From a virus (Duplodnaviria; Caudoviricetes): 64,000 nucleotides of DNA. The stretch spans positions 4,572 to 68,571 of the IMG/VR virus record IMGVR_UViG_3300037961_002553; one strand, written 5' to 3'. Under the pieces are notes generated by a model. The model saw only the letters and a program-made list of their open reading frames with translations, did not search any database and was not told the DNA's origin. Positions within the stretch are counted from its first letter, which is position 1. Each line of letters begins with the position of its first letter. Positions 1 through 64,000 of the stretch are shown here, in pieces. A program made the translations under genes and the position numbers.

Positions 1-15
1 ATTAATTTAATTATT

Positions 16-243
16 TTAATTGCCAAAGTCTGTTAAACTAGTTTGTTTATCGTATCTATTAATAAAATCATTAATATGGCTTTTAACTGTTTGTAGTTTC
101 TGGCCTATTTCCCCTAGTTTAGTAATATCGGCTATACTCATATTCTTCATTTGTTTGCGTTTAGCCTTCATTTCAGATAAAATCGCGACAATCTCTTTAT
201 TGATACCCTGTAATAGTTCTAATGCCTTATCCTCACTAGACAT
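16..243 (-). CDS. hypothetical protein (helical, 75 aa)
   Basis: ATG-initiated ORF with a TTATA box ~30 nt upstream on the - strand. Confidence 0.6.
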   Translation of the reverse strand: MSSEDKALELLQGINKEIVAILSEMKAKRKQMKNMSIADITKLGEIGQKLQTVKSHINDFINRYDKQTSLTDFGN

Positions 244-749
244 CCTGTATCATGTAATGGGAGTAGGCCATACCCTATAATGGTGGCGGTTTTAGCCTTG
301 TTTAATTAAAGTTAATGCTTCAAAGAGGGGCTTTTAAAGCCTTTCGCTCTAGATGAGAAGAAATAAAAAATTTGAAACAAAGCCATATGGTTGTAGATTA
401 TGAATGCGGGAACGGTTGTTAATAACTACCATTTTCATCTATTGTCTTATTTTCATCTTCCTCTACGGTTTGCTATAGAACGCTATTGGTAACTACAAAA
501 TGTTTGTTTACAGCCATCTATGATGAATAACCATCTAAGTGCAGCAACCCTAAATGATAGTTATTAAAAACATTACAACCATATGGTGATGCTTTGCTAT
601 AACCCCCAAGTGGGACGGGAAGAATTACCTCTTTTCTTCCCGCCCCCGTATCTCCCTCTATTCCCTGTTTGTTTGGGTCATAGTGCCATGACGAGAGGCT
701 CATGGCTAACGGGCCGTTTTGGGGTGCTACGGACTTCATGCCGCATTGT

Positions 750-959
750 TTAGTCGTATAGGCCAGCCAAAGCCCATTGATATTCTTCTTCCCATTGTCG
801 CTTGTATTCATCAAGGAAATAGGCAAAGAAGCGACGAGAGGAGAAATTAGGGTTATCTCGCTGGAACATATCGGAAACGGCTTCAACGGTGGCTTGGCTC
901 ACATCAAAGACTTCTGCGAGGGTTTCAGCCATTTTCTTGTAGTGTCGTCGTTGGAACAT
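750..959 (-). CDS. cassette protein with DNPNFSSRRF motif (small phage-type protein)
   Basis: ATG at 959 lies ~22 nt downstream of an AAAACCTTATAT box, consistent with a leaderless transcript. Confidence 0.75.
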   Translation of the reverse strand: MFQRRHYKKMAETLAEVFDVSQATVEAVSDMFQRDNPNFSSRRFFAYFLDEYKRQWEEEYQWALAGLYD

Positions 960-1073
960 GATTAACCGCTTGATAAGCGGATATAAGGTTTTATTACCAA
1001 AGTATGCAACCATATGGTAATTGCTTTGGTTTTACCTCAAGCAGTTTAGACCCATGCTTAGGGGTGTTTAGAC

Positions 1074-1340
1074 TTAGATTACCTTAGAAGCGGCCCAGAC
1101 CTCAAGTTTTTGGATTTCTTCAGTTTGTAGGCCACGGTTAGAAGTCGGGTTAGGGAAACCGTGAATCTCCCGATAGTCGCGCAAACCAAAACGACGGTTC
1201 AAGTTATTCTTCGCGTATAGTCGCATTTTCTGGAATCTGTTGAAGTGTTGGTTAGAGTAGCCCAACCCATTGATTTCGTTCAAACAGAACTCTTCTCCGC
1301 TTATCTTGCATACCCCAGTAACTGTCTTTTCTTTTGACAT
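1074..1340 (-). CDS. cassette hypothetical protein (88 aa)
   Basis: Only ORF between sites 1009 and 1389; AAAACCCTAATATA box ~21 nt upstream. Confidence 0.75.
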   Translation of the reverse strand: MSKEKTVTGVCKISGEEFCLNEINGLGYSNQHFNRFQKMRLYAKNNLNRRFGLRDYREIHGFPNPTSNRGLQTEEIQKLEVWAASKVI

Positions 1341-1425
1341 GATACTTCTTAAATTAGTAATATATTAGGGTTTTATTCAAAGTATCAAACCATATGGTTA
1401 GGCTTTGCATTAACCCCATATAGGG

Positions 1426-2026
1426 GCTTCACAGGGGAAAAAGCCGTGAAGAGTATCATTCCTCCTCGGAAACCTCCATATCTGCTTTCACAGGGGTTGG
1501 AACGATTTGTGGCACACCGTCTTTGACGGCGAGGCCATCCCATCGGTTTTCCTTGATTGCCTTAACCATGTAGGTATGAGCCTTACCACGGAAAGAATCA
1601 ACCAATTCGCTGAAGGAGCCATAAACCCCGCCAGTTCGTCCGTGTGGCACGATAACCGACAGAATCAAGTCGTGATACTCAGTAGGGATTGTGGCAATAG
1701 CACCTGCCACGGTTTCCTCCACAGTCGCCAAAACAAGTTCCTGTTCGTCCGAAAGCGTGGATTCTCGCCCTCGTCGTGCCGCAGGAAAACCCTCCATAGT
1801 GGAGCCAATTGAACGAATAGCCGTCCAATAGGTGCTTCGTAGTTCATCAGTTCCCGCATTATCGCCCAAAGTGAGCGAAAGGAGAACAGCGTTCAAATTG
1901 TCGCTTGGTTCCTGTGTTTCGGCCCAAGCCCGCACTTTGTTTGTGTTCAATGTCCAATTCTTCATCTTCATTTTTTTCACCTCTTTCCTAAAAAAGATAC
2001 TCCGCGTCGTTTTTCCCCTGTGGAGC
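1426..2026. repeat. imperfect ~31-bp inverted repeats (1426-1457 / 1996-2026) bracketing paralog A
   Basis: GCTTCACAGGGGAAAAAGCCGTGAAGAGTATC versus reverse complement GCTCCACAGGGGAAAAACGACGCGGAGTATC. Confidence 0.85.
1456..1971 (-). CDS. cassette paralog A (unknown family; ELRSTYWTAIRSIG, PAARRGRES, PHGRTGG and RWDG motifs)
   Basis: GAGGTG Shine-Dalgarno (SD) before MKMKNW; strongly similar to 2599-3105. Confidence 0.85.
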   Translation of the reverse strand: MKMKNWTLNTNKVRAWAETQEPSDNLNAVLLSLTLGDNAGTDELRSTYWTAIRSIGSTMEGFPAARRGRESTLSDEQELVLATVEETVAGAIATIPTEYHDLILSVIVPHGRTGGVYGSFSELVDSFRGKAHTYMVKAIKENRWDGLAVKDGVPQIVPTPVKADMEVSEEE

Positions 2027-2136
2027 AATAACCCACGCAGGTTGGCGTATAAGGTTGTTTCTACGCAAAGCGATAAACAACCATATGGTGTTGCTTTGTT
2101 TATACCCTAAACAATACACCAACAAAAGAATAGGGC

Positions 2137-2385
2137 ATGAACAACCACCAAGCAACCGCGATTATGAATCTTATTGCAGAAACCTTTCCAAGCCTTATCC
2201 CGTGGCTTGAAGGACAATACATGAAAGCCGTTTTTAAGGATATGACGCTCTATGCCGATGAACCACACGCTATGATTGGATTAGCGGAATTTGCCGCCAG
2301 CATTGAGGCTTTTGCTGATGCTATCGCTGAAGCCTCACTTGAAGAGATGTTTCACCTTATGGCTGATATGATGGGAGGTGCTTGA
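2137..2385 (+). CDS. cassette hypothetical protein (82 aa, acidic, helical)
   Basis: ORF directly after site 2080, with TTTATA at 2099. Confidence 0.7.
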   Translation: MNNHQATAIMNLIAETFPSLIPWLEGQYMKAVFKDMTLYADEPHAMIGLAEFAASIEAFADAIAEASLEEMFHLMADMMGGA

Positions 2386-2387
2386 GT

Positions 2388-2552
2388 ATGAGAATTTCAC
2401 ATTGTCCGACCTGCGGCACAGAATTGGCTAAGGATGATTTCATGTCCTTCGCTTTCATCTTAGGAGGCAACATTTGCCGCCATTGTCTTGAGGACGACCC
2501 TTCGGGGTCAAAAGAACAAAGCATGACCATATGGTTGTGCTTTGCCAGTTGA
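2388..2552 (+). CDS. small CPxCG zinc-finger protein (54 aa) reading through palindromic site 2526
   Basis: GGAGGTG SD; MRISHCPTCG...ICRHC; translated by hand, below the ORF-track cutoff. Confidence 0.6.
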   Translation: MRISHCPTCGTELAKDDFMSFAFILGGNICRHCLEDDPSGSKEQSMTIWLCFAS

Positions 2553-2577
2553 AAACGAAACCCCGCCGCTAAGCGGG

Positions 2578-3153
2578 GCTGCGAGGGGAAAACCCGCATC
2601 ATTCCTCTTCTTGACCTCCTTCAGCCGATTTCACGGCAGGTGGGGTCAATGCTGGGATTTCACCGTTCATGGTTCCATCCCAACGACCTTCTTTGTAGCC
2701 CTTAACGAGAGCGTCATAGGCCTTTTTGCCCATTGACTGAGCAAATGCCATAACATCGTCAAATGCGCCACCAGTTCGCCCATGAGGGAGAATAACGGTG
2801 GTAATGAGGTCAGGGTTAGTAATGCCCGCAAAGGCAGTAATAACCGCATTCTTCACAGAAGTAGCATTTAGGTCTACTTCTTCGGGCAAAGACGATTCTC
2901 GGCCTCGGCGGGCGGCTGGGAAATCATCATAAGGACTCCCAATTGAGCGAATAGCCGTCCAGTAAGTAGACCGCAATTCATCGCTATCCGTTGCATTTCC
3001 AAGTGTAATAGACAAAGAAATGGCTTGACCCACTTCTCCCCTATCTTCACGCTCAAGCCACGCTTGAACGGCATTTGTGTTCTTAATCCAGTTATCTTGC
3101 TTCATAATCAATTCCTCCAAAAAGGTTTGATGCGTCCGTTTTCCCCTCGGAGC
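2578..3153. repeat. inverted repeats (2578-2601 / 3128-3153) bracketing paralog B
   Basis: GCTGCGAGGGGAAAAC-C-CGCATCA versus reverse complement GCTCCGAGGGGAAAAC-GGA-CGCATCA. Confidence 0.85.
2599..3105 (-). CDS. cassette paralog B (same family as 1456-1971)
   Basis: GGAGG SD before MKQDNW; shares DELRSTYWTAIRSIGS, FPAARRGRES, PHGRTGG and RWDG. Confidence 0.85.
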   Translation of the reverse strand: MKQDNWIKNTNAVQAWLEREDRGEVGQAISLSITLGNATDSDELRSTYWTAIRSIGSPYDDFPAARRGRESSLPEEVDLNATSVKNAVITAFAGITNPDLITTVILPHGRTGGAFDDVMAFAQSMGKKAYDALVKGYKEGRWDGTMNGEIPALTPPAVKSAEGGQEEE

Positions 3154-3274
3154 AACCAACGGCGACCATAGGCGACTATGGTTGCTTTTTCATTAAACAC
3201 TCGCAAAGCGAAAAGCAACCATATGGTAGGACTTTGGAAGTAGCCAAGCATAACCACCAATCAAGAGGATAACC

Positions 3275-3568
3275 ATGCAAAGCGTGTTCGTCGTCCAAAC
3301 CAATGAAATGCCTCTCTCCCGAAATCCCGATTGGAAAACTCAACTCCAATTCGGAATCTTCCGCCGTCGTGAAGATGCCGAGAAAACCATGTTCAATGTC
3401 ATGGCTCGCAAAATGCGAGACGGAATTGATGAGATTCGTGAAATGACCTCCACCAAGCGAGGCAAGGGCAAAGCCGCCTACAATGCCAAAGTCTACGAAA
3501 TCACCGAGGAAATCCCACGCTCAATTCGTGTTCACGAAATCCGTGTTTTGCCTGTCAGGGGTTTCTGA
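3275..3568 (+). CDS. cassette hypothetical protein (97 aa, basic)
   Basis: GAGG SD; followed by a GGGGC-TTCG-GCCCC hairpin. Confidence 0.75.
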   Translation: MQSVFVVQTNEMPLSRNPDWKTQLQFGIFRRREDAEKTMFNVMARKMRDGIDEIREMTSTKRGKGKAAYNAKVYEITEEIPRSIRVHEIRVLPVRGF

Positions 3569-3575
3569 CCTTGAC

Positions 3576-3592
3576 GGGGGCTTCGGCCCCCT
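3576..3592 (+). terminator. UUCG-loop hairpin ending the cassette
   Basis: GGGGCTTCGGCCCC right after the stop codon. Confidence 0.55.
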
Positions 3593-3715
3593 CTTGGCTA
3601 AAACAAAGTATTACCATATGGTATTGTTTCTTTGTTATAAATACCCTCCAAAATTCAAATCTTGAGGTTTAGGATTTAAATCAATAAGTTAGGAGCATAC
3701 CCACTTAGGAAGAAC

Positions 3716-3850
3716 ATGAAAGAAGCATACGAAGAAGTCAAGTGGTGGTATGAATTCGCTATGGGCCTAATGGAAGTCTGTCAAAAGAATTACCTCCATG
3801 CGGAGGTGCAAGAGGTGTTAAGTCGCCTTTGCGGGAGTGAGGAAGAATGA
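3716..3850 (+). CDS. cassette small protein (44 aa, MKEAYEEVKWWYEF...)
   Basis: Hand-translated ORF between sites 3613 and 3917. Confidence 0.55.
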   Translation: MKEAYEEVKWWYEFAMGLMEVCQKNYLHAEVQEVLSRLCGSEEE

Positions 3851-4039
3851 AAAGATGACCGATAACCCCTTCAAATACCCATTATATGGGAGCGTTGGGG
3901 TGAATAACAAAGCATTACCATATGGTTGTTGTTATGCTTTGCACTAATCAAATAACCATAAGTGAAACGCCGCCTACTCCATGCATATGAGACTCACTCC
4001 GATACTTTGTTTCTTCATCAAGAATTGGCGCGCCAATAA

Positions 4040-4213
4040 ATGATTACTTGTTGCTTTCTCGCCTTACTGCTCTGTGTTTCGGCTTTGTTTCACTATGGTT
4101 TTATGGCCACTAATAGCCATAGGAATGTGAAAGGGTGGGATGAAGAATTGGGTATCTCCAAGACTGGAGCGATTGGGTCGCTCTCACTAATTGGTGCTCC
4201 TTTGGTTTCTTAA
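4040..4213 (+). CDS. possible small membrane protein (57 aa), preceded by a 20-aa ORF at 3981-4043
   Basis: AACCATAAG box ~20 nt before ATG 3981; ATGA overlap; hydrophobic N-terminus. Confidence 0.4.
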   Translation: MITCCFLALLLCVSALFHYGFMATNSHRNVKGWDEELGISKTGAIGSLSLIGAPLVS

Positions 4214-4273
4214 GAGCCAGTCTGCTGATTTTACGAACATGGTTAGTAGCCATGCGCCTTTTGAGCCTTAATC

Positions 4274-4411
4274 GCTTTCACAGGGAACAAATAATCTATG
4301 CTACTCAGCCGTCATATCTGCTATGTGTCCCACTACAGGAAAAATCACACCTTACCCCCACCAACAAGGGTATTCGGTCAATCCCCTCCGAGGGGAGCGA
4401 CCCCCCGAAGC
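4274..4411 (-). ncRNA. putative ~140-nt structured non-coding RNA cassette
   Basis: AACCATAAG box upstream; begins GCTTCGGGGGG and ends TTCCCTGTGAAAGC like the other cassettes; internal CCCCTCGGAGGGG hairpin; no ORF. Confidence 0.45.
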
Positions 4412-4520
4412 AATAGAACCGAGCGATTATCGCTTATGGTTCTCCATGTGCAAAGCAATATAGAACCATATGGTTTTACTTTGGTAAAACCCCTCAGCAA
4501 TTGCTTCACAGGGGGGATAA

Positions 4521-4883
4521 TCACCATTCATCCCTTGGGTTGAAATAAGTGTGCCTTCCCCTATCATCGGAGACAAAAGAGCCGCCCCAACCCATTTCAT
4601 ATGAGCGAGTTCGCATTTCGGCGTTGTCCTCGTCAATTCGGGCTTGAATGTCCTTGTCGGTATAATGGAACGGTTTGTGCTCTGCTGCGTATTCCTTCCA
4701 AATTGGGAGAATCTCGTCCAAGTCGTCCTTTTCCATCATTTCGGAAGAAACATCGGCCTTCTCCCAAAAGGTTTCATAGATGGTATCTTCGCAGAAGAAA
4801 TACCTAACTCCTTCCATGTCCCTCACCCATCGGTTTTCATCGTCTGTTTTCTCAGTCAGCCATTTGTAAAAAGATTTTGCCAT
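4521..4883 (-). CDS. cassette hypothetical protein (120 aa, acidic and aromatic)
   Basis: GGAGG SD; ATACCTTAAT box upstream; 3' trailer CCCCCCTGTGAAGC. Confidence 0.75.
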   Translation of the reverse strand: MAKSFYKWLTEKTDDENRWVRDMEGVRYFFCEDTIYETFWEKADVSSEMMEKDDLDEILPIWKEYAAEHKPFHYTDKDIQARIDEDNAEMRTRSYEMGWGGSFVSDDRGRHTYFNPRDEW

Positions 4884-5080
4884 TTTTCAACCTCCAGCGA
4901 AAAATTGACGGTAGCGGGCGATTAAGGTATTATTTATTCAAAGTAAATAATACCATATGGTTTGAATAAATCAAAGAGCGCAGAATGTTCTTATTTAGCC
5001 ATATTCAAACACGCTGAAACGGGGAGGATTTTCAGCCCCCAAAAATCCGTCAAATTTGACAGGGTGTTTCTCAACTGTGG

Positions 5081-5545
5081 TTATATTAATTCGTATTCAT
5101 ATTCTAATATTCAATATTAGTATTATAGTAAAATAAATCGGTTGTCTCATGGTTGGGAGGGGATGAGACGAGACAACACACGGAAGAATCATCAAGGTTA
5201 TGCAACATAAGTAAAAATATATTTCTATTATCTCATTATCTCATCATCTCATCATCATCATCACTACTACTACACACAACCCCTTATTTTCTTAGGGGTA
5301 TGGAGAGAGAAAGATTCCCCTTTTGTGATGAGACGAGACGAGACAACTATTTTTTGCGTGTTTCCACAAGGTTCTAGGGGGTTGTGTTGCATAACCCCAT
5401 CGTCTCAAGATGAGACAACAGGCGAGACAGTCTCATGCACATGGCAATCAAAGTTATTTCAATGGGCAAACTATTGTTGAAAATAAAATCTATTTGATTC
5501 AACAAACGGATTAATTTATCATTTAAGTTAAAATGTAAAAGTGAA
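5081..5545. repeat. candidate replication origin or terminus: GAGAC/GTCTC iterons and a TCATCA microsatellite flanked by AT-rich tracts
   Basis: GTTGTCTCAT 5141, ATGAGACGAGACAAC 5163, ATGAGACGAGACGAGACAAC 5328, GTCTCAAGATGAGAC 5402, GAGACAGTCTC 5424; no credible ORF. Confidence 0.55.
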
Positions 5546-5622
5546 AAAGGGCCGTAGAAACTAGGGGTGCTTGTGAAAAAGTTAGTGATTCCCTCAAGGG
5601 AGGTGCATTCGGAGGCATTTCT

Positions 5623-5637
5623 GGACTCCTTTATATA
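5623..5637 (+). promoter_or_regulatory. conserved viral promoter GGACTCCTTTATATA (copy 1)
   Basis: Identical 15-mer also at 14280 and 30221; contains an archaeal TATA box. Confidence 0.75.
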
Positions 5638-5687
5638 CCGAAAGGCAACTGTTGAAAATACCCCGCAAAGGGGAAGGAGAGATATAC

Positions 5688-6161
5688 ATGGATGATACCA
5701 CATGGGAAAGCCTCAAAATTGAGGTGAACGAATACCTTGAAGCCGACACCACGCTTGATGCAGGATTGCGTCAAGTCGTTGAATTGAACCTGCAAATCGG
5801 GACGAACAACCCCGATGAGCGAACTGCCGCCGAAGGTGCGCTTAAAGCACTTTTGAAGGGCCGTGATGGAACCCCGTTCCGCCGAGGCCAAAAGAGCGCA
5901 GTTCCAGCCGCAGTTCGTGTTTCAATTGACCGAATCTGTGGAGTTGTTGAAGAAGCCGCAATTGGCTACTACAACCACGATGCAGTTATTGGTGCAATTA
6001 CCATGAAGCACATCAAATCTGGTGGCGGTGCTTACGATGGCGCAGAAGATTACGCTTCTGCCGTTGTGAAGAGAACCCGAAACAACCTTGGCAAGATGTT
6101 CAAGGACGGTTCTTGGGATGGTAGCGTTGATTCCCTTTTAGGCGAATCAAGCGACCTTTGA
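5688..6161 (+). CDS. diverged paralog C of the cassette family
   Basis: PFRRGQKS, HIKSGGGAYD and SWDG align by eye with PAARRGRES, HGRTGGAFD and RWDG; GGAG SD. Confidence 0.8.
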   Translation: MDDTTWESLKIEVNEYLEADTTLDAGLRQVVELNLQIGTNNPDERTAAEGALKALLKGRDGTPFRRGQKSAVPAAVRVSIDRICGVVEEAAIGYYNHDAVIGAITMKHIKSGGGAYDGAEDYASAVVKRTRNNLGKMFKDGSWDGSVDSLLGESSDL

Positions 6162-6209
6162 AGTTAATTCTTCAAACCCGCACAATTCCAGTTCTCTGAA
6201 CTGAACAAC

Positions 6210-6248
6210 GGGGAATAGGGAGCCAAGGCTCCTTATTCTCCCTTTTTT
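6210..6248 (+). terminator. hairpin plus T-tract terminator
   Basis: GGGAATAGGGAGCC-AA-GGCTCCTTATTCTC followed by CCTTTTTT. Confidence 0.65.
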
Positions 6249-6321
6249 CCACAAGGGGAAAGAGAGGGGCTGAGAGGGGCTTTCGGGCCTCACCTCTCTT
6301 TCCCCGCCTTTGGGTGGTTAA

Positions 6322-6579
6322 ATGCGATTAGTAGAAGAAGTCTTTGTTAAGGCTAAAGAGGATTTAATTTGTCAATCCTGCGGTGTTGATATACCGAAGG
6401 ATAGCAACCATCTTCTTGAGTCTTATGTTCATCATGGCGTTATTTCAACTAGTCATTACTGTTTAAACCCAAAGTGCAATCCACCAAATAATGTTCGTTT
6501 GAAGTTATTTTGGGGAACAATAGCCATAGGCGTTTCTCTGTGGCTAATTTACTTTTTCTATCAAAACGCAGGGTTTTAA
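6322..6579 (+). CDS. zinc-finger protein with C-terminal transmembrane (TM) helix
   Basis: CQSC...HYCLNPKC plus a hydrophobic tail. Confidence 0.65.
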   Translation: MRLVEEVFVKAKEDLICQSCGVDIPKDSNHLLESYVHHGVISTSHYCLNPKCNPPNNVRLKLFWGTIAIGVSLWLIYFFYQNAGF

Positions 6580-6586
6580 GTCTATT

Positions 6587-6661
6587 CGCTTAGGCGACCC
6601 GTGGCGGCGTGGCATATACGCCCTCGGCAGGTGGGGGTATGCTTGAACAGTCGCCAAGCGA
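6587..6661 (+). ncRNA. putative structured small RNA
   Basis: Closing stem TCGCTT(A)GGCGAC / GTCGCCAAGCGA with internal hairpins; lies upstream of the tRNAs. Confidence 0.4.
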
Positions 6662-6720
6662 CTTCATTTCACTTTTACAATTTGAAATGGTGTGGCTTTT
6701 CTTCTGTTTGAGTAATTCAC

Positions 6721-6805
6721 GCTGAGATGGCTGAGTTTGGTTAAAAGCGCAGGGCTTAAACTCCTGTCCGTATATGGTTCGCAGGTTCAAATCCTGCTCT
6801 CAGCA
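6721..6805 (+). tRNA. tRNA-Leu (TAA)
   Basis: Acceptor GCTGAGA/TCTCAGC, anticodon loop CTTAAAC, long variable arm, GTTCAAATC T-loop. Confidence 0.92.
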
Positions 6806-6814
6806 TCTTTTCAC

Positions 6815-6889
6815 GGAACGGTAGCACAGTCTGGTTAGTGCGCCAGTCTCATAAACTGGTGGTCGCAAGTTCAAATCTTGCCCGTTCCA
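6815..6889 (+). tRNA. tRNA with CAT anticodon (elongator Met or Ile2)
   Basis: Acceptor GGAACGG/CCGTTCC; anticodon arm CCAGT-CTCATAA-ACTGG; lacks initiator features. Confidence 0.92.
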
Positions 6890-6897
6890 TTTTACAT

Positions 6898-6959
6898 GGG
6901 GAAGGTTGAACAGGGGGCTAAAGAGTAATGACCGAGCAATCGGTTTTGTTCCCTTCCCC
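6898..6959 (+). ncRNA. putative hairpin RNA downstream of the tRNAs
   Basis: GGGGAAGG...CCTTCCCC closing stem; GAACAG/TTGTTC and ACCGA/TCGGT inner stems. Confidence 0.35.
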
Positions 6960-6990
6960 GCCTATTCCACATTTTTAAGAGGTAATAAAA

Positions 6991-8418
6991 ATGAAACATA
7001 CAAATGAACAAATCGCAATCTTTGATTGCATAGAAAACACAGAAGACCACCTAATTATTAATGCAGGTGCAGGAACAGGGAAAACGACAACGATTGTTGA
7101 AGCAGCAAATCGTATCAATGGACAGAAAGCCGCATTCTTGGCTTTCAATAAGTCTATTGCTACTGAATTAGCAGAAAGACTTCCAACCGATGTGGAAGCG
7201 AAAACCTTCCACGCTTTCGGATTCGCTGCGATTCGTGCGGCTGGTGTTAAAACAAAGGTGAACAATTTTAAGGTCAATAACATTATTAAAGACCTTCATG
7301 GTGCTGATTTTTATGTCGCTCCACTAAAGAAACTTGTTTCTCTCGTTAAGGGAAGTATGGTTGATGGAACCGACAAAAAGGCAATTAACCAACTGATTGA
7401 TGAATACAATATCAACTTCAATTCTGACCGTGAAGAACGAATTGCAGTAGAATCAATACCTGCAATTCTCACGATGTGCCGAACACAGACTCATATCATT
7501 GATTTTGATGACATGATTTGGATGCCCATTGTTAATGGCTATCCTTTCCCAAAATATGATGTTTTGTTTGTTGATGAAGCACAGGATTTTAACGAAGTGC
7601 AACGAGAAATGATTTCTTTGTGCGTCAATGGTGGCCGTTGTATTATTGTCGGTGATAAAAACCAAGCAATTTACGGTTTCCGTGGTGCTGATTCAAACTC
7701 AATTGCCATGTTCCGACAACGACTTCTCAAGGGTGAGAGAAAAATCAGCGAATTTCCTCTCTCAATTACTTGGCGTTGTCCTAAATCGGTTGTTCGTGAG
7801 GCCAACCGATATGTGCGTGAGTTTAATGCTCCTGATTTTGCCGAAGAAGGCACAGTTATTGTAGATGCTCCGTTCAATCCACAACGAAATGATATGGTTC
7901 TTTGCCGATACAATGCTCCTTTGGTGTCTGCTTTCTATGATTTGATTTCACAGGGCAAATCGGCTTATGTTCTTGGTCGTGATATGACGAAGGGTTTAAT
8001 TACCGCCGTTCAAAAGATTTCTAAGAACAACCACATGGGCGTTGAAGAGTTCACGCAGTTATTCCAAAAAGACTTTGCTTACAACTATCAACGACTTCTT
8101 GACCAAAACAAAGAGAATCAAGCGATGGCTCTTGAAGATAAGCGTGATTGTATTATGATTTTCGTCAAGAAAGCAACGACTGTTGGTGGAATCATTGAAG
8201 AGATTAAGCGTGTCTTTGATGGAAATGATGAAGGTGAAATCATGCTTTCAACTGTTCACAAGGCTAAAGGTCTTGAAGCAGACAATGTTTATATTCTCGC
8301 AACTGAGCGAATGCCTCATCCATACGGTAGTTTGGAAGAGAACAACATTTGCTATGTAGCGATTACACGGGCCAAAAAGAATTTGTTCTATTGTGGCCCA
8401 AAACCAGGAAAAATTTGA
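6991..8418 (+). CDS. UvrD/Rep-like superfamily 1 helicase
   Basis: AGAGTGKT, VDEAQD, VGDKNQAIYGFRGA, STVHKAKGLE, YVAITRAK. Confidence 0.95.
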   Translation: MKHTNEQIAIFDCIENTEDHLIINAGAGTGKTTTIVEAANRINGQKAAFLAFNKSIATELAERLPTDVEAKTFHAFGFAAIRAAGVKTKVNNFKVNNIIKDLHGADFYVAPLKKLVSLVKGSMVDGTDKKAINQLIDEYNINFNSDREERIAVESIPAILTMCRTQTHIIDFDDMIWMPIVNGYPFPKYDVLFVDEAQDFNEVQREMISLCVNGGRCIIVGDKNQAIYGFRGADSNSIAMFRQRLLKGERKISEFPLSITWRCPKSVVREANRYVREFNAPDFAEEGTVIVDAPFNPQRNDMVLCRYNAPLVSAFYDLISQGKSAYVLGRDMTKGLITAVQKISKNNHMGVEEFTQLFQKDFAYNYQRLLDQNKENQAMALEDKRDCIMIFVKKATTVGGIIEEIKRVFDGNDEGEIMLSTVHKAKGLEADNVYILATERMPHPYGSLEENNICYVAITRAKKNLFYCGPKPGKI

Positions 8419-8427
8419 GGTGAAAAA

Positions 8428-8643
8428 ATGAAATATGCAGAATTTATGAAAATTACAGATAAGTGGTCGGACAACGACATAGTTTGTTTCTTGATGGAAT
8501 ATCCATTGTGGAACGAAATGGTTATGCGTTTTATTATGCATAAGTGGCGTGATGATTGCCCCATTGAATATGAAGAGATTGAATGGTATGCTAATGACAA
8601 CAATATCATGGAATACACGGATTTGCCAGAGGTGGAAGAATGA
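8428..8643 (+). CDS. hypothetical protein
   Basis: GAGGTG SD; in operon. Confidence 0.7.
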   Translation: MKYAEFMKITDKWSDNDIVCFLMEYPLWNEMVMRFIMHKWRDDCPIEYEEIEWYANDNNIMEYTDLPEVEE

Positions 8644-8834
8644 TTACACGAATGCATTGTCGCCATGTTGATTATGAATTGACCGCAGAAGATTTGGAAT
8701 TGAACGAAATTTACAACATCATCCATCAACACTTTGTTTGTTTGGATTGTGGTGCAATTGGTGAACGAACATACCGTATTCCTAATAAAATCACTTGGAA
8801 CGGTAATCAAGACACCTTGCCTTTGGAGGAATAA
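8640..8834 (+). CDS. small zinc-binding protein
   Basis: CRH...CLDCG; ATGA overlap. Confidence 0.65.
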   Translation: MITRMHCRHVDYELTAEDLELNEIYNIIHQHFVCLDCGAIGERTYRIPNKITWNGNQDTLPLEE

Positions 8835-8836
8835 AT

Positions 8837-10141
8837 ATGGAATCAATCGTAGCAAAGCGAGAACTCGGTAATGGCCGATGGGATAAAGCCCTAAAGCGCA
8901 AAATGGTTGAATTGTCTGTTGCTGATAACTATGATGAAGCAAAAGAAGAATGGATTGCTACTGGTGAAGTTTGGTGGGCAGGAAACGAAGAAGTTCCTGA
9001 TTGGGTCGCTAATTCACAAATGGGACAAGGCAAATGTCTTTGTGGACATATTGTAGTTTATCACTTTCAAATCACCAACACCGAAAATGGCGTTGTTGAA
9101 TGCGTTGGTAGCGACCATATCAATACATATCTTATTATGCGAGCAATTGCAGAAGATGAGGGCATTTCAATTAATGCTATCACCGATGAGAAGATTCAAG
9201 AATGGATTGATGTGCGAACTAAATCAATGAAAGCAGAAGCGTGGTGGAAAGCCAACGGTGCTGGATTTGAAATGATGTTTGATTCTGTCAAGGAAATGGA
9301 TTTGTTCTTCAATGTTCGTGATACCAACAAAACCTTTTATGACTCTGAGATTCAAGCATATTCAACTGAAAAGCATATCCGTAAGCGAGCCGAAGGTCAA
9401 TTTGGTAGTCCTGAATATAAGATGGCTTCTATTGTTTGGCGTTGGAATCACCCAGATAATCCAAAGGCTCAAATCAATACGACAGGCTATCCGAATGATA
9501 ACTTGATGAAGGATTTGTCTTTGTTCTATGTGATGCAAGCCCAGTATCTTCCACAATTCAATAAAGCAAAGAAAGCGCGTGAAGAACGAATCTTTGAAAT
9601 TGCAGAAAGAAAGCGACGAGCAGAAGAACGAATGGAACGGGAACGAATTGCCCGTGAAGAACGAGAAGCCGAGCGTTTGCGTATTTACAATCTTCCTGAA
9701 AATGTTGAGAAGCGTCGTCTTCAAGCAATTGAAGAAGAAAAGCGTTTAGCGTCGTTGGCTGAAGCCCGACGACTTGCAGCAATTGAAGATGAAAAGCGTC
9801 GTAAAGCAAGAGCCATTCAAAGACAAATGGAGCAAGAAGACACTCTTCGGAATAATAATTCCGAGTTTGAGAATATGTGTGGCTACTATGGTATTCCAGT
9901 ATTTGATGAATCTTATGCAGGTAATGATTGGGAACGGGAGTTTTTGTCAAGTGTTAAGGAACAAATGTTGTCGGGCAAATCAATGTCCGATAGGCAACTT
10001 AGCACCATGAAAAGGATTCTAACCCAAGAGCCAGCAACATCAAAGCAAATTAACTACTTGATTAGCCTTGGCTTTGAAGGTCAAACTGATAATTTATCAA
10101 AAATGCAAGCAAGCAAGTTAATTAGTGAATATATTCAATAG
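8837..10141 (+). CDS. hypothetical protein: N-terminal Zn-binding region, central coiled coil, C-terminal PATxKQ..YL motif
   Basis: CLCGH...CVGSDH; E/R-rich helix; PATSKQINYLISLG...LSKMQASKLI. Confidence 0.8.
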   Translation: MESIVAKRELGNGRWDKALKRKMVELSVADNYDEAKEEWIATGEVWWAGNEEVPDWVANSQMGQGKCLCGHIVVYHFQITNTENGVVECVGSDHINTYLIMRAIAEDEGISINAITDEKIQEWIDVRTKSMKAEAWWKANGAGFEMMFDSVKEMDLFFNVRDTNKTFYDSEIQAYSTEKHIRKRAEGQFGSPEYKMASIVWRWNHPDNPKAQINTTGYPNDNLMKDLSLFYVMQAQYLPQFNKAKKAREERIFEIAERKRRAEERMERERIAREEREAERLRIYNLPENVEKRRLQAIEEEKRLASLAEARRLAAIEDEKRRKARAIQRQMEQEDTLRNNNSEFENMCGYYGIPVFDESYAGNDWEREFLSSVKEQMLSGKSMSDRQLSTMKRILTQEPATSKQINYLISLGFEGQTDNLSKMQASKLISEYIQ

Positions 10142-10363
10142 GCGGATTCGTGTAATCAGGTGAGGCTCGCTTTGTGCCTTGTTGTTGTTTCGCCGCCATT
10201 GATACCGCAGGTTTAAAAGTAAAAATCATCACAAGGTTCGGCATCTTTTAGATGGTTTTCCTGCACCCACTCACGGGTTTTTCCAGTAAAAACGACAATC
10301 TTTACCTCACGGAATAGTAGTGTTGCATTCTATGAGTCGTTTTCCCACACTTGAGGTGTTAAT

Positions 10364-10627
10364 ATGATTAATTGGATTAAGAAATACTTTGTTGTTGAAC
10401 AGAAAACAACACACACTAAAAAGTGCAACATATGTTATCTAAGAGCAGATTATCATATGTTGGTTCAATTCCAAAGAATTAATCTAGAAAATGTAGATAA
10501 TAAAATACTAATACAAATTTGCGAGAGTTGTTATAATGAAATTAATGAGAGATATAATCCCGACTCACAACCACCGCCTATACAAAAAGGAGTTTTTGTT
10601 GCGGAGTTGTTGGGCAGAAGAGAATAG
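10364..10627 (+). CDS. zinc-finger protein
   Basis: CNIC...CESC; GAGGTG SD. Confidence 0.65.
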   Translation: MINWIKKYFVVEQKTTHTKKCNICYLRADYHMLVQFQRINLENVDNKILIQICESCYNEINERYNPDSQPPPIQKGVFVAELLGRRE

Positions 10628-10710
10628 AAAAAGAATATTTAAAGAACTAAGGAGTTTAGGAATGCCTCCGTATCAAGCATTCCAAATATCAATAAAAAGG
10701 ATGTATGAAA

Positions 10711-10878
10711 ATGAATAAAGAAATTAAGAACAAAATGTGGTCGCTACTTGATTATGCGACCTCTACCTTGAAGCACTACGAAAACGAAAATACCCATTGG
10801 AAAACTACTCTTTCTTTGGCTCGTTTTGAAGCACAAGAATTGCTAGAATTGACAAAATCTCTGGATGAGGAGGAATGA
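10711..10878 (+). CDS. small hypothetical protein (55 aa)
   Basis: Hand-translated; ATGA overlap with the next gene. Confidence 0.55.
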   Translation: MNKEIKNKMWSLLDYATSTLKHYENENTHWKTTLSLARFEAQELLELTKSLDEEE

Positions 10879-11111
10879 ATATGGATAGTTTTATTACGAT
10901 TAAATACGGCAACACCCTTTACAATGATGGGACAATTAGCAAGACAACCATTTACAATTTTAATACTGTGGAGGCTTTCCGAACATCATGGGCAAATCGT
11001 AGCCAATTGTCAAATGCAGACTATCAAGCAAATGTTAAGGAATTGACCATTCAATGCCGAGAGTTTGTTGATGCTACTGAATACCTTAACTCTCTGGGTG
11101 AAGAAGAATGA
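10875..11111 (+). CDS. hypothetical protein
   Basis: GAGGAGG SD; coupled operon. Confidence 0.65.
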   Translation: MNMDSFITIKYGNTLYNDGTISKTTIYNFNTVEAFRTSWANRSQLSNADYQANVKELTIQCREFVDATEYLNSLGEEE

Positions 11112-11357
11112 ATCACGATGAAAGAATTGGAAACGGAGTCATGACAATGACTGTGGCTGAAATGGCCGCACTACCAACTGTTGAATTGGTTGGATTGATT
11201 TTGAATCTTCGGTTCAAACTGCGAGCATTTATGGGTGAACAACAATGAATGAAGTTATTTGTTTTCATTGCTCTAAACTTTTGGGCGTAAGTATTGATGT
11301 TGCGGAACAAGTTATTTTTTGTCTTGAATGTAAAAACATATGCGAGAAGGTGATGAT

Positions 11358-12011
11358 TTGAATATCTTTGCACTATCACGAAATCCTGTTGAAGCGGCTC
11401 AACAAATGATTGATAAGCATATTATCAAAATGCCGACTGAAACCTGTCAAATGTTGCATACTAACATTCTTTATATGCAATATGTCAAAGAACACGGTGA
11501 AGAACCTCAATTGAAAGACCTTAAGGCTTTTCACCTCGCCACCGAGTCAAAATTAATGAAGCCAGCCATGCTCAACCACCCCTCAACCATTTGGGCGAGG
11601 CAAACTTATGCTAATTGGAACTGGCTTTATGAACATGGCTTGGCTCTTTGTGATGAATATACTTATCGCTACGAGAAAAAGCATGGGACTCTACAAAGAA
11701 TCCTTGATTGTGTTCCTTACTTTGATGTGGTGTTTGAACACCCTTTTCAAAAGAAGCGACTACAACCTGTTTCAATTGCTATGGACGACCAGTATCGGAT
11801 TTCTAATCCAATGGATATTCCTAACTGGGATTTTGTGATTGAATCATATCGCCACTATTACCTTGAGGGCAAGTGGCGTATTGCTGAATGGCGTAAGAAC
11901 CGCCGACCTGAATGGTTTCCAGCAAACCACTACGCAAAGAAATATAATGTAGGTGTTCGTGCTTACAATGCTCGTAAGCCACGATACCCACAACAACTGA
12001 TGGAGGAATAA
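11358..12011 (+). CDS. pyrimidine-dimer DNA glycosylase / T4 endonuclease V-like protein
   Basis: (M)NIFALSRNPVEAAQQMIDKHIIKMPTETCQML, NHPSTIWAR, LCDEYTYRYEKKH, YRHYY; TTG start. Confidence 0.8.
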   Translation: MNIFALSRNPVEAAQQMIDKHIIKMPTETCQMLHTNILYMQYVKEHGEEPQLKDLKAFHLATESKLMKPAMLNHPSTIWARQTYANWNWLYEHGLALCDEYTYRYEKKHGTLQRILDCVPYFDVVFEHPFQKKRLQPVSIAMDDQYRISNPMDIPNWDFVIESYRHYYLEGKWRIAEWRKNRRPEWFPANHYAKKYNVGVRAYNARKPRYPQQLMEE

Positions 12012-12013
12012 AT

Positions 12014-12253
12014 ATGGTGGACTTAAATGAAGAAATGATTGAAGAAATATACGCAATACTTAAGGATGGTTGTAGTCAAACTGAATCTTGGTCTATTGAG
12101 AATAGAGTTAATGTGTATAGGCTACATTTTATCAAGATGTATATTGATAAAATGATTTATGGGACTTCTAATAAAGAAGTAGAGAATATGTTTGCAGAAT
12201 GGAATATCCCCAGACTGATTAATAAAGAAAAACCAGACGGATGGGAGGAATGA
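12014..12253 (+). CDS. hypothetical protein
   Basis: GGAGG SD. Confidence 0.6.
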   Translation: MVDLNEEMIEEIYAILKDGCSQTESWSIENRVNVYRLHFIKMYIDKMIYGTSNKEVENMFAEWNIPRLINKEKPDGWEE

Positions 12254-12507
12254 CAATGTATAGTGAGATTGAAATGACAATGCTTGAGTCTCTCAAGAAA
12301 GAATTTGGAGAGACTTACGAAGCATTAGAAGAAGTAATCGTGATGGATAAATTGCGAATTGCTCAAGAATTGTATAACAAAACAGTTGATGATTATCGTG
12401 GAAACCAATCAGCCAAAAACTACAATATGCTGGTGGTTGCTATGATTTGTCTCCAATATTGGGGGCAAAAGAAAGTCAAACTGTTTTCTCTTACGGAGGA
12501 CTTTTGA
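12250..12507 (+). CDS. hypothetical protein
   Basis: GGAGG SD, ATGA overlap. Confidence 0.6.
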   Translation: MTMYSEIEMTMLESLKKEFGETYEALEEVIVMDKLRIAQELYNKTVDDYRGNQSAKNYNMLVVAMICLQYWGQKKVKLFSLTEDF

Positions 12508-12619
12508 ATGTGTGGAGCAATTTCAGTTCCATGCAAAACAGAAGGTTGTGAACGCTTCACAAAAGAAGAGTATTGTTCACAATGTAAAACAAATATGAAT
12601 CATTTAACAGGTGTTTAAA

Positions 12620-12922
12620 ATGGAATGTAAAAAATGTGAAGGAAAGGGATGGTATAAAGTCCCAAATCATCGTCTTGAAATTATGGAGAATGTTGAATGT
12701 ATGGATTGTTTAGCACATGAACACTTCAAAGACCACTTGAAAGACGAATTATCTCGCTTGTTAATCAACACAAGTCCACAAAAACTGGCACAAATTGTAG
12801 CACAGTTAGTCGTTAATTCGGTGGATAGAAACGAGAATGACGACATTCAGCGCATTGAGGGCATCATTCATACGAAGAATGTCTTGAATGCGCTCACGCT
12901 TGCAGAAGCGTATTCACAGTAG
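12620..12922 (+). CDS. protein with CxxCxGxG zinc ribbon
   Basis: MECKKCEGKG...CMDC. Confidence 0.65.
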   Translation: MECKKCEGKGWYKVPNHRLEIMENVECMDCLAHEHFKDHLKDELSRLLINTSPQKLAQIVAQLVVNSVDRNENDDIQRIEGIIHTKNVLNALTLAEAYSQ

Positions 12923-12935
12923 GAATGGTTCACAT

Positions 12936-13011
12936 GGGCGTATGGTGTAATAGGATAGCATTTTGGCCTTCTAAGCCGAAGATTCGGGTTCAAATCCTGA
13001 TACGCCCGCCA
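12936..13011 (+). tRNA. tRNA-Arg (TCT) with encoded CCA
   Basis: Acceptor GGGCGTA/TACGCCC-G-CCA; anticodon arm TTGGC-CTTCTAA-GCCGA. Confidence 0.93.
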
Positions 13012-13122
13012 TTCCTTCTGTATGACCAACTTTTCGGTTGCGAGTCGCCCAAAATTGCGTTCTTTATATACACTCATGGGAACTCGTTTCACCCGAACTA
13101 ATATGAATAAAGAGGAAGAAAT

Positions 13123-13494
13123 ATGCACACAGAACAAGAAACAATACAAACCGTGTTGCTCAATGTAATGTTGAACAATGACGGTGCAACAACAGAAGAA
13201 TTAAAAAATGCTTTAATTCATGCTGGTTTGATTAAGCCAACAACGAATACTATGGACAACACAATTAGAGCAGGAATGATTGCATTACAAAGGCGATTTG
13301 CTAAGCAATTTAATATTGTATTGCATACAATTAGTCCCCATATCAAACAAAGAAAATACATTCCTTTTGAGAAGGCTAAGCAATTTTGCATAGATAATCT
13401 TTTGGAAGAGATGTATGATGAGGACGGAAACCATGTTGGATATTATTTCCAACACCCAATAGCACTAAGTAAAGAGAGGATTGATTTAATATGA
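13123..13494 (+). CDS. hypothetical protein (possible winged-helix N-terminus)
   Basis: Preceded by TCTTTATATA (13061) and GAGG SD. Confidence 0.65.
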   Translation: MHTEQETIQTVLLNVMLNNDGATTEELKNALIHAGLIKPTTNTMDNTIRAGMIALQRRFAKQFNIVLHTISPHIKQRKYIPFEKAKQFCIDNLLEEMYDEDGNHVGYYFQHPIALSKERIDLI

Positions 13495-13739
13495 CCCCAA
13501 GAATACCAAATGTAGAATTTAGAATAATTGACGCAGAAGATATGCCACCAATGGTTATATCACAGAATGAAAAGGATGAACCAAAGGTAGTGATTAACAC
13601 TTATCACCGACTTTGGTTAAGTCTTAACCGACGATTGATTGCTGGCATCATTGATGCTTTGCCTGAAAAACTAGATATGATTTTGACTTCATATCTTAAG
13701 GAACAGCGAAACTTTGAAAAAATGGATAGGGAGGAATAA
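13491..13739 (+). CDS. hypothetical protein
   Basis: Coupled ORF. Confidence 0.65.
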   Translation: MTPRIPNVEFRIIDAEDMPPMVISQNEKDEPKVVINTYHRLWLSLNRRLIAGIIDALPEKLDMILTSYLKEQRNFEKMDREE

Positions 13740-13741
13740 AT

Positions 13742-14167
13742 ATGGCTAATGGAATACAAAAGGAATGCATAATGTGTAAAGCAACATTTGTTACGAGAAC
13801 AATTTCTTCTGCTTCTTGGCAGAAACATTGTGAAGAGTGTCAAATCACAAGAAAGAGAGAACAACACATTCACCGAACTCAATCAAGGATTGAGAACCTT
13901 GAAGAATCTCTTCGCTCAGAAATGAAAACTTTGAGCCATAAAGTGTCAGATATTGATATTCTAATCTCAGCAGAGATTAGTAATGCCTTATCCAAACTTA
14001 CAGATAATGATTTGTATGAGGCTTTGATGGCTTCCATGCAAAAACAAATTGATGCATTTATGTCTCAGATTGAGGCAGATAACAAAAAGTTTAGAGAAAA
14101 GATGCAAAGGCAATTGCTCACCATGAACAACAAATTAGTAAAAATTATGCAGGAGATGGAAGAATGA
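13742..14167 (+). CDS. zinc-finger plus coiled-coil protein
   Basis: CIMC...CEEC followed by a heptad helix. Confidence 0.7.
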   Translation: MANGIQKECIMCKATFVTRTISSASWQKHCEECQITRKREQHIHRTQSRIENLEESLRSEMKTLSHKVSDIDILISAEISNALSKLTDNDLYEALMASMQKQIDAFMSQIEADNKKFREKMQRQLLTMNNKLVKIMQEMEE

Positions 14168-14279
14168 TTAAAACATTGGCAAAGATTGCATTTTGGGGAA
14201 CAGTCGGCGTAGCAACGGGTGTTGTGGGTATTGGCTTACTTGCCGCCCTTGACGATGCAGATTACCCTTTGGAGTAGGT

Positions 14280-14294
14280 GGACTCCTTTATATA
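14280..14294 (+). promoter_or_regulatory. conserved viral promoter GGACTCCTTTATATA (copy 2), driving the Ubl gene
   Basis: Identical to the 5623 and 30221 copies. Confidence 0.75.
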
Positions 14295-14332
14295 CTTTGG
14301 AAGAGTAGAGAAAACACAACGGAGATGATAAT

Positions 14333-14539
14333 ATGATTAAGTTGAGAATTATGAACGAAACGGGACACACAGAAGTTGTCCTTGCAGAAAGCGAAGTTAT
14401 TGACCAAATTGACCAGCACCCGACCCATTGGGTGTTTATTGACGGTGAAATGGTTGCTAGAGAATCTATCGGGGAAATTAACTGGGACACCGTTCAATCG
14501 GTGGATTTGACCCCCGCTATTGTTGGAGGAAGTTATTGA
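14333..14539 (+). CDS. ubiquitin-like beta-grasp protein (ThiS/MoaD/SAMP type) precursor ending GG-SY
   Basis: 68 aa; WVFIDGEMV and VDLTPAIVGG match the ThiS/MoaD pattern (V.vNG / V.i.PavaGG). Confidence 0.75.
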   Translation: MIKLRIMNETGHTEVVLAESEVIDQIDQHPTHWVFIDGEMVARESIGEINWDTVQSVDLTPAIVGGSY

Positions 14540-14574
14540 GATTAATTTCTCTTAACTCTTCCAAACCACCATTC

Positions 14575-14619
14575 GGGGGTAGCGTAGGATTTAATCCATC
14601 CTGCGCTATCCCCTTTTTT
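14575..14619 (+). terminator. strong hairpin plus T-tract terminator after the Ubl gene
   Basis: GGGGTAGCGTAGGAT...ATCCTGCGCTATCCCC-TTTTTT. Confidence 0.75.
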
Positions 14620-14621
14620 GG

Positions 14622-15005
14622 GTGATGACACCCGATTTGATAAATTTTATCAACCAAAATGGATTAAAAATAATGCTAGACCTCAAAGGATGGACTTATT
14701 CCTCCGCTATTGAGATAAATGGTTTAGCAGTAGTCAAACCCGACTTTTACCCACCCCGCCATGTCCTCGCTATGGGCAAGAGGGGCTACATTTATTGCGA
14801 CGGGCAGACTCGGATAGATTACGCAGGGCAAGTGTTTTCATCAACAGATGAATTACTCAATACCTGCGGAGAAGAAGCAATTCTTCATTTTAAGGACTGG
14901 GTATTCCTTGAAGAAAAAGAATGGGTGATAACCGATGGTAGTCGTTGGTTAGCCTCATTCTCAAATCTTTCAGAATTACCTAAAAGAAGTAAATATAGGT
15001 GTTAA
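14622..15005 (+). CDS. hypothetical protein
   Basis: 127-aa ORF between the Ubl gene and the RNR gene. Confidence 0.6.
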   Translation: MMTPDLINFINQNGLKIMLDLKGWTYSSAIEINGLAVVKPDFYPPRHVLAMGKRGYIYCDGQTRIDYAGQVFSSTDELLNTCGEEAILHFKDWVFLEEKEWVITDGSRWLASFSNLSELPKRSKYRC

Positions 15006-15007
15006 AT

Positions 15008-16873
15008 ATGACTCAAGCCCCAAACAAAAAGATTTTATCAGATATTACTGTTCACATGAAATATGCAAAATACAACCCAGAATTACTCCGAAGAGAATCG
15101 TGGGATGAAATTGTTGAAAGAAATATGCAAATGCACATCAAAACCTATCCTCAATTAGAAGAGGATATTCGTGATGTTTATACTCACTTTGTCAAAACCA
15201 AGAAAGTTTTGCCTTCCATGCGCTCAATGCAATTTGGTGGTAAGCCAATTGAGATTAGCCCAAACCGTGTCTATAATTGTGCTTATATGCCAATTGATAC
15301 TCACATCGCTTTTAGCGAGGCCATGTTTCTTTTGTTAGGAGGAACAGGTGTTGGATATTCTGTTCAGCGACACCATGTAGAATTAATGTCTGCAATTCAG
15401 CATCCTAATCCAAATCGCCAACGACGATATTTAGTAAATGATTCTATTGAAGGTTGGGCTGATGCAGTAAAGATTCTAATGGAATGTTATACGGGTGTTA
15501 GAACATCTACGCCTACATTTGATTATTCAGACATTAGACCAAAAGGTTCTCTTTTGAAAACTTCTGGTGGAAAAGCGCCAGGCCCACAACCATTGAGAGA
15601 ATGTCTCGTTAAAATTGAAGGTATGCTTCAAAACATTCCTAATGGTTCTATGTTGAAACCAATTCAAGCACACGATATTATGTGTCATATTGCCGATGCT
15701 GTTCTTAGTGGTGGTATTCGTCGTGCGGCTATGATTAGTTTATTTTCAGCAGACGACCATGAAATGATTGCTTGTAAATCTGGTAATTGGTGGGAAAACA
15801 ATCCCCAAAGAGGCAGAGCAAACAATTCAGCAGTTCTTTTGAGACACCGAGTAACAAAAGAATTCTTTATGGATTTGTGGAACAGAATCAAAGCATCTGG
15901 TTCTGGAGAACCTGGAATTTATTTCAATAATGATAAAGACTGGGGAACAAATCCCTGTTGTGAAATTGCACTCCGACCATATCAATTCTGCAATCTAACT
16001 GAGGTTAATGCTTCAGATATTACAGACCAAGCAGATTTAGAGTCAAGAGTTTCTGCCGCCGCTTTCCTCGGAACACTTCAAGCAGGATATACTGATTTCC
16101 ACTATCTTCGTGAAGTTTGGCGTAAAGCAACAGAAAAGGATGCTTTGCTCGGTGTTTCCATGACAGGTATTGCTTCAAATGTTGTTGAACATTTGGATTT
16201 AGAAATGGCCGCTTACGAAGTTAAGAAGGAGAATGAGCGTGTTGCCAAAGAAATCGGTATTAATCCAGCATCAAGAACAACCTGTGTTAAACCTGCTGGA
16301 ACAACTTCTCTTGTGTTAGGCACTTCTTCGGGGATTCATGCTTATCACGATGAGTATTACATTCGCCGTTTGCGTGTTGGTAAGAATGAAGCAATCTATG
16401 GTTATCTCGCAAATAATCATCCCGAATTGGTTGAGGATGAGTTCTTCAACCCGCACGAACAAGCAGTTATTTCAGTTCCTCAAAAAGCACCCGAAGGTGC
16501 AATTACACGCCACGAATCGGTATTTGATTTGTTAGAGCGAGTCAAAAACTTTAGTATTCGTTGGGTTCGTGCAGGGCATAATGATGGACTGAATACCCAC
16601 AATGTTTCCGCCACAATTTCTATTAAAGAAGATGAATGGGAAACAGTAGCCGATTGGATGTGGTTAAACCGACATTACTATAATGGTCTGTCTGTTCTCC
16701 CGTATGACGGAGGCACATATACTCAAGCACCTTTTGAAACCTGTGATAAAGAAACCTATGATAAATTGACCGAAACACTTCAAGATGTTGATTTAACAAT
16801 GGTTCAAGAATTACAAGATGATACAGACCTTTCGGGCGAATTAGCCTGTGCTGGTGGTGCTTGCGAAATCTAA
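15008..16873 (+). CDS. nrdJ: class II (adenosylcobalamin-dependent) ribonucleotide reductase
   Basis: LPSMRSM, YNCAY, GGIRRAA, TNPCCEI, TCVKPAGT, C-terminal CAGGACEI; no beta subunit in the window. Confidence 0.9.
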   Translation: MTQAPNKKILSDITVHMKYAKYNPELLRRESWDEIVERNMQMHIKTYPQLEEDIRDVYTHFVKTKKVLPSMRSMQFGGKPIEISPNRVYNCAYMPIDTHIAFSEAMFLLLGGTGVGYSVQRHHVELMSAIQHPNPNRQRRYLVNDSIEGWADAVKILMECYTGVRTSTPTFDYSDIRPKGSLLKTSGGKAPGPQPLRECLVKIEGMLQNIPNGSMLKPIQAHDIMCHIADAVLSGGIRRAAMISLFSADDHEMIACKSGNWWENNPQRGRANNSAVLLRHRVTKEFFMDLWNRIKASGSGEPGIYFNNDKDWGTNPCCEIALRPYQFCNLTEVNASDITDQADLESRVSAAAFLGTLQAGYTDFHYLREVWRKATEKDALLGVSMTGIASNVVEHLDLEMAAYEVKKENERVAKEIGINPASRTTCVKPAGTTSLVLGTSSGIHAYHDEYYIRRLRVGKNEAIYGYLANNHPELVEDEFFNPHEQAVISVPQKAPEGAITRHESVFDLLERVKNFSIRWVRAGHNDGLNTHNVSATISIKEDEWETVADWMWLNRHYYNGLSVLPYDGGTYTQAPFETCDKETYDKLTETLQDVDLTMVQELQDDTDLSGELACAGGACEI

Positions 16874-16882
16874 GGTGATTAA

Positions 16883-17257
16883 ATGAAACTCTCCAAAATT
16901 TCTAATTTTGAAGAGTATTTAGATGTAATAACAATAATGGCTAGAGATTTATCGGATGAATCTTTACATAGAATAGGTATGGCAATCAATGTCTGTGATT
17001 CTTACATGGATGAGCAGGAAAAAATATATAGGCTAAATACCACTCTCAAAAAATGTCTGTGGGAATATGAAGAAGCAATCAACATGGGCTTTCACAAATT
17101 CATAATCAAACAGACAGGTAAAATTAAAGAATTGCTTAACTACCACCACTATAATTGTGAAGGAGAATCATGCGATGTTTGTAATATATTGAAAGAAACT
17201 AAAATAAAAATGGTGATTAATAATGAAAGAGAAGAACCCGCAATATATTCTCAATAA
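16883..17257 (+). CDS. hypothetical protein
   Basis: GGTGA SD. Confidence 0.6.
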   Translation: MKLSKISNFEEYLDVITIMARDLSDESLHRIGMAINVCDSYMDEQEKIYRLNTTLKKCLWEYEEAINMGFHKFIIKQTGKIKELLNYHHYNCEGESCDVCNILKETKIKMVINNEREEPAIYSQ

Positions 17258-17388
17258 GAGAAGCAACAAACAAATAGCCACACGCTGTCGTGTATGTGGC
17301 GGCAACCTTATGGTTGCCCATGAAATCAAGAACGAAATTCATGACAAATGTGATAATGATGATAAAAATGTATATATGATGTGATACA

Positions 17389-18546
17389 ATGAAACTAAGA
17401 ATTAAAAAACCAGATGATAGTAATGATTATTTTGAAACGAACATTACTTGTGCTACCTATAATTTTAGAGAAGTTATGACGGTTAGTTATCTGCGAAGTG
17501 CTAAAGACCCAATTCAAGCAGGATTGGAAGCCTTTTGGAAAGATATTATTTCTCCTAGAAAATCAAGGAGAACCTATTATAATGGCTTTGGATATAACTT
17601 TCATCATATTGTTTTTATTGAAGGTTGTCCTATCGTTCTTTCAAGAGAAGGCATTCGTTATCAACTGAATGGTAAATCATACAGCCTTGCGACTATTTGT
17701 TCTGCTTTAGCAAGAATTACTTACAAATCATGTTTTGAGAAGAAGCCAGACGCTTTATTGTCTGCTTTGTATGCTACACTTAATTTACCAGAGAATGTCA
17801 AATATTGTATTGAAAATCGTGCGCCATTTCATTTCTTCCAAGACTTTGAGAAGCAAGATGTTCGTTTGAATGTCGTTCAAATTGATGATAAGATGCTCGC
17901 TATGGAAATCAGCGATGGTGTTTGGGGTGAAATAACTCCGAAGCAACTTGACTCTTACTGTAATTTCTATGTTCATGGTAAGCGAAGAGGCTCATGGAAG
18001 TATCTTTCTCCTAAATCCCTATATACTAGGTTGATGGGTCGTGAACCAACGGAGGCTGAATTGAAAGTGATGGTCGCCTTTTTGATGCAGAACAGAATGC
18101 AAGACATTGTGGATGCAAGAGCATTAGAATTAGTGGCTGATATGTTGGTTCAACACAAAGGCCGACTATCTGCTGAATATGACAATGATGGGGTTCTAAC
18201 AAATCTCTTCGTTAGAGGTAAAGATTATGATTGGCAATTGACAAATAATCGCTATAAGTCTGGTATTCAAATGGTTTCAACCTATGTCTGGCAACCAGTC
18301 TTAGAAGTCATTAGAGATGAAGATGATGTTAAAATCATCAAGGAAAAGAAAATGTCCGAACCAGATTGGCGTGGCCCAATTTGTATTGATAATATGGCTG
18401 ATGGCTCTCCATTAGGCGACCAATTCGCCGCAAGAGCGTTAGCCCTTCTTAACGACTCCTTTACAATAACAATAGTGAATACGATTAAGCGGTATCTTGC
18501 CGCCGAACCAAATGAATATAGGATTGATAATGATGATTTGCGATGA
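17389..18546 (+). CDS. putative E2-like (UBC-fold) conjugating protein with a large N-terminal domain
   Basis: C-terminal GPICIDNMADGSP...ALALLND resembles the E2 pattern G.ICLDIL...WSP...LL.D. Confidence 0.5.
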   Translation: MKLRIKKPDDSNDYFETNITCATYNFREVMTVSYLRSAKDPIQAGLEAFWKDIISPRKSRRTYYNGFGYNFHHIVFIEGCPIVLSREGIRYQLNGKSYSLATICSALARITYKSCFEKKPDALLSALYATLNLPENVKYCIENRAPFHFFQDFEKQDVRLNVVQIDDKMLAMEISDGVWGEITPKQLDSYCNFYVHGKRRGSWKYLSPKSLYTRLMGREPTEAELKVMVAFLMQNRMQDIVDARALELVADMLVQHKGRLSAEYDNDGVLTNLFVRGKDYDWQLTNNRYKSGIQMVSTYVWQPVLEVIRDEDDVKIIKEKKMSEPDWRGPICIDNMADGSPLGDQFAARALALLNDSFTITIVNTIKRYLAAEPNEYRIDNDDLR

Positions 18547-19390
18547 ATGTGGTAGCAACAATAACTCATTTGATGAGATACAAGGCGAAAGAATTTGTAA
18601 TGACTGTGGGCTTATCTTAGTCCAAGAGATGTTTGAAGAAACCGTTCACATTTTAGATACGGGCGGGAACCTCAAACATTCTGCTGATAAAGGCAGATTA
18701 GGTTCTGTTATTACAGGTAAAGGTTCTTACAAGTTTAATAAGTTCGGTAAGAATAGCGTAATTCCTCAGCATATTCAAAATGCTCTAATGCATTGTAATA
18801 TGATTTTGGCTCATGTTGCTCCTAATTTGGGATTGAATGAGCGTGTTGAGAAACTGTATCTTGATTTACATAGTAAGGGCGTATTCGGAAGAAGTCAAAT
18901 TGAAGCAAGAGCAACAGCAGTTGTCTTTTATGCTTTGAGAGAGAATGGAACGCCACATACCTTTGCAGAAGTTTCTGCTGAATTTGATGCTAACTTAAAA
19001 TCAGTTAAGAGATTAGTTAGAAAGATTAACCAAGTCTTTAGAAACAAAGCAGGTTATAGTCCTGTTAATCCACAGTATCTTTTAGAGAAAACTCTCAATG
19101 ATATTACCGATGATTTGGTGTTTAGGAGACAAACTATCAAGGTGTTGGAGTTCTTTGAAACAAAGGTAGCGCAAAATACCTTCAACAAGGGAAGGTCATA
19201 TTATGCTTCTATTATTTGGATTTCAGCAAACATGAATGTGAACACATTGATAACTCAAAATCTAATCACAAAGAAAACGGGGTTCTCTCGTTTCAATATT
19301 AGACGACAAACAAAAGCAATTCTATCTATGATTGGTTTAGAACTAGCCAGTCAAGTAAAAGGAAAACAATTAAGCGAACTAGGTGAATAA
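18530..19390 (+). CDS. tfb: transcription initiation factor TFB (TFIIB family)
   Basis: CDECGS...D..QGERICNDCGLI zinc ribbon; GRS...ATAVVFYALR and GRS..ASIIWI cyclin repeats. Confidence 0.88.
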   Translation: MMICDECGSNNNSFDEIQGERICNDCGLILVQEMFEETVHILDTGGNLKHSADKGRLGSVITGKGSYKFNKFGKNSVIPQHIQNALMHCNMILAHVAPNLGLNERVEKLYLDLHSKGVFGRSQIEARATAVVFYALRENGTPHTFAEVSAEFDANLKSVKRLVRKINQVFRNKAGYSPVNPQYLLEKTLNDITDDLVFRRQTIKVLEFFETKVAQNTFNKGRSYYASIIWISANMNVNTLITQNLITKKTGFSRFNIRRQTKAILSMIGLELASQVKGKQLSELGE

Positions 19391-19715
19391 TATGTTTGAA
19401 AAGGAATGGAATAAAATAGCAAAGAAAGTATATAAGAACGCAGTTAATCATGGGTTTTGGAAAGAAACCCCGAATGATGGTGAACGCATGGCTTTGATTC
19501 ATGCTGAAATTAGTGAAGCACTTGAGGCTTTGCGTGATGGAAACCCGTCATCTTCAAAGATTATTGAGTTCAGTAATCTTGAAGAAGAATTAGCCGATGC
19601 AGTAATTCGTATTATGGATTATGCTTTCGGCAAAGATTTAGATATTGCAGGAGCAATTCTAGCAAAAATGGAATATAATGAAAGCCGTGAATTCATGCAT
19701 GGTAAAACATTTTAA
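19383..19715 (+). CDS. MazG-like NTP pyrophosphohydrolase
   Basis: EISEALEA...EEELADAVIR...KMEYNESR. Confidence 0.85.
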   Translation: MNNMFEKEWNKIAKKVYKNAVNHGFWKETPNDGERMALIHAEISEALEALRDGNPSSSKIIEFSNLEEELADAVIRIMDYAFGKDLDIAGAILAKMEYNESREFMHGKTF

Positions 19716-19727
19716 GGAGGAATAAAT

Positions 19728-20285
19728 ATGAGAAAAGTATTAGTAATTGGAGCAGGCGGAATTGGAAGTTTTCTAATTCCTACATTAGATAAAGTTGGTC
19801 TTTACCGCATTCATGTGGCTGACCCCGATGGTGTAGAAACAAAGAATCTACCTTATCAAAACTTTAAGAAAGGCCATGTTGGGCAGAATAAGGCTCAAGT
19901 AATGATGGATTCCTACGAATCTGTTAGTTCTTTCAGTAAATACCCAATTTTAACGGCAAAACAAATGGAGGGCTATGACCTTGTGATTTGTTGCGTTGAT
20001 AACTTGGGCGTGAGGCGAACCTTATACAACACAACCCTTAAATGGCTTGACTTACGAGCGCAAGGCAGAAATGCCGCCCTTGTGTCGCATAAGGCCGACC
20101 CGAAGATGTATGATATGCTCTTAGCAGGTGAAGAAGGTTCATTCAGTTGTCAAGGGGATTCTTGGGATGGAACAAATAGTAATGTTCATTTTATGCAGGT
20201 CGCAATTGCAGGATTAGGCGCACAATGGATTCAAAGATACTTCAATGATGAAGAAGTGAGAGATTATATGGTGGTGAATGTATGA
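19728..20285 (+). CDS. ThiF/MoeB family E1-like adenylyltransferase
   Basis: VIGAGGIGS, DPDGVETKNLPYQ, GQNKA, DLVICCVDN...R; candidate catalytic Cys in FSCQ. Confidence 0.9.
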   Translation: MRKVLVIGAGGIGSFLIPTLDKVGLYRIHVADPDGVETKNLPYQNFKKGHVGQNKAQVMMDSYESVSSFSKYPILTAKQMEGYDLVICCVDNLGVRRTLYNTTLKWLDLRAQGRNAALVSHKADPKMYDMLLAGEEGSFSCQGDSWDGTNSNVHFMQVAIAGLGAQWIQRYFNDEEVRDYMVVNV

Positions 20286-21325
20286 GCAAAAAAAGAAATT
20301 TTTGGACGGATGAACAGTTAGCGTTCCTTGTTGTTTGCAGAACGAAGAAGCAATCATGGGAGCAGATTGCTAACTCTATGCAAGAGAAGTTCGGCTTTTG
20401 GAGAAGTCCCGCTAACATTGGCTCAAAATACCGTAGTCTATTTGATGGCGACCATGCCAAAGAATATACGCCCCAACAATCAAAATTCATTATTGATTGC
20501 TATTTGAATCACTTCCAGACAAAAGTGATTCTTGATGGTTATTTTGAACAGTTTGGTCAAAACATCAAGGAATCAGATATTGATGATGTCGTCAAAAAGC
20601 ATCTAGCGACAGAAAAGAAAGTAGATGCTGAAATCAAAACAATAAAAACAAAAATTAAGGAGAGAAAAAATATGAAGAGAAACGCATGGACAAAAGAAGA
20701 AGATGAGCAATTGCTTGCTTGTGGTTCTTGGAAAGAAGCGATGGAATTGCAGAATGGTCGTTCAAGGACGGCTAAGAACAACCGTTGGGCTTTGCTACAA
20801 AAGCGAAGAAAAGAACAAAAGAAAGGCGCAAAGCGTGGACGAATGACAAAGGCTGAATTAGAAATGATTCGCAATTGTAAAACTGTTGAAGAAGCATTGG
20901 CATTGAATTTGCGAAAGCCCGAAACAATTATTCGGCAATTTACTACTTTCAATTCAAAGAAGAAAGAAGTTGTGCTTGCTGTTGAGCCTAAGCCAAAGAA
21001 GGAGCGTAAGCAATATGCCCCTCGTTGGACGAAAGAAGAGGATTATGACCTAATCTTGAACTTTTACGAACTTTCAATTGACGAAGCCCGAAACCGATTT
21101 AATCGGTCATACGGGGCTATCGCAACCCGCTTAGAAAAGTTGGTTGATAGCACAAAGCCTGAGCATATCTCTATGCTTATGGAGGCTTCTAAGGAAATCA
21201 AGAGTCGCAAGAAGGCACAGAACCCAACGCCCAAAAAGAGCCGCAGAACGCTACGGAAGGAGCGAAAGAAGGCTAAGAAAGAGGCTAAGTTGAAGGCCAA
21301 GTTGCAGAAAATCCGAGGTGAATAA
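20282..21325 (+). CDS. multi-repeat Myb/SANT-like helix-turn-helix protein with Lys-rich tail
   Basis: Repeats WTDEQL, YTPQQS, WTKEEDEQL, MTKAEL, WTKEEDYDL, several followed by RS/RT-type HTH helices. Confidence 0.7.
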   Translation: MSKKRNFWTDEQLAFLVVCRTKKQSWEQIANSMQEKFGFWRSPANIGSKYRSLFDGDHAKEYTPQQSKFIIDCYLNHFQTKVILDGYFEQFGQNIKESDIDDVVKKHLATEKKVDAEIKTIKTKIKERKNMKRNAWTKEEDEQLLACGSWKEAMELQNGRSRTAKNNRWALLQKRRKEQKKGAKRGRMTKAELEMIRNCKTVEEALALNLRKPETIIRQFTTFNSKKKEVVLAVEPKPKKERKQYAPRWTKEEDYDLILNFYELSIDEARNRFNRSYGAIATRLEKLVDSTKPEHISMLMEASKEIKSRKKAQNPTPKKSRRTLRKERKKAKKEAKLKAKLQKIRGE

Positions 21326-21327
21326 AC

Positions 21328-21912
21328 ATGGGAAGAATTAAAGATAAAATGATTAAAGACGGTGATGACGACGATGATGATGGTTATGACCATTATGAGA
21401 TTGAACAAGCAGAATTGGAGTATTTTCGTCAAAAAGCAATTGATGACATTAAGGCTCACTATGAGATTCTTTTGAACGAACAGTTGCGTTCTTGCGTTGG
21501 CCCAAGAGAAAAACTAGAAGGTGTTGCTATGCATTCTTTAGCATTTCATGACACTATTTGGCAAGCATCTACGGAAACTCTTCCTAATCTTGAAGTGCAG
21601 GTTGTAATTGATGGAAAGAACAATTGTTTCGTTTCAACGGGAAGTCCGGGTTTTGTTGATTTCTTTGAGCCTCCAATTGGTATGACTCTTCCTATTCGTT
21701 GTTGGATTCATACTCATCCATTTGGTGCTGCTTATTTTAGTGGAACTGATATTCGGACTGTTTCTATCTGGGAACCAAATATGGAATGTGCATATGTTCT
21801 TGGTGGAACTGGGCATTATGGTTTTTGGGAGAGTCGCTTTGAACCTAAGCAATTAGGAATCTATGTGAACAATGAAGAACATGAAATCCAAACATGGGGT
21901 GAAGAAGAATGA
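21328..21912 (+). CDS. JAB/MPN+ metalloprotease (deubiquitinase-like)
   Basis: Upstream E (LEVQ) and WIHTHPFGAAYFSGTD = HxH-x7-S-x2-D JAMM motif. Confidence 0.88.
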   Translation: MGRIKDKMIKDGDDDDDDGYDHYEIEQAELEYFRQKAIDDIKAHYEILLNEQLRSCVGPREKLEGVAMHSLAFHDTIWQASTETLPNLEVQVVIDGKNNCFVSTGSPGFVDFFEPPIGMTLPIRCWIHTHPFGAAYFSGTDIRTVSIWEPNMECAYVLGGTGHYGFWESRFEPKQLGIYVNNEEHEIQTWGEEE

Positions 21913-22196
21913 GTAAGAGAATTAAAAGCGGTTTAAGCACCGCCGCAAAATATCCAGATAGACCGATGAGAGAAGCCGAAAAAATTTCTTTGAAGAAAAG
22001 AGCCGAGCGACACACAAATGCTCATCCTAATGATAAGAACACGCTAAAGGAAAACAAAGGTGTTCAATGGGCAAAGTCAAGAAAGACTGAGCGAGATAAG
22101 AAATTGAAGCAGTTTTACAAAACTCATGTTTATACTTGGGTTTCCGAAAACCGCCGAGCATGGGTCGCTATTCCTCCAATGGAGGAAGAAGAATGA
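21909..22196 (+). CDS. basic hypothetical protein
   Basis: Coupled ORF. Confidence 0.6.
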   Translation: MSKRIKSGLSTAAKYPDRPMREAEKISLKKRAERHTNAHPNDKNTLKENKGVQWAKSRKTERDKKLKQFYKTHVYTWVSENRRAWVAIPPMEEEE

Positions 22197-22411
22197 AGGC
22201 TTTGGGCAATTATGCAGTAATTAAACTGGAAAATTCAGTATCTGCATCAGGTATTCAGGTTAAAATTGATAGCACAGGTATTGTGCATTCTTGTCCCTCA
22301 ATGCCCGAAGTGGAAGGTAAATTGGTTCTATTTGACGATAGACACCGTTTCGTGACTCACGAAGATATGATAGTTGTTTCTGTTGAACATTTATTGGGAG
22401 TGATTGAATGA
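22193..22411 (+). CDS. groES: GroES-like co-chaperonin
   Basis: MKALGNYAVIK...SASGI...LLGVIE, directly upstream of groEL. Confidence 0.75.
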   Translation: MKALGNYAVIKLENSVSASGIQVKIDSTGIVHSCPSMPEVEGKLVLFDDRHRFVTHEDMIVVSVEHLLGVIE

Positions 22412-23931
22412 TTTTGAATGGAGAAGAAGTAAAACAAAAGTTGCTACAAGGCATTAACTTGGTTGCTGATACAGTTAAACCAACATTAGGGCCACAAGCA
22501 AAAACTGTGATTTTACAGGGTAATCCTCCTGTTGTGATTAACGACGGAGTGACGATTACAAAATATATTTCCCATGACGACCCTTATGTTCAAATGGGAG
22601 TTCAATTAGTTCAAAATCTAGCAAGTAAAGCCCAAGAAGGTTCAGGCGACGGAACCACTACTGCTTGCATTCTTGCACAGGCTTTTTGTAATGAATTAAT
22701 GAAGAATGAAGAACACATGACTACACATGACTTTAATCTTCTAATGGAATCTCTTCGTGAGCAAACCATTAGTTTCTTAGATAGTATCTCTATGACTGTT
22801 GATGATATGGATATTTTCAATGTTGCTACGATTGCCGCAAACAACGATGCTTCTTTGGGTTCTTTAATCAAAGAAGCATTTAATACGGTTGGTCGTGATG
22901 GTGTGATTACTGTTGAAGAATCTAATGATTATCAAACTCAATTGATTCTTCGTGAAGGTATGGAAATCCAAGAAGGTTATTTGAGCCATCTTATGTGCAA
23001 TACGGAAAGTGGAAAGGTAGAGTTTAATAACCCTGTTGTTTTCATGTCAAATATGAGCCTCCGTCATTTCAAGGACATTATGCCTCTGCTTGAATATTCA
23101 GCGAGTCAAAGCCGACCTCTTTTGATTATGTGCAAAGGTATGGATGGTTCAGCACTTAACAATTTGATTATGAATCTAATCAATAAGACTGTTGAATGTG
23201 CAGTAGTTATGGCTCCTAATTTCGGAGATGCTCAAATTGATGAGTTGTCGGATATTCAGTCTTTAATTGGTGGTAAAGTCTTTGTTGAAGAAAGCAAGGA
23301 CGATTCTAAACTCTTTACTGAAACTGATTTGGGAACCTGTTCTAAAGTCATTATCACAAAAGAAACCACGACCTTTATTGGCGGAGAAGGCAATACCGAA
23401 GATAGAATCAAAGCCCTGAAAGAACAGGCACTTGATTTGAAAGGGCATGACTTGGCTCGGATTAAATCAAGAGTAGCCCGCCTCAAGGGTGGAATTGCTA
23501 CTATCAAGGTTGGTGCTTCTTCATCAATTGAAATGCGAGAAAAGAAAGAACGACTTGATGATGCACTTCACGCAACAAAAGCCGCCTTAGAAGAAGGTAT
23601 TGTTGTTGGTGGTGGTGTTCCATTTATTCGTCTTGCTTATGCCATTGAAGCACCCGAATGGTTTAGAAAGTCTGTTGTAAAACCTTATCGTGTTTTGATG
23701 GATAACGCAAACTACACCGAACAAACAAGAGTTGTGGGTTTTGAAATTGAAAAGACAATTGATGGAACAAATCCTAACTGGGGATTCAATGCCGTTTCAT
23801 GTCAGCATGAAGATTTGTTTAAGGCGGGAGTCTTTGACCCTGTGAAGGTTTCTAAGAACAGTTTCTTAGCAGCATTGTCAATTGCTCAGTTGTTTTATTC
23901 AACAGATGTAGCAGTATTAGTGGAGGAATAA
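22408..23931 (+). CDS. groEL: group I chaperonin GroEL
   Basis: TLGP, NDGVTI, GDGTTTA, GRDGVITVEES, IKVGA...EKKERLDDALHATKAALEEGIVVGGG, DPVKV. Confidence 0.95.
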   Translation: MILNGEEVKQKLLQGINLVADTVKPTLGPQAKTVILQGNPPVVINDGVTITKYISHDDPYVQMGVQLVQNLASKAQEGSGDGTTTACILAQAFCNELMKNEEHMTTHDFNLLMESLREQTISFLDSISMTVDDMDIFNVATIAANNDASLGSLIKEAFNTVGRDGVITVEESNDYQTQLILREGMEIQEGYLSHLMCNTESGKVEFNNPVVFMSNMSLRHFKDIMPLLEYSASQSRPLLIMCKGMDGSALNNLIMNLINKTVECAVVMAPNFGDAQIDELSDIQSLIGGKVFVEESKDDSKLFTETDLGTCSKVIITKETTTFIGGEGNTEDRIKALKEQALDLKGHDLARIKSRVARLKGGIATIKVGASSSIEMREKKERLDDALHATKAALEEGIVVGGGVPFIRLAYAIEAPEWFRKSVVKPYRVLMDNANYTEQTRVVGFEIEKTIDGTNPNWGFNAVSCQHEDLFKAGVFDPVKVSKNSFLAALSIAQLFYSTDVAVLVEE

Positions 23932-24153
23932 ATATGGATAAAGAGATTGTAAGAATGACTACCGTTTATTCGGATGGGACTATGTGTATTCTCATTAAAG
24001 AAGATGATGGTCGTTTGAGAGTTGAATGGAGGGAACGCTGATGGAATGCCCTAATTGTAAAAGAAGCATTATGCCCTATTTTGGTGGGTATCATATGCGA
24101 AGATATGGTATGTGTCAAGATTGTTGGGAAGTAAAACTCAAGGAGACTAAGAA

Positions 24154-24552
24154 ATGAAAGAGAAAGCAATTACTGTTGTTTTACCTGCGCCACATAAGCA
24201 AAGGATAAAATGCCCTATCTGTGAAGGAAACAAATGTAAAGTCTGCAATATGTCTGGGGAACTAGGTATTAATGTAGCACCAAAAATTCCGATTCAAAGG
24301 GCGCATATCATCAAATATGTTGCTGAAAATATGCACGAAGTAGCAAAGGAAATTACTCGCAAATATGGTTTAGTGCCTGAAATTAATACGGCTGAAGTGA
24401 TAGAAGTAAATGGAGGACAATTTGAAGTTGTTCAGATTTCTAGTCTTGGCGGTGTTTGTTGGGTTGTGAATCGCTTGGATGATTTAGATACTCCAAGATA
24501 TTTTACATCAAAACAGGAACTTGACAAGTTTAAACAGGGGTGGATGAATTGA
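24154..24552 (+). CDS. zinc-finger protein
   Basis: CPICEGNKCKVCNMSG. Confidence 0.65.
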   Translation: MKEKAITVVLPAPHKQRIKCPICEGNKCKVCNMSGELGINVAPKIPIQRAHIIKYVAENMHEVAKEITRKYGLVPEINTAEVIEVNGGQFEVVQISSLGGVCWVVNRLDDLDTPRYFTSKQELDKFKQGWMN

Positions 24553-24761
24553 CAGATGAATTGGAAGTTAAAGGAACCATAGTCCGTAATGCTGAACTGG
24601 ACTGTAAAATAAAGCGTGGTGTCTATTGGAATATAGAGGTCGTGGATATTCGTTGGTATCGTAATGACAAACCAACGAATAAAGGCATTCGTTTGAATGT
24701 TGATGAAGCAAAATTGTTATTACAAATTTTAAGGAGAGAATTAGATGAAGAGAGTAAGTGA
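24549..24761 (+). CDS. PC4/YdbC-like ssDNA-binding protein or transcription coactivator
   Basis: VDIRWY...PTNKGIRL signature; start codon uncertain. Confidence 0.75.
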   Translation: MTDELEVKGTIVRNAELDCKIKRGVYWNIEVVDIRWYRNDKPTNKGIRLNVDEAKLLLQILRRELDEESK

Positions 24762-25008
24762 TGTTCAATCAAAGAAAAGCCTACGGGCGGCAAATGAAGA
24801 AAGACAATACGGACATAACGCTGTTCCTCGTTTTGGAACTTGTGCTGGAAAGATTATTGATTTGTTTGCCATTTATGTTGAAGAATGTATGACTGTTCCA
24901 CCTAAAGGCGGAAGAGGTTGTCGTGTTCAAAAAGAACACATTGATTTGTGTTTTGGTAAGTTTTATCAAGCGATGAGAGAATTTATGGATGGTGAAAAGA
25001 ATGAATAG
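24745..25008 (+). CDS. possible degenerate histone-fold protein
   Basis: Short helix, RQYGHNA, long helix, RVQKEHID: spacing resembles a histone fold. Confidence 0.4.
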   Translation: MKRVSDVQSKKSLRAANEERQYGHNAVPRFGTCAGKIIDLFAIYVEECMTVPPKGGRGCRVQKEHIDLCFGKFYQAMREFMDGEKNE

Positions 25009-25366
25009 ATATAATGAATTATTAGACTGGCTACAAAACGAACACAACGAAGTGTTTAATCAATGGGCGCAAATAGAAGAAGTAATGCGTCTTGAGGAAG
25101 AACAAAAATTAGCAGAAGAACATTCTAGAAATAATAGAATGTTTGATTACTGTATTTCTATGTATAAGAAAACATTTCCAAATACTTCACCAAGCATTTT
25201 AAATGCTATTGATATGATTAATGATTCAGTAGGTTTGGAATATTCATATAAAATGGACGCTATTCGTGCTTTGTTGCGTAATGATAGCGGAGTAATCTTT
25301 AGAGGTAGTGGTAATCTTTGGGGTAAATGGAAGCGTGAGTTTAAGGCATTGGAGGAAGAAGAATGA
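25001..25366 (+). CDS. hypothetical protein
   Basis: GGTGA SD. Confidence 0.6.
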   Translation: MNRYNELLDWLQNEHNEVFNQWAQIEEVMRLEEEQKLAEEHSRNNRMFDYCISMYKKTFPNTSPSILNAIDMINDSVGLEYSYKMDAIRALLRNDSGVIFRGSGNLWGKWKREFKALEEEE

Positions 25367-25716
25367 ATAAACTATATTTGATTACAACCAACAATAAGAA
25401 GTTTGATGCTTGGTCTAAGCAATTGAAGAAACAATTGAAGGGTATTGCTCTTGAGGCTTTTAGTGCAGGATATAATGAAGTGGTGAATGGAAATTATTTG
25501 GCAAGAGCCTCTTTTGTTTGCTACTGGGAAATTCATGCAAACGATTCCTTAGCAAGATTAGCACCAGCAATTACTCAAGCATCATTGATTCATATGTTGC
25601 ATAGATTCATGGATGCAGGAATGCACGAAGAAGTGAGGATTGTTGAGCAATTAATGATGAATTTCTTGCGACTCCTTCAAAGACTAGAAGGAGAGGAAAA
25701 CAATGAAGAAGAGTGA
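25363..25716 (+). CDS. hypothetical protein
   Basis: GGAGG SD, ATGA overlap. Confidence 0.65.
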   Translation: MNKLYLITTNNKKFDAWSKQLKKQLKGIALEAFSAGYNEVVNGNYLARASFVCYWEIHANDSLARLAPAITQASLIHMLHRFMDAGMHEEVRIVEQLMMNFLRLLQRLEGEENNEEE

Positions 25717-25945
25717 TTGGGTCTATCTAGCAAATGCTATGTGGACTTATTCGGAGAAGAATGAAGGAAGAATCAGTAGCCTTCTAAAACAACTGATTAG
25801 AGAAATAAATAACAATAAGGAGATGATTGAAAATGACATGGGAAAATATGAGCAGAATGCTACAAGCGACAGACCAATTGACACCGACTCAGCAGATAAG
25901 TCGGATTTCACGGGACTTGGAAACATTCACGACGGAGAAGAGTAA
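25703..25945 (+). CDS. hypothetical protein overlapping the ligase start
   Basis: GAGG SD. Confidence 0.45.
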   Translation: MKKSDWVYLANAMWTYSEKNEGRISSLLKQLIREINNNKEMIENDMGKYEQNATSDRPIDTDSADKSDFTGLGNIHDGEE

Positions 25946-27374
25946 TCCTTCTTTGGTTTTGCAGATTCTTGACAAAGATAAACTGGAAGCGAATAGCCTT
26001 GGTTTAGCAAAGGCAAAGAAATGGATGGCTAAAATCTTTGATGTTTTTGATGATGAGATTGATGGATTGATGTATGCTCACGATGATTTGGGCGAAGCAA
26101 TTTATCACCTTGACCCATCAGCAGAAAAGCAACGAAACTTTTCTGTTCAGTATGTTCATCGCATTTTGAACATGAACTGCGGAAAGATTGATTCTAATGA
26201 ATTTTCTATTCTTGAAGAATCAATTTTGGCTATGTCTGCAAATGCACGACGCTGGTTCATTCGCTATATGTTAAGAACACCACGAAACGGAATCAATGAA
26301 GGAACGGTTGCGAAGATTATTGCCAAGCACTACAATAAGAAGCAAGCAGATGTAAAGAAACATTTGAACTTCAATTCAATTGAAACAGTTGTTTCTCATT
26401 ATGTTGCAGGTTCTAATCCTCCATGCAATCTAACATATGGAAAGTTCGTTAAACCAATGCTTGCGAAAGAAGTTCCGATGAATAAGTGGCCGACTAACTT
26501 TGTTGTTGATTACAAATACGATGGAAACCGTTATCAAATTCACATTGATGGAGATAAGACTATGATTTTCAATCGTAAAGGTAAAATCGTAACTCAGCAA
26601 TTCCCCGATGTTGTTGAATTGGTTCAAGAATATGATGTTGAAAATGCGATTCTTGATGGTGAAATCTATCCTATCTTGGAAAATGGCGCACCTGCACCTC
26701 ATAAGCAAATGGGAACAAGGGTTCATTCAAAGAATGTTCAAGAGGCTATGGAAAGGGTCAAGGTTGAATGGGTCATTTTTGATTGTCTCATGTTGAACAA
26801 CGAAACAGTCATGGATTTGTCATACACGGAACGCTTGGAGAAGATGAAAGACTTGCCGAATCAAGCACACCGAATCACCGAGGGCGACATTATGGCCTTT
26901 TACCATGAAGCAATCAACGAAGGGTTTGAAGGAATCATCGTTAAGGATGCAAGCCAACCTTATCAATCAGGAAAACGCTCCGTTTTCTGGGCTAAATACA
27001 AACCTCCGCAGATTAATCTTGATGTTGTTATCCTCTCCGCAAAATACGGGGAAGGTAAGCGGTCAAATGTTTTCGGCACTTACGAATTAGGCGTGAGGGC
27101 TAATAATGGTTATCACAGCGTCGGATGGTGTGGAACAGGCTTCTCGGATAGCGATTTAATCAACCTCACCAACACGCTACGGCGTAATGTTGAATCCTTT
27201 GACAACGGGCGATTCTTTGTTTCGCCTGTTGTTGTTCTTGAAGTTAAGGCTGATTTGGTTAGCCGTGATGAAAAAGGAAACTTGGGTCTAAGGTTCCCAA
27301 GATGTGTCCGTATTCGTGATGATAAATTTGTTGCGGATATTAATACCTTGAATGATGTGGAGAGATTAGAATGA
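25833..27374 (+). CDS. lig: ATP-dependent DNA ligase
   Basis: KPMLA, DYKYDGNR, LDGEI, EGIIVK, WAKYK, LRFPRCVRIRDDK. Confidence 0.95.
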   Translation: MTWENMSRMLQATDQLTPTQQISRISRDLETFTTEKSNPSLVLQILDKDKLEANSLGLAKAKKWMAKIFDVFDDEIDGLMYAHDDLGEAIYHLDPSAEKQRNFSVQYVHRILNMNCGKIDSNEFSILEESILAMSANARRWFIRYMLRTPRNGINEGTVAKIIAKHYNKKQADVKKHLNFNSIETVVSHYVAGSNPPCNLTYGKFVKPMLAKEVPMNKWPTNFVVDYKYDGNRYQIHIDGDKTMIFNRKGKIVTQQFPDVVELVQEYDVENAILDGEIYPILENGAPAPHKQMGTRVHSKNVQEAMERVKVEWVIFDCLMLNNETVMDLSYTERLEKMKDLPNQAHRITEGDIMAFYHEAINEGFEGIIVKDASQPYQSGKRSVFWAKYKPPQINLDVVILSAKYGEGKRSNVFGTYELGVRANNGYHSVGWCGTGFSDSDLINLTNTLRRNVESFDNGRFFVSPVVVLEVKADLVSRDEKGNLGLRFPRCVRIRDDKFVADINTLNDVERLE

Positions 27375-27745
27375 AAGAAGAATCAGCAATATGGAATACA
27401 AAATACTTTGCAGACCAACATGGGCGTTGCAGGAAGATTTCCAAAATGAGCATGAATCAAACAAATGCAGCAATTAGAACTTCATTTACGAGAATGAAAA
27501 CTTCTATGCTACATTTAGAGAGACTCTATCAACGGAGATATGTTTTGAAGCAAGCATTAGGAGAAGAAGATTACATGGTGAGAAACCACAAGCAAAAGAT
27601 TATTCAAAATCTTGGTTTGAAATCGGAACTTGAGAAGAACGAACATATGCAACAGATTCTTCTAACTGCTTTGAGTTTCATTGAAAGTGGAAAAGACATT
27701 TCTTTGATTAAGGCTATTCTTGAACAAGCGAGGGATGATGAATGA
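27371..27745 (+). CDS. hypothetical protein
   Basis: Coupled ORF. Confidence 0.6.
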   Translation: MKEESAIWNTKYFADQHGRCRKISKMSMNQTNAAIRTSFTRMKTSMLHLERLYQRRYVLKQALGEEDYMVRNHKQKIIQNLGLKSELEKNEHMQQILLTALSFIESGKDISLIKAILEQARDDE

Positions 27746-28185
27746 TACAACAAGGAGAAATGACAATTATTGATGCGATTACTTACAGGTGTTTGAAAAT
27801 TGATGATGATGGCTATGCTCATCTAAAAAACATCTTGCATGAACAAGGCCGACCTAAGTTAGTTTTACAGAAGTATTGTCCTTACATTAAGGATAATCAA
27901 ATCATTGTTCCTGAAAAGCCTGCTTATAAGAAACCAAAACCTACCACCAAAATTAATGTAACTCAGTTAATTAAAGAAACAACTGACCTTCAAGTTTCAA
28001 ATGAGGCAAAGTATTTCATTACTCAATGGGTTGAAACAGCGATTGCCAACCTTATTAGCAACGCAGAAGAAAACGCAATTGACAGGGGAGAGTCTCGCTT
28101 AACTGCGGCTCATTTCTTTTGGCTTGAAACAAATACTGCACCTAATGGTTATTGGCCGTCAAATACAGAATATATGCAGGACTGA
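27742..28185 (+). CDS. protein with a C-terminal archaeal histone-like fold
   Basis: QLIKETTDLQVSNEAK...NAEENAIDRGESRLTAAHF parallels HMf-type RIIK..GA.RVS.DA...A...A.HAGRKTIKAEDI. Confidence 0.65.
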   Translation: MIQQGEMTIIDAITYRCLKIDDDGYAHLKNILHEQGRPKLVLQKYCPYIKDNQIIVPEKPAYKKPKPTTKINVTQLIKETTDLQVSNEAKYFITQWVETAIANLISNAEENAIDRGESRLTAAHFFWLETNTAPNGYWPSNTEYMQD

Positions 28186-28190
28186 TACTC

Positions 28191-28586
28191 ATGTATAGTA
28201 AAGATATGTTAATTGGTATCATGCTAACTGCTGGTAAGTTGGATTTTAATATTGAAAGAGCAAGTGATTCTCAAATCGGTTATCGTGTGAGAGTGAAAAT
28301 TATCCTTCGTGCTGAAGAATCATTTCTTAGGGCTGTTGAAAGAACACTTCTTCAACATGAAATCACTTCTTCTTACAAAGAAAAAGAGTCAAAGACAAGA
28401 CCGAAGCCTATTCTAAAGATTGGTGGAATCAAAAATCTGTATAAATTGACAGAATTAGTTCCTGTATTACCTGATGCAAAGGGAGAATGGGGAACATTTA
28501 GAGAACTCGTAGAATTAATTTCAGAGAATAAACATAGAACATCAAGTGGACTTGATAGAATATTTGAATTGAAAGGGGTCATTTAA
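28191..28586 (+). CDS. degenerate single-motif LAGLIDADG-fold protein
   Basis: LIGIMLTAG occupies the motif position; C-terminal FRELVELISENKHRTSSGLDRIFELK is typical of LAGLIDADG_1 proteins. Confidence 0.6.
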   Translation: MYSKDMLIGIMLTAGKLDFNIERASDSQIGYRVRVKIILRAEESFLRAVERTLLQHEITSSYKEKESKTRPKPILKIGGIKNLYKLTELVPVLPDAKGEWGTFRELVELISENKHRTSSGLDRIFELKGVI

Positions 28587-29440
28587 TGGGACTAACAAAT
28601 AGAAATAATGATAATAGAACAATTCTACTAACAGGCAAAACTGGAACTGGAAAATCAACAAAGGCACTTACATTCGTAAATGACCCAATCGTTCTATATG
28701 CAAACGACATTGATTTTGATGTAGGTTCGTTTCCTGTGGAGAACGGAATCGTTATTGAAGATGTGCATTACAAGCCCGATAAGTCAGCGATTTTGCACAT
28801 CATACGCAATTATCGTGGTCAAGTAGTATTGACTTCTATTAACCAAAAGTCTGTTCCCAAAGAAATTAAGGATATGTGTAAAATTAAAAGAGCAGGTTCT
28901 CATAATTTTCTTGAGGAAGAAATCAAAGCAATCGCTCCAAATAGCGAAACTCCTTTCTCTTTAGATAGAGATACTTATTCCATCGTGAATGGTTTTCTTA
29001 AGGAGAGAAATAGAGATTTGGTTGCTGAAATTTTACTGTTTAACAAACCATCAGATACACAGATTTTATCGTGGTTGTCTGAAAATATGCACCCTAATAG
29101 ATTAATTTTTGTTGATGGGAGAGTTAAGCGAAGATGGAGCCAAAGATACTTTTATGAGATGCTTGCCTATTCTCATACAGGTTCTTTTGTGGGACAATTG
29201 AATATGCCAAAAAGAAGAGCATATTCACAAATACCAAAACTAGCAAGAAGGCTTGGAGTTAAGAACCAAAGACTTCTTCCTGCTTTGTTGAAAGATGAAG
29301 CGTTTAAGGAACAGGCAAAAAAGAAACTTAATAATGCCGAATGCCGATTGCTTAAAATCGGTGAGAAGCGGCGAAGAAAGAAAACTACACCTATTGTAAT
29401 AACACAAACATCATTAGGTGATTTTATGAAGGAGGGATAA
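28586..29440 (+). CDS. replication factor C large-subunit-like AAA+ protein (diverged)
   Basis: GKTGTGKST, IVIEDV; C-terminal PCNA-interacting (PIP)-like QTSLGDF; next to rfcS. Confidence 0.65.
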   Translation: MGLTNRNNDNRTILLTGKTGTGKSTKALTFVNDPIVLYANDIDFDVGSFPVENGIVIEDVHYKPDKSAILHIIRNYRGQVVLTSINQKSVPKEIKDMCKIKRAGSHNFLEEEIKAIAPNSETPFSLDRDTYSIVNGFLKERNRDLVAEILLFNKPSDTQILSWLSENMHPNRLIFVDGRVKRRWSQRYFYEMLAYSHTGSFVGQLNMPKRRAYSQIPKLARRLGVKNQRLLPALLKDEAFKEQAKKKLNNAECRLLKIGEKRRRKKTTPIVITQTSLGDFMKEG

Positions 29441-29442
29441 AT

Positions 29443-29670
29443 ATGGGAACTCATGGATTTAGTATGGCTAAAGAAGAAATAATTAAATTGATTAAGAAAG
29501 AGGGGCCAATGCCCACCGAAGAAATCAAGGTGAAAATTGAAAATATTCCTAGACTTAAAAATACTAGAATAACCTCAAATCGTATTGGTCAGCATTTGCG
29601 TAGGATGCCCTTCATTGTTCATGGTGAACAACCAAATGGAACAAAAATATACGCACTAATGGAGGAATAA
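29443..29670 (+). CDS. small winged-helix-like protein
   Basis: IIKLIKKEGPMPTEEI...TSNRIGQHLR. Confidence 0.55.
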   Translation: MGTHGFSMAKEEIIKLIKKEGPMPTEEIKVKIENIPRLKNTRITSNRIGQHLRRMPFIVHGEQPNGTKIYALMEE

Positions 29671-29672
29671 AA

Positions 29673-30581
29673 ATGTTATGGACAGAAAAATATAGACCTA
29701 AAAATTTAAATGAAGTAATTGGACAAGAACACTTTGTATCTGATGCAAGAGGTTGGGTTGAAGAAAACAATATGCCTAATATCTTATTATACGGAAATCC
29801 TGGAAATGGTAAAACAGGCGCAGGATTAGTGATTGGAAGAGAAATCTTGGGTGATTCTTTTCAAGATAATTTTGTTGAAGTGAATGCATCTGATGATAGG
29901 CGATTAGAAAATGTGAGAACTACGATTAAGAATATCGCACAAAGCGGAACAATCGGGGATGCACCATTTAGAATCGTATTATTAGATGAAATGGATGGTA
30001 TGACCACCGATGCCCAAAACGCACTAAAGCGAATCATGGAACGATATGCAAGCAATATTCGTTTTATTATTACCTGCAACGACAGAAATAAGATTATTTT
30101 TGCATTACAAAGTCGGTGTGCAAATTATCATTTTAAGCCACTCTCTAATGAGGCTGTCTTGGAAGTATTGACTTCAATTCTCAAGGCTGAAGAAATAACC
30201 CGATTCTCCCAAGATGAATTGGACTCCTTTATATATGCTATGAATGGTGATATGCGGAGGGCGATTACGGAACTCCAAGCGGCAAAAGCAAGCAATTCCA
30301 CCCTCAAAACGCAAATTGATGCAGGATTGAATGAATACAAAAAATTGTTAATGAAAATTGTTAATAAAGATAACTTCGCATTAAGCACAATACACGATTT
30401 CTTACACAACGGATTTACTATCCGTGAAATCTGTATCGGCTTACACGATGCAGTTATTCAAACTGAATTAGAAAGTAATGTCAAATTCAAAATTTTAAGA
30501 ACCATAGGAGAAAGCGAATGGCGTTCAACCACTATGACTCCAAAGGTTTTAGCATCTTGGCTAGTTAGCCAACTATCATAG
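29673..30581 (+). CDS. rfcS: replication factor C small subunit (clamp loader)
   Basis: WTEKYRP, YGNPGNGKT, NASDDR, LDEMD, LQSRC, GDMRRAI. Confidence 0.95.
   Translation: MLWTEKYRPKNLNEVIGQEHFVSDARGWVEENNMPNILLYGNPGNGKTGAGLVIGREILGDSFQDNFVEVNASDDRRLENVRTTIKNIAQSGTIGDAPFRIVLLDEMDGMTTDAQNALKRIMERYASNIRFIITCNDRNKIIFALQSRCANYHFKPLSNEAVLEVLTSILKAEEITRFSQDELDSFIYAMNGDMRRAITELQAAKASNSTLKTQIDAGLNEYKKLLMKIVNKDNFALSTIHDFLHNGFTIREICIGLHDAVIQTELESNVKFKILRTIGESEWRSTTMTPKVLASWLVSQLS
30221..30235 (+). promoter_or_regulatory. conserved viral promoter GGACTCCTTTATATA (copy 3), inside rfcS and upstream of the SSB-like gene
   Basis: Identical 15-mer. Confidence 0.6.
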
Positions 30582-30606
30582 AATTGAACAAAGAAAAAAA
30601 ATAAAT

Positions 30607-31842
30607 ATGGAAGTGAAAAACATGGACGAAAACATGAAAGCAGAAATTGAAAAGGGCGCACAGGCTATCGGCTTGAGCGTTGAAGAAGCGAAGAACAAGT
30701 TTGAAGAGATTTGTTCCGAAAACAACATTGAAACCACAAACCCTATCGCAAAGGGTCTTTGGCGAAACTTTGTTGCGAATGTAAAGCGAACACAGAATAA
30801 TGATGGTGGTGAACAGAAAGACAACGATTCTTTCTACAAAGCAGCCTTTGGTTTCTTTGTATCGTTAGATGCTCCAAGAGATATGATGGCTTGGAACAGA
30901 ATGAAGGCAAAAGAAGAGTTTATGCGTGATGCTGACAACGCTCTTGAACAGGGTATTGTGGCTATTGCTTCACAGAACGCTCTTGGAAAGTGGGTTGTTT
31001 CCCGCTATCACAACGGAGAATACAACGAAAAGACCATTTCAACTCTCCCTTCGGGTGCAGAAGAAACAGAAGATGGTCGTTTCTTTATCCCATTGGATAA
31101 TACCGCCACTTACATGAATGGTGGTAAAAACAACAATTACGGTAAGCCTCTTCCCGCAGAACAAATGCGACGAAGTGGCGTTTTCTTTGGTTCTGTCGGA
31201 ACGGGAGAAATGAAACCGTATTACTTCTCTTACAAAAATCAAGGCGGAGTGGACTTTGCACCAAATACTTTTGAGTGGGTGCATTTCCTTTGTGTCGCTA
31301 ATGACAATGGGACGGACATTTACGGTGCTAAGGACTTGACTTTCAACAGTCTTTCCCTTAACTCTGAAATGAATCCCGATAATGAACTTTATCGTGATAT
31401 GTCCACCTTTGACTTTGAGGATTGCTTGCGAGAAAACTTTGCATCGCATCTTGTTCCTCTTGTTGATATGGATAAGGCCCACATTGAACGCCAAGCACTT
31501 CCTTCAAAGGAACGCTATGTCATTACAGACGGAACGGTGTGCAATATGAACATGACTCCAACAAAGAACGGAAACAGAATCATCAATCTAACTGACTTGA
31601 ATGCAGAAATGGATTATGATTCTAACGAATCTGGTATTACTACTTGCTGGATTCCTGAGCATTTGACGCTTGACTTTGGTATTGGTTCTTCTGTCGTTGT
31701 TATTGGCCGAACAAGCCAAAGAACAACTGATGAAGGTGTTGAACCAACAACAATCAATGTTGCTGGTCTTTACTGCACAGTTCGTCATGGTTCAGCCGTT
31801 GAGGTTTCTGTTCCCGTTGAAGAGGACTTTGACTGGTTTTGA
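30607..31842 (+). CDS. probable OB-fold ssDNA-binding (RPA-like) protein
   Basis: Replisome context; C-terminal OB-like strands (INLTD...TCWI...VVVIGRT); acidic aromatic tail EEDFDWF. Confidence 0.6.
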   Translation: MEVKNMDENMKAEIEKGAQAIGLSVEEAKNKFEEICSENNIETTNPIAKGLWRNFVANVKRTQNNDGGEQKDNDSFYKAAFGFFVSLDAPRDMMAWNRMKAKEEFMRDADNALEQGIVAIASQNALGKWVVSRYHNGEYNEKTISTLPSGAEETEDGRFFIPLDNTATYMNGGKNNNYGKPLPAEQMRRSGVFFGSVGTGEMKPYYFSYKNQGGVDFAPNTFEWVHFLCVANDNGTDIYGAKDLTFNSLSLNSEMNPDNELYRDMSTFDFEDCLRENFASHLVPLVDMDKAHIERQALPSKERYVITDGTVCNMNMTPTKNGNRIINLTDLNAEMDYDSNESGITTCWIPEHLTLDFGIGSSVVVIGRTSQRTTDEGVEPTTINVAGLYCTVRHGSAVEVSVPVEEDFDWF

Positions 31843-31921
31843 GTAAAACCATCCATTGTGTAGTCGTTGGCGTTAATGACGGCCATAGAGGTGCGAAGCC
31901 TTTCCCTTTGGAGGGAAAAAC

Positions 31922-32173
31922 ATGGATGATATAAAGAACGAAAGATTTTTAATTAAAGAAACAAGTTATCTCGTTGATTTGAAAGATGTAGATTTTATTA
32001 CTTGGAGCGAAAATGAAAGAGACTTAGGTAAGTATTTGGCTAAGTTGCACATTGGTTCTAAGGAAACAAGATATATGTGCCAATCAGCAGAAGATTTGAA
32101 AACTTTACTTCAAACTTGGTCGGAAGTTAAAGGAGAAAAATTAGACCTTGATGTAGATGAATTAACATGGTGA
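31922..32173 (+). CDS. hypothetical protein
   Basis: GGAGG SD. Confidence 0.65.
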   Translation: MDDIKNERFLIKETSYLVDLKDVDFITWSENERDLGKYLAKLHIGSKETRYMCQSAEDLKTLLQTWSEVKGEKLDLDVDELTW

Positions 32174-32177
32174 TAAC

Positions 32178-32999
32178 ATGGGATTAACTAGTAATACAAA
32201 TAAGAAAGCAGTAGAAGAAGGAATGTCTCAAAATGCAAGAGTTATTGCATTTAAAGAGAAATTAGCAAAGCAGACAGAAGGAAGAAAAGCACGAAGCAAC
32301 CGCCTTATTTGCGGCATTTGGGGAGAACCCAAGACTGTTAAAAGCGGTTTGGCTCTTGACTTTCCAGAGAAACAGATTTATGTTCTTGATTGGGACGATG
32401 GTTGCGAACCAACTTGGCGACAAAACCATGAAATGACTGATAGGATTACTCTTTGGAATCCTGAAGTGCGAAACAAAAACGGTGAATTGGATATTCAAAA
32501 GTCGGAAGCAAATTCCGAAGACTTTGTTTTGTTTGTGAAATCAAAGATTGAAGAGGGCGAAGATGTTCTTTTTGTTTTTGATGGAATTGATAAGTGGCTT
32601 GATTGTTGCACATTAAATGTGACTGGCTCTTCAAAAATCGGAAAGCCGCAGAAGATGAAATTTGAATGGGGTAAGAGAAACGCTCCTTTCTATTCTCTTT
32701 TGATGATGTGTAAGAATCTTAACTGCGACCAAATCTACATTACACACGCTAAGGCTGATTATGGTGCAACTGGAGAAGTTATTGGTTCTAAACCAAACTG
32801 GCACAATTGGGGTGATTACCTGTATCAAATTATTACGACGAGAAGGACACGCAAAAAGAATGATGTTGTTTATAAGGCTGAATTACTCAGCAGTAAAACC
32901 AACACCGAATTAGTGGGTAAATCTTGGGAAACATTGACTGTTGGTAGTGGAAAGGTTTCTTGGGAAGGTATGCCTGAATTGCGTGAGGGATTGATTTGA
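32178..32999 (+). CDS. RecA-fold AAA_24/Sak4-like ATPase
   Basis: GIWGEPKTVKS, VLDWDDG, FVFDGID, YITHAK. Confidence 0.7.
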   Translation: MGLTSNTNKKAVEEGMSQNARVIAFKEKLAKQTEGRKARSNRLICGIWGEPKTVKSGLALDFPEKQIYVLDWDDGCEPTWRQNHEMTDRITLWNPEVRNKNGELDIQKSEANSEDFVLFVKSKIEEGEDVLFVFDGIDKWLDCCTLNVTGSSKIGKPQKMKFEWGKRNAPFYSLLMMCKNLNCDQIYITHAKADYGATGEVIGSKPNWHNWGDYLYQIITTRRTRKKNDVVYKAELLSSKTNTELVGKSWETLTVGSGKVSWEGMPELREGLI

Positions 33000-33763
33000 A
33001 GTTCACAATTGATAGTGATACCCTAAAGAAAGCACTAGAAAGCGTTCAAGTGAGAGGCAAAGGAACAACGAATAGTGGGTTTGGCTCAACCAATTTCGGC
33101 ACTTATGCTTATTTGGTGGCTGATACTGCTTCTATTGAAATTTGGAATGGAAACGCTACCTTTTGTGTTAAAATTAGCCTTGATGCTACTGTTGAAGAAC
33201 AGGGTAGGGTTTGTTTTGATAGCGCAACGGTTATTCCCTATTTGAAAAATTTTGGTGGAGAAGATATTACTTTTTCCGTTGGTGATTTTATTGTCATCAA
33301 TTGCGGAACAAAGAAGGCTTCTATTCCTTTGGTAGTCAATCACCCGAATGCTGATGCTATCGCAAGAATCCAAAATATGTTGAATCCAGTTTCATACGAG
33401 ATTCAGCCGCAGACTCTTTTTAACTTTGGTAAATCTAAGTTTGAAGGAGCATTTACTCTTACACAACGGCAATTACAGGATGCAATTAAAGCCTGTGAAT
33501 TAGTCAAAAGTGGAGTGTATAAGTTTGATTTCAATAATGGTTTGTTGAATGTTTCAACCCGCCAAAATGTTACGAACAAATACGAAGAAACAATAACTCC
33601 TGTTTTTACTACGGGAGAACCTGCTACGGTGGAGTTTAGTTCGCCAATCTATGCTTTTTTTGAGAAAAACCAGATTTTGAACTTTTATGTAAAAGATGAT
33701 TTTCCTCTTTTAGTAGTAGCGACTGATAGAATACTGTTGAAAGCACCACATATTTCGGGGTGA
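32996..33763 (+). CDS. DNA sliding clamp (PCNA-like)
   Basis: 255 aa alpha/beta pattern (KFTID..TLKKALE...PLLV...LLKAP) between the clamp loader and PolB; TTG start. Confidence 0.7.
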   Translation: MKFTIDSDTLKKALESVQVRGKGTTNSGFGSTNFGTYAYLVADTASIEIWNGNATFCVKISLDATVEEQGRVCFDSATVIPYLKNFGGEDITFSVGDFIVINCGTKKASIPLVVNHPNADAIARIQNMLNPVSYEIQPQTLFNFGKSKFEGAFTLTQRQLQDAIKACELVKSGVYKFDFNNGLLNVSTRQNVTNKYEETITPVFTTGEPATVEFSSPIYAFFEKNQILNFYVKDDFPLLVVATDRILLKAPHISG

Positions 33764-33769
33764 ATAATA

Positions 33770-35437
33770 ATGATAATTAGTAGAATGAATGATGGAAATA
33801 GAATATATAAATCTTGGAGAGAAAACGGAGAAAAGAAACATGAGATTGTTCCCTTTAGACCTTATTTCTATGTTAAGGAAGATAGTGCAGAACCATTTGA
33901 ATATAGACCTTCTAAATATATTAGTCGGGAGTTTGAGTATATTCGTGGCGATTGGGTTAATCTTAACAACGAGCCGTTGAAGAAGGTAATCGTTGAGACT
34001 TCTCACGATATGCGAAAAGCAAAGGATATGTTCGGTGAAACCTATGAAGCCGATGTTCCTTTTCACTTTCGGTATTGTGTTGATGAGTTAGATGAAATGC
34101 CCGAATATAAAATGCGTAAATGGTATTGGGATATGGAATGGCAACAAGGTGGCGATTATCACGACCAATTGACTACAATTGTTGTTTATGATAACTACGA
34201 TGAGAAATACTATCAATGGTCGTGGTTCCCTGAAGATGAATGGATTCCGAACAAACAACTTCAAGCAACCGATAATTATGAAACATATTTTTCTTTTTCA
34301 GAAAGAACAATGATTGAGTCTTTTATGAACGCTATGATTGTAAAAGACCCCGATATGTTAATTGCTTGGTTTGGTCATTTTGCTGATTTACCAAAGTTAT
34401 TTGAACGAGCGTGTGCGGTGGGTCTTGACCCTCGCATTATTTCACCAACGGCAACAGTCAAGGGAGTTAAGTCTGTAAAAGACGGCTATGAGTTCAAATA
34501 TTCGGAGAAAGGTTTTTCTCCAATTGAACAACCTATTGGTGGGCGAATTACACTTTCTTTGGACTTAGCATTTGAAAGACAATGGAATGATTCTCAAAGA
34601 GGAACATTACCCTCGCTTTCTCTTGATTATATCGGTGAAACAGTTCTTGATAAAAAGAAGTTGGTATCGGAAAAGTTTCCAGACACCAATGAATTTTATC
34701 GCAGGGCTTGGTTAGAAGATACACAAACATACCTCAAATATGCTTTGAGAGATGTTGAATTGATGGTTGAGATTGACGAAACTAATTTTTGTAGTGAAGC
34801 AATTCTTTCTCTTCAACGATTACTGAAAGCACCATTTGATGCTTGTTTTTATGCAAGTCATATGGGTTCTATCTACTTTATGCGAAACGCTTGGTGGAAA
34901 GCACCAACGGGTAGTAAAGTGGATAAAAGAGAAGAATATGAAGGGGCTATGATTTACGACCCATTAAGTGAAGGAACAAACGGATTACATTTAAATGTAG
35001 CCGCCTTTGATTTTGCTGGTCTATACCCTTCAATGATGATTGCTCGCAATATCAGTTGGGAAACTAAATCAGTAGAGCCGACTGAATTTGCAGTTAATAT
35101 TCTTACTCCGAGAGACTTTAGCGAAACAAAACATGAGCAGATGCTCTATTACAAAACGGATAAACTCGGCTTACTACCAAGAGCCGTCCTTGAATTGAAG
35201 GAGTTGCGAAATGAATATAAACGACTGATGCGAGAGGCAAGAGAAACGGACAATGGCGAGTATGCGAAGTGGTATAACAATCAAATGGCAGTTAAGCGTC
35301 TAATGGCTTCTTTTTATGGCATTGTTGCCTTTCAAGGATTTGGTTGGGCTGATGTTGATTTGGCGGCATCTATTACTGCAAGTGCAAGAGAAGCAATTAG
35401 ATTAGCGGCGTTTGCTGCAAAGGAGATGGAAGCATGA
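33770..35437 (+). CDS. polB: family B DNA polymerase, N-terminal part (exonuclease plus motifs A and B)
   Basis: FRPYFY, YEADV, WDME, FDFAGLYPSMM, QMAVKRLMASFYG; ends at ITASAREAI before motif C. Confidence 0.93.
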   Translation: MIISRMNDGNRIYKSWRENGEKKHEIVPFRPYFYVKEDSAEPFEYRPSKYISREFEYIRGDWVNLNNEPLKKVIVETSHDMRKAKDMFGETYEADVPFHFRYCVDELDEMPEYKMRKWYWDMEWQQGGDYHDQLTTIVVYDNYDEKYYQWSWFPEDEWIPNKQLQATDNYETYFSFSERTMIESFMNAMIVKDPDMLIAWFGHFADLPKLFERACAVGLDPRIISPTATVKGVKSVKDGYEFKYSEKGFSPIEQPIGGRITLSLDLAFERQWNDSQRGTLPSLSLDYIGETVLDKKKLVSEKFPDTNEFYRRAWLEDTQTYLKYALRDVELMVEIDETNFCSEAILSLQRLLKAPFDACFYASHMGSIYFMRNAWWKAPTGSKVDKREEYEGAMIYDPLSEGTNGLHLNVAAFDFAGLYPSMMIARNISWETKSVEPTEFAVNILTPRDFSETKHEQMLYYKTDKLGLLPRAVLELKELRNEYKRLMREARETDNGEYAKWYNNQMAVKRLMASFYGIVAFQGFGWADVDLAASITASAREAIRLAAFAAKEMEA

Positions 35438-35643
35438 ACAGTTTTTGTAAAAATTGGATTAATCAAGAAATACCTAATATGCCAGATGGATTTACTGCAT
35501 CACAAATGCACAGCAGGCTATCTAATTTGGGCAAAACTTTAAAATATCTTGAAAATACGACTTGTATTGGGGTTTATCTCAAAAGACACAAAGCCTTAAC
35601 TATGAATGATTCATCGGGAATTAGAACCTATTGGAGGAAATAA
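35434..35643 (+). CDS. small hypothetical protein (winged-helix-like) between the polB halves
   Basis: ATGA overlap with polB-N. Confidence 0.55.
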   Translation: MNSFCKNWINQEIPNMPDGFTASQMHSRLSNLGKTLKYLENTTCIGVYLKRHKALTMNDSSGIRTYWRK

Positions 35644-35645
35644 AT

Positions 35646-35819
35646 ATGAAAACAAAATATATTACAGTTAAACTATCATATGATAGTGAAGAAACTTATG
35701 AAATTACAATGCAAGAAGTCAAAGAGATTTTTCAAATGATGAATAACCTCAAGCGGAACGCCATCATTGTAGATATTGAACAAGGTGTGAATGAAAATGA
35801 TGATGGACAGGACGAATGA
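35646..35819 (+). CDS. small hypothetical protein
   Basis: GGAGG SD before MKTKY. Confidence 0.55.
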   Translation: MKTKYITVKLSYDSEETYEITMQEVKEIFQMMNNLKRNAIIVDIEQGVNENDDGQDE

Positions 35820-35928
35820 ATTATTGGAGGAATTATTGATGATGATTAACAGAAGCAACAAAATTCTAATGATGGTCAATGTGGTTAATATTGCGACAAT
35901 CATTACATTACTGGTGGTGGTATTATGA
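35797..35928 (+). CDS. small membrane protein (43 aa)
   Basis: Hand-translated MMMDRTNELLEELL...IATIITLLVVVL. Confidence 0.5.
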   Translation: MMMDRTNELLEELLMMINRSNKILMMVNVVNIATIITLLVVVL

Positions 35929-36146
35929 CCGATGATAGAGTATATTTAGAAACACTAAAAGAAATTAAAAACATGAAAGAACAAATGCATAAAGAAATTT
36001 CTAGAATGAAGGCGGAAATGGATATTATGTATATTGAATTACAAAGAGCAAAACAAGAAATTGGTGCTATTCGTGAAATACAAGAAGAAGTAGCAAAATT
36101 AGCAGGTGTTCCTGTTGGAATGCTATTTACAAATTACCGAGCGTGA
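35925..36146 (+). CDS. coiled-coil hypothetical protein
   Basis: ATGA overlap; heptad pattern. Confidence 0.6.
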   Translation: MTDDRVYLETLKEIKNMKEQMHKEISRMKAEMDIMYIELQRAKQEIGAIREIQEEVAKLAGVPVGMLFTNYRA

Positions 36147-36150
36147 TAAC

Positions 36151-37044
36151 TTGAAAGTAGTTTATGGACATACAGATTCTATCTATGTGCAGATAGATTC
36201 GGTGGAGCAAGCACAAAAATCAATTAAAGAGATTGAGGCAAAAGTGCGAGAACATTTTCCTAATGTGATGGGATTAGATAATCATCCCGTTGTTCTTGAA
36301 TTTGAAAAGTATTATTCAGCATTGGGTGTTGGAACAACCAAAAACAGAAACGCAGGATTAGTGTCTTGGGAAGATGGAGAATGGTTAGAAAAACCAAAGT
36401 TCAGTATGACTGGATTTACGGCGAAGCGTGTTAGCGAAACAAAATTAGCGAAAGAAGTGCAAACAAATGCTCTCAAAATGTGGGTAGAACAAAAGACCTA
36501 TCCTGAAATTACCAAGTATTTGTATGAAACATTTAAATCTGTGAATGAAGGGGATATTCCAATCTCTTCCATTATCAAAAGAAGCCGTCTAAGGCAAAAC
36601 CGTTTCACAGTAAAATGCCCCGAATGCAAGACACAATATCATTTGCGTGATTGTATTCATCTAAAGCATAAAGTTTGTGAAAAGTGCGCTACACCAACGA
36701 AGCAATTTACCACTCTTGAAGGAAAGAAGCCGACGATTGGTTCGGGTATTGCTGGTGTTTTGTATGCTTGGGAAAAGAAAAAGGCTAATTTTGATGACTC
36801 TTATCTCTTCTTAAAAGTAAAGAGAGTAAATGATTTCTATACGCATCCTTTAACGCAAGAAAGGCGAGAAGTGGAATACTTATCAGGCATAACCTACGAG
36901 GATTTCAAGGGTTGTAGTCCCGATTGGGGCTTCTATTCGCAACAGGTTATCAAGAAGGCGGAACCCATTTTCAAGGCTATGGGATGGGACACAACGGCCA
37001 TACGCACAGGAAAAATACAGTCAAGCCTTGACGAATGGTGGTGA
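36151..37044 (+). CDS. polB: family B DNA polymerase, C-terminal part (motif C and thumb) with a Zn-ribbon insertion
   Basis: VVYGHTDSIYV, LEFEK, KNRNAG, CPEC...CEKC; C-terminal PIP-like QSSLDEWW; TTG start. Confidence 0.88.
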   Translation: MKVVYGHTDSIYVQIDSVEQAQKSIKEIEAKVREHFPNVMGLDNHPVVLEFEKYYSALGVGTTKNRNAGLVSWEDGEWLEKPKFSMTGFTAKRVSETKLAKEVQTNALKMWVEQKTYPEITKYLYETFKSVNEGDIPISSIIKRSRLRQNRFTVKCPECKTQYHLRDCIHLKHKVCEKCATPTKQFTTLEGKKPTIGSGIAGVLYAWEKKKANFDDSYLFLKVKRVNDFYTHPLTQERREVEYLSGITYEDFKGCSPDWGFYSQQVIKKAEPIFKAMGWDTTAIRTGKIQSSLDEWW

Positions 37045-37049
37045 AAAAC

Positions 37050-37961
37050 ATGAACACAGATGAAAAATATGAAGCAAGAATTAACTCAATGAGGCCATTT
37101 ACTTACGATTGGCAACCAGAAAATTATGACGACCCATCAAAGCCAATTTTGAAGATTAGTAAATCTTCTTTAGTAAATTCTTTTGGTTGGTGCAATAAGA
37201 AATACGAATTTGCTTATATTCAGCGACTACCAGCAGACCAAACAGAAGCGATGAGAAAGGGAACTATTCTACATAATCACCGTGAAGAATTTTTTGATGT
37301 CTTTGATATTAAGAAAGCAGAATCTATGAATAACTCAGAAGTGCTTGAATATTGCACATCTTTAATGCCTGTTGATGATTATTTTGATGTTTCATTAACA
37401 GTAGCGGCATTTGAAGCACAGCGATTCATTGAAGCAAGAAGTGAAGGAAGAGTTGATGAGTATTTGCCAGTCATTAATGAGCGAATGTTTGATTGCGAAA
37501 TTACTGTTCCTCAAAATGTAAGTAAGAAATATCCCCTACAACGAGATTATGTAGTGAGACTTCAAGGTATTATTGACCGTGTGTTTATTGAGAACGGCAA
37601 ACTAATTCCCTTTGAATACAAGACTGGGGGCTGGAAAGAAGGTAAAGAATCTTCTATGCGCCAAGAAATGGCCTTTTATCAATTGATGATTGAAAATGCA
37701 CCCGAAGAAGTGCTTGAAAAACATGGTTTGACAAAAGACATGGAAGTGAGCCATTGGGGTTGGTATTATCCCGTCGCTAACCATATTACCGTTGAACCTG
37801 TTAAGAAGCGTTCAATGACTGCTCTTTGGGATAATATTGCTAAGTTAATCTACACTTATGAACAAGGAGAATTTCCGACTAGTTTTTGGAGAAACACTTG
37901 TTCTCAGTATTGTTCCTATTATGGTATTTGTCCTGCGGCACAAGAGGATGCTTGGTTATGA
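37050..37961 (+). CDS. Cas4/AddB-like PD-(D/E)xK nuclease with Fe-S Cys motif
   Basis: ISKSS...WC, GIIDRV...EYKTG, QxxxYQ, CSQYCSYYGIC. Confidence 0.85.
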   Translation: MNTDEKYEARINSMRPFTYDWQPENYDDPSKPILKISKSSLVNSFGWCNKKYEFAYIQRLPADQTEAMRKGTILHNHREEFFDVFDIKKAESMNNSEVLEYCTSLMPVDDYFDVSLTVAAFEAQRFIEARSEGRVDEYLPVINERMFDCEITVPQNVSKKYPLQRDYVVRLQGIIDRVFIENGKLIPFEYKTGGWKEGKESSMRQEMAFYQLMIENAPEEVLEKHGLTKDMEVSHWGWYYPVANHITVEPVKKRSMTALWDNIAKLIYTYEQGEFPTSFWRNTCSQYCSYYGICPAAQEDAWL

Positions 37962-37970
37962 TAAAAGGAG

Positions 37971-38186
37971 GTGAAAAAAATGGTTGATTTAAAGAAAACA
38001 AGAGAAAATTTTAAGAGAGACACTAGAAGAGCGTATAGAATGAGACAGGCTACTATGGAAAAAATAGGAGTCAATTCTTATGAAGATTTTTTGATTGAGG
38101 AACTCATCAAAAAACATTATAAGCAGTTCTCGCACATTGATTACGAAAAATTATTGGAGAGTCTTTTAGATGAAAGAATTAATTGA
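37971..38186 (+). CDS. hypothetical protein
   Basis: GGAGG SD. Confidence 0.55.
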   Translation: MKKMVDLKKTRENFKRDTRRAYRMRQATMEKIGVNSYEDFLIEELIKKHYKQFSHIDYEKLLESLLDERIN

Positions 38187-38541
38187 AAAGAAAGTGCTTG
38201 GTAGAAATTGGACATTCAACGAGATTTCTAATCTCAATGATACAGTAGCCAATCTATCGCAAGACATTTACTCAGAGATGACTCTTATTGAGAAATTTAA
38301 ACTGGTTCAAGATTTAAGAATCAAAGAGGATTATGTAGGGGCCTATTTTGAAGATGTGCTTAAATTAACAGTAATGACAGTCTTAAACGGCGAAATTGCT
38401 ATGACAATCAAACAATTGCTCAATGGAGCAACAATTAATTTTGGAGGTAATACAAATGAAATTTCCGAGGGAAGTATGGGCGGGAAGCCACATCAAGAAC
38501 GCACCACAAATGAAAAGAAAAGTCGTCTTAGCGAGGAATGA
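38170..38541 (+). CDS. hypothetical protein
   Basis: ORF in operon. Confidence 0.6.
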   Translation: MKELIEKKVLGRNWTFNEISNLNDTVANLSQDIYSEMTLIEKFKLVQDLRIKEDYVGAYFEDVLKLTVMTVLNGEIAMTIKQLLNGATINFGGNTNEISEGSMGGKPHQERTTNEKKSRLSEE

Positions 38542-39496
38542 TTATGCTAACTTTATTAATGCTCAAAATAACAGGACAAATGTCTACACTACGGTCTATG
38601 ATTTTGAACATTTCTCAGAGAAAGCAAAAGTAGAATCTTCTGTAATTATTGATAGAATCTTTCTTGATTTTGATGCACACGAAGATGAATTAGATTTGGC
38701 TTGGAGGGATGTTAAAGTGGTAATGCAATTAGTTCATGAAAGAGATTATTTGCATACGCTTTTCTTTTCGGGCCGTGGCTTTCATCTATTTTTGTTTGGT
38801 AAGAAAACAAATAATATGAGAAATGTTCAAACTCTTTTCCGAGAGATTAAAGCATATCTCTCATCAAAAGTTGGTAGCAAAAATACACTTGATGATAGGG
38901 TAGGACAAACAACAAGATTACGCCGTATTCCTAATACTGTAAATATGTCATCTTCTGACGAAAATGGCAAACCCTATTATTGCATACCCTTGACACGATT
39001 TGACCTTATGTGTGAACTTGAAGATATTCTTGAGATTGCCAAAGAGCCTCGCCTTATCCCCTTCCAAAAGGATGGAAAAAACGAGGTTGTGTTTCCCGAT
39101 GCACCCCCCATTGAGGCGATAGAGGGCGAGGTTTCCGTTCCCGATACGGTAGGAAAACTTCCAATGTTGCCCTGTTTGCATAATGCGGTAATGACGGAGA
39201 ATCCTTCGCATATGGCGAGAGCATACCTTGTTTCTTGGTATCGTGATTTGCTTTCGGGCTATCGTGATTTATCTTCGGGACAAGAGAAAATGAAAGTGCT
39301 GGACTTAGTGGTTGAAGAACTTGAAAGAGTATTTTCTGAATCTGATTCGGTATGGCTTGATTGGGATAAAAACGAAACTAGAAAACACGCAAGATTTACA
39401 GTATTCAATAACTACAATACGCCTCATTGTGATAAATTGATTAGTGATGGCTTTTGTGTTGGAAAATGTTGGAGGTATCATAATGCTAGTAATTGA
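38456..39496 (+). CDS. archaeo-eukaryotic primase, PriS fused to a PriL-like Fe-S domain
   Basis: FLDFD, FSGRGFH, RLRRIPNT; C-terminal LPCL...PHCDKL...FCVGKC. Confidence 0.85.
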   Translation: MKFPREVWAGSHIKNAPQMKRKVVLARNDYANFINAQNNRTNVYTTVYDFEHFSEKAKVESSVIIDRIFLDFDAHEDELDLAWRDVKVVMQLVHERDYLHTLFFSGRGFHLFLFGKKTNNMRNVQTLFREIKAYLSSKVGSKNTLDDRVGQTTRLRRIPNTVNMSSSDENGKPYYCIPLTRFDLMCELEDILEIAKEPRLIPFQKDGKNEVVFPDAPPIEAIEGEVSVPDTVGKLPMLPCLHNAVMTENPSHMARAYLVSWYRDLLSGYRDLSSGQEKMKVLDLVVEELERVFSESDSVWLDWDKNETRKHARFTVFNNYNTPHCDKLISDGFCVGKCWRYHNASN

Positions 39497-40172
39497 TTCA
39501 AGAGAGAAGTCCAAATTAGCCAAATTGGTTATGCAGAAAGCAAAGGGCTTAAATATACAATACGAACAGCGTTGGATTGAGATAGGCGACTACATCTACG
39601 ACGATGTTTGTTTTGAAGCAAAATCAACAACAGATTTTTTAGGTTCAGTAATGACAAAAAGATTATGGACGCAAATTGACAACATGGATAGACACTATAA
39701 AACAAATGTAGTGATTATTCATGGTAGTCTTGATGAAGCAATTATGAATGTGATTGAAAACTCGGAAAGCAAAATGCCCATCGGAACAAGAAGCATTATG
39801 CTTAACAATAAATTTCTTGGTGCAATTGGTAGATTGATTCTTGATACAGATGTAAAACCAGTATGGGTTGAGACAGAAGAAGAAGCCGCTTTGATTATTA
39901 CAGCAGTAAGCAAAATGAAACCAATGACAAGAGATGTGATTGCCCCGCAAGTATTCAAGAGACTAACTACTGACGATTTGCGACTAGATTTGTTGTCCAG
40001 TATTAAAGGCGTATCAATTAAGAAAGCAAAAGAATTAATAAAACAATTTGGCTCTATTATGGAAATAGGTGAGTGTTCGGAATACGAATTACAAGCCATT
40101 GAAGGAATCGGAGAAACCTTAGCCAAAAGAATACTCTCCACATTAAACTCGGAAGAGAAGGTGAAAATATGA
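39483..40172 (+). CDS. ERCC4/XPF (Hef-like) endonuclease with HhH repeats
   Basis: VIDSRE, GDYI, FEAKSTTDF, IKGVS, IEGIGETLA. Confidence 0.88.
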   Translation: MLVIDSREKSKLAKLVMQKAKGLNIQYEQRWIEIGDYIYDDVCFEAKSTTDFLGSVMTKRLWTQIDNMDRHYKTNVVIIHGSLDEAIMNVIENSESKMPIGTRSIMLNNKFLGAIGRLILDTDVKPVWVETEEEAALIITAVSKMKPMTRDVIAPQVFKRLTTDDLRLDLLSSIKGVSIKKAKELIKQFGSIMEIGECSEYELQAIEGIGETLAKRILSTLNSEEKVKI

Positions 40173-41632
40173 ATGAAGAATATAATGAAGAAGAATATAT
40201 GGAAGCACTTGAAACAAACGCAGGTGTTTTCAGCGAAGCCTTGCCCAAAGTCGTTAGAGACTTTCAATCATCAGCAGTTGAGGTATCACACTACAATGAT
40301 ATTCCTGCTGGTATTTGTTTCTTTAACATTCTTGGTCAAGTGGTAAAAGATTTTATTACAATTCCTAATGGAAGAAACCATGAAGATACCCGAATCCATT
40401 TCTGTTGGGTTCAAACAAGCGGAACTGGTAAATCTACTATGTGGAACTTTGTTGGGCCAGTTGCGGAAAAAACATTTGGTATGATTAATTCTGCAAACAA
40501 CCACCCTCCGTTTGTTCGTAATAACTTACCAATGAATCGTATTTTCAACACATTCGGAGTAACTGATTATACCGATTCTGTTCTTATTGGCGGTTATGAT
40601 AAAGAAGTGGACGATGATGGAGAAATTGAATATCAAAGAAGGCCAGGCGTTTTAGAAGGTAATGGCCTTGCTCATTGGGATGAATTTGAATATTCAGGTA
40701 TCTTCAAACAAAGCCAACACAAAGAAAATTCTATTGTTTATCTCAATACTTTGATGAACTCATTAGCAGGTGAGTCTTGGATTATTTCTAAGGCTTTGAC
40801 TTCCTTTGGTGGCATGATTATGGAATGTTTCTGTGAGCGTTCAGTATTGGCTATGACTTATCCACCAAACAACCTTAACGATGTGATGGCGGAAAAGGGT
40901 GTTCTTCAAAGAATGCTTTTGTATGTTTGGGAAGTGCCTGAGTTTATTCAACACAAAATGCGTCTTGAACAAATTGACAAAGCAGGAACGGTTGAAGAAG
41001 TCAATCAACCTATTGATAAATATGCGAATGCTTTGTATAAAATTTATGAATTAACCCGTGAAAGGTTTAACCAAGTGGGAGGCGACCCTCTTAAAACCAT
41101 GAAATATACTCAAGACTTTAATCAAGTTCTAAGACTTGAATATGAAAGTATGCGTATGTATCTTCAAAACACCCGACCCGATGTTGCTAAAATTGCGGGT
41201 AATTTTACCACCCGTTTGATGAAGATTCTGTATAAAATGTCTGTTCTTTGTAGTGTCGCATCTGCGCCTTCAATTAAAGATAAAGACCAACAATTCGTAG
41301 TTACTGGGCATAATGTCCGTCAAGCGGCAACAATCGTCCGACAATGTTATATGACATTGGTTGATTGGCTAGAGCGAAGCCTGAGGGCGAAGCGCAAGAG
41401 CATAGCCGAGAACTCGCTTGAGTCGGTGTTTATGGACATTTACAACAAAATGAAGAAAGACGATGATGGTTTCGTCAATAAGACTACTCTCTTAACGGAA
41501 GTCCGAACAAAGGCTAAAAAATCAAGAGCGCAAGTGTATAGGCACTTTGATGTTATTAGACATAAGTTTGAAGAACAAAAAGGGCCAAGCAACAGGACTT
41601 ACATTAAGTTGATAAGGAGTGATGAAGAATGA
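40169..41632 (+). CDS. MCM-like AAA+ replicative helicase with C-terminal winged helix
   Basis: IHFCWVQTSGTGKST, PGVL, HWDEF, LQRM, TTRL; replisome context. Confidence 0.7.
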   Translation: MNEEYNEEEYMEALETNAGVFSEALPKVVRDFQSSAVEVSHYNDIPAGICFFNILGQVVKDFITIPNGRNHEDTRIHFCWVQTSGTGKSTMWNFVGPVAEKTFGMINSANNHPPFVRNNLPMNRIFNTFGVTDYTDSVLIGGYDKEVDDDGEIEYQRRPGVLEGNGLAHWDEFEYSGIFKQSQHKENSIVYLNTLMNSLAGESWIISKALTSFGGMIMECFCERSVLAMTYPPNNLNDVMAEKGVLQRMLLYVWEVPEFIQHKMRLEQIDKAGTVEEVNQPIDKYANALYKIYELTRERFNQVGGDPLKTMKYTQDFNQVLRLEYESMRMYLQNTRPDVAKIAGNFTTRLMKILYKMSVLCSVASAPSIKDKDQQFVVTGHNVRQAATIVRQCYMTLVDWLERSLRAKRKSIAENSLESVFMDIYNKMKKDDDGFVNKTTLLTEVRTKAKKSRAQVYRHFDVIRHKFEEQKGPSNRTYIKLIRSDEE

Positions 41633-41856
41633 AGTGGGAAAACACATACCTAGTGTTTCAAGTTGAAAAAGGGCCAAAAGTGATTATTGATACTCTAAAC
41701 ACTTATGGCGATGATGGATGGGAATGTTGTTCGCAATTAATTGTTGCGAATAAGCAAATCGTCTGCTTTTTAAAGCGACGAACCGACATTGACGAGGAAC
41801 CAAAGGTGAACAAGGAAGAAGAAAAGATTAGCAAACTTTGGTCTAACGGTGAATGA
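41629..41856 (+). CDS. DUF4177-like small protein
   Basis: MKWE...LNTYGDDGWE...FLKR. Confidence 0.6.
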   Translation: MKWENTYLVFQVEKGPKVIIDTLNTYGDDGWECCSQLIVANKQIVCFLKRRTDIDEEPKVNKEEEKISKLWSNGE

Positions 41857-42451
41857 TATGTCTGTATTGGCTATTGATTTAGAAACCAAAAATATGTCGT
41901 ATGACATTGGTGGTTTCGGTAATACCCATATGTTTCAGGTTTCAACCGTAGCAACATGGGATGGAAACAACGGAACTGTTTATGTTGATGAACCCGTTGA
42001 ATCCTTTGCTAAATCAGGCCATACCATTAAGCCTCTGTCCGAACTTAAATATGATTTAGATAATCATTTTCAAAAGGGAGGATTATTGTTGGGACACAAC
42101 ATTAAGGCTTTTGATTTGCCTGTTCTTAGAGATGCGATGGACATTTATTGTATCAATAAGTATCTAAAAGAAGAACAATTTATTGACACTTCAAGAATCC
42201 TTCTGAAAGAACATGGTGAGAGATTTCAATTGAAAAATCTCGTTAAATGCACCATGAATGATGCAAAATTAATGGAAAGTGCTGATGCACCTAAATTATG
42301 GAAGATGGGTCAATTTGATGATGTGGTTGAGTATTGTATGAAAGATACTCAATTAGTCTATGACCTTTGGAAGTATGGGCAAGATAATGGTATTGTTAAG
42401 GCTTTTTCCTTAGAACAAGGAGAACATAAAGAATTAGAGGTGATGTGGTAA
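41849..42451 (+). CDS. DnaQ/RNase H-like 3'-5' exonuclease
   Basis: AIDLET, GHNIKAFDLP, YCMKDT. Confidence 0.85.
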   Translation: MNDMSVLAIDLETKNMSYDIGGFGNTHMFQVSTVATWDGNNGTVYVDEPVESFAKSGHTIKPLSELKYDLDNHFQKGGLLLGHNIKAFDLPVLRDAMDIYCINKYLKEEQFIDTSRILLKEHGERFQLKNLVKCTMNDAKLMESADAPKLWKMGQFDDVVEYCMKDTQLVYDLWKYGQDNGIVKAFSLEQGEHKELEVMW

Positions 42452-42597
42452 TGACGACATGGGAATGGATTGGTTTATTCTTTTTCATCAGCATTCTAAT
42501 GCTTCTGTTCTTTGCCGCTTTCGGTGGGACAAATATCACCGATGAAAGCGTTGAAGAATACATGAAGCGGCTGATGGGCGAAGATAGCCAAAAGTGA
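42451..42597 (+). CDS. small membrane protein (48 aa)
   Basis: Hand-translated MTTWEWIGLFFFISILMLLFFAAF. Confidence 0.55.
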   Translation: MTTWEWIGLFFFISILMLLFFAAFGGTNITDESVEEYMKRLMGEDSQK

Positions 42598-42601
42598 TGA
42601 T

Positions 42602-42745
42602 ATGGGATTAAAGCAAGAATGTTTCTACTGTAAAGAAAAAACAGTAGCAAGACGATTACTTGGCTTTTATGTCGGTTCTACTGAACAGACAAAATTATGG
42701 GAATGCCGAGCCTGTAATGCCATTTGGTCGGAAAAAACAAAGTGA
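42602..42745 (+). CDS. small zinc-ribbon protein (47 aa)
   Basis: CFYC...CRAC. Confidence 0.55.
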   Translation: MGLKQECFYCKEKTVARRLLGFYVGSTEQTKLWECRACNAIWSEKTK

Positions 42746-42777
42746 GGGGGAGCGTATGCTCCCTCTCCTTTTTTTTT
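42744..42777 (+). terminator. terminator at the convergence of the replication and virion arms
   Basis: GAGGGGGAGC-GTAT-GCTCCCTCTC followed by a T-tract. Confidence 0.75.
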
Positions 42778-42945
42778 GGTTTTCCGACTTTTGTGAATTT
42801 TTTAAAAATTCATTAGGCCGTAATTTTTGTTTGGCTAAATGAGAACATTTCTTCTTTTTAGAAAAGGCGACCCCTTGCATTCAAAGGCTACCTGCCGAAG
42901 AATTGAATGCAACGCAAAAGTTGGTATTATTCGGCTAAAACCTCA

Positions 42946-44487
42946 TCAATTGAGTTGCATAAGCATCCATCTATCAGCATCAATACAGGTAATATCGTAA
43001 ATTTTACCTGCTGTTAAGGTATAAGGCAAAGAAAGAGTGGCCCCTGTTGGGTCTTCTATTGCATCATCTGTTCCTGTTCTATCCAAAGTTAGAGCAGAAC
43101 CCGCAACAGAAGCAATAAGTCTGTATGTTCTCCCAATATCCGTTGCTTCTGCATCTGGTAGATTTATCGTCAAATCATTTGGAGGAACCCCTGAAGGGGC
43201 TTTAGCGATAATAATGTCATCAGTAGCCAATGGACTATAATTCACAACAGGGGGAGGGCCAATCGCCGCACCGACTACTTCGGTAATGTTCCTAATATAG
43301 CCCTTACTTCTAATTTCTTGGCTAACTTCTAAATGCCCAGTAATGCTTGCAATTCTATTTGCTTCTGCACCATCTGTTCCAGCATCTAATTCAAGAATCT
43401 TTTGATTGCCATTTGAGTCTCCTGCGGCATAAAGTTGTAAATTGTCTCCTGCGTTATAAACCTGAATTTGGCCTGGCCCTGAGCCATAACCAGTTTGAAT
43501 TGTATTTACATATAATCTAGAATCAATTAAAACTGCGCCTGTTCCTTTAGTTTCAATTTCAAGACCAACATTGGTATCGTCGCCTGTCGCTAAAATTTGA
43601 GGTCTATTTCCTGTGGCGGCATTTGTAATTTCCACATAATTGACAGCACTTGCGGTTTCTTGGAAAATTAATTGCTCATTTCCGTTGCTGTCCCGAATAC
43701 CATGAGCGTCATCAAAATCAATATTATGACTATTGGTATCAAGGTTTCCTCCCAATTGTGGAGTAGTATCTTCAACCGTGTTTGCTATTGAAGCAGGTAA
43801 GGCCGCTAATGCTGCTTTTGTGTTTGAATGGGTATAAGTTAAAACATATCCGTCTTGACCCGAACCAACCGTTTGGTCGCCATCAATTGCTAATGTTCCT
43901 AATTTAACATCACCTGTTCCGTGTGGGGTCAAATTAATATCAGCATTTGAATTAGTCGTGGCAATATCAACACTATCTGCATCGGAAGTAATTGTTCCCA
44001 TTTCAGTATATCCTGAATTATTATAGCCAAGGCTTAGAGAGTTTTCAGTTTTATTTACCGTGAGATATTGAATACCCACATTCGCAGTTCCGTTATGAGT
44101 AATAACTGCAATAATAGTATCTCCTGCCGTATATTGAGCAACCTTATCAGCCGCAGTAGGGTTTCTTATGGTTAAAACTGGAGAAGAAGCACTACTAGCA
44201 ATTAATAAATGATAACCATTTGTATATGTTGAACTCAATGTTAAATTAGCAACTGCCGAAACCGCTACTCTTTTACCATCACGGAAAATAACGCCAGCAC
44301 CAACATCAATTTGTGTTGCGCTATCAATCGTGATGTCAAAACCGCTAATTGCATAGTTCTGACCTAAACCATCAGATAACGCTTTAATTATTCCTGTATG
44401 GGGAAAATCTACACCATCTTCAATTTGATTAGGCGTTCCATGTGTGCTTTGTCCATAAAAGTTCGGATTACTTACCATATTACTCAA
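42946..44487 (-). CDS. tail fiber / receptor-binding protein
   Basis: G/T/S-rich; DTTPQLGGNLDTN and LTPHGTGDV fiber motifs; at the end of the tail module. Confidence 0.7.
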   Translation of the reverse strand: MSNMVSNPNFYGQSTHGTPNQIEDGVDFPHTGIIKALSDGLGQNYAISGFDITIDSATQIDVGAGVIFRDGKRVAVSAVANLTLSSTYTNGYHLLIASSASSPVLTIRNPTAADKVAQYTAGDTIIAVITHNGTANVGIQYLTVNKTENSLSLGYNNSGYTEMGTITSDADSVDIATTNSNADINLTPHGTGDVKLGTLAIDGDQTVGSGQDGYVLTYTHSNTKAALAALPASIANTVEDTTPQLGGNLDTNSHNIDFDDAHGIRDSNGNEQLIFQETASAVNYVEITNAATGNRPQILATGDDTNVGLEIETKGTGAVLIDSRLYVNTIQTGYGSGPGQIQVYNAGDNLQLYAAGDSNGNQKILELDAGTDGAEANRIASITGHLEVSQEIRSKGYIRNITEVVGAAIGPPPVVNYSPLATDDIIIAKAPSGVPPNDLTINLPDAEATDIGRTYRLIASVAGSALTLDRTGTDDAIEDPTGATLSLPYTLTAGKIYDITCIDADRWMLMQLN

Positions 44488-44818
44488 CCTCCAACAAAAT
44501 AAACAGTTCTAATGTTTCTGTTGTGGAAAATGGGCCAACTCCTTCAAAATTGGTTCTATATACTAAATCGCTTCCGTTAAATAAACCGACTTCACGGATA
44601 ACTTGACCTTGAATAGCACTACCCGCTACTGATACCTTTACCTCAATAACATTTAATGTGGAATTTGTAATTGTTAATGTTGTAGAAGCAGATAATGGAA
44701 CATCTAAATCCGTAGCGGTTGGGCTAGTAGAGTTTCCACCAAGACCAATTTTTGCTGTATCAAAGAGATTATCTTTGATATGAGTAGCAATTAATGTTTT
44801 TAATTCATCTGTAATCAT
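44480..44818 (-). CDS. tail or baseplate small protein
   Basis: IGLG...IREVGLF motif of tail-collar-type proteins. Confidence 0.6.
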   Translation of the reverse strand: MITDELKTLIATHIKDNLFDTAKIGLGGNSTSPTATDLDVPLSASTTLTITNSTLNVIEVKVSVAGSAIQGQVIREVGLFNGSDLVYRTNFEGVGPFSTTETLELFILLEVE

Positions 44819-47800
44819 GCTAAATCTTCCTCCACTAAATCAGTAATTGTGATTGCTCCACCTGTAAATCCTAAAGCAGTAGTAAATCCTAACGCTGTTC
44901 CAAAACCGAGAGTCCGACCTGCGCCTCCCGCACTTCTCTTCCGAACCAACAATTTAAGTTCTTTGGTGTTCAAGGTGTTTAAGAAATTGTAAGAAATCTC
45001 ATTTGATTGTAAATTAGCACTTCTTAATGCTGCTTTTGTTTCTTTACTTGAAATCAGCAGTTCTGAGAAAACATCGGAAAGGTCTTTACTATAACGGCCA
45101 AGTTGTAATTTAATAAAACCAGTAAGTTGATGTTCCATCTCTAATACAATATATTCATTCATTTCAATGTTTTCTCTTGGAATAGAAACATTTACAATAT
45201 CCCCGACTCGTAGTTGATTTATTCCTTTATTTTGCATAGTAAAAGATAATTTTTGATTAAGACGAGAATGAATCATCAAAAGTTTAGTAGCCCTTTTATC
45301 TACTTCTTCTTGAGTAAGTAGTGTATTATCTACCACTTCTAATGTTTTTCTGCCTCTCTTGTTAATTGAACGCAAATCTTTACGAGTAGTCTTATGAGAA
45401 CTACCATAAACAATAATTTCATTAAAGAAATCAAAAAGCGTTGAAACCTTTTCAAATTCAGAAATCAAAAATTCTCCACTATCATCAATTAAAATATCTG
45501 TTCGTAGTGAATCCTCATCCTCTGGGAAAATTTTGAATGTATTGTTTTCTTCAACGAGTTTCATACCCTTTCTATCAAGAACATATCTTATTGCAGAATA
45601 CAAATCTACTCCTTGATAATTCGGTGCTAAATACATTGGCGTATCTGTTGAAGTTGTTATAAATTCAATTCCTTCTTGTTCAAGTAATTCATTGATTAAA
45701 TCTTCACCTTCAAGACCTATACTTACTGTTGAGCCAATACAGGCTCTTGTCGGGTCAATTTTTAAATCTTCCACAGTCTCAAAAGTAAAAGTTTCCGAAA
45801 GGCTTACTACTCCATCCATTTTTGATAGTTCACCAAAATTTAAAATTGTTTGGGTTTCTCCAGTAAATTCAATTCCAGATTTAACCCCTAAAGAAGTTGA
45901 GATTTTATTTTCACCATCAGACATAAAAATACTATATTCATTTTGCGGCAACGCTTCTAAAAAGTTTTTTGATTTTCTCATTACCAAATAGTCTTCACTA
46001 GTGCTTTGTTTATCAGGGTCAATGGCTACATACATTGATAAAAATGCTTCTCTTCTTGGGCCAGTTTTATCTGGTGTTGCTGGTGGCCCTCCACTTTTTG
46101 TTTTTCCTTCAACCCCTTCAACAATATCAATATCTTGTTGAACATTATACATTTTATCTTCTCCTGACATTTTCGTATATTTAGAAGATAAAGTATTCAA
46201 AGAAATTTCTTTTGGTGAAAATTCATAAAAGGTTGTTTCATTTGGTTTAAGGATACGATATGCTTCTTCATCAGTTAAGGTTTTATCAAGAATTAAATTA
46301 TGTTTTCTTGTCCCACTATTAGCCACAGTATGAGAAATAACATAAATTAAATCATCAGGGATAACTCCCTCCATGTTTCTTGAAGAAGTTGTATTTTCAT
46401 CACCCGTAGCAACATCTTCTTGTAAAATAGTGTCTTTTCCTGCTTCGGAAACTAAATAGCAGCCTGTTAAATCTACAAAGTCTATCCAACCAAGACTTTC
46501 ATTATATACATTTAACGAGTAGCGATAAAGAGTTCCATTAGAAGATGTTATTTCTTGATGGGTTTCATCCGAACCATCTCCATCAAAGTCAAACTCATGT
46601 TCACTTGCATCATACCATAATCTAGGTTTTAATCCAAATTTAATGCCTGTGGCTTCATATGGGCCGCTTCCTGAAGAAGTTACGGTATTAACTGTTTTAT
46701 CAGGATATTTATAACGAAAGTTTCTACTATTGCTTGCCAAAACAACTAAATCAGTAAAATTAGTCCCATCATCAAAATTATTTATGTTTCCAGTAGTTAA
46801 AGGAATAGTCACTCCCTTTTCAACTGGATATTTTTGAGCATCTTCAATATCGTAAGTATCTAACACAACAGAAATATTATGTTTATGTATATTTCCTATT
46901 CCTGCAAAAGTCATATAAAAAGCCCTAGATGGCATAATTCTTAAAGTAGAGGTTAAGGCAGGAGCCGCATTTGGATATTTAAATCGTATTGGTGCAACAA
47001 TTCTATCACTAGCACCTAGATTCAAAACAGTAGATGAGTTATTTGAATGCCAACTATTTGAAGAGTCGGACTGGTAATTTTGAGTTACTATTGCTCCTTT
47101 TAAAATATGTGCTCTATCTTGAGATATAAATGTGTTTTTATCCTTTGTGCCTTCTATATAAATAATATCATTTCTACTTCGTTGATAAACAGTTCCTACC
47201 GTAAATGTTCCATCATCATTTAAAAGAGCCGCACTTCCTAAAGTAATTGTTTTTGTTCCGCTATTATAACTACTAACTGTTCCAATTAACTTATAGTTTG
47301 CATCATAGAGAACATCTGTTCCTGTTGGTGGATTTGAACTTTCTACAGTATCTAAAATTAAAGTGGTAGTTGAAGCGGCTAATGAATTTGTAATTGATGT
47401 AGAACTTAAAGTCCCAACAGCAGAAAAGGTATATCCATCAAACTGACCAGCACTTAAATAATTAGCGTCCTTTACTGTTTCTTTTTCAGGATTAAATAAG
47501 TTATAATGAATATCAAAACAGAGTTCTGTTAATCTCATTATACCTACTCTTTTTAAAGAAGATATGTCAGTATTTTCAGCAATAGAAATTGTTTGATAAG
47601 AATTATCTGTAAGTAAAATCTGATTTCCTGATGAAGTTTCGGTATATTCTAAAACGCTATCTTTGACATTTTTATTTTCTAACAAAAATAAATTATATTT
47701 TGATAAAGTTTTATTACCATCCATAAGACTATCTTTTCTTAGAGAAGAATAAGGTAATAAATCACCAGTAATGTATAAAAATAAAGTAGAAGCAGATGTA

Positions 47801-50800
47801 ACTTTTTGGTCTAAGGATGCTATCAAGTTTTCAAGTTGATAAACATTAGTGTCAAATTCATCAGTATATTTAGTATCATCACTAACATTTCTTCTTACTC
47901 TTGAAAGACCATTAAAAATAGAACCATATGCACTACCGAAACCTCGCATATCAAAGTCCATATGAATATCATCACCTGTTCCTGTTTTATCATAAGAACT
48001 TAAGTTATTAGATGAAATATTAGGAGAAAACTTATAATTAATAGTATTATGTTTTATATTTGAACTATTAACATGAGTTTCTCTAAAAGGATATGTAATT
48101 TTAGATGGAGTAAAAGTTAATTGATTAAAATTACCTTTTGATTTAGAGATTGATTTATAGTAAGGCTGTCCATATTTTTTGTTAGTATCTGTATTGCTTC
48201 CGTAAATATTTTCAACATTTAAAGGAACTGCGCCACTTGATGTTAATTTACTATGAGGATGAATTAATATTTTTCCTCCCCACAAATGTTCTCCATTTAT
48301 CAAAAATAAATCATGTGTATCTTTGCTTACAGAATAAATTTTATGTCCAGCAGTTGTAGTAAAGTCTCTATCTAAATATAATAAATTACTCTGGTCAGCA
48401 GTCCCTCTTTGCATTCTTTTTGTTCTAACAAATCCAGCAAAAGAAGCGGTGCTTGCACTTGCACCAATAAATACTGGGTCATTTCGGTCTAAATTTTTAA
48501 TTCCATCATCTGTGGCTTCAATAATGTTTGGTCTTGTGCTATTGATATTTGCACCTGTATGTTCAATAGTTGCTCTTTCTGTTAAAGAATACCCCTCAGA
48601 GTTTCCAAAATTAGGTATTTTTTTACCTAAAGTAATAGGAACATATGGGGCTAATTCTATTACGGTTGTGTTATCTTTCTTTGAAGTTGAAACCACTTCA
48701 AAATCAATTAGTGTATTTACAGTATCAAAGGTTGATTCTCCTGCGCTCCCGTGTTCGTCTTTTAATTTTGATTGAAAGGCAAAGTCATTTGAAATAGATG
48801 ACGGTTTATGAATTGCATATCCAATTGCACCAACACTTGTATTTGCACTACTTGAAACTAAAGAGTCGCTTTCAGCACCGCTTGACATTGTGATTTGGTT
48901 TCCTGCTGTAAAAATTAATCCTTTATTAGCGGCTCCTGTAAGAGAAGAGGGTTTGTTTGTAGCAAGGTGGGATGAACCAAGTGCCTTTGAGAGAATATAA
49001 TTTTTCTCGGTATCAATGTAAATTTTTTCTGAATTGGCTTCTGTTAATGCTGCAGTAAAATTGATTGTTAATGGGTCGCCAGAAGTAGAAGTAATTTCTC
49101 CTATATATCCATTAACCGTGAAAATTTTATCGCCTGTTGTTGGAACAATATCAAAGTCCGATACTGCAATCCCTGTTGCTTTTGTTGTATCTCCTAAAGC
49201 GATTGAGAGTGTAGTAGAATCAATCTGTGATAATTTATTATACGGGCTATTGCTAGAATAAATAATATCTTCAGTAAACAAAGTATTTAAATTCACAACA
49301 GGAGAGAGTAATTTACTAAACTTATCTCTTCCCTGAATTTCCATAATTGTTTGCCCATTTTCCTTTTTATTCTCAATATTTTCAATTTCACCATTAAATC
49401 TTTCAATAAAAATTTGATATTGTCCTTTAGCAAAACTCAATGGGTTAGTATGGTATGAATCGGTATCAAACGATAGCGTAATCATTCCTTTCGTATTATC
49501 ACAAGCGGTAATTGTAGCAAACCTTTCATTGTGGTTTAATGATGTAAAAGCAACATACATCTTGCTAAACCTGCCATTTAATAGTGAAATATCAAGCATA
49601 AGTGTTCCGTCAGTTGCGTTATATGCTCGCCTGTGAAGCACATCTCCGCTTGTTGGGGTCGTGGACTGTGCGGTAAAAGAAGCGTCGTTCTCCGTTCTTA
49701 CATAGGGGTGTGTGGACGACTGGAAGGTTATCTCTTGGGTTGTTCCAGACAGGCTTCCAAAGGATTGAACAATTAAAATGTTATTTCCTAACTTGACCTC
49801 ATCTCCTGCATTTAGAACAGTATTTAAATTATACTCAGTATTGAAAGAAAATACTGCATTAGAAGTCTTTGAACTATATGTTGCGGCTAAAGCGAAAAAC
49901 TCGTTCATATCACCACGATGAATGTTATGTCGCACACGATATGCGTCAAACTCTTTCACTTTTCTTGGCATAATTCTGCCGTTATCAATGACAGAGGTTT
50001 CTGCAAATCCACCCTTTCCATCAATTGATTCTGTGTTTGTGTGGTCATATACATTGTAAAGAAGATTAGATTTTGTTGGTGAAAAATCGTAATGTAAATA
50101 TCTTTTTGGCCCAGTATATGTGGGAGAATTGATTTCATCATCGCCCATTCTTCTTGCATTTGGGTATGCCCCTTGATAACTTGAATAAGATAAAGAAACA
50201 GTTCCTCCTTCGTTTTTAGTGGTGCTTCCTCCACCACCAACATCTAAATCTCTTAATTTATCTGTTAATGTGACTCTATGAGTAAATCTACTATAATCAA
50301 TAACTACTTTACCAAAGTCTTGAACAGTCCTAAATGTAATAGCATTTGTTGTATCAAAGGTATGAGAAGTGGTGGATATGCTGGCGTGTTTTTGCATAGC
50401 ATAATATTTGGTATTGTGGTCTAATTCATTGTTCTTATCAAGCAATCCATTAAAGAAATAAAACAAAGGTCTAGCACATGAAAGTTTATCTTCTAAAGTA
50501 AGGCTTGAAGTATTGTTTAGAATACCAGCAGAGAACGCAAGAATATTATTGTTGGTTATTGCGTGTCCCTTGAAAATCATAAACTTCGTATCTTTAGGAA
50601 TTTCATTTCCTAACTTTGGTTCAAACTCAAAAGCATCTCCCGCAGAATCTTCTGCTAAAATTTCTGTAATTCTAGCAAAATGATGGCGAGTATCTGTGTC
50701 CGAATATACTAAAACAAAGTAATAGTGAGTAGCAAAGGCGGCGGGATTAAATTGTATTCCATCTGTTGTGAGGGCATCATAGCACTTAATTCTAAACCCT

Positions 50801-50982
50801 TTGGTTGTATTTAGATTAGAATATTGAGTAGTTCCTGTAAAGACTTCTGTTGTAAAAGTGTTTGCTCCATCAGCAGCGATAGCCGTAAAAATACGCTCAT
50901 CATTATTTATGGAGGTGTCTTTAAATAAAGGGTTTGTTGGAGCATCATCTTTATCTCCTGCTGGATTCAAGTCAAAACTCAT
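44815..50982 (-). CDS. very large tail tip / hub protein (2055 aa)
   Basis: MEIQGRD hub-like motif; C-terminal NEIIVYG...LRVGDIVNV; downstream of the tape measure gene. Confidence 0.7.
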   Translation of the reverse strand: MSFDLNPAGDKDDAPTNPLFKDTSINNDERIFTAIAADGANTFTTEVFTGTTQYSNLNTTKGFRIKCYDALTTDGIQFNPAAFATHYYFVLVYSDTDTRHHFARITEILAEDSAGDAFEFEPKLGNEIPKDTKFMIFKGHAITNNNILAFSAGILNNTSSLTLEDKLSCARPLFYFFNGLLDKNNELDHNTKYYAMQKHASISTTSHTFDTTNAITFRTVQDFGKVVIDYSRFTHRVTLTDKLRDLDVGGGGSTTKNEGGTVSLSYSSYQGAYPNARRMGDDEINSPTYTGPKRYLHYDFSPTKSNLLYNVYDHTNTESIDGKGGFAETSVIDNGRIMPRKVKEFDAYRVRHNIHRGDMNEFFALAATYSSKTSNAVFSFNTEYNLNTVLNAGDEVKLGNNILIVQSFGSLSGTTQEITFQSSTHPYVRTENDASFTAQSTTPTSGDVLHRRAYNATDGTLMLDISLLNGRFSKMYVAFTSLNHNERFATITACDNTKGMITLSFDTDSYHTNPLSFAKGQYQIFIERFNGEIENIENKKENGQTIMEIQGRDKFSKLLSPVVNLNTLFTEDIIYSSNSPYNKLSQIDSTTLSIALGDTTKATGIAVSDFDIVPTTGDKIFTVNGYIGEITSTSGDPLTINFTAALTEANSEKIYIDTEKNYILSKALGSSHLATNKPSSLTGAANKGLIFTAGNQITMSSGAESDSLVSSSANTSVGAIGYAIHKPSSISNDFAFQSKLKDEHGSAGESTFDTVNTLIDFEVVSTSKKDNTTVIELAPYVPITLGKKIPNFGNSEGYSLTERATIEHTGANINSTRPNIIEATDDGIKNLDRNDPVFIGASASTASFAGFVRTKRMQRGTADQSNLLYLDRDFTTTAGHKIYSVSKDTHDLFLINGEHLWGGKILIHPHSKLTSSGAVPLNVENIYGSNTDTNKKYGQPYYKSISKSKGNFNQLTFTPSKITYPFRETHVNSSNIKHNTINYKFSPNISSNNLSSYDKTGTGDDIHMDFDMRGFGSAYGSIFNGLSRVRRNVSDDTKYTDEFDTNVYQLENLIASLDQKVTSASTLFLYITGDLLPYSSLRKDSLMDGNKTLSKYNLFLLENKNVKDSVLEYTETSSGNQILLTDNSYQTISIAENTDISSLKRVGIMRLTELCFDIHYNLFNPEKETVKDANYLSAGQFDGYTFSAVGTLSSTSITNSLAASTTTLILDTVESSNPPTGTDVLYDANYKLIGTVSSYNSGTKTITLGSAALLNDDGTFTVGTVYQRSRNDIIYIEGTKDKNTFISQDRAHILKGAIVTQNYQSDSSNSWHSNNSSTVLNLGASDRIVAPIRFKYPNAAPALTSTLRIMPSRAFYMTFAGIGNIHKHNISVVLDTYDIEDAQKYPVEKGVTIPLTTGNINNFDDGTNFTDLVVLASNSRNFRYKYPDKTVNTVTSSGSGPYEATGIKFGLKPRLWYDASEHEFDFDGDGSDETHQEITSSNGTLYRYSLNVYNESLGWIDFVDLTGCYLVSEAGKDTILQEDVATGDENTTSSRNMEGVIPDDLIYVISHTVANSGTRKHNLILDKTLTDEEAYRILKPNETTFYEFSPKEISLNTLSSKYTKMSGEDKMYNVQQDIDIVEGVEGKTKSGGPPATPDKTGPRREAFLSMYVAIDPDKQSTSEDYLVMRKSKNFLEALPQNEYSIFMSDGENKISTSLGVKSGIEFTGETQTILNFGELSKMDGVVSLSETFTFETVEDLKIDPTRACIGSTVSIGLEGEDLINELLEQEGIEFITTSTDTPMYLAPNYQGVDLYSAIRYVLDRKGMKLVEENNTFKIFPEDEDSLRTDILIDDSGEFLISEFEKVSTLFDFFNEIIVYGSSHKTTRKDLRSINKRGRKTLEVVDNTLLTQEEVDKRATKLLMIHSRLNQKLSFTMQNKGINQLRVGDIVNVSIPRENIEMNEYIVLEMEHQLTGFIKLQLGRYSKDLSDVFSELLISSKETKAALRSANLQSNEISYNFLNTLNTKELKLLVRKRSAGGAGRTLGFGTALGFTTALGFTGGAITITDLVEEDLA

Positions 50983-52142
50983 TCATCCACCTCCTCAAAT
51001 CGTAAATATAAAACAGTATTATTTAGATTAGGCATTAGATTATTAACTGCGCTAAATTCAGTTTTTCTAATATTCATTATACTTAACTCATGCAATTCTC
51101 CCATGAATTGATTATTGGTAGTGGCTGAATTAGCCCCTGTTGCACCTCCACCATTCGCCCCAATATAGAAATCCTCTCCTTCCATTGTAAAAGAATCTGT
51201 TTGAGTATGGGTTCCTGTTTTGACTATTCTTCCATTTAAGAAGACTAGCACTTCTTTATTTTCATTATCCCATGAGCAAGCAACATGATAAGTATTATTT
51301 ATGTAAGAAGGTTCAAAGAAATCGTCATGTATAAATATTTCACTACCCGAAGAAACAGAAACAGAAGGGTCTAATTTTAAAGTGAGTGCGCTAGATGTAG
51401 CAGAATCAACAATACCAAAGGAAGTAAAAGTAAAACCATCTCTAATAAATACTTCTTTTCCATCAAAAACATATTGATTTGCATTAGATAAATTAGCAGC
51501 CTTACTTGAAAAGGCACTTGTAGTAGAACCAATTGATTTATACTTTACTTTTCCATCTTCTTCAAAGCCCTTTTCCACAAAAGAATCATATTGACTCCCA
51601 AGATTCGGAGCAATCACCGCATCGCTTGTAAAGTATTCCATTGATGCAGTTCCTAATTTAATTCCAACTTTAATTTTGTATCTTGCTGGATTATTCTCAT
51701 TGTGTAAAGTATCATTCACTAAACTCACTTGAAAATTTGTGCTGTGAAAAATTCTCATTTCGTGTGTAATTCTGCTGGCTCTTGGTAAATATAATTCACT
51801 TTCAAAATTATTTTGTTCAGTAGCAGTAAAAACTGCTTGACTTAATCCAGGCATTATTTTCTTATTGTTTGCATTAAAAGAATGCCCACTACCGATAGAA
51901 GTTTGTGTTATATTATCGGGTTTAGTGATAGAACCAGCCGTTCTGTAAGTCCCATAGCCATTAATCTCATAAGGAGTTAAAACGCACTCAAATGTAAAAT
52001 TGTTGTCTAAATCCCAAAGACCGTAGGGAATACCTGTTCCTGTTGAAGCAACATTATCTGTATAGTCTAAAGTCAAAAAACCATTACACATAATCGGAAA
52101 AACAAGCGAGCGTTGTTTTCCTGTGAAAATAGCATATGACAT
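50979..52142 (-). CDS. tail protein with a LamG/concanavalin-like domain
   Basis: FTFECVL...YHVACSWD...VFLNG...FYIGA...FMGELHELSI. Confidence 0.75.
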   Translation of the reverse strand: MSYAIFTGKQRSLVFPIMCNGFLTLDYTDNVASTGTGIPYGLWDLDNNFTFECVLTPYEINGYGTYRTAGSITKPDNITQTSIGSGHSFNANNKKIMPGLSQAVFTATEQNNFESELYLPRASRITHEMRIFHSTNFQVSLVNDTLHNENNPARYKIKVGIKLGTASMEYFTSDAVIAPNLGSQYDSFVEKGFEEDGKVKYKSIGSTTSAFSSKAANLSNANQYVFDGKEVFIRDGFTFTSFGIVDSATSSALTLKLDPSVSVSSGSEIFIHDDFFEPSYINNTYHVACSWDNENKEVLVFLNGRIVKTGTHTQTDSFTMEGEDFYIGANGGGATGANSATTNNQFMGELHELSIMNIRKTEFSAVNNLMPNLNNTVLYLRFEEVDE

Positions 52143-52151
52143 AATAAAACC

Positions 52152-52778
52152 TCAAGGAAGAACGGTAGCAACGGCAAACTCCATAGAAAAGGAAATATCA
52201 ACAGATTCTCCTGTCATTTCATAAGAAAAATTTTGAACAAATCCCGAAAGACCTGAAGAAGTTGAGGAAGTAGGAAATGGTTTAGCCAAAACAACATTTG
52301 TGTTATCTTTTTCTAAAGAACCACCTCTTGAAGCAAAGGTTAAAGGAATGTTTCTTTCAGCAACCTGTGAGTAGTTTTCATCCACCTTTGAAGGAATCAA
52401 AATGACTAATTCATTAATTGCTTGATAAGAAGCCAGACCTGTTGAATCAACACCAGACGCAATCATTTGAGCCAATTCTTGAGGAGTAAAATCAAGAGAA
52501 GTGGGGGTGCTTCCTGTTTTTGTGTGTGTTCTTTGAATGGCGGTTTCAGTAATAAATCCACTTAAACTAATTCTTTTGTTTGACATTCCTAAATCTAATG
52601 CGACTGTTGAAGATTCTCCTGTGGCTAATCCACTTAAAGGAATAGGGATTGCAGGAATTGTTTTATCAACAGAAACACTTACAGTATTTACTCTAAGAGG
52701 TATGGTATCAATAGAAGCACTACTTCCTGAATGGTTTTGCAGTTTCAAATAAACGAAATAGTCTGTCATTTGTATCAC
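52152..52778 (-). CDS. distal tail-like protein
   Basis: Immediately after the tape measure gene; beta-rich. Confidence 0.55.
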   Translation of the reverse strand: MIQMTDYFVYLKLQNHSGSSASIDTIPLRVNTVSVSVDKTIPAIPIPLSGLATGESSTVALDLGMSNKRISLSGFITETAIQRTHTKTGSTPTSLDFTPQELAQMIASGVDSTGLASYQAINELVILIPSKVDENYSQVAERNIPLTFASRGGSLEKDNTNVVLAKPFPTSSTSSGLSGFVQNFSYEMTGESVDISFSMEFAVATVLP

Positions 52779-54544
52779 CTAAATGTGCTAGAAGAAGTGC
52801 TTCTGTTAATCTTTGAATTAATCATTCGTCCGATTTCATCGGCCATTCTTCTCATCTCTGCCTTTGAAGTGTCCTTTGCATTAATAGTAATATTGAAATT
52901 ATTTACTGTTCCGCCAGCCCTTCCTCTTGAATTGCTATTTGAATGGACTCTTGAACCTGCTGGTAATGAAACTAACTCTGGGCCTTTTTCACCAACAAGT
53001 TGCATTCCTCCTGTAATTAGACCACCAGAAGCAAATCCTAATTTATCCTTCACACCACCAAAGAACTTCTTAACTTTCTTTCCTGATGGCAAAACTTCTT
53101 TTAATTTACCCCATATCCATTTAAGACCAGTAAAGATAACTATGATTCCAAGAGCAGTTAAAGCCGCAGGTAGCCCAACAAAGAAAGCAATAGCAGCGAC
53201 TACGCCAAGAGCAATTTTGCCGATGTTTTTCTTAAAGAAGTCAAAGTCTGTAAATACCTTGTAAAAGAACTCGCCTATTCCTACAATGAAATTCATTACC
53301 ACTTGAATTGCGAAATCAAATAATGCAAGAACACCCGCATACACAACGCCAATAACTACTTGAAGCACACCTAAAGCAATATCAAGAATACCCTCAATCA
53401 TCATCATTAAGTCGCCATTAATAAGTCCCGTAAAGACCGTCTTAACTCCCTCAAAGATATTTCCAAATCCTGCAAGAACTAGTCCTAAATTTTCTTTAAA
53501 TGTATCAAACGCAGATTTTATCGCAGGCCAAATTGTTTTTCTTATGAGGACTATAACAAGAGCAATACCAGTTAAATACATTAATCCAGTAACCAAGAAT
53601 TGCATAACTGGTGTTTTAATTAGTTTGATAAATTGGTCTGCTATTGTTTTTCCTCTTTCTTTCATGCTCATAACATAAAAATTAGATGCTGCATCTAAAA
53701 ATTTCTTCTCCAATCTTAGTGTTTTTACCTTTGCTTTTAAAAACATCAATTCTAAGAATGCTCTTGCTTTTTCTACTCTTAATGGAACGCCCGCTAAAGC
53801 ATCTTTTGTTTTTGTAAATGCAGTTGTGTTTTTAGCAACAAAACTCCTAAGACCAGCAAGTTCTTTCTTTTTAGCACTATCAACCTTATTTCCTTGTGCA
53901 TCTGTCCCATGCATCAAATAATCGGGTAAAGACTCTAATTCTGATATTCTAGCCCTTGCTTTTGAAACATCTCTTCCACCCGTTCCAAATATTTTTGAAG
54001 GAGAAACTCTTTTTGCTGCCCTACCAATCGTAGTAAAAATATTATTTGCTTCTCCTTCTTCGGGCGCACCCATTTTTAAATTTCTAGTAACTGAGCCTAA
54101 TGTTCTAAACCCAGTTGATAATTTATTTACTAATCTAAACATTCCAGGAGGTAAAAACCCATACATGATTTTTCTAGCATTAGCCGCTTCTAAACCAAAA
54201 ATCTTGACCTGTTCACTTGCAGAAGATAAAGCAACATCAAAGAACTCAAAGATATTTCCGCCAGCCTCTTTGAATGCTTCTCTTGAAGCCTTACTAAAAA
54301 TCTCAAAAGCCTTACCCTGTTTATTTAATGCTGCGGTTGCATCAGTTAATGCTCTTGTTCTCCTTTCAAAACGAATATCTAGTTCATTTTCTGCTCTTAC
54401 CTGTTCCTTAACAACCTTAGTTACTTTTTCAGTTTTTTTCTTAAAATCATCAAAAGTCGTGCCTAATTTGAACATATTTTTTTGCATAACCTCTAGGCTT
54501 TGGTTATACCCACCCATTAATTCTGCTAATGTTCCTCTAGCCAT
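52775..54544 (-). CDS. tape measure protein
   Basis: Long helical and hydrophobic stretch; FASGG...VGEKGPELV motif; follows the tail chaperones. Confidence 0.8.
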   Translation of the reverse strand: MARGTLAELMGGYNQSLEVMQKNMFKLGTTFDDFKKKTEKVTKVVKEQVRAENELDIRFERRTRALTDATAALNKQGKAFEIFSKASREAFKEAGGNIFEFFDVALSSASEQVKIFGLEAANARKIMYGFLPPGMFRLVNKLSTGFRTLGSVTRNLKMGAPEEGEANNIFTTIGRAAKRVSPSKIFGTGGRDVSKARARISELESLPDYLMHGTDAQGNKVDSAKKKELAGLRSFVAKNTTAFTKTKDALAGVPLRVEKARAFLELMFLKAKVKTLRLEKKFLDAASNFYVMSMKERGKTIADQFIKLIKTPVMQFLVTGLMYLTGIALVIVLIRKTIWPAIKSAFDTFKENLGLVLAGFGNIFEGVKTVFTGLINGDLMMMIEGILDIALGVLQVVIGVVYAGVLALFDFAIQVVMNFIVGIGEFFYKVFTDFDFFKKNIGKIALGVVAAIAFFVGLPAALTALGIIVIFTGLKWIWGKLKEVLPSGKKVKKFFGGVKDKLGFASGGLITGGMQLVGEKGPELVSLPAGSRVHSNSNSRGRAGGTVNNFNITINAKDTSKAEMRRMADEIGRMINSKINRSTSSSTFR

Positions 54545-54548
54545 TTAA

Positions 54549-54779
54549 TCACCTAAGATTATTCATGGAACTTTTCGTTGCTTTGTCCATTTCTTCTGCT
54601 TTGATTTTCTCCGCTTCTGCATGGACTATCAATAAATCCTTAACTAAATTAACAGGCATTTGGTATATTTCTAATGGGCTTATTCCAAGTGCTTGAGATA
54701 AAGAATAAACAACAGTAAGAGACACAATTTCAGGGTCAGCAACCTGTCCCTTCAAAGCGGCTCTTACTCTTCTTTTTTT
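54549..54779 (-). CDS. tail assembly chaperone C-terminal extension, reached by -1 frameshift
   Basis: The -1 frame is open from A-AAA-AAA through RRVRAALKGQVADPE... Confidence 0.7.
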   Translation of the reverse strand, partial: KKRRVRAALKGQVADPEIVSLTVVYSLSQALGISPLEIYQMPVNLVKDLLIVHAEAEKIKAEEMDKATKSSMNNLR

Positions 54780-55141
54780 CCTTCATCATCCTCCAACGCC
54801 GTAAATGGATTTGGCAGGACTTCTTTTAATTGATTCCCAATATAGGGTGTGAGTCGTAAAATGTCAATTGCGGAAAGACTTGGTTCAGTCTTTACCACAA
54901 AGTTTTCAACCATGAATTTAAACATAGCATTCAAATCAATGTCCATGTCTTGACGCTTTGCATCAATCTTCATCATACTGTTCATGGCTTTGTCCACCTC
55001 AAGCCATGTGGGTTCTTTGACCCACACTTTGAGGTATTCATCGCTTTCGGGTGCTACACGAATATAGTGTAGTTTTGGCTCGGTTAGTGCAAATAGCACA
55101 CTTTTATCTGATACAATCTTTCTGTTCAACATATTATCCAC
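54764..55141 (-). CDS. tail assembly chaperone
   Basis: Between tail tube and tape measure genes; ends in slippery GGA AAA AAA GAA. Confidence 0.75.
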   Translation of the reverse strand: MDNMLNRKIVSDKSVLFALTEPKLHYIRVAPESDEYLKVWVKEPTWLEVDKAMNSMMKIDAKRQDMDIDLNAMFKFMVENFVVKTEPSLSAIDILRLTPYIGNQLKEVLPNPFTALEDDEGKKEE

Positions 55142-55292
55142 CTTTTATACCAACAAACAAACAAACGGTGTTGGTGGAATATCATTCTTTTAACTTAGAT
55201 TTTGGCTTAGTAGTTTCCTTTTTGGGTTTCTTTTTTACTTTAGATTCTTCAACCCTTTTAAGGTTCTTTTGGAATTTAGAAGGCATTTAAAA

Positions 55293-56873
55293 TCACCCTT
55301 GAAGCATCCAATGAGTTAAAACTGTGCATAGAGATAATTCTCTTGGCATAACTGTTGCTTCAACAACAAGCGGCCCTTTATCATCAGGAATTGGGAAATT
55401 GTTTGCACTAAGATAGTATTTGCTAAAGTTTAGAACTATTTCTTCTCCTGTTGATTTTTTGAAAGTAAGTTCAATGGTATTGCTAGTATCTTCTGTATTA
55501 TTTACTAATTCTTGATATAATCTGTCATCTGTTACATGACCCGTAAATGAAATTTCATAACTTCTTTGTGCAGGAATAGCCTCTTGGATAGATTTACTAC
55601 CTACTCCAAAGAATCTTCGGTCTTGTAAATTATTATTCATGGTAATAGTCAAAGTATTAATCTTTAAGAAAGAATGCCCAAAGCACTTAAAAGTTCCATC
55701 TGAAAAGAAGAAAGGCTCTCTAAATTCGTCAACAGAATTAAAATTAAAGAAAGAGGTTTCATCTTCAACGCCTCTTCTTGCTCTATATTCTTCATCTGTT
55801 TCTAAAGCATGGACATTTCTAGTATTAGCACTAATTGACATCTTAAGTTCTTCATTTTCGTTTGCGGTCAAGGTTAAAGTATTGACACGACAGCCTCTTG
55901 CGATTTTAACAAAATTGAATGATTCTAAGGTTTCAGTTGAATCAGTATCATAAATATTGGTTGAACCAGCAGGGTCGGTTAATTTGCTGATGGTTTGTTC
56001 CATAGCAAACGAAGGCAGTAAATCGTGTTCTTGTTCCGCAAAAGTATATTTAATACCTTGCCGAATTTCACCTGAATTTAAAGAAGAAGCAGTAACTCTA
56101 TCAATGTTTCCTGCAACATCTTGAGCAGGATTTACATAAGGAGTCATAACGGTTCCAACAGACCTAAAGAAAATTGGCCCAGTTTCTTCTACATCGTTAT
56201 AATTAATATATATTTCATTTGCTCCACCTGCATTAGCAGCATTAGCAGCACTATTACCAGATAGAGGAGTTTCGCTAAATGTGCCACCTGAAACATTACC
56301 AATATCAACATTTGTGCATTTTCCTAAGAAATAATACAACCAAGCACCATGATTTGCTACAATGCTCAAATCAGCCGCACCTGCGGTTTCAATTCCTTTG
56401 TATTGATAAGTAAAGTTTCTTGAACCACCAAGAGATAAATTCGTTTGTTTCATTTCTACTTCGGTAGTAGGGAAAGTAATGCTTTCTGTAATTCCTAGCC
56501 ATGTATCAGCAAGAAGAGTCTTTTTTGCACCAACGGCAGGAGCAGGACATGGTGCGCCATAACTATCAATAACGAAGTAATCTCCGCTACTTATCGTTGT
56601 TGAAGGAGTAAAAGTAATTGTGTTAGCAGTATTCCCAGTAATTCTGTGAGTAGAGACATAAGCATTTCCACCAGTATATTTCTTAAAAACACAACCAACA
56701 TATAAATTATTGATTAATTTAAAATCAGTTCCAAATTCTGTTCCTGATGCTGTGCTTGCTGTAACGGTAGTCAATGTTCCACTAGTCTCCGTAATTGGAA
56801 AATAAATATCCAATTCTGGAATTTTCGTAATACTTGCTCCGCTTCCTAAAAATATATCTGTATTTACTGCCAT
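55293..56873 (-). CDS. major tail tube protein
   Basis: LPSFAMEQ, GCRVNTLTL, TITMNNNL, RSYEISF; gene position. Confidence 0.75.
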   Translation of the reverse strand: MAVNTDIFLGSGASITKIPELDIYFPITETSGTLTTVTASTASGTEFGTDFKLINNLYVGCVFKKYTGGNAYVSTHRITGNTANTITFTPSTTISSGDYFVIDSYGAPCPAPAVGAKKTLLADTWLGITESITFPTTEVEMKQTNLSLGGSRNFTYQYKGIETAGAADLSIVANHGAWLYYFLGKCTNVDIGNVSGGTFSETPLSGNSAANAANAGGANEIYINYNDVEETGPIFFRSVGTVMTPYVNPAQDVAGNIDRVTASSLNSGEIRQGIKYTFAEQEHDLLPSFAMEQTISKLTDPAGSTNIYDTDSTETLESFNFVKIARGCRVNTLTLTANENEELKMSISANTRNVHALETDEEYRARRGVEDETSFFNFNSVDEFREPFFFSDGTFKCFGHSFLKINTLTITMNNNLQDRRFFGVGSKSIQEAIPAQRSYEISFTGHVTDDRLYQELVNNTEDTSNTIELTFKKSTGEEIVLNFSKYYLSANNFPIPDDKGPLVVEATVMPRELSLCTVLTHWMLQG

Positions 56874-56903
56874 GCTAAACTCCCCCTTTTCCTAACAAAC
56901 TTA

Positions 56904-57416
56904 CTAGGGAATACTTAATGCAAATCTTTTCGCTTCTAATGATACTTTATATCCGAACAAACGCTTGGCTCTATCATTTGATTCGCTTCTTGAACCAACA
57001 AATAATTGATTAAATCTTGAACCATCACTTGCAGTATAACCTTTCCGTTTGCTCTCAAGAACCCTACGCAGTATCAAGTATATAGCCCTTAGCCTATCTT
57101 TTCCGTGTGAGGCATCTGCCCCGCCTCGCTCATCGTGCAAAACACGAATATGAAGAGTAAATGAATATGTTTCATTTCTTACATCATAATGAATTGTTGG
57201 ATATTCTATGTTTTGTGAATCTTCAAAAACAACAATTGTTGCAGGTGTTCGACTCAAATCTACACGAACACCCTTATTTGCAGACAATGTTCTAATGTCA
57301 ATAAAATCAGGAGTAACCGCATGAGAAGCATCAATCTCTCCTGCACTAACAAGAGCAGTAGCATTAGATGACCAATTGTTTGATAGCAAATCTAAGAGAA
57401 GAGAGACTTCATCCAT
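56904..57416 (-). CDS. tail terminator / neck protein
   Basis: Size, beta pattern and position upstream of the tail tube gene. Confidence 0.55.
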   Translation of the reverse strand: MDEVSLLLDLLSNNWSSNATALVSAGEIDASHAVTPDFIDIRTLSANKGVRVDLSRTPATIVVFEDSQNIEYPTIHYDVRNETYSFTLHIRVLHDERGGADASHGKDRLRAIYLILRRVLESKRKGYTASDGSRFNQLFVGSRSESNDRAKRLFGYKVSLEAKRFALSIP

Positions 57417-57607
57417 CCTTCAACCTCCTTATTTATTTGCTGCTCAATTTGTTTTTGATATTCTTCTAAAGCAAACTTCATAACTTCATCATCACTAAAG
57501 CCAATATCAATTCCTAATACTTCAGATGCTTCTTTCATAGCCAATTGTCTTTCTTTTTGGATTTGAAGCAATTCATTAAATTTAGACAAATCCATTTTAA
57601 TTGCCAT
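57392..57607 (-). CDS. hypothetical protein
   Basis: ORF in the virion operon. Confidence 0.55.
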   Translation of the reverse strand: MAIKMDLSKFNELLQIQKERQLAMKEASEVLGIDIGFSDDEVMKFALEEYQKQIEQQINKEVEGWMKSLFS

Positions 57608-57612
57608 AAAAA

Positions 57613-58923
57613 TCAGTCCAAGAAATAAACTAAATCGCCTTTGCCTTTCAAAATATCCATCGCTTCTTTACGAAGTATATCATATTTTTCTTTAGTAGAA
57701 ATATTACCACCCGATTCTGTAATTAGAATACTTTGGTCATCATGCCGTATAATTTCAGATGCTGCTAATTTTGTTGTTGCTTCGTGAATAGCAGAAGGAA
57801 CTCGATTATCTCCAGCAATATATGAAACAATAACTGAATTGTTTCTATGATAAGGATAATCTTTCAAAAAGAAAATACGGCCTTCTTCATTAATTGTCCA
57901 ATAGTCGCCAAGTCTTCTTAAATCTTCTTTGTCTGTAAATGCGTCTAATGTGCAAACAGTTGGTATTTCACTAGTAGTAGTAAATGTCAAATTTCCTGAA
58001 AATGCGCCTCCTGTTGTAGCATGAGTTAAAACAACAGTAGTTGAATCAGTAATAGAAGCAATTGTAGCCGCAGAAGGAACATTAGCACTTCTTTCACCAC
58101 TTATTGTCATCCCTACTGCTAATTTACTAGAATCAGCAACGGTGAGATTAACTGAGTTATTACCCGAAGTAGCCTGTTTTATGGTAGCCTTGAGAACACA
58201 ATCAGCCCCATCATCGCCCGAAAGTAGGGATGAGAAGAGGATTTGCTTGCCATTTGACTTGGCCTTTGCCGCATAGAAAAAGTCTGAAATGGATAAATTA
58301 GATTGAGTGAGGCTTTTTGGAGCAGTTGCACCAGTAAATTGCGACATTGAAGGAAATGATTCATTTACCAAAGAGATGATTTCTTCATTGGTTGTTTTGA
58401 TACCAAAGGTATTATTGAACTCATCGTTTGCTAAATCAGTCAAATCATTTTCTGCAAGCATCTCAAAAGACACACCGCTATTCGGTAATTGAAGAATAAT
58501 AGAATTTAAATCTCTAAAGTTATCAAGCAAAGTTATTTTTGCTTGAGCCGATGCAATTTCAATATACTGGCTGCCTTGCCACAAAAGCAAGGAAACAATC
58601 TTTCTTACTTTCATTTTGGCTAATTGCACAAAACCAACATGACCACCGTAATATGCCTTGTGTGGCAAGTGAGAAAATTCAAAGTTATGATACTCGTCCT
58701 TCGTGATAATTGGACGGTATGAACGCTTTACCTTGTCATCAATGATTCCTTCAACCCTTTTGATGATTGAACCGACTTGAGCCAATGTGGGGTATGTTGA
58801 TGCTGAAAAGGCAGGAACTTGGAGTAAATTAGCAACCTCAGTAGCATTTGTATAAAAACCCCGACCTTGAGAGTAATCGGGATTAATTTCTGTAAAATCG
58901 CTTGGCGAGATTGTTGTTCCCAT
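57613..58923 (-). CDS. head-tail adaptor with a large beta-rich insertion
   Basis: YTNATEV...IIDD N-terminus; VIVSYIAGDNRVPSAIHEATTKLAA C-terminus. Confidence 0.65.
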   Translation of the reverse strand: MGTTISPSDFTEINPDYSQGRGFYTNATEVANLLQVPAFSASTYPTLAQVGSIIKRVEGIIDDKVKRSYRPIITKDEYHNFEFSHLPHKAYYGGHVGFVQLAKMKVRKIVSLLLWQGSQYIEIASAQAKITLLDNFRDLNSIILQLPNSGVSFEMLAENDLTDLANDEFNNTFGIKTTNEEIISLVNESFPSMSQFTGATAPKSLTQSNLSISDFFYAAKAKSNGKQILFSSLLSGDDGADCVLKATIKQATSGNNSVNLTVADSSKLAVGMTISGERSANVPSAATIASITDSTTVVLTHATTGGAFSGNLTFTTTSEIPTVCTLDAFTDKEDLRRLGDYWTINEEGRIFFLKDYPYHRNNSVIVSYIAGDNRVPSAIHEATTKLAASEIIRHDDQSILITESGGNISTKEKYDILRKEAMDILKGKGDLVYFLD

Positions 58924-58924
58924 T

Positions 58925-60556
58925 TTAGACACCAATCATTCTCTTTAATTTCCTTACATTCTTTTTGAGTTTATTTGAGTAAGCAACCATGCTTCTGTTT
59001 TGCCTTGAACGAGAACCGCTTAGGTTATATTCACCATGCTTAGTCGCTTCAAATGTTAATTCAACATAGGCTTGTTTAAAAGCATCTTCAAGGTCTGCGG
59101 CACGAACAGTTTCGGCCTTTACCTCTTCTTCACCAAATTCAGCAGAATCTTTTGTGCTTTTGACTCCACTTTCATCGACCTCATAATATCTAATTTCAGA
59201 CTTATAGTTTTCTTTTTCTTCTTTTGGTAATTTAGCATATTCTTCTTCAGAAATAAAAATTGGGTTTCCATCCTCATCTTTTTCTGTTTTATGACTAAAT
59301 GCTCTTTTAGATTGTTCATCAATCATAGATTGAGTTAATGGCTTTCCTTCTTTTCCTGTTTCTACATCCATTACCCGTAAATCTTCTGCCGATTCGGTAG
59401 CAAATTCTCTATATGTTGGCGCAGTTTTCTTTTTGGTTTTAATATTTCCAATGACCTTAAAAGAATAAACTTCATCAGGAACAACTAAAAATGGGTTAAG
59501 TATTCTCATAATGATATTTTTAACTGCTTCATCTTTAAAGAAGCCTTCAATTGTTCCTGCTCCATCTCCTTCAAATTCAAGGTATGCTTGTTTATCTGAC
59601 TCTCCTTGAGGAGTAAATTGATAGGTATAATATTTATCTCCAATTTGAATAATATCTTCATCTCTCATTTCATCAGTTCTATCTAAACTGTCCACCGCAG
59701 CAGGAACTGTAAAAATATTTATTTCGTCATTTGTGTCTTCTGATATTGGAATTTTACCCCCAACTGATTCAAATTGACCATCTTCGTTTATTTTAGCCTC
59801 TATAACATAATCATCTTTTGCTGATTCTATATCTAATTTTTCTAAAACAGATTTAGGAATATCAAAGGAATAATCAATTACTTCCTTTGCAATATTTATT
59901 TTTGTATTGCTTGGTCTATAACCTGCTTCTTGACCAGTTGTTTCTAAAATAAAATCTGCTTTTACTTTTTCTAAATCACCGTAATCAAATGCAGGAAACT
60001 TAGCCTCAATGTGTCCTTTAAGGCCACTTCGGGCAGGTTGGTGAGAATAATTAAATCTATCATTATATCTTGCGTGTTCTCTAAAAAGAAGTTCAAAAGC
60101 AATTCGAGGTTTTTTTCCATATGCTGAAAAGAAATCATCAAAATCAAAGTCAGGTAGTTTGGTTTTACCACCACGAATAAAAGAAACATCTGTTCCTTTC
60201 AATCTGCCAAGAACTCTTGCATTAGTAATATCTCCAACTGTTTTATCTTCAATAAAAGAAAGATTTGCTTCATTTGGTGTTTTATCTCTCTTACGAGAAA
60301 ACCCTTTCCATGAAGCAGCATCTCTCTCTAAGATTGGTTTTAGCGGCTCATTAAGAACCTTTTCTAAAATTTTGGTTAATTCGCTCTTTAATGCAGCACT
60401 ATTTGGTTCACTATCTTCTACACTTTCAATGGCCTTTCTCATCTTACGACGAAATTCTTTATCGCCATTAAGAACATAGTCTTTCATTTGTGTTTCAATA
60501 AAAGACGCTGAACGGGGCAAACTAAGAGTCTGCTTACCCCAATTGAAATTAACCAT
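58925..60556 (-). CDS. hypothetical protein (543 aa)
   Basis: GAGGTG SD; long ORF. Confidence 0.7.
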   Translation of the reverse strand: MVNFNWGKQTLSLPRSASFIETQMKDYVLNGDKEFRRKMRKAIESVEDSEPNSAALKSELTKILEKVLNEPLKPILERDAASWKGFSRKRDKTPNEANLSFIEDKTVGDITNARVLGRLKGTDVSFIRGGKTKLPDFDFDDFFSAYGKKPRIAFELLFREHARYNDRFNYSHQPARSGLKGHIEAKFPAFDYGDLEKVKADFILETTGQEAGYRPSNTKINIAKEVIDYSFDIPKSVLEKLDIESAKDDYVIEAKINEDGQFESVGGKIPISEDTNDEINIFTVPAAVDSLDRTDEMRDEDIIQIGDKYYTYQFTPQGESDKQAYLEFEGDGAGTIEGFFKDEAVKNIIMRILNPFLVVPDEVYSFKVIGNIKTKKKTAPTYREFATESAEDLRVMDVETGKEGKPLTQSMIDEQSKRAFSHKTEKDEDGNPIFISEEEYAKLPKEEKENYKSEIRYYEVDESGVKSTKDSAEFGEEEVKAETVRAADLEDAFKQAYVELTFEATKHGEYNLSGSRSRQNRSMVAYSNKLKKNVRKLKRMIGV

Positions 60557-60566
60557 TTATTTCACC

Positions 60567-61226
60567 TCACATGAGCCATTTTGCCCAAGCAGCACCTTTT
60601 TGAATTGCTGAACCTAAACCTAAACCGCTTTGCGGTGGTTCATAACTCATTTGGCCTTGTGCATCAATCCAGTAAGGTCGGCCATATCCGTCTGTTCCCG
60701 ATGGAGGAACAGGATAACCTGAGCCATTATTCATAGCGCCCTGCATTTGGGCATATTGTTGCTGATTGCCAGTAATTCCTGCGATTGCTGATGCTGCGGT
60801 TGGCTGAGTAATTTGTTGTATTCCATTGCCACCAAAACCTTGAGATTCGAGATATTGCTGTTTAGCCATCTTTCTTTGCATAATAACTTCAGTATTGATA
60901 GCCGATTGTAATAACTTCTGAATATCTAAATCAATGTTTTCTTGAGTAATTCTTTCGTATTCACGAAGAGCATCTCTATTGACAGTAAGGTTGCTTCCGT
61001 TAGAATCAAAACTTAACTTAGCCAACATTTGAGAAACTACTCGTTCAACAACATCTTCCATTAACTTTTCAAGAGCAACCAAGAATTGTTCTCCATGATA
61101 TTGAAAGAACTCCTCAACATGATTTTCCTGTAAAGATAATAAATTATTTACTGTCTTAAATTGTGCGTCTGATTGTTGCTGAACTGCATTTAAAACTGTT
61201 CCATTGCTTGTTCCTAAAATTCCCAT
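60567..61226 (-). CDS. Gln/Gly-rich protein with C-terminal amphipathic helix
   Basis: GGAGG SD; ends GLGSAIQKGAAWAKWLM. Confidence 0.7.
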   Translation of the reverse strand: MGILGTSNGTVLNAVQQQSDAQFKTVNNLLSLQENHVEEFFQYHGEQFLVALEKLMEDVVERVVSQMLAKLSFDSNGSNLTVNRDALREYERITQENIDLDIQKLLQSAINTEVIMQRKMAKQQYLESQGFGGNGIQQITQPTAASAIAGITGNQQQYAQMQGAMNNGSGYPVPPSGTDGYGRPYWIDAQGQMSYEPPQSGLGLGSAIQKGAAWAKWLM

Positions 61227-61228
61227 GT

Positions 61229-61909
61229 TTATGCCTCCTTAACCAATTCCTCTTTTGCTTCGTCTTGCGGTAATTCATTTTGTGCTTGAACATTGTGCTT
61301 AAGCATTAAATGATTGAGTCTTTCTGTCATAATATTTATTTCTGTAATCAAACGAATGACTTCATCCGTTGCCGTCTTTGAATCTCCTAATGCGGGTGGG
61401 GTTATAAACCATCCTGCTGATGTAAGGCTCATAACATCTTCTTTGCTTAAATTCTTAATTGGGCCACTCTTAAGTATTTTAGGCATTCGTGGTTTGAAGG
61501 CACTAAATTCAAGTCCATGCTTATCTGCAAGAATTTGTTGTTGTAGCATTTCTAATTGCATATACATAGAAGCGTGTTTAGGACAATAAGTTCCCATTAG
61601 GGGTCTTCCTTTCACTACACCATCTAAAGGCATAGGTGGACGCATATAATCTCCTTGTTCCCAAATATGATGGAAACCACAGACAACACACCTATCTTTA
61701 AGATTAAATTTCTTTCCATACTTAATACCTAAAAACTTCTTTGGTTCTGCTTTTAAAACCAATTTAAGTTCTTTTAATTGAGTCTTAGGTTTATATGAAA
61801 TAAACTTGTATTCTTGCACAACACCGCTTGCTCTTGCCTGTTGAAGTGGCGAAAGAGCAGGATTAAATTGTTGTGGTGCAGTTTGTCCTATAATATTGTT
61901 TTGATACAT
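61229..61909 (-). CDS. zinc-binding protein with coiled-coil tail
   Basis: CVVCGFHH...YCPKH. Confidence 0.7.
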   Translation of the reverse strand: MYQNNIIGQTAPQQFNPALSPLQQARASGVVQEYKFISYKPKTQLKELKLVLKAEPKKFLGIKYGKKFNLKDRCVVCGFHHIWEQGDYMRPPMPLDGVVKGRPLMGTYCPKHASMYMQLEMLQQQILADKHGLEFSAFKPRMPKILKSGPIKNLSKEDVMSLTSAGWFITPPALGDSKTATDEVIRLITEINIMTERLNHLMLKHNVQAQNELPQDEAKEELVKEA

Positions 61910-61914
61910 AATAA

Positions 61915-62583
61915 TCAGTAGTCCTTTATCATTGTAGTAATTCCTCTATAAACCATTTCGGGGTCAGACTTTGCAGATACAATATATTTAAAACATGGTA
62001 TTCCTTTATCGTTTAACTTTCTCATGCCGTATTTGAATGGTTCAAAAATCTCATGTTTATCTATTTCTTGGCCTTCCGCTAAAGGGTATTTCTTTCCCCA
62101 AATATCATATTTATTTGCCCAAATACCTACTGCCATTGGATAATCAGATTCTCTTTTCTTTTTTCCATTTGACCATGTTTTTGAAATTATGGTATCAACT
62201 AAAAATTTCCATGCTAATTGGTGGTCTAAGTTAATTTCATTATCTAAATGTCGGTGGTCAATCATAAAAACAATGTATTTTACTCGTCGATTTTGCATAT
62301 CTTTTTCCCATTCTTTCCAGTAAATTGCTTCTCCGCCAATATCTGCACTTCTTACTGTATGAGAATTACCATCTATTTTAACATTTTTTCTCGTTGCTCT
62401 ATGTCGTCCAACGGTTCTTTCATTAATTTGTTGAACTTCTCCTCTCGTTCTTAATTGATGACTTAATGTTGTTTTACCAACCATCGTTGCTCCATAAACT
62501 CCAAAATTAATAGCGTGAACCTTTTTGTAAAATCCTATAATTGCTTCACCGACAAGAATAGCAAATCCTGTCATTAATGACAT
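61915..62583 (-). CDS. Ras-superfamily (Arf-like) small GTPase
   Basis: G1 GATMVGKTT, G2 RTVG, G3 DIGGE, G4 NKYD, G5 SAK; hydrophobic N-terminal helix. Confidence 0.85.
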   Translation of the reverse strand: MSLMTGFAILVGEAIIGFYKKVHAINFGVYGATMVGKTTLSHQLRTRGEVQQINERTVGRHRATRKNVKIDGNSHTVRSADIGGEAIYWKEWEKDMQNRRVKYIVFMIDHRHLDNEINLDHQLAWKFLVDTIISKTWSNGKKKRESDYPMAVGIWANKYDIWGKKYPLAEGQEIDKHEIFEPFKYGMRKLNDKGIPCFKYIVSAKSDPEMVYRGITTMIKDY

Positions 62584-62801
62584 TAATGCCCCCACCCATT
62601 GAGAAGGTTATCAAATAACCAACCCATAACATTAATATCAAAAACACCCATGATGTTTCCGATTAAAAATGCTGAAAGCGTAGCACAAGAAGCCCAAAAA
62701 AGCATTCGCATCTTCAAAAAGAAAATGTCTGCTGAATGCGCTCTTTGAGCATTGTAAGCATAATCTGAATCAGAAAAGCCCATTATGTCGCCAAAGACCA
62801 T
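62583..62801 (-). CDS. small membrane protein
   Basis: Hydrophobic segment MLFWASCATLSAFLIGNIMGVF. Confidence 0.65.
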   Translation of the reverse strand: MVFGDIMGFSDSDYAYNAQRAHSADIFFLKMRMLFWASCATLSAFLIGNIMGVFDINVMGWLFDNLLNGWGH

Positions 62802-62812
62802 TCTTTCACCGC

Positions 62813-63196
62813 CTATTGAAGTGCGGCTAAGAACTCATTACCAACGCTATTCTCTTCTTCCTGCTGAACAGGTTGATAAAAGGTAGTGTTGTATTGCTTT
62901 GCGCTTTCACGCATCTTTTGGCGTTGTTGTTCATCTCTAGCCTTTCTTTCCCAGTATGCCGCAATTTTACGGTCTAAGAGCCAAAGTTCAATTCTATCAT
63001 TGAGTGATAAATCAAAGATTGCTTTCATAACCATAATTGCGCCAATTGTTCCTAAACCAAATAGAACAGAATGGGCTAATGGGCCATATGGGAAATTCAT
63101 CCCAAATGCTGCATATGCCCAAACATTTGTTCCGCTTAATGCACCGACAAATAAAATTGTCATAATTAGACGAGTATCTTGACTTAATGCTGCCAT
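62813..63196 (-). CDS. two-TM membrane protein with coiled-coil tail
   Basis: Two hydrophobic segments; GAGGTG SD. Confidence 0.7.
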   Translation of the reverse strand: MAALSQDTRLIMTILFVGALSGTNVWAYAAFGMNFPYGPLAHSVLFGLGTIGAIMVMKAIFDLSLNDRIELWLLDRKIAAYWERKARDEQQRQKMRESAKQYNTTFYQPVQQEEENSVGNEFLAALQ

Positions 63197-63205
63197 TTAA
63201 ACACC

Positions 63206-63481
63206 TCAAGCGAAATTAATGAATACTGTGCCATTGTTTGTAGTTTCTTCATAAAAGATACCATCTGACATTAATACTCCATGCATATCAAATTCAACGG
63301 TAGAATCTGGTGCAACAAGAAATCTAGCGACTTCTTTACCAGTATTATCTGTGCCATCAAATACTTTACAAGTAAATGGTGCGCCACCATCGGCACAAAC
63401 ATGAATTGAAATCAATTTGCATTTACCTGTAAAAACTTGCTTATCTGTTGTTAATGCTCCACTACTTCTGCAACTTGGCAT
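63206..63481 (-). CDS. small beta-rich protein, probably virion-associated
   Basis: ORF in the structural operon. Confidence 0.6.
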   Translation of the reverse strand: MPSCRSSGALTTDKQVFTGKCKLISIHVCADGGAPFTCKVFDGTDNTGKEVARFLVAPDSTVEFDMHGVLMSDGIFYEETTNNGTVFINFA

Positions 63482-63542
63482 GATTCATCACTCTCGCTCA
63501 AACTGTCTATGAGGCATCACCCTCTTAACCCTATCGCTAAGA

Positions 63543-63863
63543 TTATTCAGTCAAAGACGACTTTTTATTCTTAGCAGGGGCTTTCTTAGGTTTAGCCTTA
63601 GCGGGAAGAAGATATGCACACAGTTTATCGTGTGTATCTAAATCCCTGCCTAAAGCCTTTCCTAATCGAGTTAAAATAGAAGGGTCAATTTGCTTCAATT
63701 CCTTTCTTTCGCTTTCAGCAAAAGAAATATCAAGACAATTATCGCCCAAATATCGTAAAGCGTCTTGAACAGGAACATCTAAAGAAATATCCCTCGCCAA
63801 TAACTCTCCATTGACAAAGAGCGTTTTTGCTCTTGAACCTTTGGTTAGTTTAATTGTTGCCAA
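63543..63863 (-). CDS. hypothetical protein with Lys-rich tail
   Basis: GAGGTG SD, TTG start. Confidence 0.6.
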   Translation of the reverse strand: MATIKLTKGSRAKTLFVNGELLARDISLDVPVQDALRYLGDNCLDISFAESERKELKQIDPSILTRLGKALGRDLDTHDKLCAYLLPAKAKPKKAPAKNKKSSLTE

Positions 63864-63873
63864 TTAAAACACC

Positions 63874-64000
63874 TCAAAGGAGGCCAAAAACTCTTACACG
63901 AACCATTCCTTCATCAGCAGTTCCGCTTTGTTGAGCAGAACCAGTAGAAAGAATGATTTTAACGCTAGAAACTGATTCATAAGCACCTGCGGTTGAAATC
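63874..64000 (-). CDS. 3' end of a probable minor virion protein (truncated by the window)
   Basis: Open frame ...GSAQQSGTADEGMVRVRVFGLL*. Confidence 0.5.
   Translation of the reverse strand, partial: ISTAGAYESVSSVKIILSTGSAQQSGTADEGMVRVRVFGLL

Follow-up and report, generated by a model that had tools for sequence, protein, structure and literature searches.

Prokaryotic operons that bring together a ubiquitin-like protein (Ubl), an E1, an E2 and a JAB peptidase were described by Iyer, Burroughs & Aravind (2006; PMC1779556, of which part is used here). In such operons, including those of CBASS Cap2, Bil and Bub, one block holds a small Ubl and a UBC-fold protein together with a ThiF-type E1 and a peptidase for deconjugation or processing. 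Known E1/E2/JAB systems of prokaryotes belong to cells, where many of them act in antiviral defence. The Bub system works through oxyesters. In archaea, the SAMP/UbaA/HvJAMM1 system (PMC4895103 and PMC4443979, each in part) combines a ThiS/MoaD-like modifier that ends in GG with one ThiF-type E1 and a protease of the JAMM type.

The window analysed here is a 64,000-nucleotide stretch of DNA from a magrovirus, a tailed virus of marine group II archaea. It contains the following block of genes:

14333..14539, plus strand: 68-aa candidate ubiquitin-like/ThiS-like modifier (Ubl), ending PAIVGG-SY (open reading frame, conserved GG)
16883..17257, plus strand: 124-aa conserved protein with no family match, between Ubl (or RNR) and E2L (conservation in the loci)
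17389..18546, plus strand: E2L gene, encoding a 385-aa protein (ATG start, open reading frame listing)
18530..19390, plus strand: TFB/TFIIB-like transcription factor gene, its start overlapping the E2L stop (Pfam, NCBIfam)
19728..20285, plus strand: 185-aa ThiF-family E1-like adenylating enzyme (Pfam ThiF)
21328..21912, plus strand: 194-aa JAMM/MPN+ metalloprotease candidate, in which HTHPFGAAYFSGTD fits HxHx7Sx2D

The set of components is that of the prokaryotic operons, and its setting differs. Here it is carried by a virus and not by a cellular defence locus, the E1 and the E2-like protein are separate genes with TFB between them, and E2L matches no PADLOC E1-E2 model and no Pfam Prok-E2 family. 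In contrast to Bub, E2L has an invariant cysteine. Compared with SAMP, the viral cassette adds a UBC-like protein with that invariant cysteine, and its E1 is 185 aa long, whereas the UbaA model has 270 positions. Our literature search found no paper tying magroviruses to E1-like proteins, ThiF, ubiquitin or similar terms. In its main text, the paper that founded the group mentions a chaperonin but not ThiF, JAB, ubiquitin, TFIIB or MoaD; its supplementary tables may hold annotations.

Gene content of the magrovirus block

The E1 matches Pfam ThiF (PF00899) with an E-value of 1.2e-16 and 61.1 bits, against a cut-off of 28.1. In NCBIfam it matches the ThiS adenylyltransferase (E 8e-13) and, weakly, the SAMP-activating enzyme UbaA (E 4e-7). 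GxGGIGS, D32, D34, K55, D91, N92, R96 and C141 are invariant in 25 sequences. As in the prokaryotic systems, the adenylation domain matches the PADLOC E1-E2 models and the family profile matches Cap2 structures; further structural matches are to ThiF-type proteins, UBA5, the NEDD8 E1, Uba4, MoeB and ThiF.

The HxHx7Sx2D signature of the JAMM candidate is present in 68 of 69 distinct open reading frames, the sole exception being cut at the end of its locus, and E89, H128, H130, S138 and D141 are invariant. Pfam Prok-JAB matches 21 of 25 members below its cut-off (20.2 versus 25 bits). With the family profile, the best solved match is an AMSH-like protease (E 0.002). We also considered, and rejected, a WD-40/coatomer assignment. 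Compared on its own with PDB sequences, the JAMM protein matched such proteins over residues 126-191 with E-values down to 9.5e-15 and 0 separate stretches; once the family profile was used, these matches ranked behind AMSH-like JAMM proteases. In our reading, ...YFSGTDIRTVSIWE resembles a WD repeat by chance.

The candidate modifier is recognized by its C-terminus. Across 25 sequences P61, A62, V64, G65 and G66 never change, and a tail of 0-2 variable residues comes after them. There is no match to ThiS, MoaD or ubiquitin in Pfam, nor among PDB sequences; the nearest named ESM-Atlas cluster is ThiS (score 0.83), which we treat as a lead only. Separately, 16 of the 25 members give weak matches to PinA (Inhibitor_I24), below the cut-off. 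The 124-aa protein belongs to no family in the Pfam, NCBIfam and PADLOC searches; it carries the motif LW..EA..GF and a partly conserved YH..NC..C..C.

To see how constant the block is, we compared 80 related virus loci found with alignment A1. E2L and TFB are present in all 80, ThiF in 77, JAB in 76 and Ubl in 72. Each missing ThiF, JAB or Ubl gene falls at a truncated flank (the 8 Ubl misses are short upstream flanks), so that Ubl, E1 and JAMM accompany E2L wherever the flanks reach. The 124-aa protein lies directly upstream of E2L in 70 of the 80 loci, and also in locus L081. In three divergent loci, whose E2L is 20-30 % identical to the protein in the window, the genes form a compact run, Ubl-(124-aa protein)-E2L-TFB-ThiF-JAB. 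Loci L084 and L085, found with alignment A7, were left out, as they gave a 75-residue weak match only and none of nine profile HMMs matched. The co-occurrence is not independent evidence, because all loci come from one related virus group sharing most genes.

TFB follows E2L with no exception: it is downstream in 83 of 83 loci (80/80 related and 3/3 divergent). Its open reading frame matches Zn_Ribbon_TF (E 1.8e-5) and TFIIB (E 0.0099) in Pfam and transcription initiation factor IIB in NCBIfam (E 4.3e-10). The mechanically called start is a TTG at 18497; likelier starts are the ATGs at 18530 and 18533, which open the zinc ribbon (MMICDECG). From these the gene overlaps the E2L stop codon (18544-18546) by 14-17 nt, which bears out the overlap claimed in an earlier note on this DNA. 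That note called the adjacency suggestive only; the count across loci makes the link stronger than a loose adjacency.

E2L and its predicted fold

The gene at 17389-18546 and the peptide WRGPICIDNMADGSPLGDQFAARALALLND appear in the open reading frame listing as the earlier note quoted them. E2L has 492 homologs at E<=1e-3, with 167 representatives at the 50 % level, and is a conserved magrovirus family that has no database family. The query gave nothing below E 0.07 in Pfam, PHROGs, NCBIfam or PADLOC (the E1-E2 models of PADLOC included), and in Pfam neither UQ_con nor a Prok-E2 family appeared at E<=0.1. The same two Pfam groups were missing for 36 divergent members even at E<=5. Because no profile match comes near threshold, we do not file E2L in the UQ_con (PF00179) or Prok-E2 sequence families. 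A search of PDB sequences with the A1 profile returned a single chance-level match, to SMCHD1 (E 0.7), and a tblastn search of the INPHARED phage records returned none. ESM Atlas gave no usable match for residues 225-385, and a Foldseek search of BFVD found only three homologs, all without names.

Among 185,579 species genomes there is one match, on a 24-kb MAG contig labelled Maricaulis, which we take to be a binned virus contig. No fused or longer forms were found among proteins of 675-2000 aa, although this is weak evidence. Short members (130-230 aa) resemble gene calls cut at contig ends and were not counted as stand-alone domains. Marine metatranscriptome contigs from two runs, mostly 90-95 % identical, cover parts of the cassette, which does not show transcription; one of 1,231 nt spans 18086-19295, including the cysteine codon discussed below and most of TFB, and is likewise not proof of transcription.

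The protein can be divided as follows:

17389..18006, plus strand: residues 1-206, the N-terminal region, of mixed alpha/beta structure
18007..18096, plus strand: residues 207-236, a pair of conserved helices preceding the UBC-like core (9-17 and 23-35 in the numbering of the domain model)
18097..18537, plus strand: residues 237-383, the UBC/E2-like core (a helix and a beta-meander, followed by the Cys loop and further helices)
18295..18366, plus strand: variable-length beta-hairpin insert, residues ~303-326, directly before the cysteine (large indels among homologs)
18382..18384, plus strand: codon of Cys332, the proposed catalytic cysteine, in the motif GPICIDN (tgt; conservation and hhalign)

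In the predicted structure the C-terminal domain has a UBC-like fold: an N-terminal helix, a four-stranded antiparallel meander, a crossover helix and C-terminal helices. The lists of structural matches consist almost purely of the UBC superfamily, with colinear end-to-end alignments of 105-122 residues. Against the E2 reading, neither the full model nor the domain model has a Foldseek match in the PDB at E<=0.001; the best E2 matches have E-values of 0.2-1 and TM scores of about 0.3.

Comparison with canonical E2s (UQ_con PF00179; UBE2S, Ubc9, Ubc13 and Ube2K) shows the same order of elements, namely an N-terminal helix, an antiparallel beta-meander, a cysteine before the crossover helix and C-terminal helices. 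The structural alignments cover E2 residues ~3-152, and the local motif G.IC.D is common to both. The helix after the cysteine ends in LLtDP in the E2 profile and in LL.D (ALLND) in E2L. In contrast to canonical E2s, E2L is encoded by an archaeal virus, has no HPN and no significant sequence-profile similarity, carries a long variable beta-hairpin ahead of the cysteine (strands 97-110 and 118-132 of the domain model), and has a shorter C-terminal helical part. Its core is also preceded by two extra helices, which bear the QNR motif, and by an N-terminal extension of ~200 residues.

The two extra helices carry nearly invariant SP..L and FL.QNR motifs. P208, L211, L232, Q234, N235 and R236 are each at least 90 % conserved, with N235 kept in 231 and R236 in 226 out of 232 proteins. 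We also asked if the N-terminal region is a second UBC-like domain that arose by internal duplication. This idea was rejected: hhalign of N-terminal slices with the C-terminal domain gave probabilities of at most 0.2 %; in the control two overlapping N-terminal slices gave 9.1 % over 5 shared columns. In the proposed pathway the N-terminal ~235 residues would probably bind targets or partners. The analysis does not support the more specific conjecture of the earlier note, an E2-E3-like fusion in which this part may select substrates.

Cys332 and the E2 motif

Codon 18382-18384 reads tgt and encodes Cys332, the cysteine to which the earlier note had pointed. We examined 268 family proteins, of which 33 are fragments without this column; in the remaining 235 the residue is cysteine without exception (235/235). 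It is also invariant in alignments A2 (36 sequences, 20-57 % identity) and A3 (70 sequences). In the domain model Cys332 comes directly behind the final strand, and helix 143-155 starts 10 residues further on. Around it is an invariant polar cluster formed by D334, N335, D344, Q345, R349, N355 and D356, and no other part of E2L is as well conserved as this polar stretch, GPICIDN...GDQ..R.....ND. No histidine is invariant in E2L, so a Cys-His protease is unlikely.

Translating the window in all six frames gives a single occurrence of the motif G.IC[LIVM]D, where ~0.07 occurrences are expected (14 of 200 residue shuffles contain at least one); requiring LL.D 10-25 residues downstream lowers the expectation to 0.005 (1 of 200 shuffles). 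With such chance expectations per window, the motif by itself is not significant for a scan of very many windows. As judged from the alignments, it is the conservation of Cys332, not the motif alone, that makes the signal real.

To compare the family with E2s by profile, we used a reference of 71 UQ_con proteins (8 of 8 sampled match PF00179 at E<=4e-45). The best local hhalign alignment places GPICIDN on G.ICLDIL of UQ_con with a score of 21.5-23.0 (P 0.006-0.011). None of 292 column shuffles reached 23.0 (mean 12.9, sd 2.5, max 22.1). The hhalign probability is only 4-6 %, which counts against the E2 reading. Topology and this weak alignment tentatively suggest that Cys332 is equivalent to the catalytic cysteine of E2s.

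The HPN motif is absent from the query and from the consensus of 35, 36 and 70 homologs, as the earlier note had stated. Several divergent E2-like families also lack HPN. Fold and cysteine conservation, the points which that note proposed to check, leave the idea of a UBC domain unrefuted. Its E2/UBC-like reading is partly supported, by the invariant cysteine, the UBC-like fold and the Ubl/E1/JAMM context, and is not backed by a significant profile link to UQ_con or Prok-E2.

Proposed pathway and alternative explanations

We lean towards the view that E2L is a very divergent E2-like (UBC-fold) enzyme, the conjugating part of a virus-encoded Ubl/E1/E2-like/JAMM cassette. The presence of Ubl, E1 and JAMM in the same gene block strengthens this reading. 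From the predicted fold, the invariance and alignment of Cys332, the E1, JAMM and GG signatures and the co-occurrence, we infer a route, including its chemistry, the order of its steps, the N-terminal role and the targets. The JAMM protease (21328-21912) would trim the 0-2 residues beyond PAIVGG of the 68-aa Ubl (14333-14539). The E1 (19728-20285) would then adenylate the exposed Gly-Gly and may carry the Ubl on its invariant Cys141. Handed over as a thioester to Cys332 in the E2-like domain (residues ~237-383), the Ubl would finally end up on a lysine in proteins of the host or of the virus. The JAMM protease may also undo the modification.

Could the C-terminal domain be a UBC-like module that does not catalyse? 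It might resemble UEV, RWD or FANCL-ELF, with a structural cysteine, and serve as an adaptor, for example a partner of the viral TFB, or as a Ubl-binding scaffold. In that case Ubl, E1 and JAMM would do their work with no E2, on the pattern of archaeal SAMP conjugation. To our knowledge the SAMP system needs no E2, so the viral cassette could work without E2L. At 20-30 % identity, however, a structural cysteine should in places give way to Ala, Ser or Val, and this one is retained in every protein that covers the column. It also lies within the most conserved, polar stretch of E2L, and the sole sequence-profile signal to E2s falls on the catalytic motif. Alignments with RWD, UEV and FANCL ELF/URD domains are shorter (79-104 residues, compared with 105-122 for E2s), and we know of no conserved catalytic cysteine in these domains, whereas that of E2L is invariant. 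A non-catalytic role is therefore unlikely in our estimate. We give somewhat less credence to the view that a small alpha/beta sandwich resembles UBC by chance. E2L would then be another kind of protein, perhaps a factor in replication or transcription whose conserved polar patch has a different activity. Chance would have to account for match lists that are almost purely UBC and colinear throughout, for a planned hhalign test that hit the catalytic motif with a score above those of all 292 shuffles, and for three further Ubl-pathway components in the same conserved block.

Another possibility is that the Ubl is a sulfur carrier of the ThiS/MoaD/QbsE type and not a modifier. The E1 would adenylate it and the JAMM protease would cut its tail, as QbsD does on QbsE. 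Cys332 would carry a persulfide or relay sulfur, replacing the rhodanese domain absent from the short E1, and thiolation would be useful to the virus. A GG end, a short tail and a JAMM protease are also the pattern of known sulfur-carrier pathways. The E1 is closest to the ThiF/MoeB type in NCBIfam, has only 185 aa and shows no extra domain in the alignment, and the ThiS lead for the Ubl points the same way. Other observations speak against it: the E2L domain is UBC-like, and no rhodanese or sulfurtransferase chain is among the matches listed; no thiolation target of the ThiG, MoaE or NcsA-like kind is among the Pfam results for the window; and UBA5, the NEDD8 E1 and Cap2 match the E1 profile at least as well as MoeB and ThiF do. 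We consider a sulfur carrier quite improbable.

Returning to the E2-like enzyme, the larger claim is that magroviruses carry a complete minimal Ubl pathway, consisting of a modifier of 66 aa, an E1 of 185 aa, a JAMM protease and a new family of E2s fused to a targeting domain. We regard this as close to an even prospect, on the doubtful side. If it is true, the E2-like family is too divergent for every sequence library searched here and would mean that E2 evolution has a further, new branch in the archaeal world. The cassette would offer a small four-protein system in which to study E2 catalysis without HPN. On the side of the virus, it would also mirror the E1/E2/JAB defence systems of bacteria, the same chemistry being used for attack in archaea. 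In the surface ocean few viruses are as abundant as magroviruses, and E2L is conserved in the loci examined. The constant pairing of E2L with TFB suggests a link between Ubl tagging and transcription control. A minimal pathway coupled genetically to the viral TFB may place its tag on proteins of the host or the virus, for example ones tied to transcription or the proteasome, during the takeover of marine group II archaea.

Gene, family and conserved cysteine of E2L

E2L is encoded by the ORF at 17389-18546 (+), in which an earlier note had read a cryptic E2/UBC-like domain. The ORF contains the quoted peptide and specifies 385 aa. The codon at 18382-18384, named there as the Cys codon, does read tgt and corresponds to Cys332. 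The proposed overlap with the start of TFB also holds, as the likely ATGs of TFB are at 18530 and 18533 and the stop codon of E2L is at 18544-18546. The six frames of the window contain a single G.IC[LIVM]D, against 0.07 occurrences expected, and the expectation is 0.005 when LL.D is included downstream. On its own, the short motif is too weak as evidence when many windows are scanned.

A search at E<=1e-3 of a collection clustered at 90 % identified 492 homologs, which their sources name 'hypothetical protein'; at the 50 % level there are 167 representatives, with identity down to about 25 %. No Pfam domain was found among the 492. Direct comparison with Pfam returned no family for the query at E<=0.1 or for 36 divergent members at E<=5, and none was found in PHROGs, NCBIfam or PADLOC. 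The relatives are located on virus contigs, mostly 20-97 kb long, many of them of marine origin, Tara Oceans included. INPHARED phages contain no E2L, and 185,579 species genomes yield a single match, on a MAG contig. This 24-kb contig (NZMJ01000151.1; MAG labelled Maricaulis sp.; residues 25-376 matched at 38 % identity) probably comes from a virus and was binned with a bacterial MAG. Within the range of these searches, the E2L family is confined to this virus group.

The earlier note had also asked whether the cysteine is conserved in homologs. We aligned 268 family proteins to the family HMM; 33 are fragments and 235 cover the Cys332 column. All 235 have cysteine there, and Q345, R349 and N355 are each present in 235/235; D334 is found in 227/235 and N335 in 217/235. 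Among 36 sequences of 20-57 % identity, the invariant columns are W179, G277, Q294, V296, C332, D344, Q345, R349, N355 and T365, of which the C-terminal subset is also invariant in 70 sequences. We considered a Cys-His protease as the identity of E2L; none of the histidines is invariant in the 36 sequences, which argues against it.

Predicted fold and position of Cys332

The full-length AF2 model of E2L has a pLDDT of 81 and a pTM of 0.49. The model of residues 200-385, predicted from a 70-sequence alignment, reaches a pLDDT of 91 and a pTM of 0.77. In the numbering of this domain, two short helices and a long helix are followed by strands 61-65, 71-77 and 82-87; a long hairpin (97-110 and 118-132) leads to the cysteine at 133 and to helices 143-155, 157-163 and 165-168. 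By topology, Cys332 comes after the last strand of the model, 10 residues before a crossover-type helix. The corresponding distance from cysteine to helix in E2s is about 14 residues.

E2 chains make up a large share of the weak Foldseek rows of the domain model, but neither model has a match at E<=0.001. Re-examination with VIA-align of Foldseek's top 1000 for the full-length model gave the range and top-50 make-up of the companion searches. In the E2 alignments, colinearity extends from first to last helix; in one example (VIA-align), residues 238-381 of the E2L model are paired with residues 4-151 of Ubc13.

For a planned comparison with true E2s, a back-translated HPN-x6-ICLDIL pattern was used to retrieve 80 loci, mostly on giant-virus contigs, from which 71 distinct proteins of 130-200 aa were drawn. 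All of a sample of eight match PF00179 at E<=4e-45. In hhalign, the best local alignment of the E2L domain profile with these 71 E2s sets w.GpICIDN on s.G.ICLDIL (score 21.5, P 0.011, probability 4 %), and greedy extension gives 119 colinear columns, from the first helix through the helices that follow the cysteine. Counting match columns alone gives a score of 23.0 across 79 columns, a value reached by 0/292 column-shuffled profiles (mean 12.9, sd 2.5, max 22.1). At the level of sequence profiles, this is weak but real support for the motif being the E2 active-site motif, and it does not amount to E2 family membership. Overall, what the earlier note observed is confirmed, and its interpretation is partly supported.

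The proposed cassette and its genomic setting

The genes around E2L encode candidate partners, and their occurrence was counted in 80 related virus loci.

14333-14539, + strand: small Ubl candidate, 68 aa, ending PAIVGG-SY, 3 kb upstream of E2L

Cassette genes in 80 related virus loci
E2L: 80/80
TFB: 80/80
ThiF: 77/80
JAB: 76/80
Ubl: 72/80

All misses are at loci that end too early. Ribonucleotide reductase is present in only 50/80 loci, and loci without it have the Ubl gene some 0.8 kb 5' of E2L. Three loci with divergent E2L (20-30 % identical to that of the window) have the compact order Ubl-(124-aa gene)-E2L-TFB-ThiF-JAB. All these loci come from a single group of related viruses with most genes in common, so the co-occurrence shows that the block is old and conserved, and is no sign of independent association.

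Relatives of the Ubl candidate end in an invariant PA[IV]VGG with 0-2 variable residues after it. Such endings recur in ubiquitin-like modifiers and some sulfur carriers requiring trimming at the C-terminus. Pfam returned no ThiS match, but weak matches to PinA (Inhibitor_I24), a Lon protease inhibitor of phage T4, were obtained for 16/25 members (best E 4.6e-4, under the cut-off); these may be coincidence or point to a role in protease control. Two small conserved proteins could be further cassette components or targets: one of 127 aa directly 3' of the Ubl gene (14622-15005, +; 54/80 loci), and one of 124 aa directly 5' of E2L (16883-17257, +; 70/80 loci) with a partly conserved YH..NC..C..C.

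Downstream of E2L, the 185-aa E1-like protein belongs to the ThiF family (Pfam E 1.2e-16, over the cut-off). Its nucleotide-binding loop, acidic residues and Cys141 are all invariant, and its profile matches structures of UBA5, NEDD8 E1, MccB, Cap2, Uba4, MoeB and ThiF. The 194-aa JAMM candidate (21328-21912, +) has an invariant E89 and the motif HxHx7Sx2D, and one public fragment of it is named 'proteasome lid subunit RPN8/RPN11'. The best solved matches of its profile are AMSH-like JAMM deubiquitinases (E 0.002). With phmmer against the PDB, the single sequence returned WD-40/coatomer rows (E down to 9.5e-15, residues 126-191). We rejected this likeness, since AMSH-like JAMM proteases rank first with the family profile; it is probably a chance resemblance between the JAMM motif region and a WD repeat.

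The IMG/VR virus record containing the window has 68,571 bases and is estimated to be 74 % complete. Three tRNA genes (Leu-TAA, Met-CAT, Arg-TCT) are present in the window, with two blocks of genes:

About 7 to 42 kb, + strand: UvrD-type helicase, class II ribonucleotide reductase, TFB-like factor, MazG-like pyrophosphatase, Cpn60/TCP-1 family chaperonin, ATP-dependent DNA ligase, RFC-like clamp loader, split family B DNA polymerase, PD-(D/E)XK nuclease, ERCC4 nuclease
43 to 64 kb, - strand: tail-tube protein, large genes without annotation

This gene make-up is the one described by Philosof et al. (2017; PMC5434244) for magroviruses of marine group II archaea, with ribonucleotide reductase, tRNA-Leu and tRNA-Arg reported from group B. 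The family B polymerase is split over ORFs at 33770-35437 and 36106-37044 (+), about 670 bases apart, the former with the exonuclease and first polymerase part and the latter with the remainder; this agrees with the PolB-NTD/CTD labels in the ICTV figure legend. A 91-aa ORF (22136-22411, +), kept in 60/80 related loci and lacking a Pfam match, lies immediately 5' of and overlaps the Cpn60/TCP-1 chaperonin gene (22408-23931, +); the ICTV profile of the virus family mentions a co-chaperonin, which this ORF may encode. A 73-aa ORF (24540-24761, +) weakly matches the PC4 transcriptional coactivator/ssDNA-binding domain (E 4.6e-5, just under the cut-off). The structural module includes a 2,055-aa ORF (44815-50982, -) without a Pfam family. 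Between 10705 and 41632, 14/51 ORFs on the + strand finish with a tail rich in Glu (..EE, ..EEE, ..EEEE), often immediately 5' of, or overlapping, the next start; a purine-rich ribosome-binding stretch within the 3' end would explain these tails.

Proposed pathway and its alternatives

In the pathway we propose, JAMM would uncover the Gly-Gly of Ubl, which E1 would adenylate, and Cys141 may carry Ubl before it is handed on to Cys332 of the E2-like domain. Targets would be chosen by the N-terminal ~235 residues, possibly also by the neighbouring small proteins. The constant pairing of E2L with TFB and their overlapping frames suggest that the two genes are co-expressed and are perhaps linked in function. 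In an archaeon, a TATA-binding protein is reported to undergo ubiquitin-like modification (PMC4895103); one may speculate that transcription factors are a conceivable target class.

Catalysis is favoured by the hhalign result and by an invariant Cys332 in the polar stretch of highest conservation; the low scores and the absence of the HPN motif from E2L keep us only slightly inclined towards it. E2L could be a non-catalytic UBC-like adaptor beside an E2-independent SAMP-like system, which we consider unlikely. That the UBC likeness is a chance fold resemblance seems quite unlikely. A sulfur-carrier pathway with Cys332 as the relay appears very unlikely.

In the literature searched, we found no paper linking magroviruses with ubiquitin. 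None of the top-ranked matches treats magroviruses together with ThiF, and none of the top matches listed joins Magrovirales/Aoguangviridae with E1-like proteins, MoeB or sulfur carriers. Within the ICTV Aoguangviridae profile, the genome section and figure legend name TFB, and the abbreviations of the legend include no Ubl, E1, JAMM or E2L. We lean towards E2L being a new, very divergent family of E2-like proteins in a Ubl cassette encoded by the virus, which would be of much interest to specialists in ubiquitin evolution and archaeal viruses.

Follow-up and report, generated by a model that had tools for sequence, protein, structure and literature searches.

A conserved five-gene cassette with a divergent Arf-type GTPase in magroviruses, a tentative candidate for a late membrane event or egress

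Introduction

Small GTPases of the Arf family (Arf, Arl, Sar1 and SR-beta, with the Asgard ArfR proteins such as GerdArfR1, PDB 8OUN/8OUM) combine a Ras-like G domain carrying motifs G1-G5 with a D-x-G-G switch II, a Trp 11 residues on, and an N-terminal helix suited to membranes, which is freed when GTP binds (the interswitch toggle). A second system, ArvA-ArvB-ArvC (OapABC), is found in Euryarchaeota and DPANN archaea; it pairs a small GTPase bearing an N-terminal hydrophobic helix with a Cys-containing Zn-type protein in one operon, ArvB being encoded beside the GTPase and ArvC no more than two genes downstream, and acts at the membrane (PMC10927574). Giant eukaryotic viruses encode Ras-superfamily switches as well (e.g. 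the mimivirus Rab, PDB 5XC5), which are Rab, Ran or Ras copies from their eukaryotic hosts. Phage holins are small membrane proteins that have one or more transmembrane (TM) segments and end in a hydrophilic, charged domain; a 2024 review, from which this definition is taken, describes holins as still elusive in archaeal virus genomes and draws the lytic exit of head-tail archaeal viruses as a hypothesis only (PMC10791045).

Here we describe a five-gene cassette in a 64-kb stretch of viral DNA (the window), the source virus of which is a magrovirus, i.e. a tailed virus that infects Poseidoniales (Marine Group II archaea). Its GTPase shares with the Arf family the G domain with G1-G5, resembles it in part of the switch II signature (D-x-G-G and the spaced Trp, with a following residue that varies by clade) and in having an N-terminal helix suited to membranes, and departs from that family in an N-terminus that is transmembrane-grade rather than amphipathic or myristoylated, in a Glu replacing the catalytic Gln (window clade), in a basic insert of 17-22 residues between alpha3 and beta5, in being encoded by an archaeal virus, and in having orphan partners in place of known GEFs, GAPs or coat proteins. 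Like ArvABC, the cassette joins a small GTPase with an N-terminal hydrophobic helix to a Cys-containing, putatively Zn-type protein in one operon, with action at the membrane that in the viral case is predicted; unlike ArvABC, it also encodes a Q-rich protein and two integral membrane proteins. One of these membrane proteins, TMa, has the holin-like combination of small size, two TM segments, charged tail and late-operon position, a non-specific feature, and in contrast to phage holin cassettes there is no endolysin, the host is without murein, and no PHROG lysis family is matched. The viral GTPase is a virus-encoded Ras-superfamily switch as in the giant viruses, but its family is Arf-like, belongs to tailed archaeal viruses, and has no close cellular counterpart. 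The word "GTPase" is absent from the main text of four magrovirus papers (PMC5434244, PMC10160649, PMC11706807, PMC8651126), and a full-text literature search turned up no paper dealing with GTPases of archaeal viruses.

Results

Five closely packed ORFs occupy positions 60567-63196 of the window on the minus strand, as read from ORF coordinates and translations, and all five co-oriented ORFs of the original prediction were found. In order of transcription, the genes and their features are:

62813..63196, minus strand: TMa, 127 aa; two segments are hydrophobic (~10-31 and ~40-61), and the C-terminal tail of 61 residues is charged and Q-rich
62583..62801, minus strand: TMb, 72 aa; acidic at the N-terminus, with a single TM segment (~33-54) and a C-terminal Trp that is conserved
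61915..62595, minus strand: Arf-like small GTPase, 226 aa from a GTG start; the ATG at 62581-62583, which gives 222 aa, is the more probable start
62518..62592, minus strand: N-terminal hydrophobic helix of the GTPase (residues 2-26; helical in the AF2 model)
62329..62343, minus strand: switch II / G3 of the GTPase, D85-I-G-G-E89, followed by the family-invariant W96
62137..62184, minus strand: family-specific basic insert of the GTPase (residues 138-153, including KKKR), between alpha3 and beta5
61229..61909, minus strand: Cys/His ("Zn") protein, 226 aa, always immediately downstream of the GTPase
61574..61690, minus strand: putative metal site of the Cys/His protein, C74-x2-C77 ... C109-P-x-H112, from the alignment
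60567..61226, minus strand: Q/G-rich protein, 219 aa, with 27 Q and 22 G

Gaps between the five genes are 11, -13, 5 and 2 nt, with the next gene 10 nt further, and SD-like motifs (GAGGTG/GGAGG) precede most of them. None of the 98 ORFs of the whole window has an N-terminal W-x-x-[IV]-L-[KR] tag. In the window's clade the cassette has the same strand and tight spacing as the capsid, neck and tail genes and is flanked by capsid-proximal genes on one side and adaptor-like and tail-tube genes on the other; its predicted location beside neck genes stands for this clade but not for the others, where the neighbours differ.

Relatives of the GTPase fall into four deep clades at ~30% identity, the window belonging to clade I, and in all four the gene order is membrane protein, small membrane protein, GTPase, Cys/His protein and Q-rich protein. 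This order is kept at 160 loci of clades I-III and at three clade-IV loci, in four distinct neighbourhoods with wholly different flanking genes. In clade II the cassette comes after an ORF of 2200-2350 aa, which has no match in Pfam, and two more small 2-TM proteins lie behind it; a thermosome gene precedes it in clade III, and genes for GT4 and GT2 glycosyltransferases and a 3-TM protein directly precede it in clade IV. In four of six distant loci the GTPase is the sole BLAST-detectable protein held in common with the 98 ORFs of the window, and all eight relatives that are at least 90% complete, picked through PolB, carry it. The cassette is core to the magrovirus group. The original prediction would have failed had the genes not been conserved together; their order persists across four clades despite GTPases only ~30% identical and unrelated flanks. 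The late-operon position is clade-specific, with clades III and IV carrying the cassette elsewhere, which counts against a reading as late egress.

All five G motifs can be read from the translation of the GTPase (G1 G35ATMVGKT42, G2 T61, G3 D85IGG88, G4 N161KYD164 and G5 S207AK209), bearing out the complete set first proposed, and among 134 unique relatives every one keeps G1, DxxG and NKxD, with SA[KRL] kept in 126. The AF2 model (pLDDT 87.1, pTM 0.83) shows a Ras-like fold beyond helix 2-26. The G domain is intact, and the protein is therefore predicted to be able to bind nucleotide. Because most homologues begin at M5, the ATG of which overlaps the upstream stop as TAATG, the "MG" N-terminus is probably not real. 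D85IGG and W96 are invariant across the family; W96 lies 11 residues past D85, a spacing that we take to be a general Arf signature, and an alignment with Arl8A puts a Trp at the matching position. Which residue comes next after DxGG depends on the clade: 64 of the 134 have E (DIGGE, the window clade), 43 have Q and three have H, and D also occurs. Clade II carries DIGGQ or DVGGQ and clade III DxGGH, DxGGQ and DxGGH presumably being the Arf and Sar1 motifs, respectively. The window clade thus has Glu at the position of the catalytic Gln of Arf. A search of 318 longer candidates for GTPase fusions yielded none, although as evidence this is weak.

By profile and modelled structure the GTPase is nearest to Arf/Arl/SR-beta, and very divergent. 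A family profile searched against the PDB gave GerdArfR1 (8oun_A) at 1.5e-7, Arl3 at ~5e-7, Rab33 at 2e-5 and KRas at ~1e-4, and structure comparison based on the model places the protein closer to Arf-type than to other small GTPases. Taken singly, the window GTPase has MMR_HSR1 as its top Pfam match (2.5e-4, 21.6 bits; cut-off 21.9) and scores alike on Arf (PF00025) and Ras, at 15.9 bits each (E 0.009 and 0.0097, respectively), under the Arf cut-off of 22.3 bits, which three distant family members pass (P0177, 57.2; P0173, 36.5; P0169, 27.2). Profile search, structure comparison and the Pfam scores of these distant members together support its original description as Arf-like. Against BFVD structures the best 50 matches were all small GTPases of giant eukaryotic viruses.

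The family appears to be virus-only. Among 1.84 billion clusters the GTPase matches only 61 at E<=1e-3, and a genome-collection scan with this single protein returned only one contig, of 12.2 kb, binned in a Maricaulis MAG. A tblastn search against 50,697 phage records gave no match, scans of viral contigs with the distant members P0169, P0173 and P0133 found no relatives, and P0177 was an orphan in a word-indexed search.

TM-grade segments occur in three of the five cassette proteins. The N-terminal helix of the window GTPase has a Kyte-Doolittle mean over 19 residues (KD19) of 1.89 and a hydrophobic moment of 0.18, and clade medians of KD19 are 1.63, 1.09 and 0.89, weaker outside the window clade. 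The hydrophobic N-terminal helix first noted is thus present, although in the window clade it is transmembrane-grade and not amphipathic. The alpha3-beta5 insert is longer and richer in K/R in clades II-IV (21-22 aa, 9-10 K/R) than in the window clade (17 aa, 4 K/R).

Judged by sequence searches, the partner proteins belong to no known family. TMa reaches a KD19 of 1.89 at residues 43-61, its clade I orthologues have two TM-like segments in 73 of 78 cases, and its C-terminal tail holds 10 K/R and 11 D/E; it has no match in Pfam, PHROG, NCBIfam or PADLOC. TMb likewise has no Pfam or PHROG match, and its position is filled by a protein of ~70-82 aa in all four clades. The Q/G-rich protein is helical in its N-terminal half, continues in a low-complexity stretch of Q, G and N, and has a W-rich helix at the C-terminus; its counterpart by position in clade II shows a TM-like segment at 51 of 76 loci. 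In hhalign comparisons of clades I and II, TMa (<=9%), TMb (<=24%) and the Q-rich protein (0.5%) were not significant, and between these two clades their conservation appears to be one of position and architecture only; the Q-rich protein gave 92% for I-III and 73% for II-IV.

The Cys/His protein can be aligned across clades (hhalign probabilities 95.2% for I-II, 95.9% for I-III, 100% for II-III and 99.8% for II-IV), with C74 and C109 invariant, H112 and R102 kept in at least 90%, and C77 found in clade I only. The putative Zn site originally proposed for this protein is thus conserved only in part, C77 being confined to the window clade. Its AF2 model is poor (pLDDT 52.6), the best score in an ESM Atlas search was at chance level (0.82), and the only Pfam match at E<=0.1 was a chance-level Csm6 HEPN (0.039). 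An ArfGAP identity, which would call for a C4 zinc finger with a conserved arginine finger, was considered and rejected: there is no ArfGap match at E<=0.1, no Cys besides C74 and C109 is invariant, and R102 also varies.

Discussion

The five proteins probably form a membrane-bound GTP switch complex. The GTPase would be held at the cytoplasmic side of the host membrane by its N-terminal helix and basic insert, beside TMa and TMb, and would alternate between GTP and GDP states, with the Cys/His and Q-rich proteins acting as its regulator and/or effector. Such a switch could time or place a membrane event late in infection, the likeliest output being a host membrane opened or remodelled so that tailed virions are released, with TMa, holin-like in its two TM segments and charged tail, as the putative membrane-active part. 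Taken as a whole, this reading (one conserved, virus-only cassette with a membrane-anchored, divergent Arf-type GTPase at its centre, serving a late membrane event or egress) is a plausible proposal that we hold tentatively. Points against it are the clade-bound late-operon position, the Glu in place of the catalytic Gln in the window clade, the lack of significant similarity of TMa, TMb and the Q-rich protein between clades I and II, and the equal Arf and Ras scores of the window GTPase. That it serves egress specifically is our leading guess, though somewhat unlikely in itself, and more doubtful still is a GTP-gated lysis in which the Arf-type GTPase is the timer or trigger that turns the holin-like TMa, with TMb, membrane-breaking. 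Among the 98 window ORFs (19 searched at E<=0.01 and 79 at E<=1e-5) none matched the PHROG lysis category, so the earlier remark that the window has no recognisable lysis genes holds at the PHROG level, which leaves a niche that the cassette could fill. We know of no GTPase-controlled lysis system and of no holin system with a GTPase.

Other roles would fit parts of the same evidence. The cassette may instead drive non-lytic remodelling, forming vesicles or a membrane-associated site of replication or assembly, in outline like ArvA-ArvB-ArvC or coat recruitment by Arf/Sar1. The Arf-like G domain with its N-terminal membrane helix agrees with this, as does the placement of the cassette in clades III and IV, away from structural genes, and the succession of GTPase and Cys/His genes recalls arvA with the Zn-ribbon gene arvC behind it (PMC10927574). 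Neither ArvB (OapB, PF09846/DUF2073) nor ArvC (OapC, PF09845/DUF2072, the Zn-ribbon) was matched on the 68.6-kb contig, however, while both were detected in the control genomes of Haloferax volcanii and Methanosarcina acetivorans; the partners are without Pfam matches at E<=0.1, the chance-level HEPN hit aside, and vesicles would be of no obvious use to a tailed virion without an envelope, all of which leaves remodelling unlikely. Quite unlikely, in turn, is a part in virion morphogenesis, with the GTPase and its partners helping to build head, neck or tail at the membrane, or else being packaged or injected. It would account for the placement between capsid-proximal and adaptor-like/tail-tube genes in the window clade and, in clade II, after the giant ORF, which may be structural, but the location of the cassette is not tied to structural genes in clades III and IV, PHROG structural families match none of its five proteins, and TM-anchored proteins are unusual in the heads of tailed viruses.

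Less probable again is that the GTPase, like SR-beta with its Arf-like G domain on an N-terminal TM anchor, serves as a membrane receptor by which proteins of the virus, or machinery for glycosylation, are steered to the membrane or S-layer. Three of 16 family members do match Pfam SRPRB (PF09439) weakly, and the clade-IV cassette lies right behind GT4, GT2 and 3-TM protein genes; yet the SRPRB scores (12.5 bits for the window GTPase, 22.5 for the best of the family) are under the 25-bit cut-off, the glycosyltransferase neighbours are confined to one clade, and no partner resembling SR-alpha was recognised. Membrane-located exclusion systems are common in phages, and the membrane proteins diverge fast between clades, as a module for superinfection exclusion, defence or counter-defence at the membrane might. 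We regard this as improbable, since PADLOC matches none of 20 cassette proteins from the four clades, the cassette is core (eight of eight complete relatives) and not accessory, and the GTPase is among the best-conserved genes between clades. The very improbable case is a GTPase of Era/Der/MMR_HSR1 type, associated with the ribosome or translation, through which the virus would reprogramme translation in the host: MMR_HSR1 is the best single-sequence Pfam match and the basic insert could bind RNA, but profile and structure favour Arf-type small GTPases, there is no KH or other RNA-binding domain, and the hydrophobic N-terminus and membrane-protein neighbours point elsewhere.

The reading as a membrane-bound GTP switch with a late membrane role makes the cassette a concrete five-gene candidate for the exit of archaeal tailed viruses, one that can be expressed in model archaea while the natural host is uncultured. 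A deep and diversified Arf-like family in archaeal tailed viruses also bears on the use of Arf-type membrane switches outside eukaryotes. If the egress interpretation is true, the cassette would be the long-sought egress machine of tailed archaeal viruses with hosts lacking murein walls, and GTP-gated lysis, if true, would be a mode without bacteriophage counterpart in a very abundant virus group of the surface ocean.

Genome context

The record holding the 64-kb window comprises 68,571 bases and is 74% complete (CheckV estimate). Its gene content fits the account of magroviruses in Philosof et al., 2017 (PMC5434244), and a GTPase homologue with 79% identity carries the NCBI name 'hypothetical protein QKV95_gp088 [Poseidoniales virus YSH_150918]'. 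The window is organized as follows:

~7-42.5 kb, plus strand: plus-strand block, with the genes of the next eight lines
plus strand: UvrD-type helicase
plus strand: class II ribonucleotide reductase
plus strand: TFIIB-type zinc ribbon protein
plus strand: ThiF and JAB domain proteins, and thermosome-type chaperonin
25827-27374, plus strand: ATP-dependent DNA ligase, the replication block's own ligase
plus strand: RFC-like clamp loader and processivity factor
33770-35437 and 36106-37044, plus strand: family-B DNA polymerase, split over two genes
plus strand: PD-(D/E)XK nuclease and ERCC4 nuclease
~43-64 kb, minus strand: minus-strand block, with tail tube protein, tail assembly chaperone, tape-measure protein and a 2055-aa tail protein

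The polymerase genes lie ~670 nt apart, with small ORFs at 35434-35643 and 35925-36146 between them. ThiF-family (E1-like) and JAB-domain genes cluster beside the divergent thermosome-type chaperonin (19728-20285, 21328-21912, 22408-23931), which shares only 21% identity with the clade III viral thermosome. A 440-aa protein (57613-58935) matches phrog_17057, a family of unknown function, over its C-terminal 90 residues (3.9e-14), giving the impression of a head-tail adaptor-like domain after a long N-terminal extension. None of the window's 98 ORFs carries an N-terminal W-x-x-[IV]-L-[KR] tag. Past the window's end, a relative (contig L006:2715-5720) has a 1001-aa ORF immediately upstream of the prohead protease; residues 255-440 form an ATP-dependent DNA ligase domain (Pfam 2.6e-28), and the remainder is without a match.

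The cassette and its conservation

Five minus-strand ORFs lie at exactly the coordinates originally predicted (60567-63196), spaced by 11, -13, 5 and 2 nt, with 10 nt to the next gene, and most genes in the block have an SD-like motif (GAGGTG or GGAGG) upstream. As predicted, TMa (127 aa) carries two hydrophobic segments and TMb (72 aa) one; TMa also has a charged 61-residue tail. The GTPase follows, then a protein with Cys/His residues (C74-x2-C77, H80-H81, C109-x2-H112) and a protein that is indeed Q/G-rich (27 Gln and 22 Gly among 219 residues), whose C-terminal end is a Trp-rich helix. Three of the five proteins thus have hydrophobic or TM segments; tape measure aside, TMa, TMb and the GTPase are the only late-block proteins with TM-grade segments. 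The 'MG' start first assigned to the GTPase is probably an artefact of calling the longest ORF: most homologues start at the fifth residue, whose ATG follows GGGTGGGGG and overlaps the upstream stop codon as TAATG, so that the actual product is probably 222 aa.

IMG/VR scans found contigs with close (269), second-clade (127) and third-clade (4) relatives, and a metagenome scan found 11 fourth-clade contigs. A maximum-likelihood tree, in which clades I and II were each represented by 14 subsampled rows, separated four clades, all supported at 99/99 or higher, by branches of ~1 change per site. The GTPase ORF is present at 160 of 164 loci. Clade I, which includes the window, has a 127-aa protein with two TM segments (73/78 loci), a 72-aa protein, the GTPase, and 220-aa and 217-aa proteins; in clade II the GTPase is preceded by a membrane protein of 186 aa and a 1-TM protein of 82 aa (75/75 loci) and followed by 294-aa and 206-aa proteins, then two ~82-aa proteins with two TM segments each. 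Gene order is unchanged in clades III and IV; in clade IV one additional gene separates TMb from the GTPase, and its extremely acidic product (~250 aa, run of >25 Asp) matches neither any family nor other cassette proteins:

L166:7229-7999: clade IV acidic gene
L175:7217-7999: clade IV acidic gene
L171:6435-7181: clade IV acidic gene

The predicted module is therefore kept, as membrane proteins, GTPase, Cys/His protein and Q-rich protein, in four clades with differing neighbourhoods, and co-inheritance is strict. In clade I the cassette sits within the late structural operon, between upstream capsid-proximal genes and downstream adaptor-like and tail genes; upstream lie a 2200-2350-aa ORF in clade II, a thermosome gene in clade III, and GT4 and GT2 glycosyltransferase genes in clade IV. 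At L166:1813-5102 (clade IV) an 808-aa double GT4 glycosyltransferase, a GT2 and a 3-TM protein directly precede the cassette.

Profile-profile probabilities, read against cross-position controls of at most 1.2%, were at least 99.8% for the GTPase in all clade pairs. The Cys/His protein gave 95.2% (I-II), 95.9% (I-III), 100% (II-III) and 99.8% (II-IV), with only 5.2% for I-IV; the Q-rich protein gave 92% (I-III), 73% (II-IV) and 0.5% (I-II). TMa reached 97.8% (II-III) and 97.3% (II-IV), and no more than 9% in comparisons with clade I, and TMb 92.8% (II-IV), 50% (II-III) and 23.5% (I-III). By these profiles the GTPase and Cys/His protein are demonstrably homologous throughout, and for the clade I membrane proteins conservation is limited to position and architecture.

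The cassette is core to the virus group. Among records picked independently of the GTPase, via DNA polymerase, it was present in 8/8 that were at least 90% complete and in 10/16 overall; the six without it were 49-59% complete. By BLAST against the window's 98 ORFs, the GTPase was the sole matching protein at four of six distant loci. One 184,733-base IMG/VR record (G005) has GTPase copies at 67191-67847 and 159030-159677, 91.8 kb apart, and probably represents a ~92-kb genome duplicated head to tail, not a larger virus.

The GTPase

The nucleotide switch is intact. G1-G5 are complete, as predicted (G1 GATMVGKT, G2 T61, G3 DIGG, G4 NKYD, G5 SAK), and G1, DxxG and NKxD occur in 134/134 unique sequences. 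After DxGG, the window's clade has Glu (64 DIGGE), much of clade II has Gln (30 DIGGQ, 12 DVGGQ) and clade III has His, so the window protein may hydrolyse GTP differently from Arf.

Single-sequence searches were weak: Pfam MMR_HSR1 (2.5e-4), Arf (0.009) and Ras (0.0097) were each under their cut-offs, NCBIfam small_GTP scored 20.3 bits (cut-off 42.5), and phmmer against PDB gave Arl8A at E 0.73. A family profile built from 16 sequences matched the Asgard Arf GerdArfR1 (8oun_A; 1.5e-7), Arl3 (~5e-7) and Arl8 (2e-6) best, then Rab33 (2e-5), Sar1 and KRas (~1e-4); a few rows were P-loop-only chance matches. AF2 modelled the protein with confidence (pLDDT 87.1, pTM 0.83), as a long helix at residues 2-26 and then a Ras-like fold. 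The Arf-like assignment is thus upheld, with a structural preference for Arf-type proteins that is modest, the margin being <2 Z units. Invariant W96, 11 residues past D85, where Arl8A likewise has Trp, and three of the most distant members that exceed the Pfam Arf cut-off full-length (57.2, 36.5 and 27.2 bits) favour an Arf origin. JGI automatic annotation already names some homologues 'GTPase SAR1 family protein'.

The N-terminal segment, hydrophobic as predicted, reaches TM grade in clade I, with a median Kyte-Doolittle value of 1.63 and a hydrophobic moment of 0.18, and is weaker, Gly- and Ala-rich, in clades II and III (1.09 and 0.89). A strongly basic surface insert of 17-22 residues lies between alpha3 and beta5, with four K/R in the window protein and 9-10 in clades II-IV; canonical Arf is not known to have a comparable insert. 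A distant relative (P0148, 264 aa, 10.9-kb contig) has a Cys-rich insert (C-x2-C ... C-x-C) past G4, as if a small zinc finger within the G domain.

The family is narrow, with only 61 clusters among 1.84 billion at E<=1e-3 and no match in 50,697 phage records. The single match in 185,579 species genomes was on a 12-kb contig (L165; NZMJ01000024.1, 12.2 kb) assigned to an alphaproteobacterial MAG labelled Maricaulis sp.; the GTPase encoded there shares 86% identity with that of the window, which makes a misbinned viral contig the most likely explanation. The main texts of PMC5434244, PMC10160649, PMC11706807 and PMC8651126, which deal with magroviruses or archaeal tailed viruses, mention no GTPase, and a full-text literature search gave no such mention either.

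Proposed function

ArvA-like vesiculation or other membrane remodelling would fit the parallel, in outline only, with ArvABC, where a Zn-type protein likewise comes after the GTPase; the virus differs in that OapB and OapC were found neither in the cassette proteins nor in the 68.6-kb contig. The glycosyltransferase context of clade IV prompts SR-beta-like targeting or envelope modification. For an exclusion or defence module, PADLOC matched 0/20 cassette proteins. We rank these, along with a morphogenetic role and a ribosome-type GTPase, after egress. Egress, itself tentative, comes first because the layout of TMa is that of holins in general, nothing else can be recognised as a lysis candidate, and, according to PMC10791045, how head-tail archaeal viruses leave the cell is not established. 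The predicted lack of recognisable lysis genes held across the window's 98 ORFs, with zero PHROG lysis-category matches. The GTPase is probably a membrane-bound switch that acts on the host membrane together with the four neighbouring proteins.
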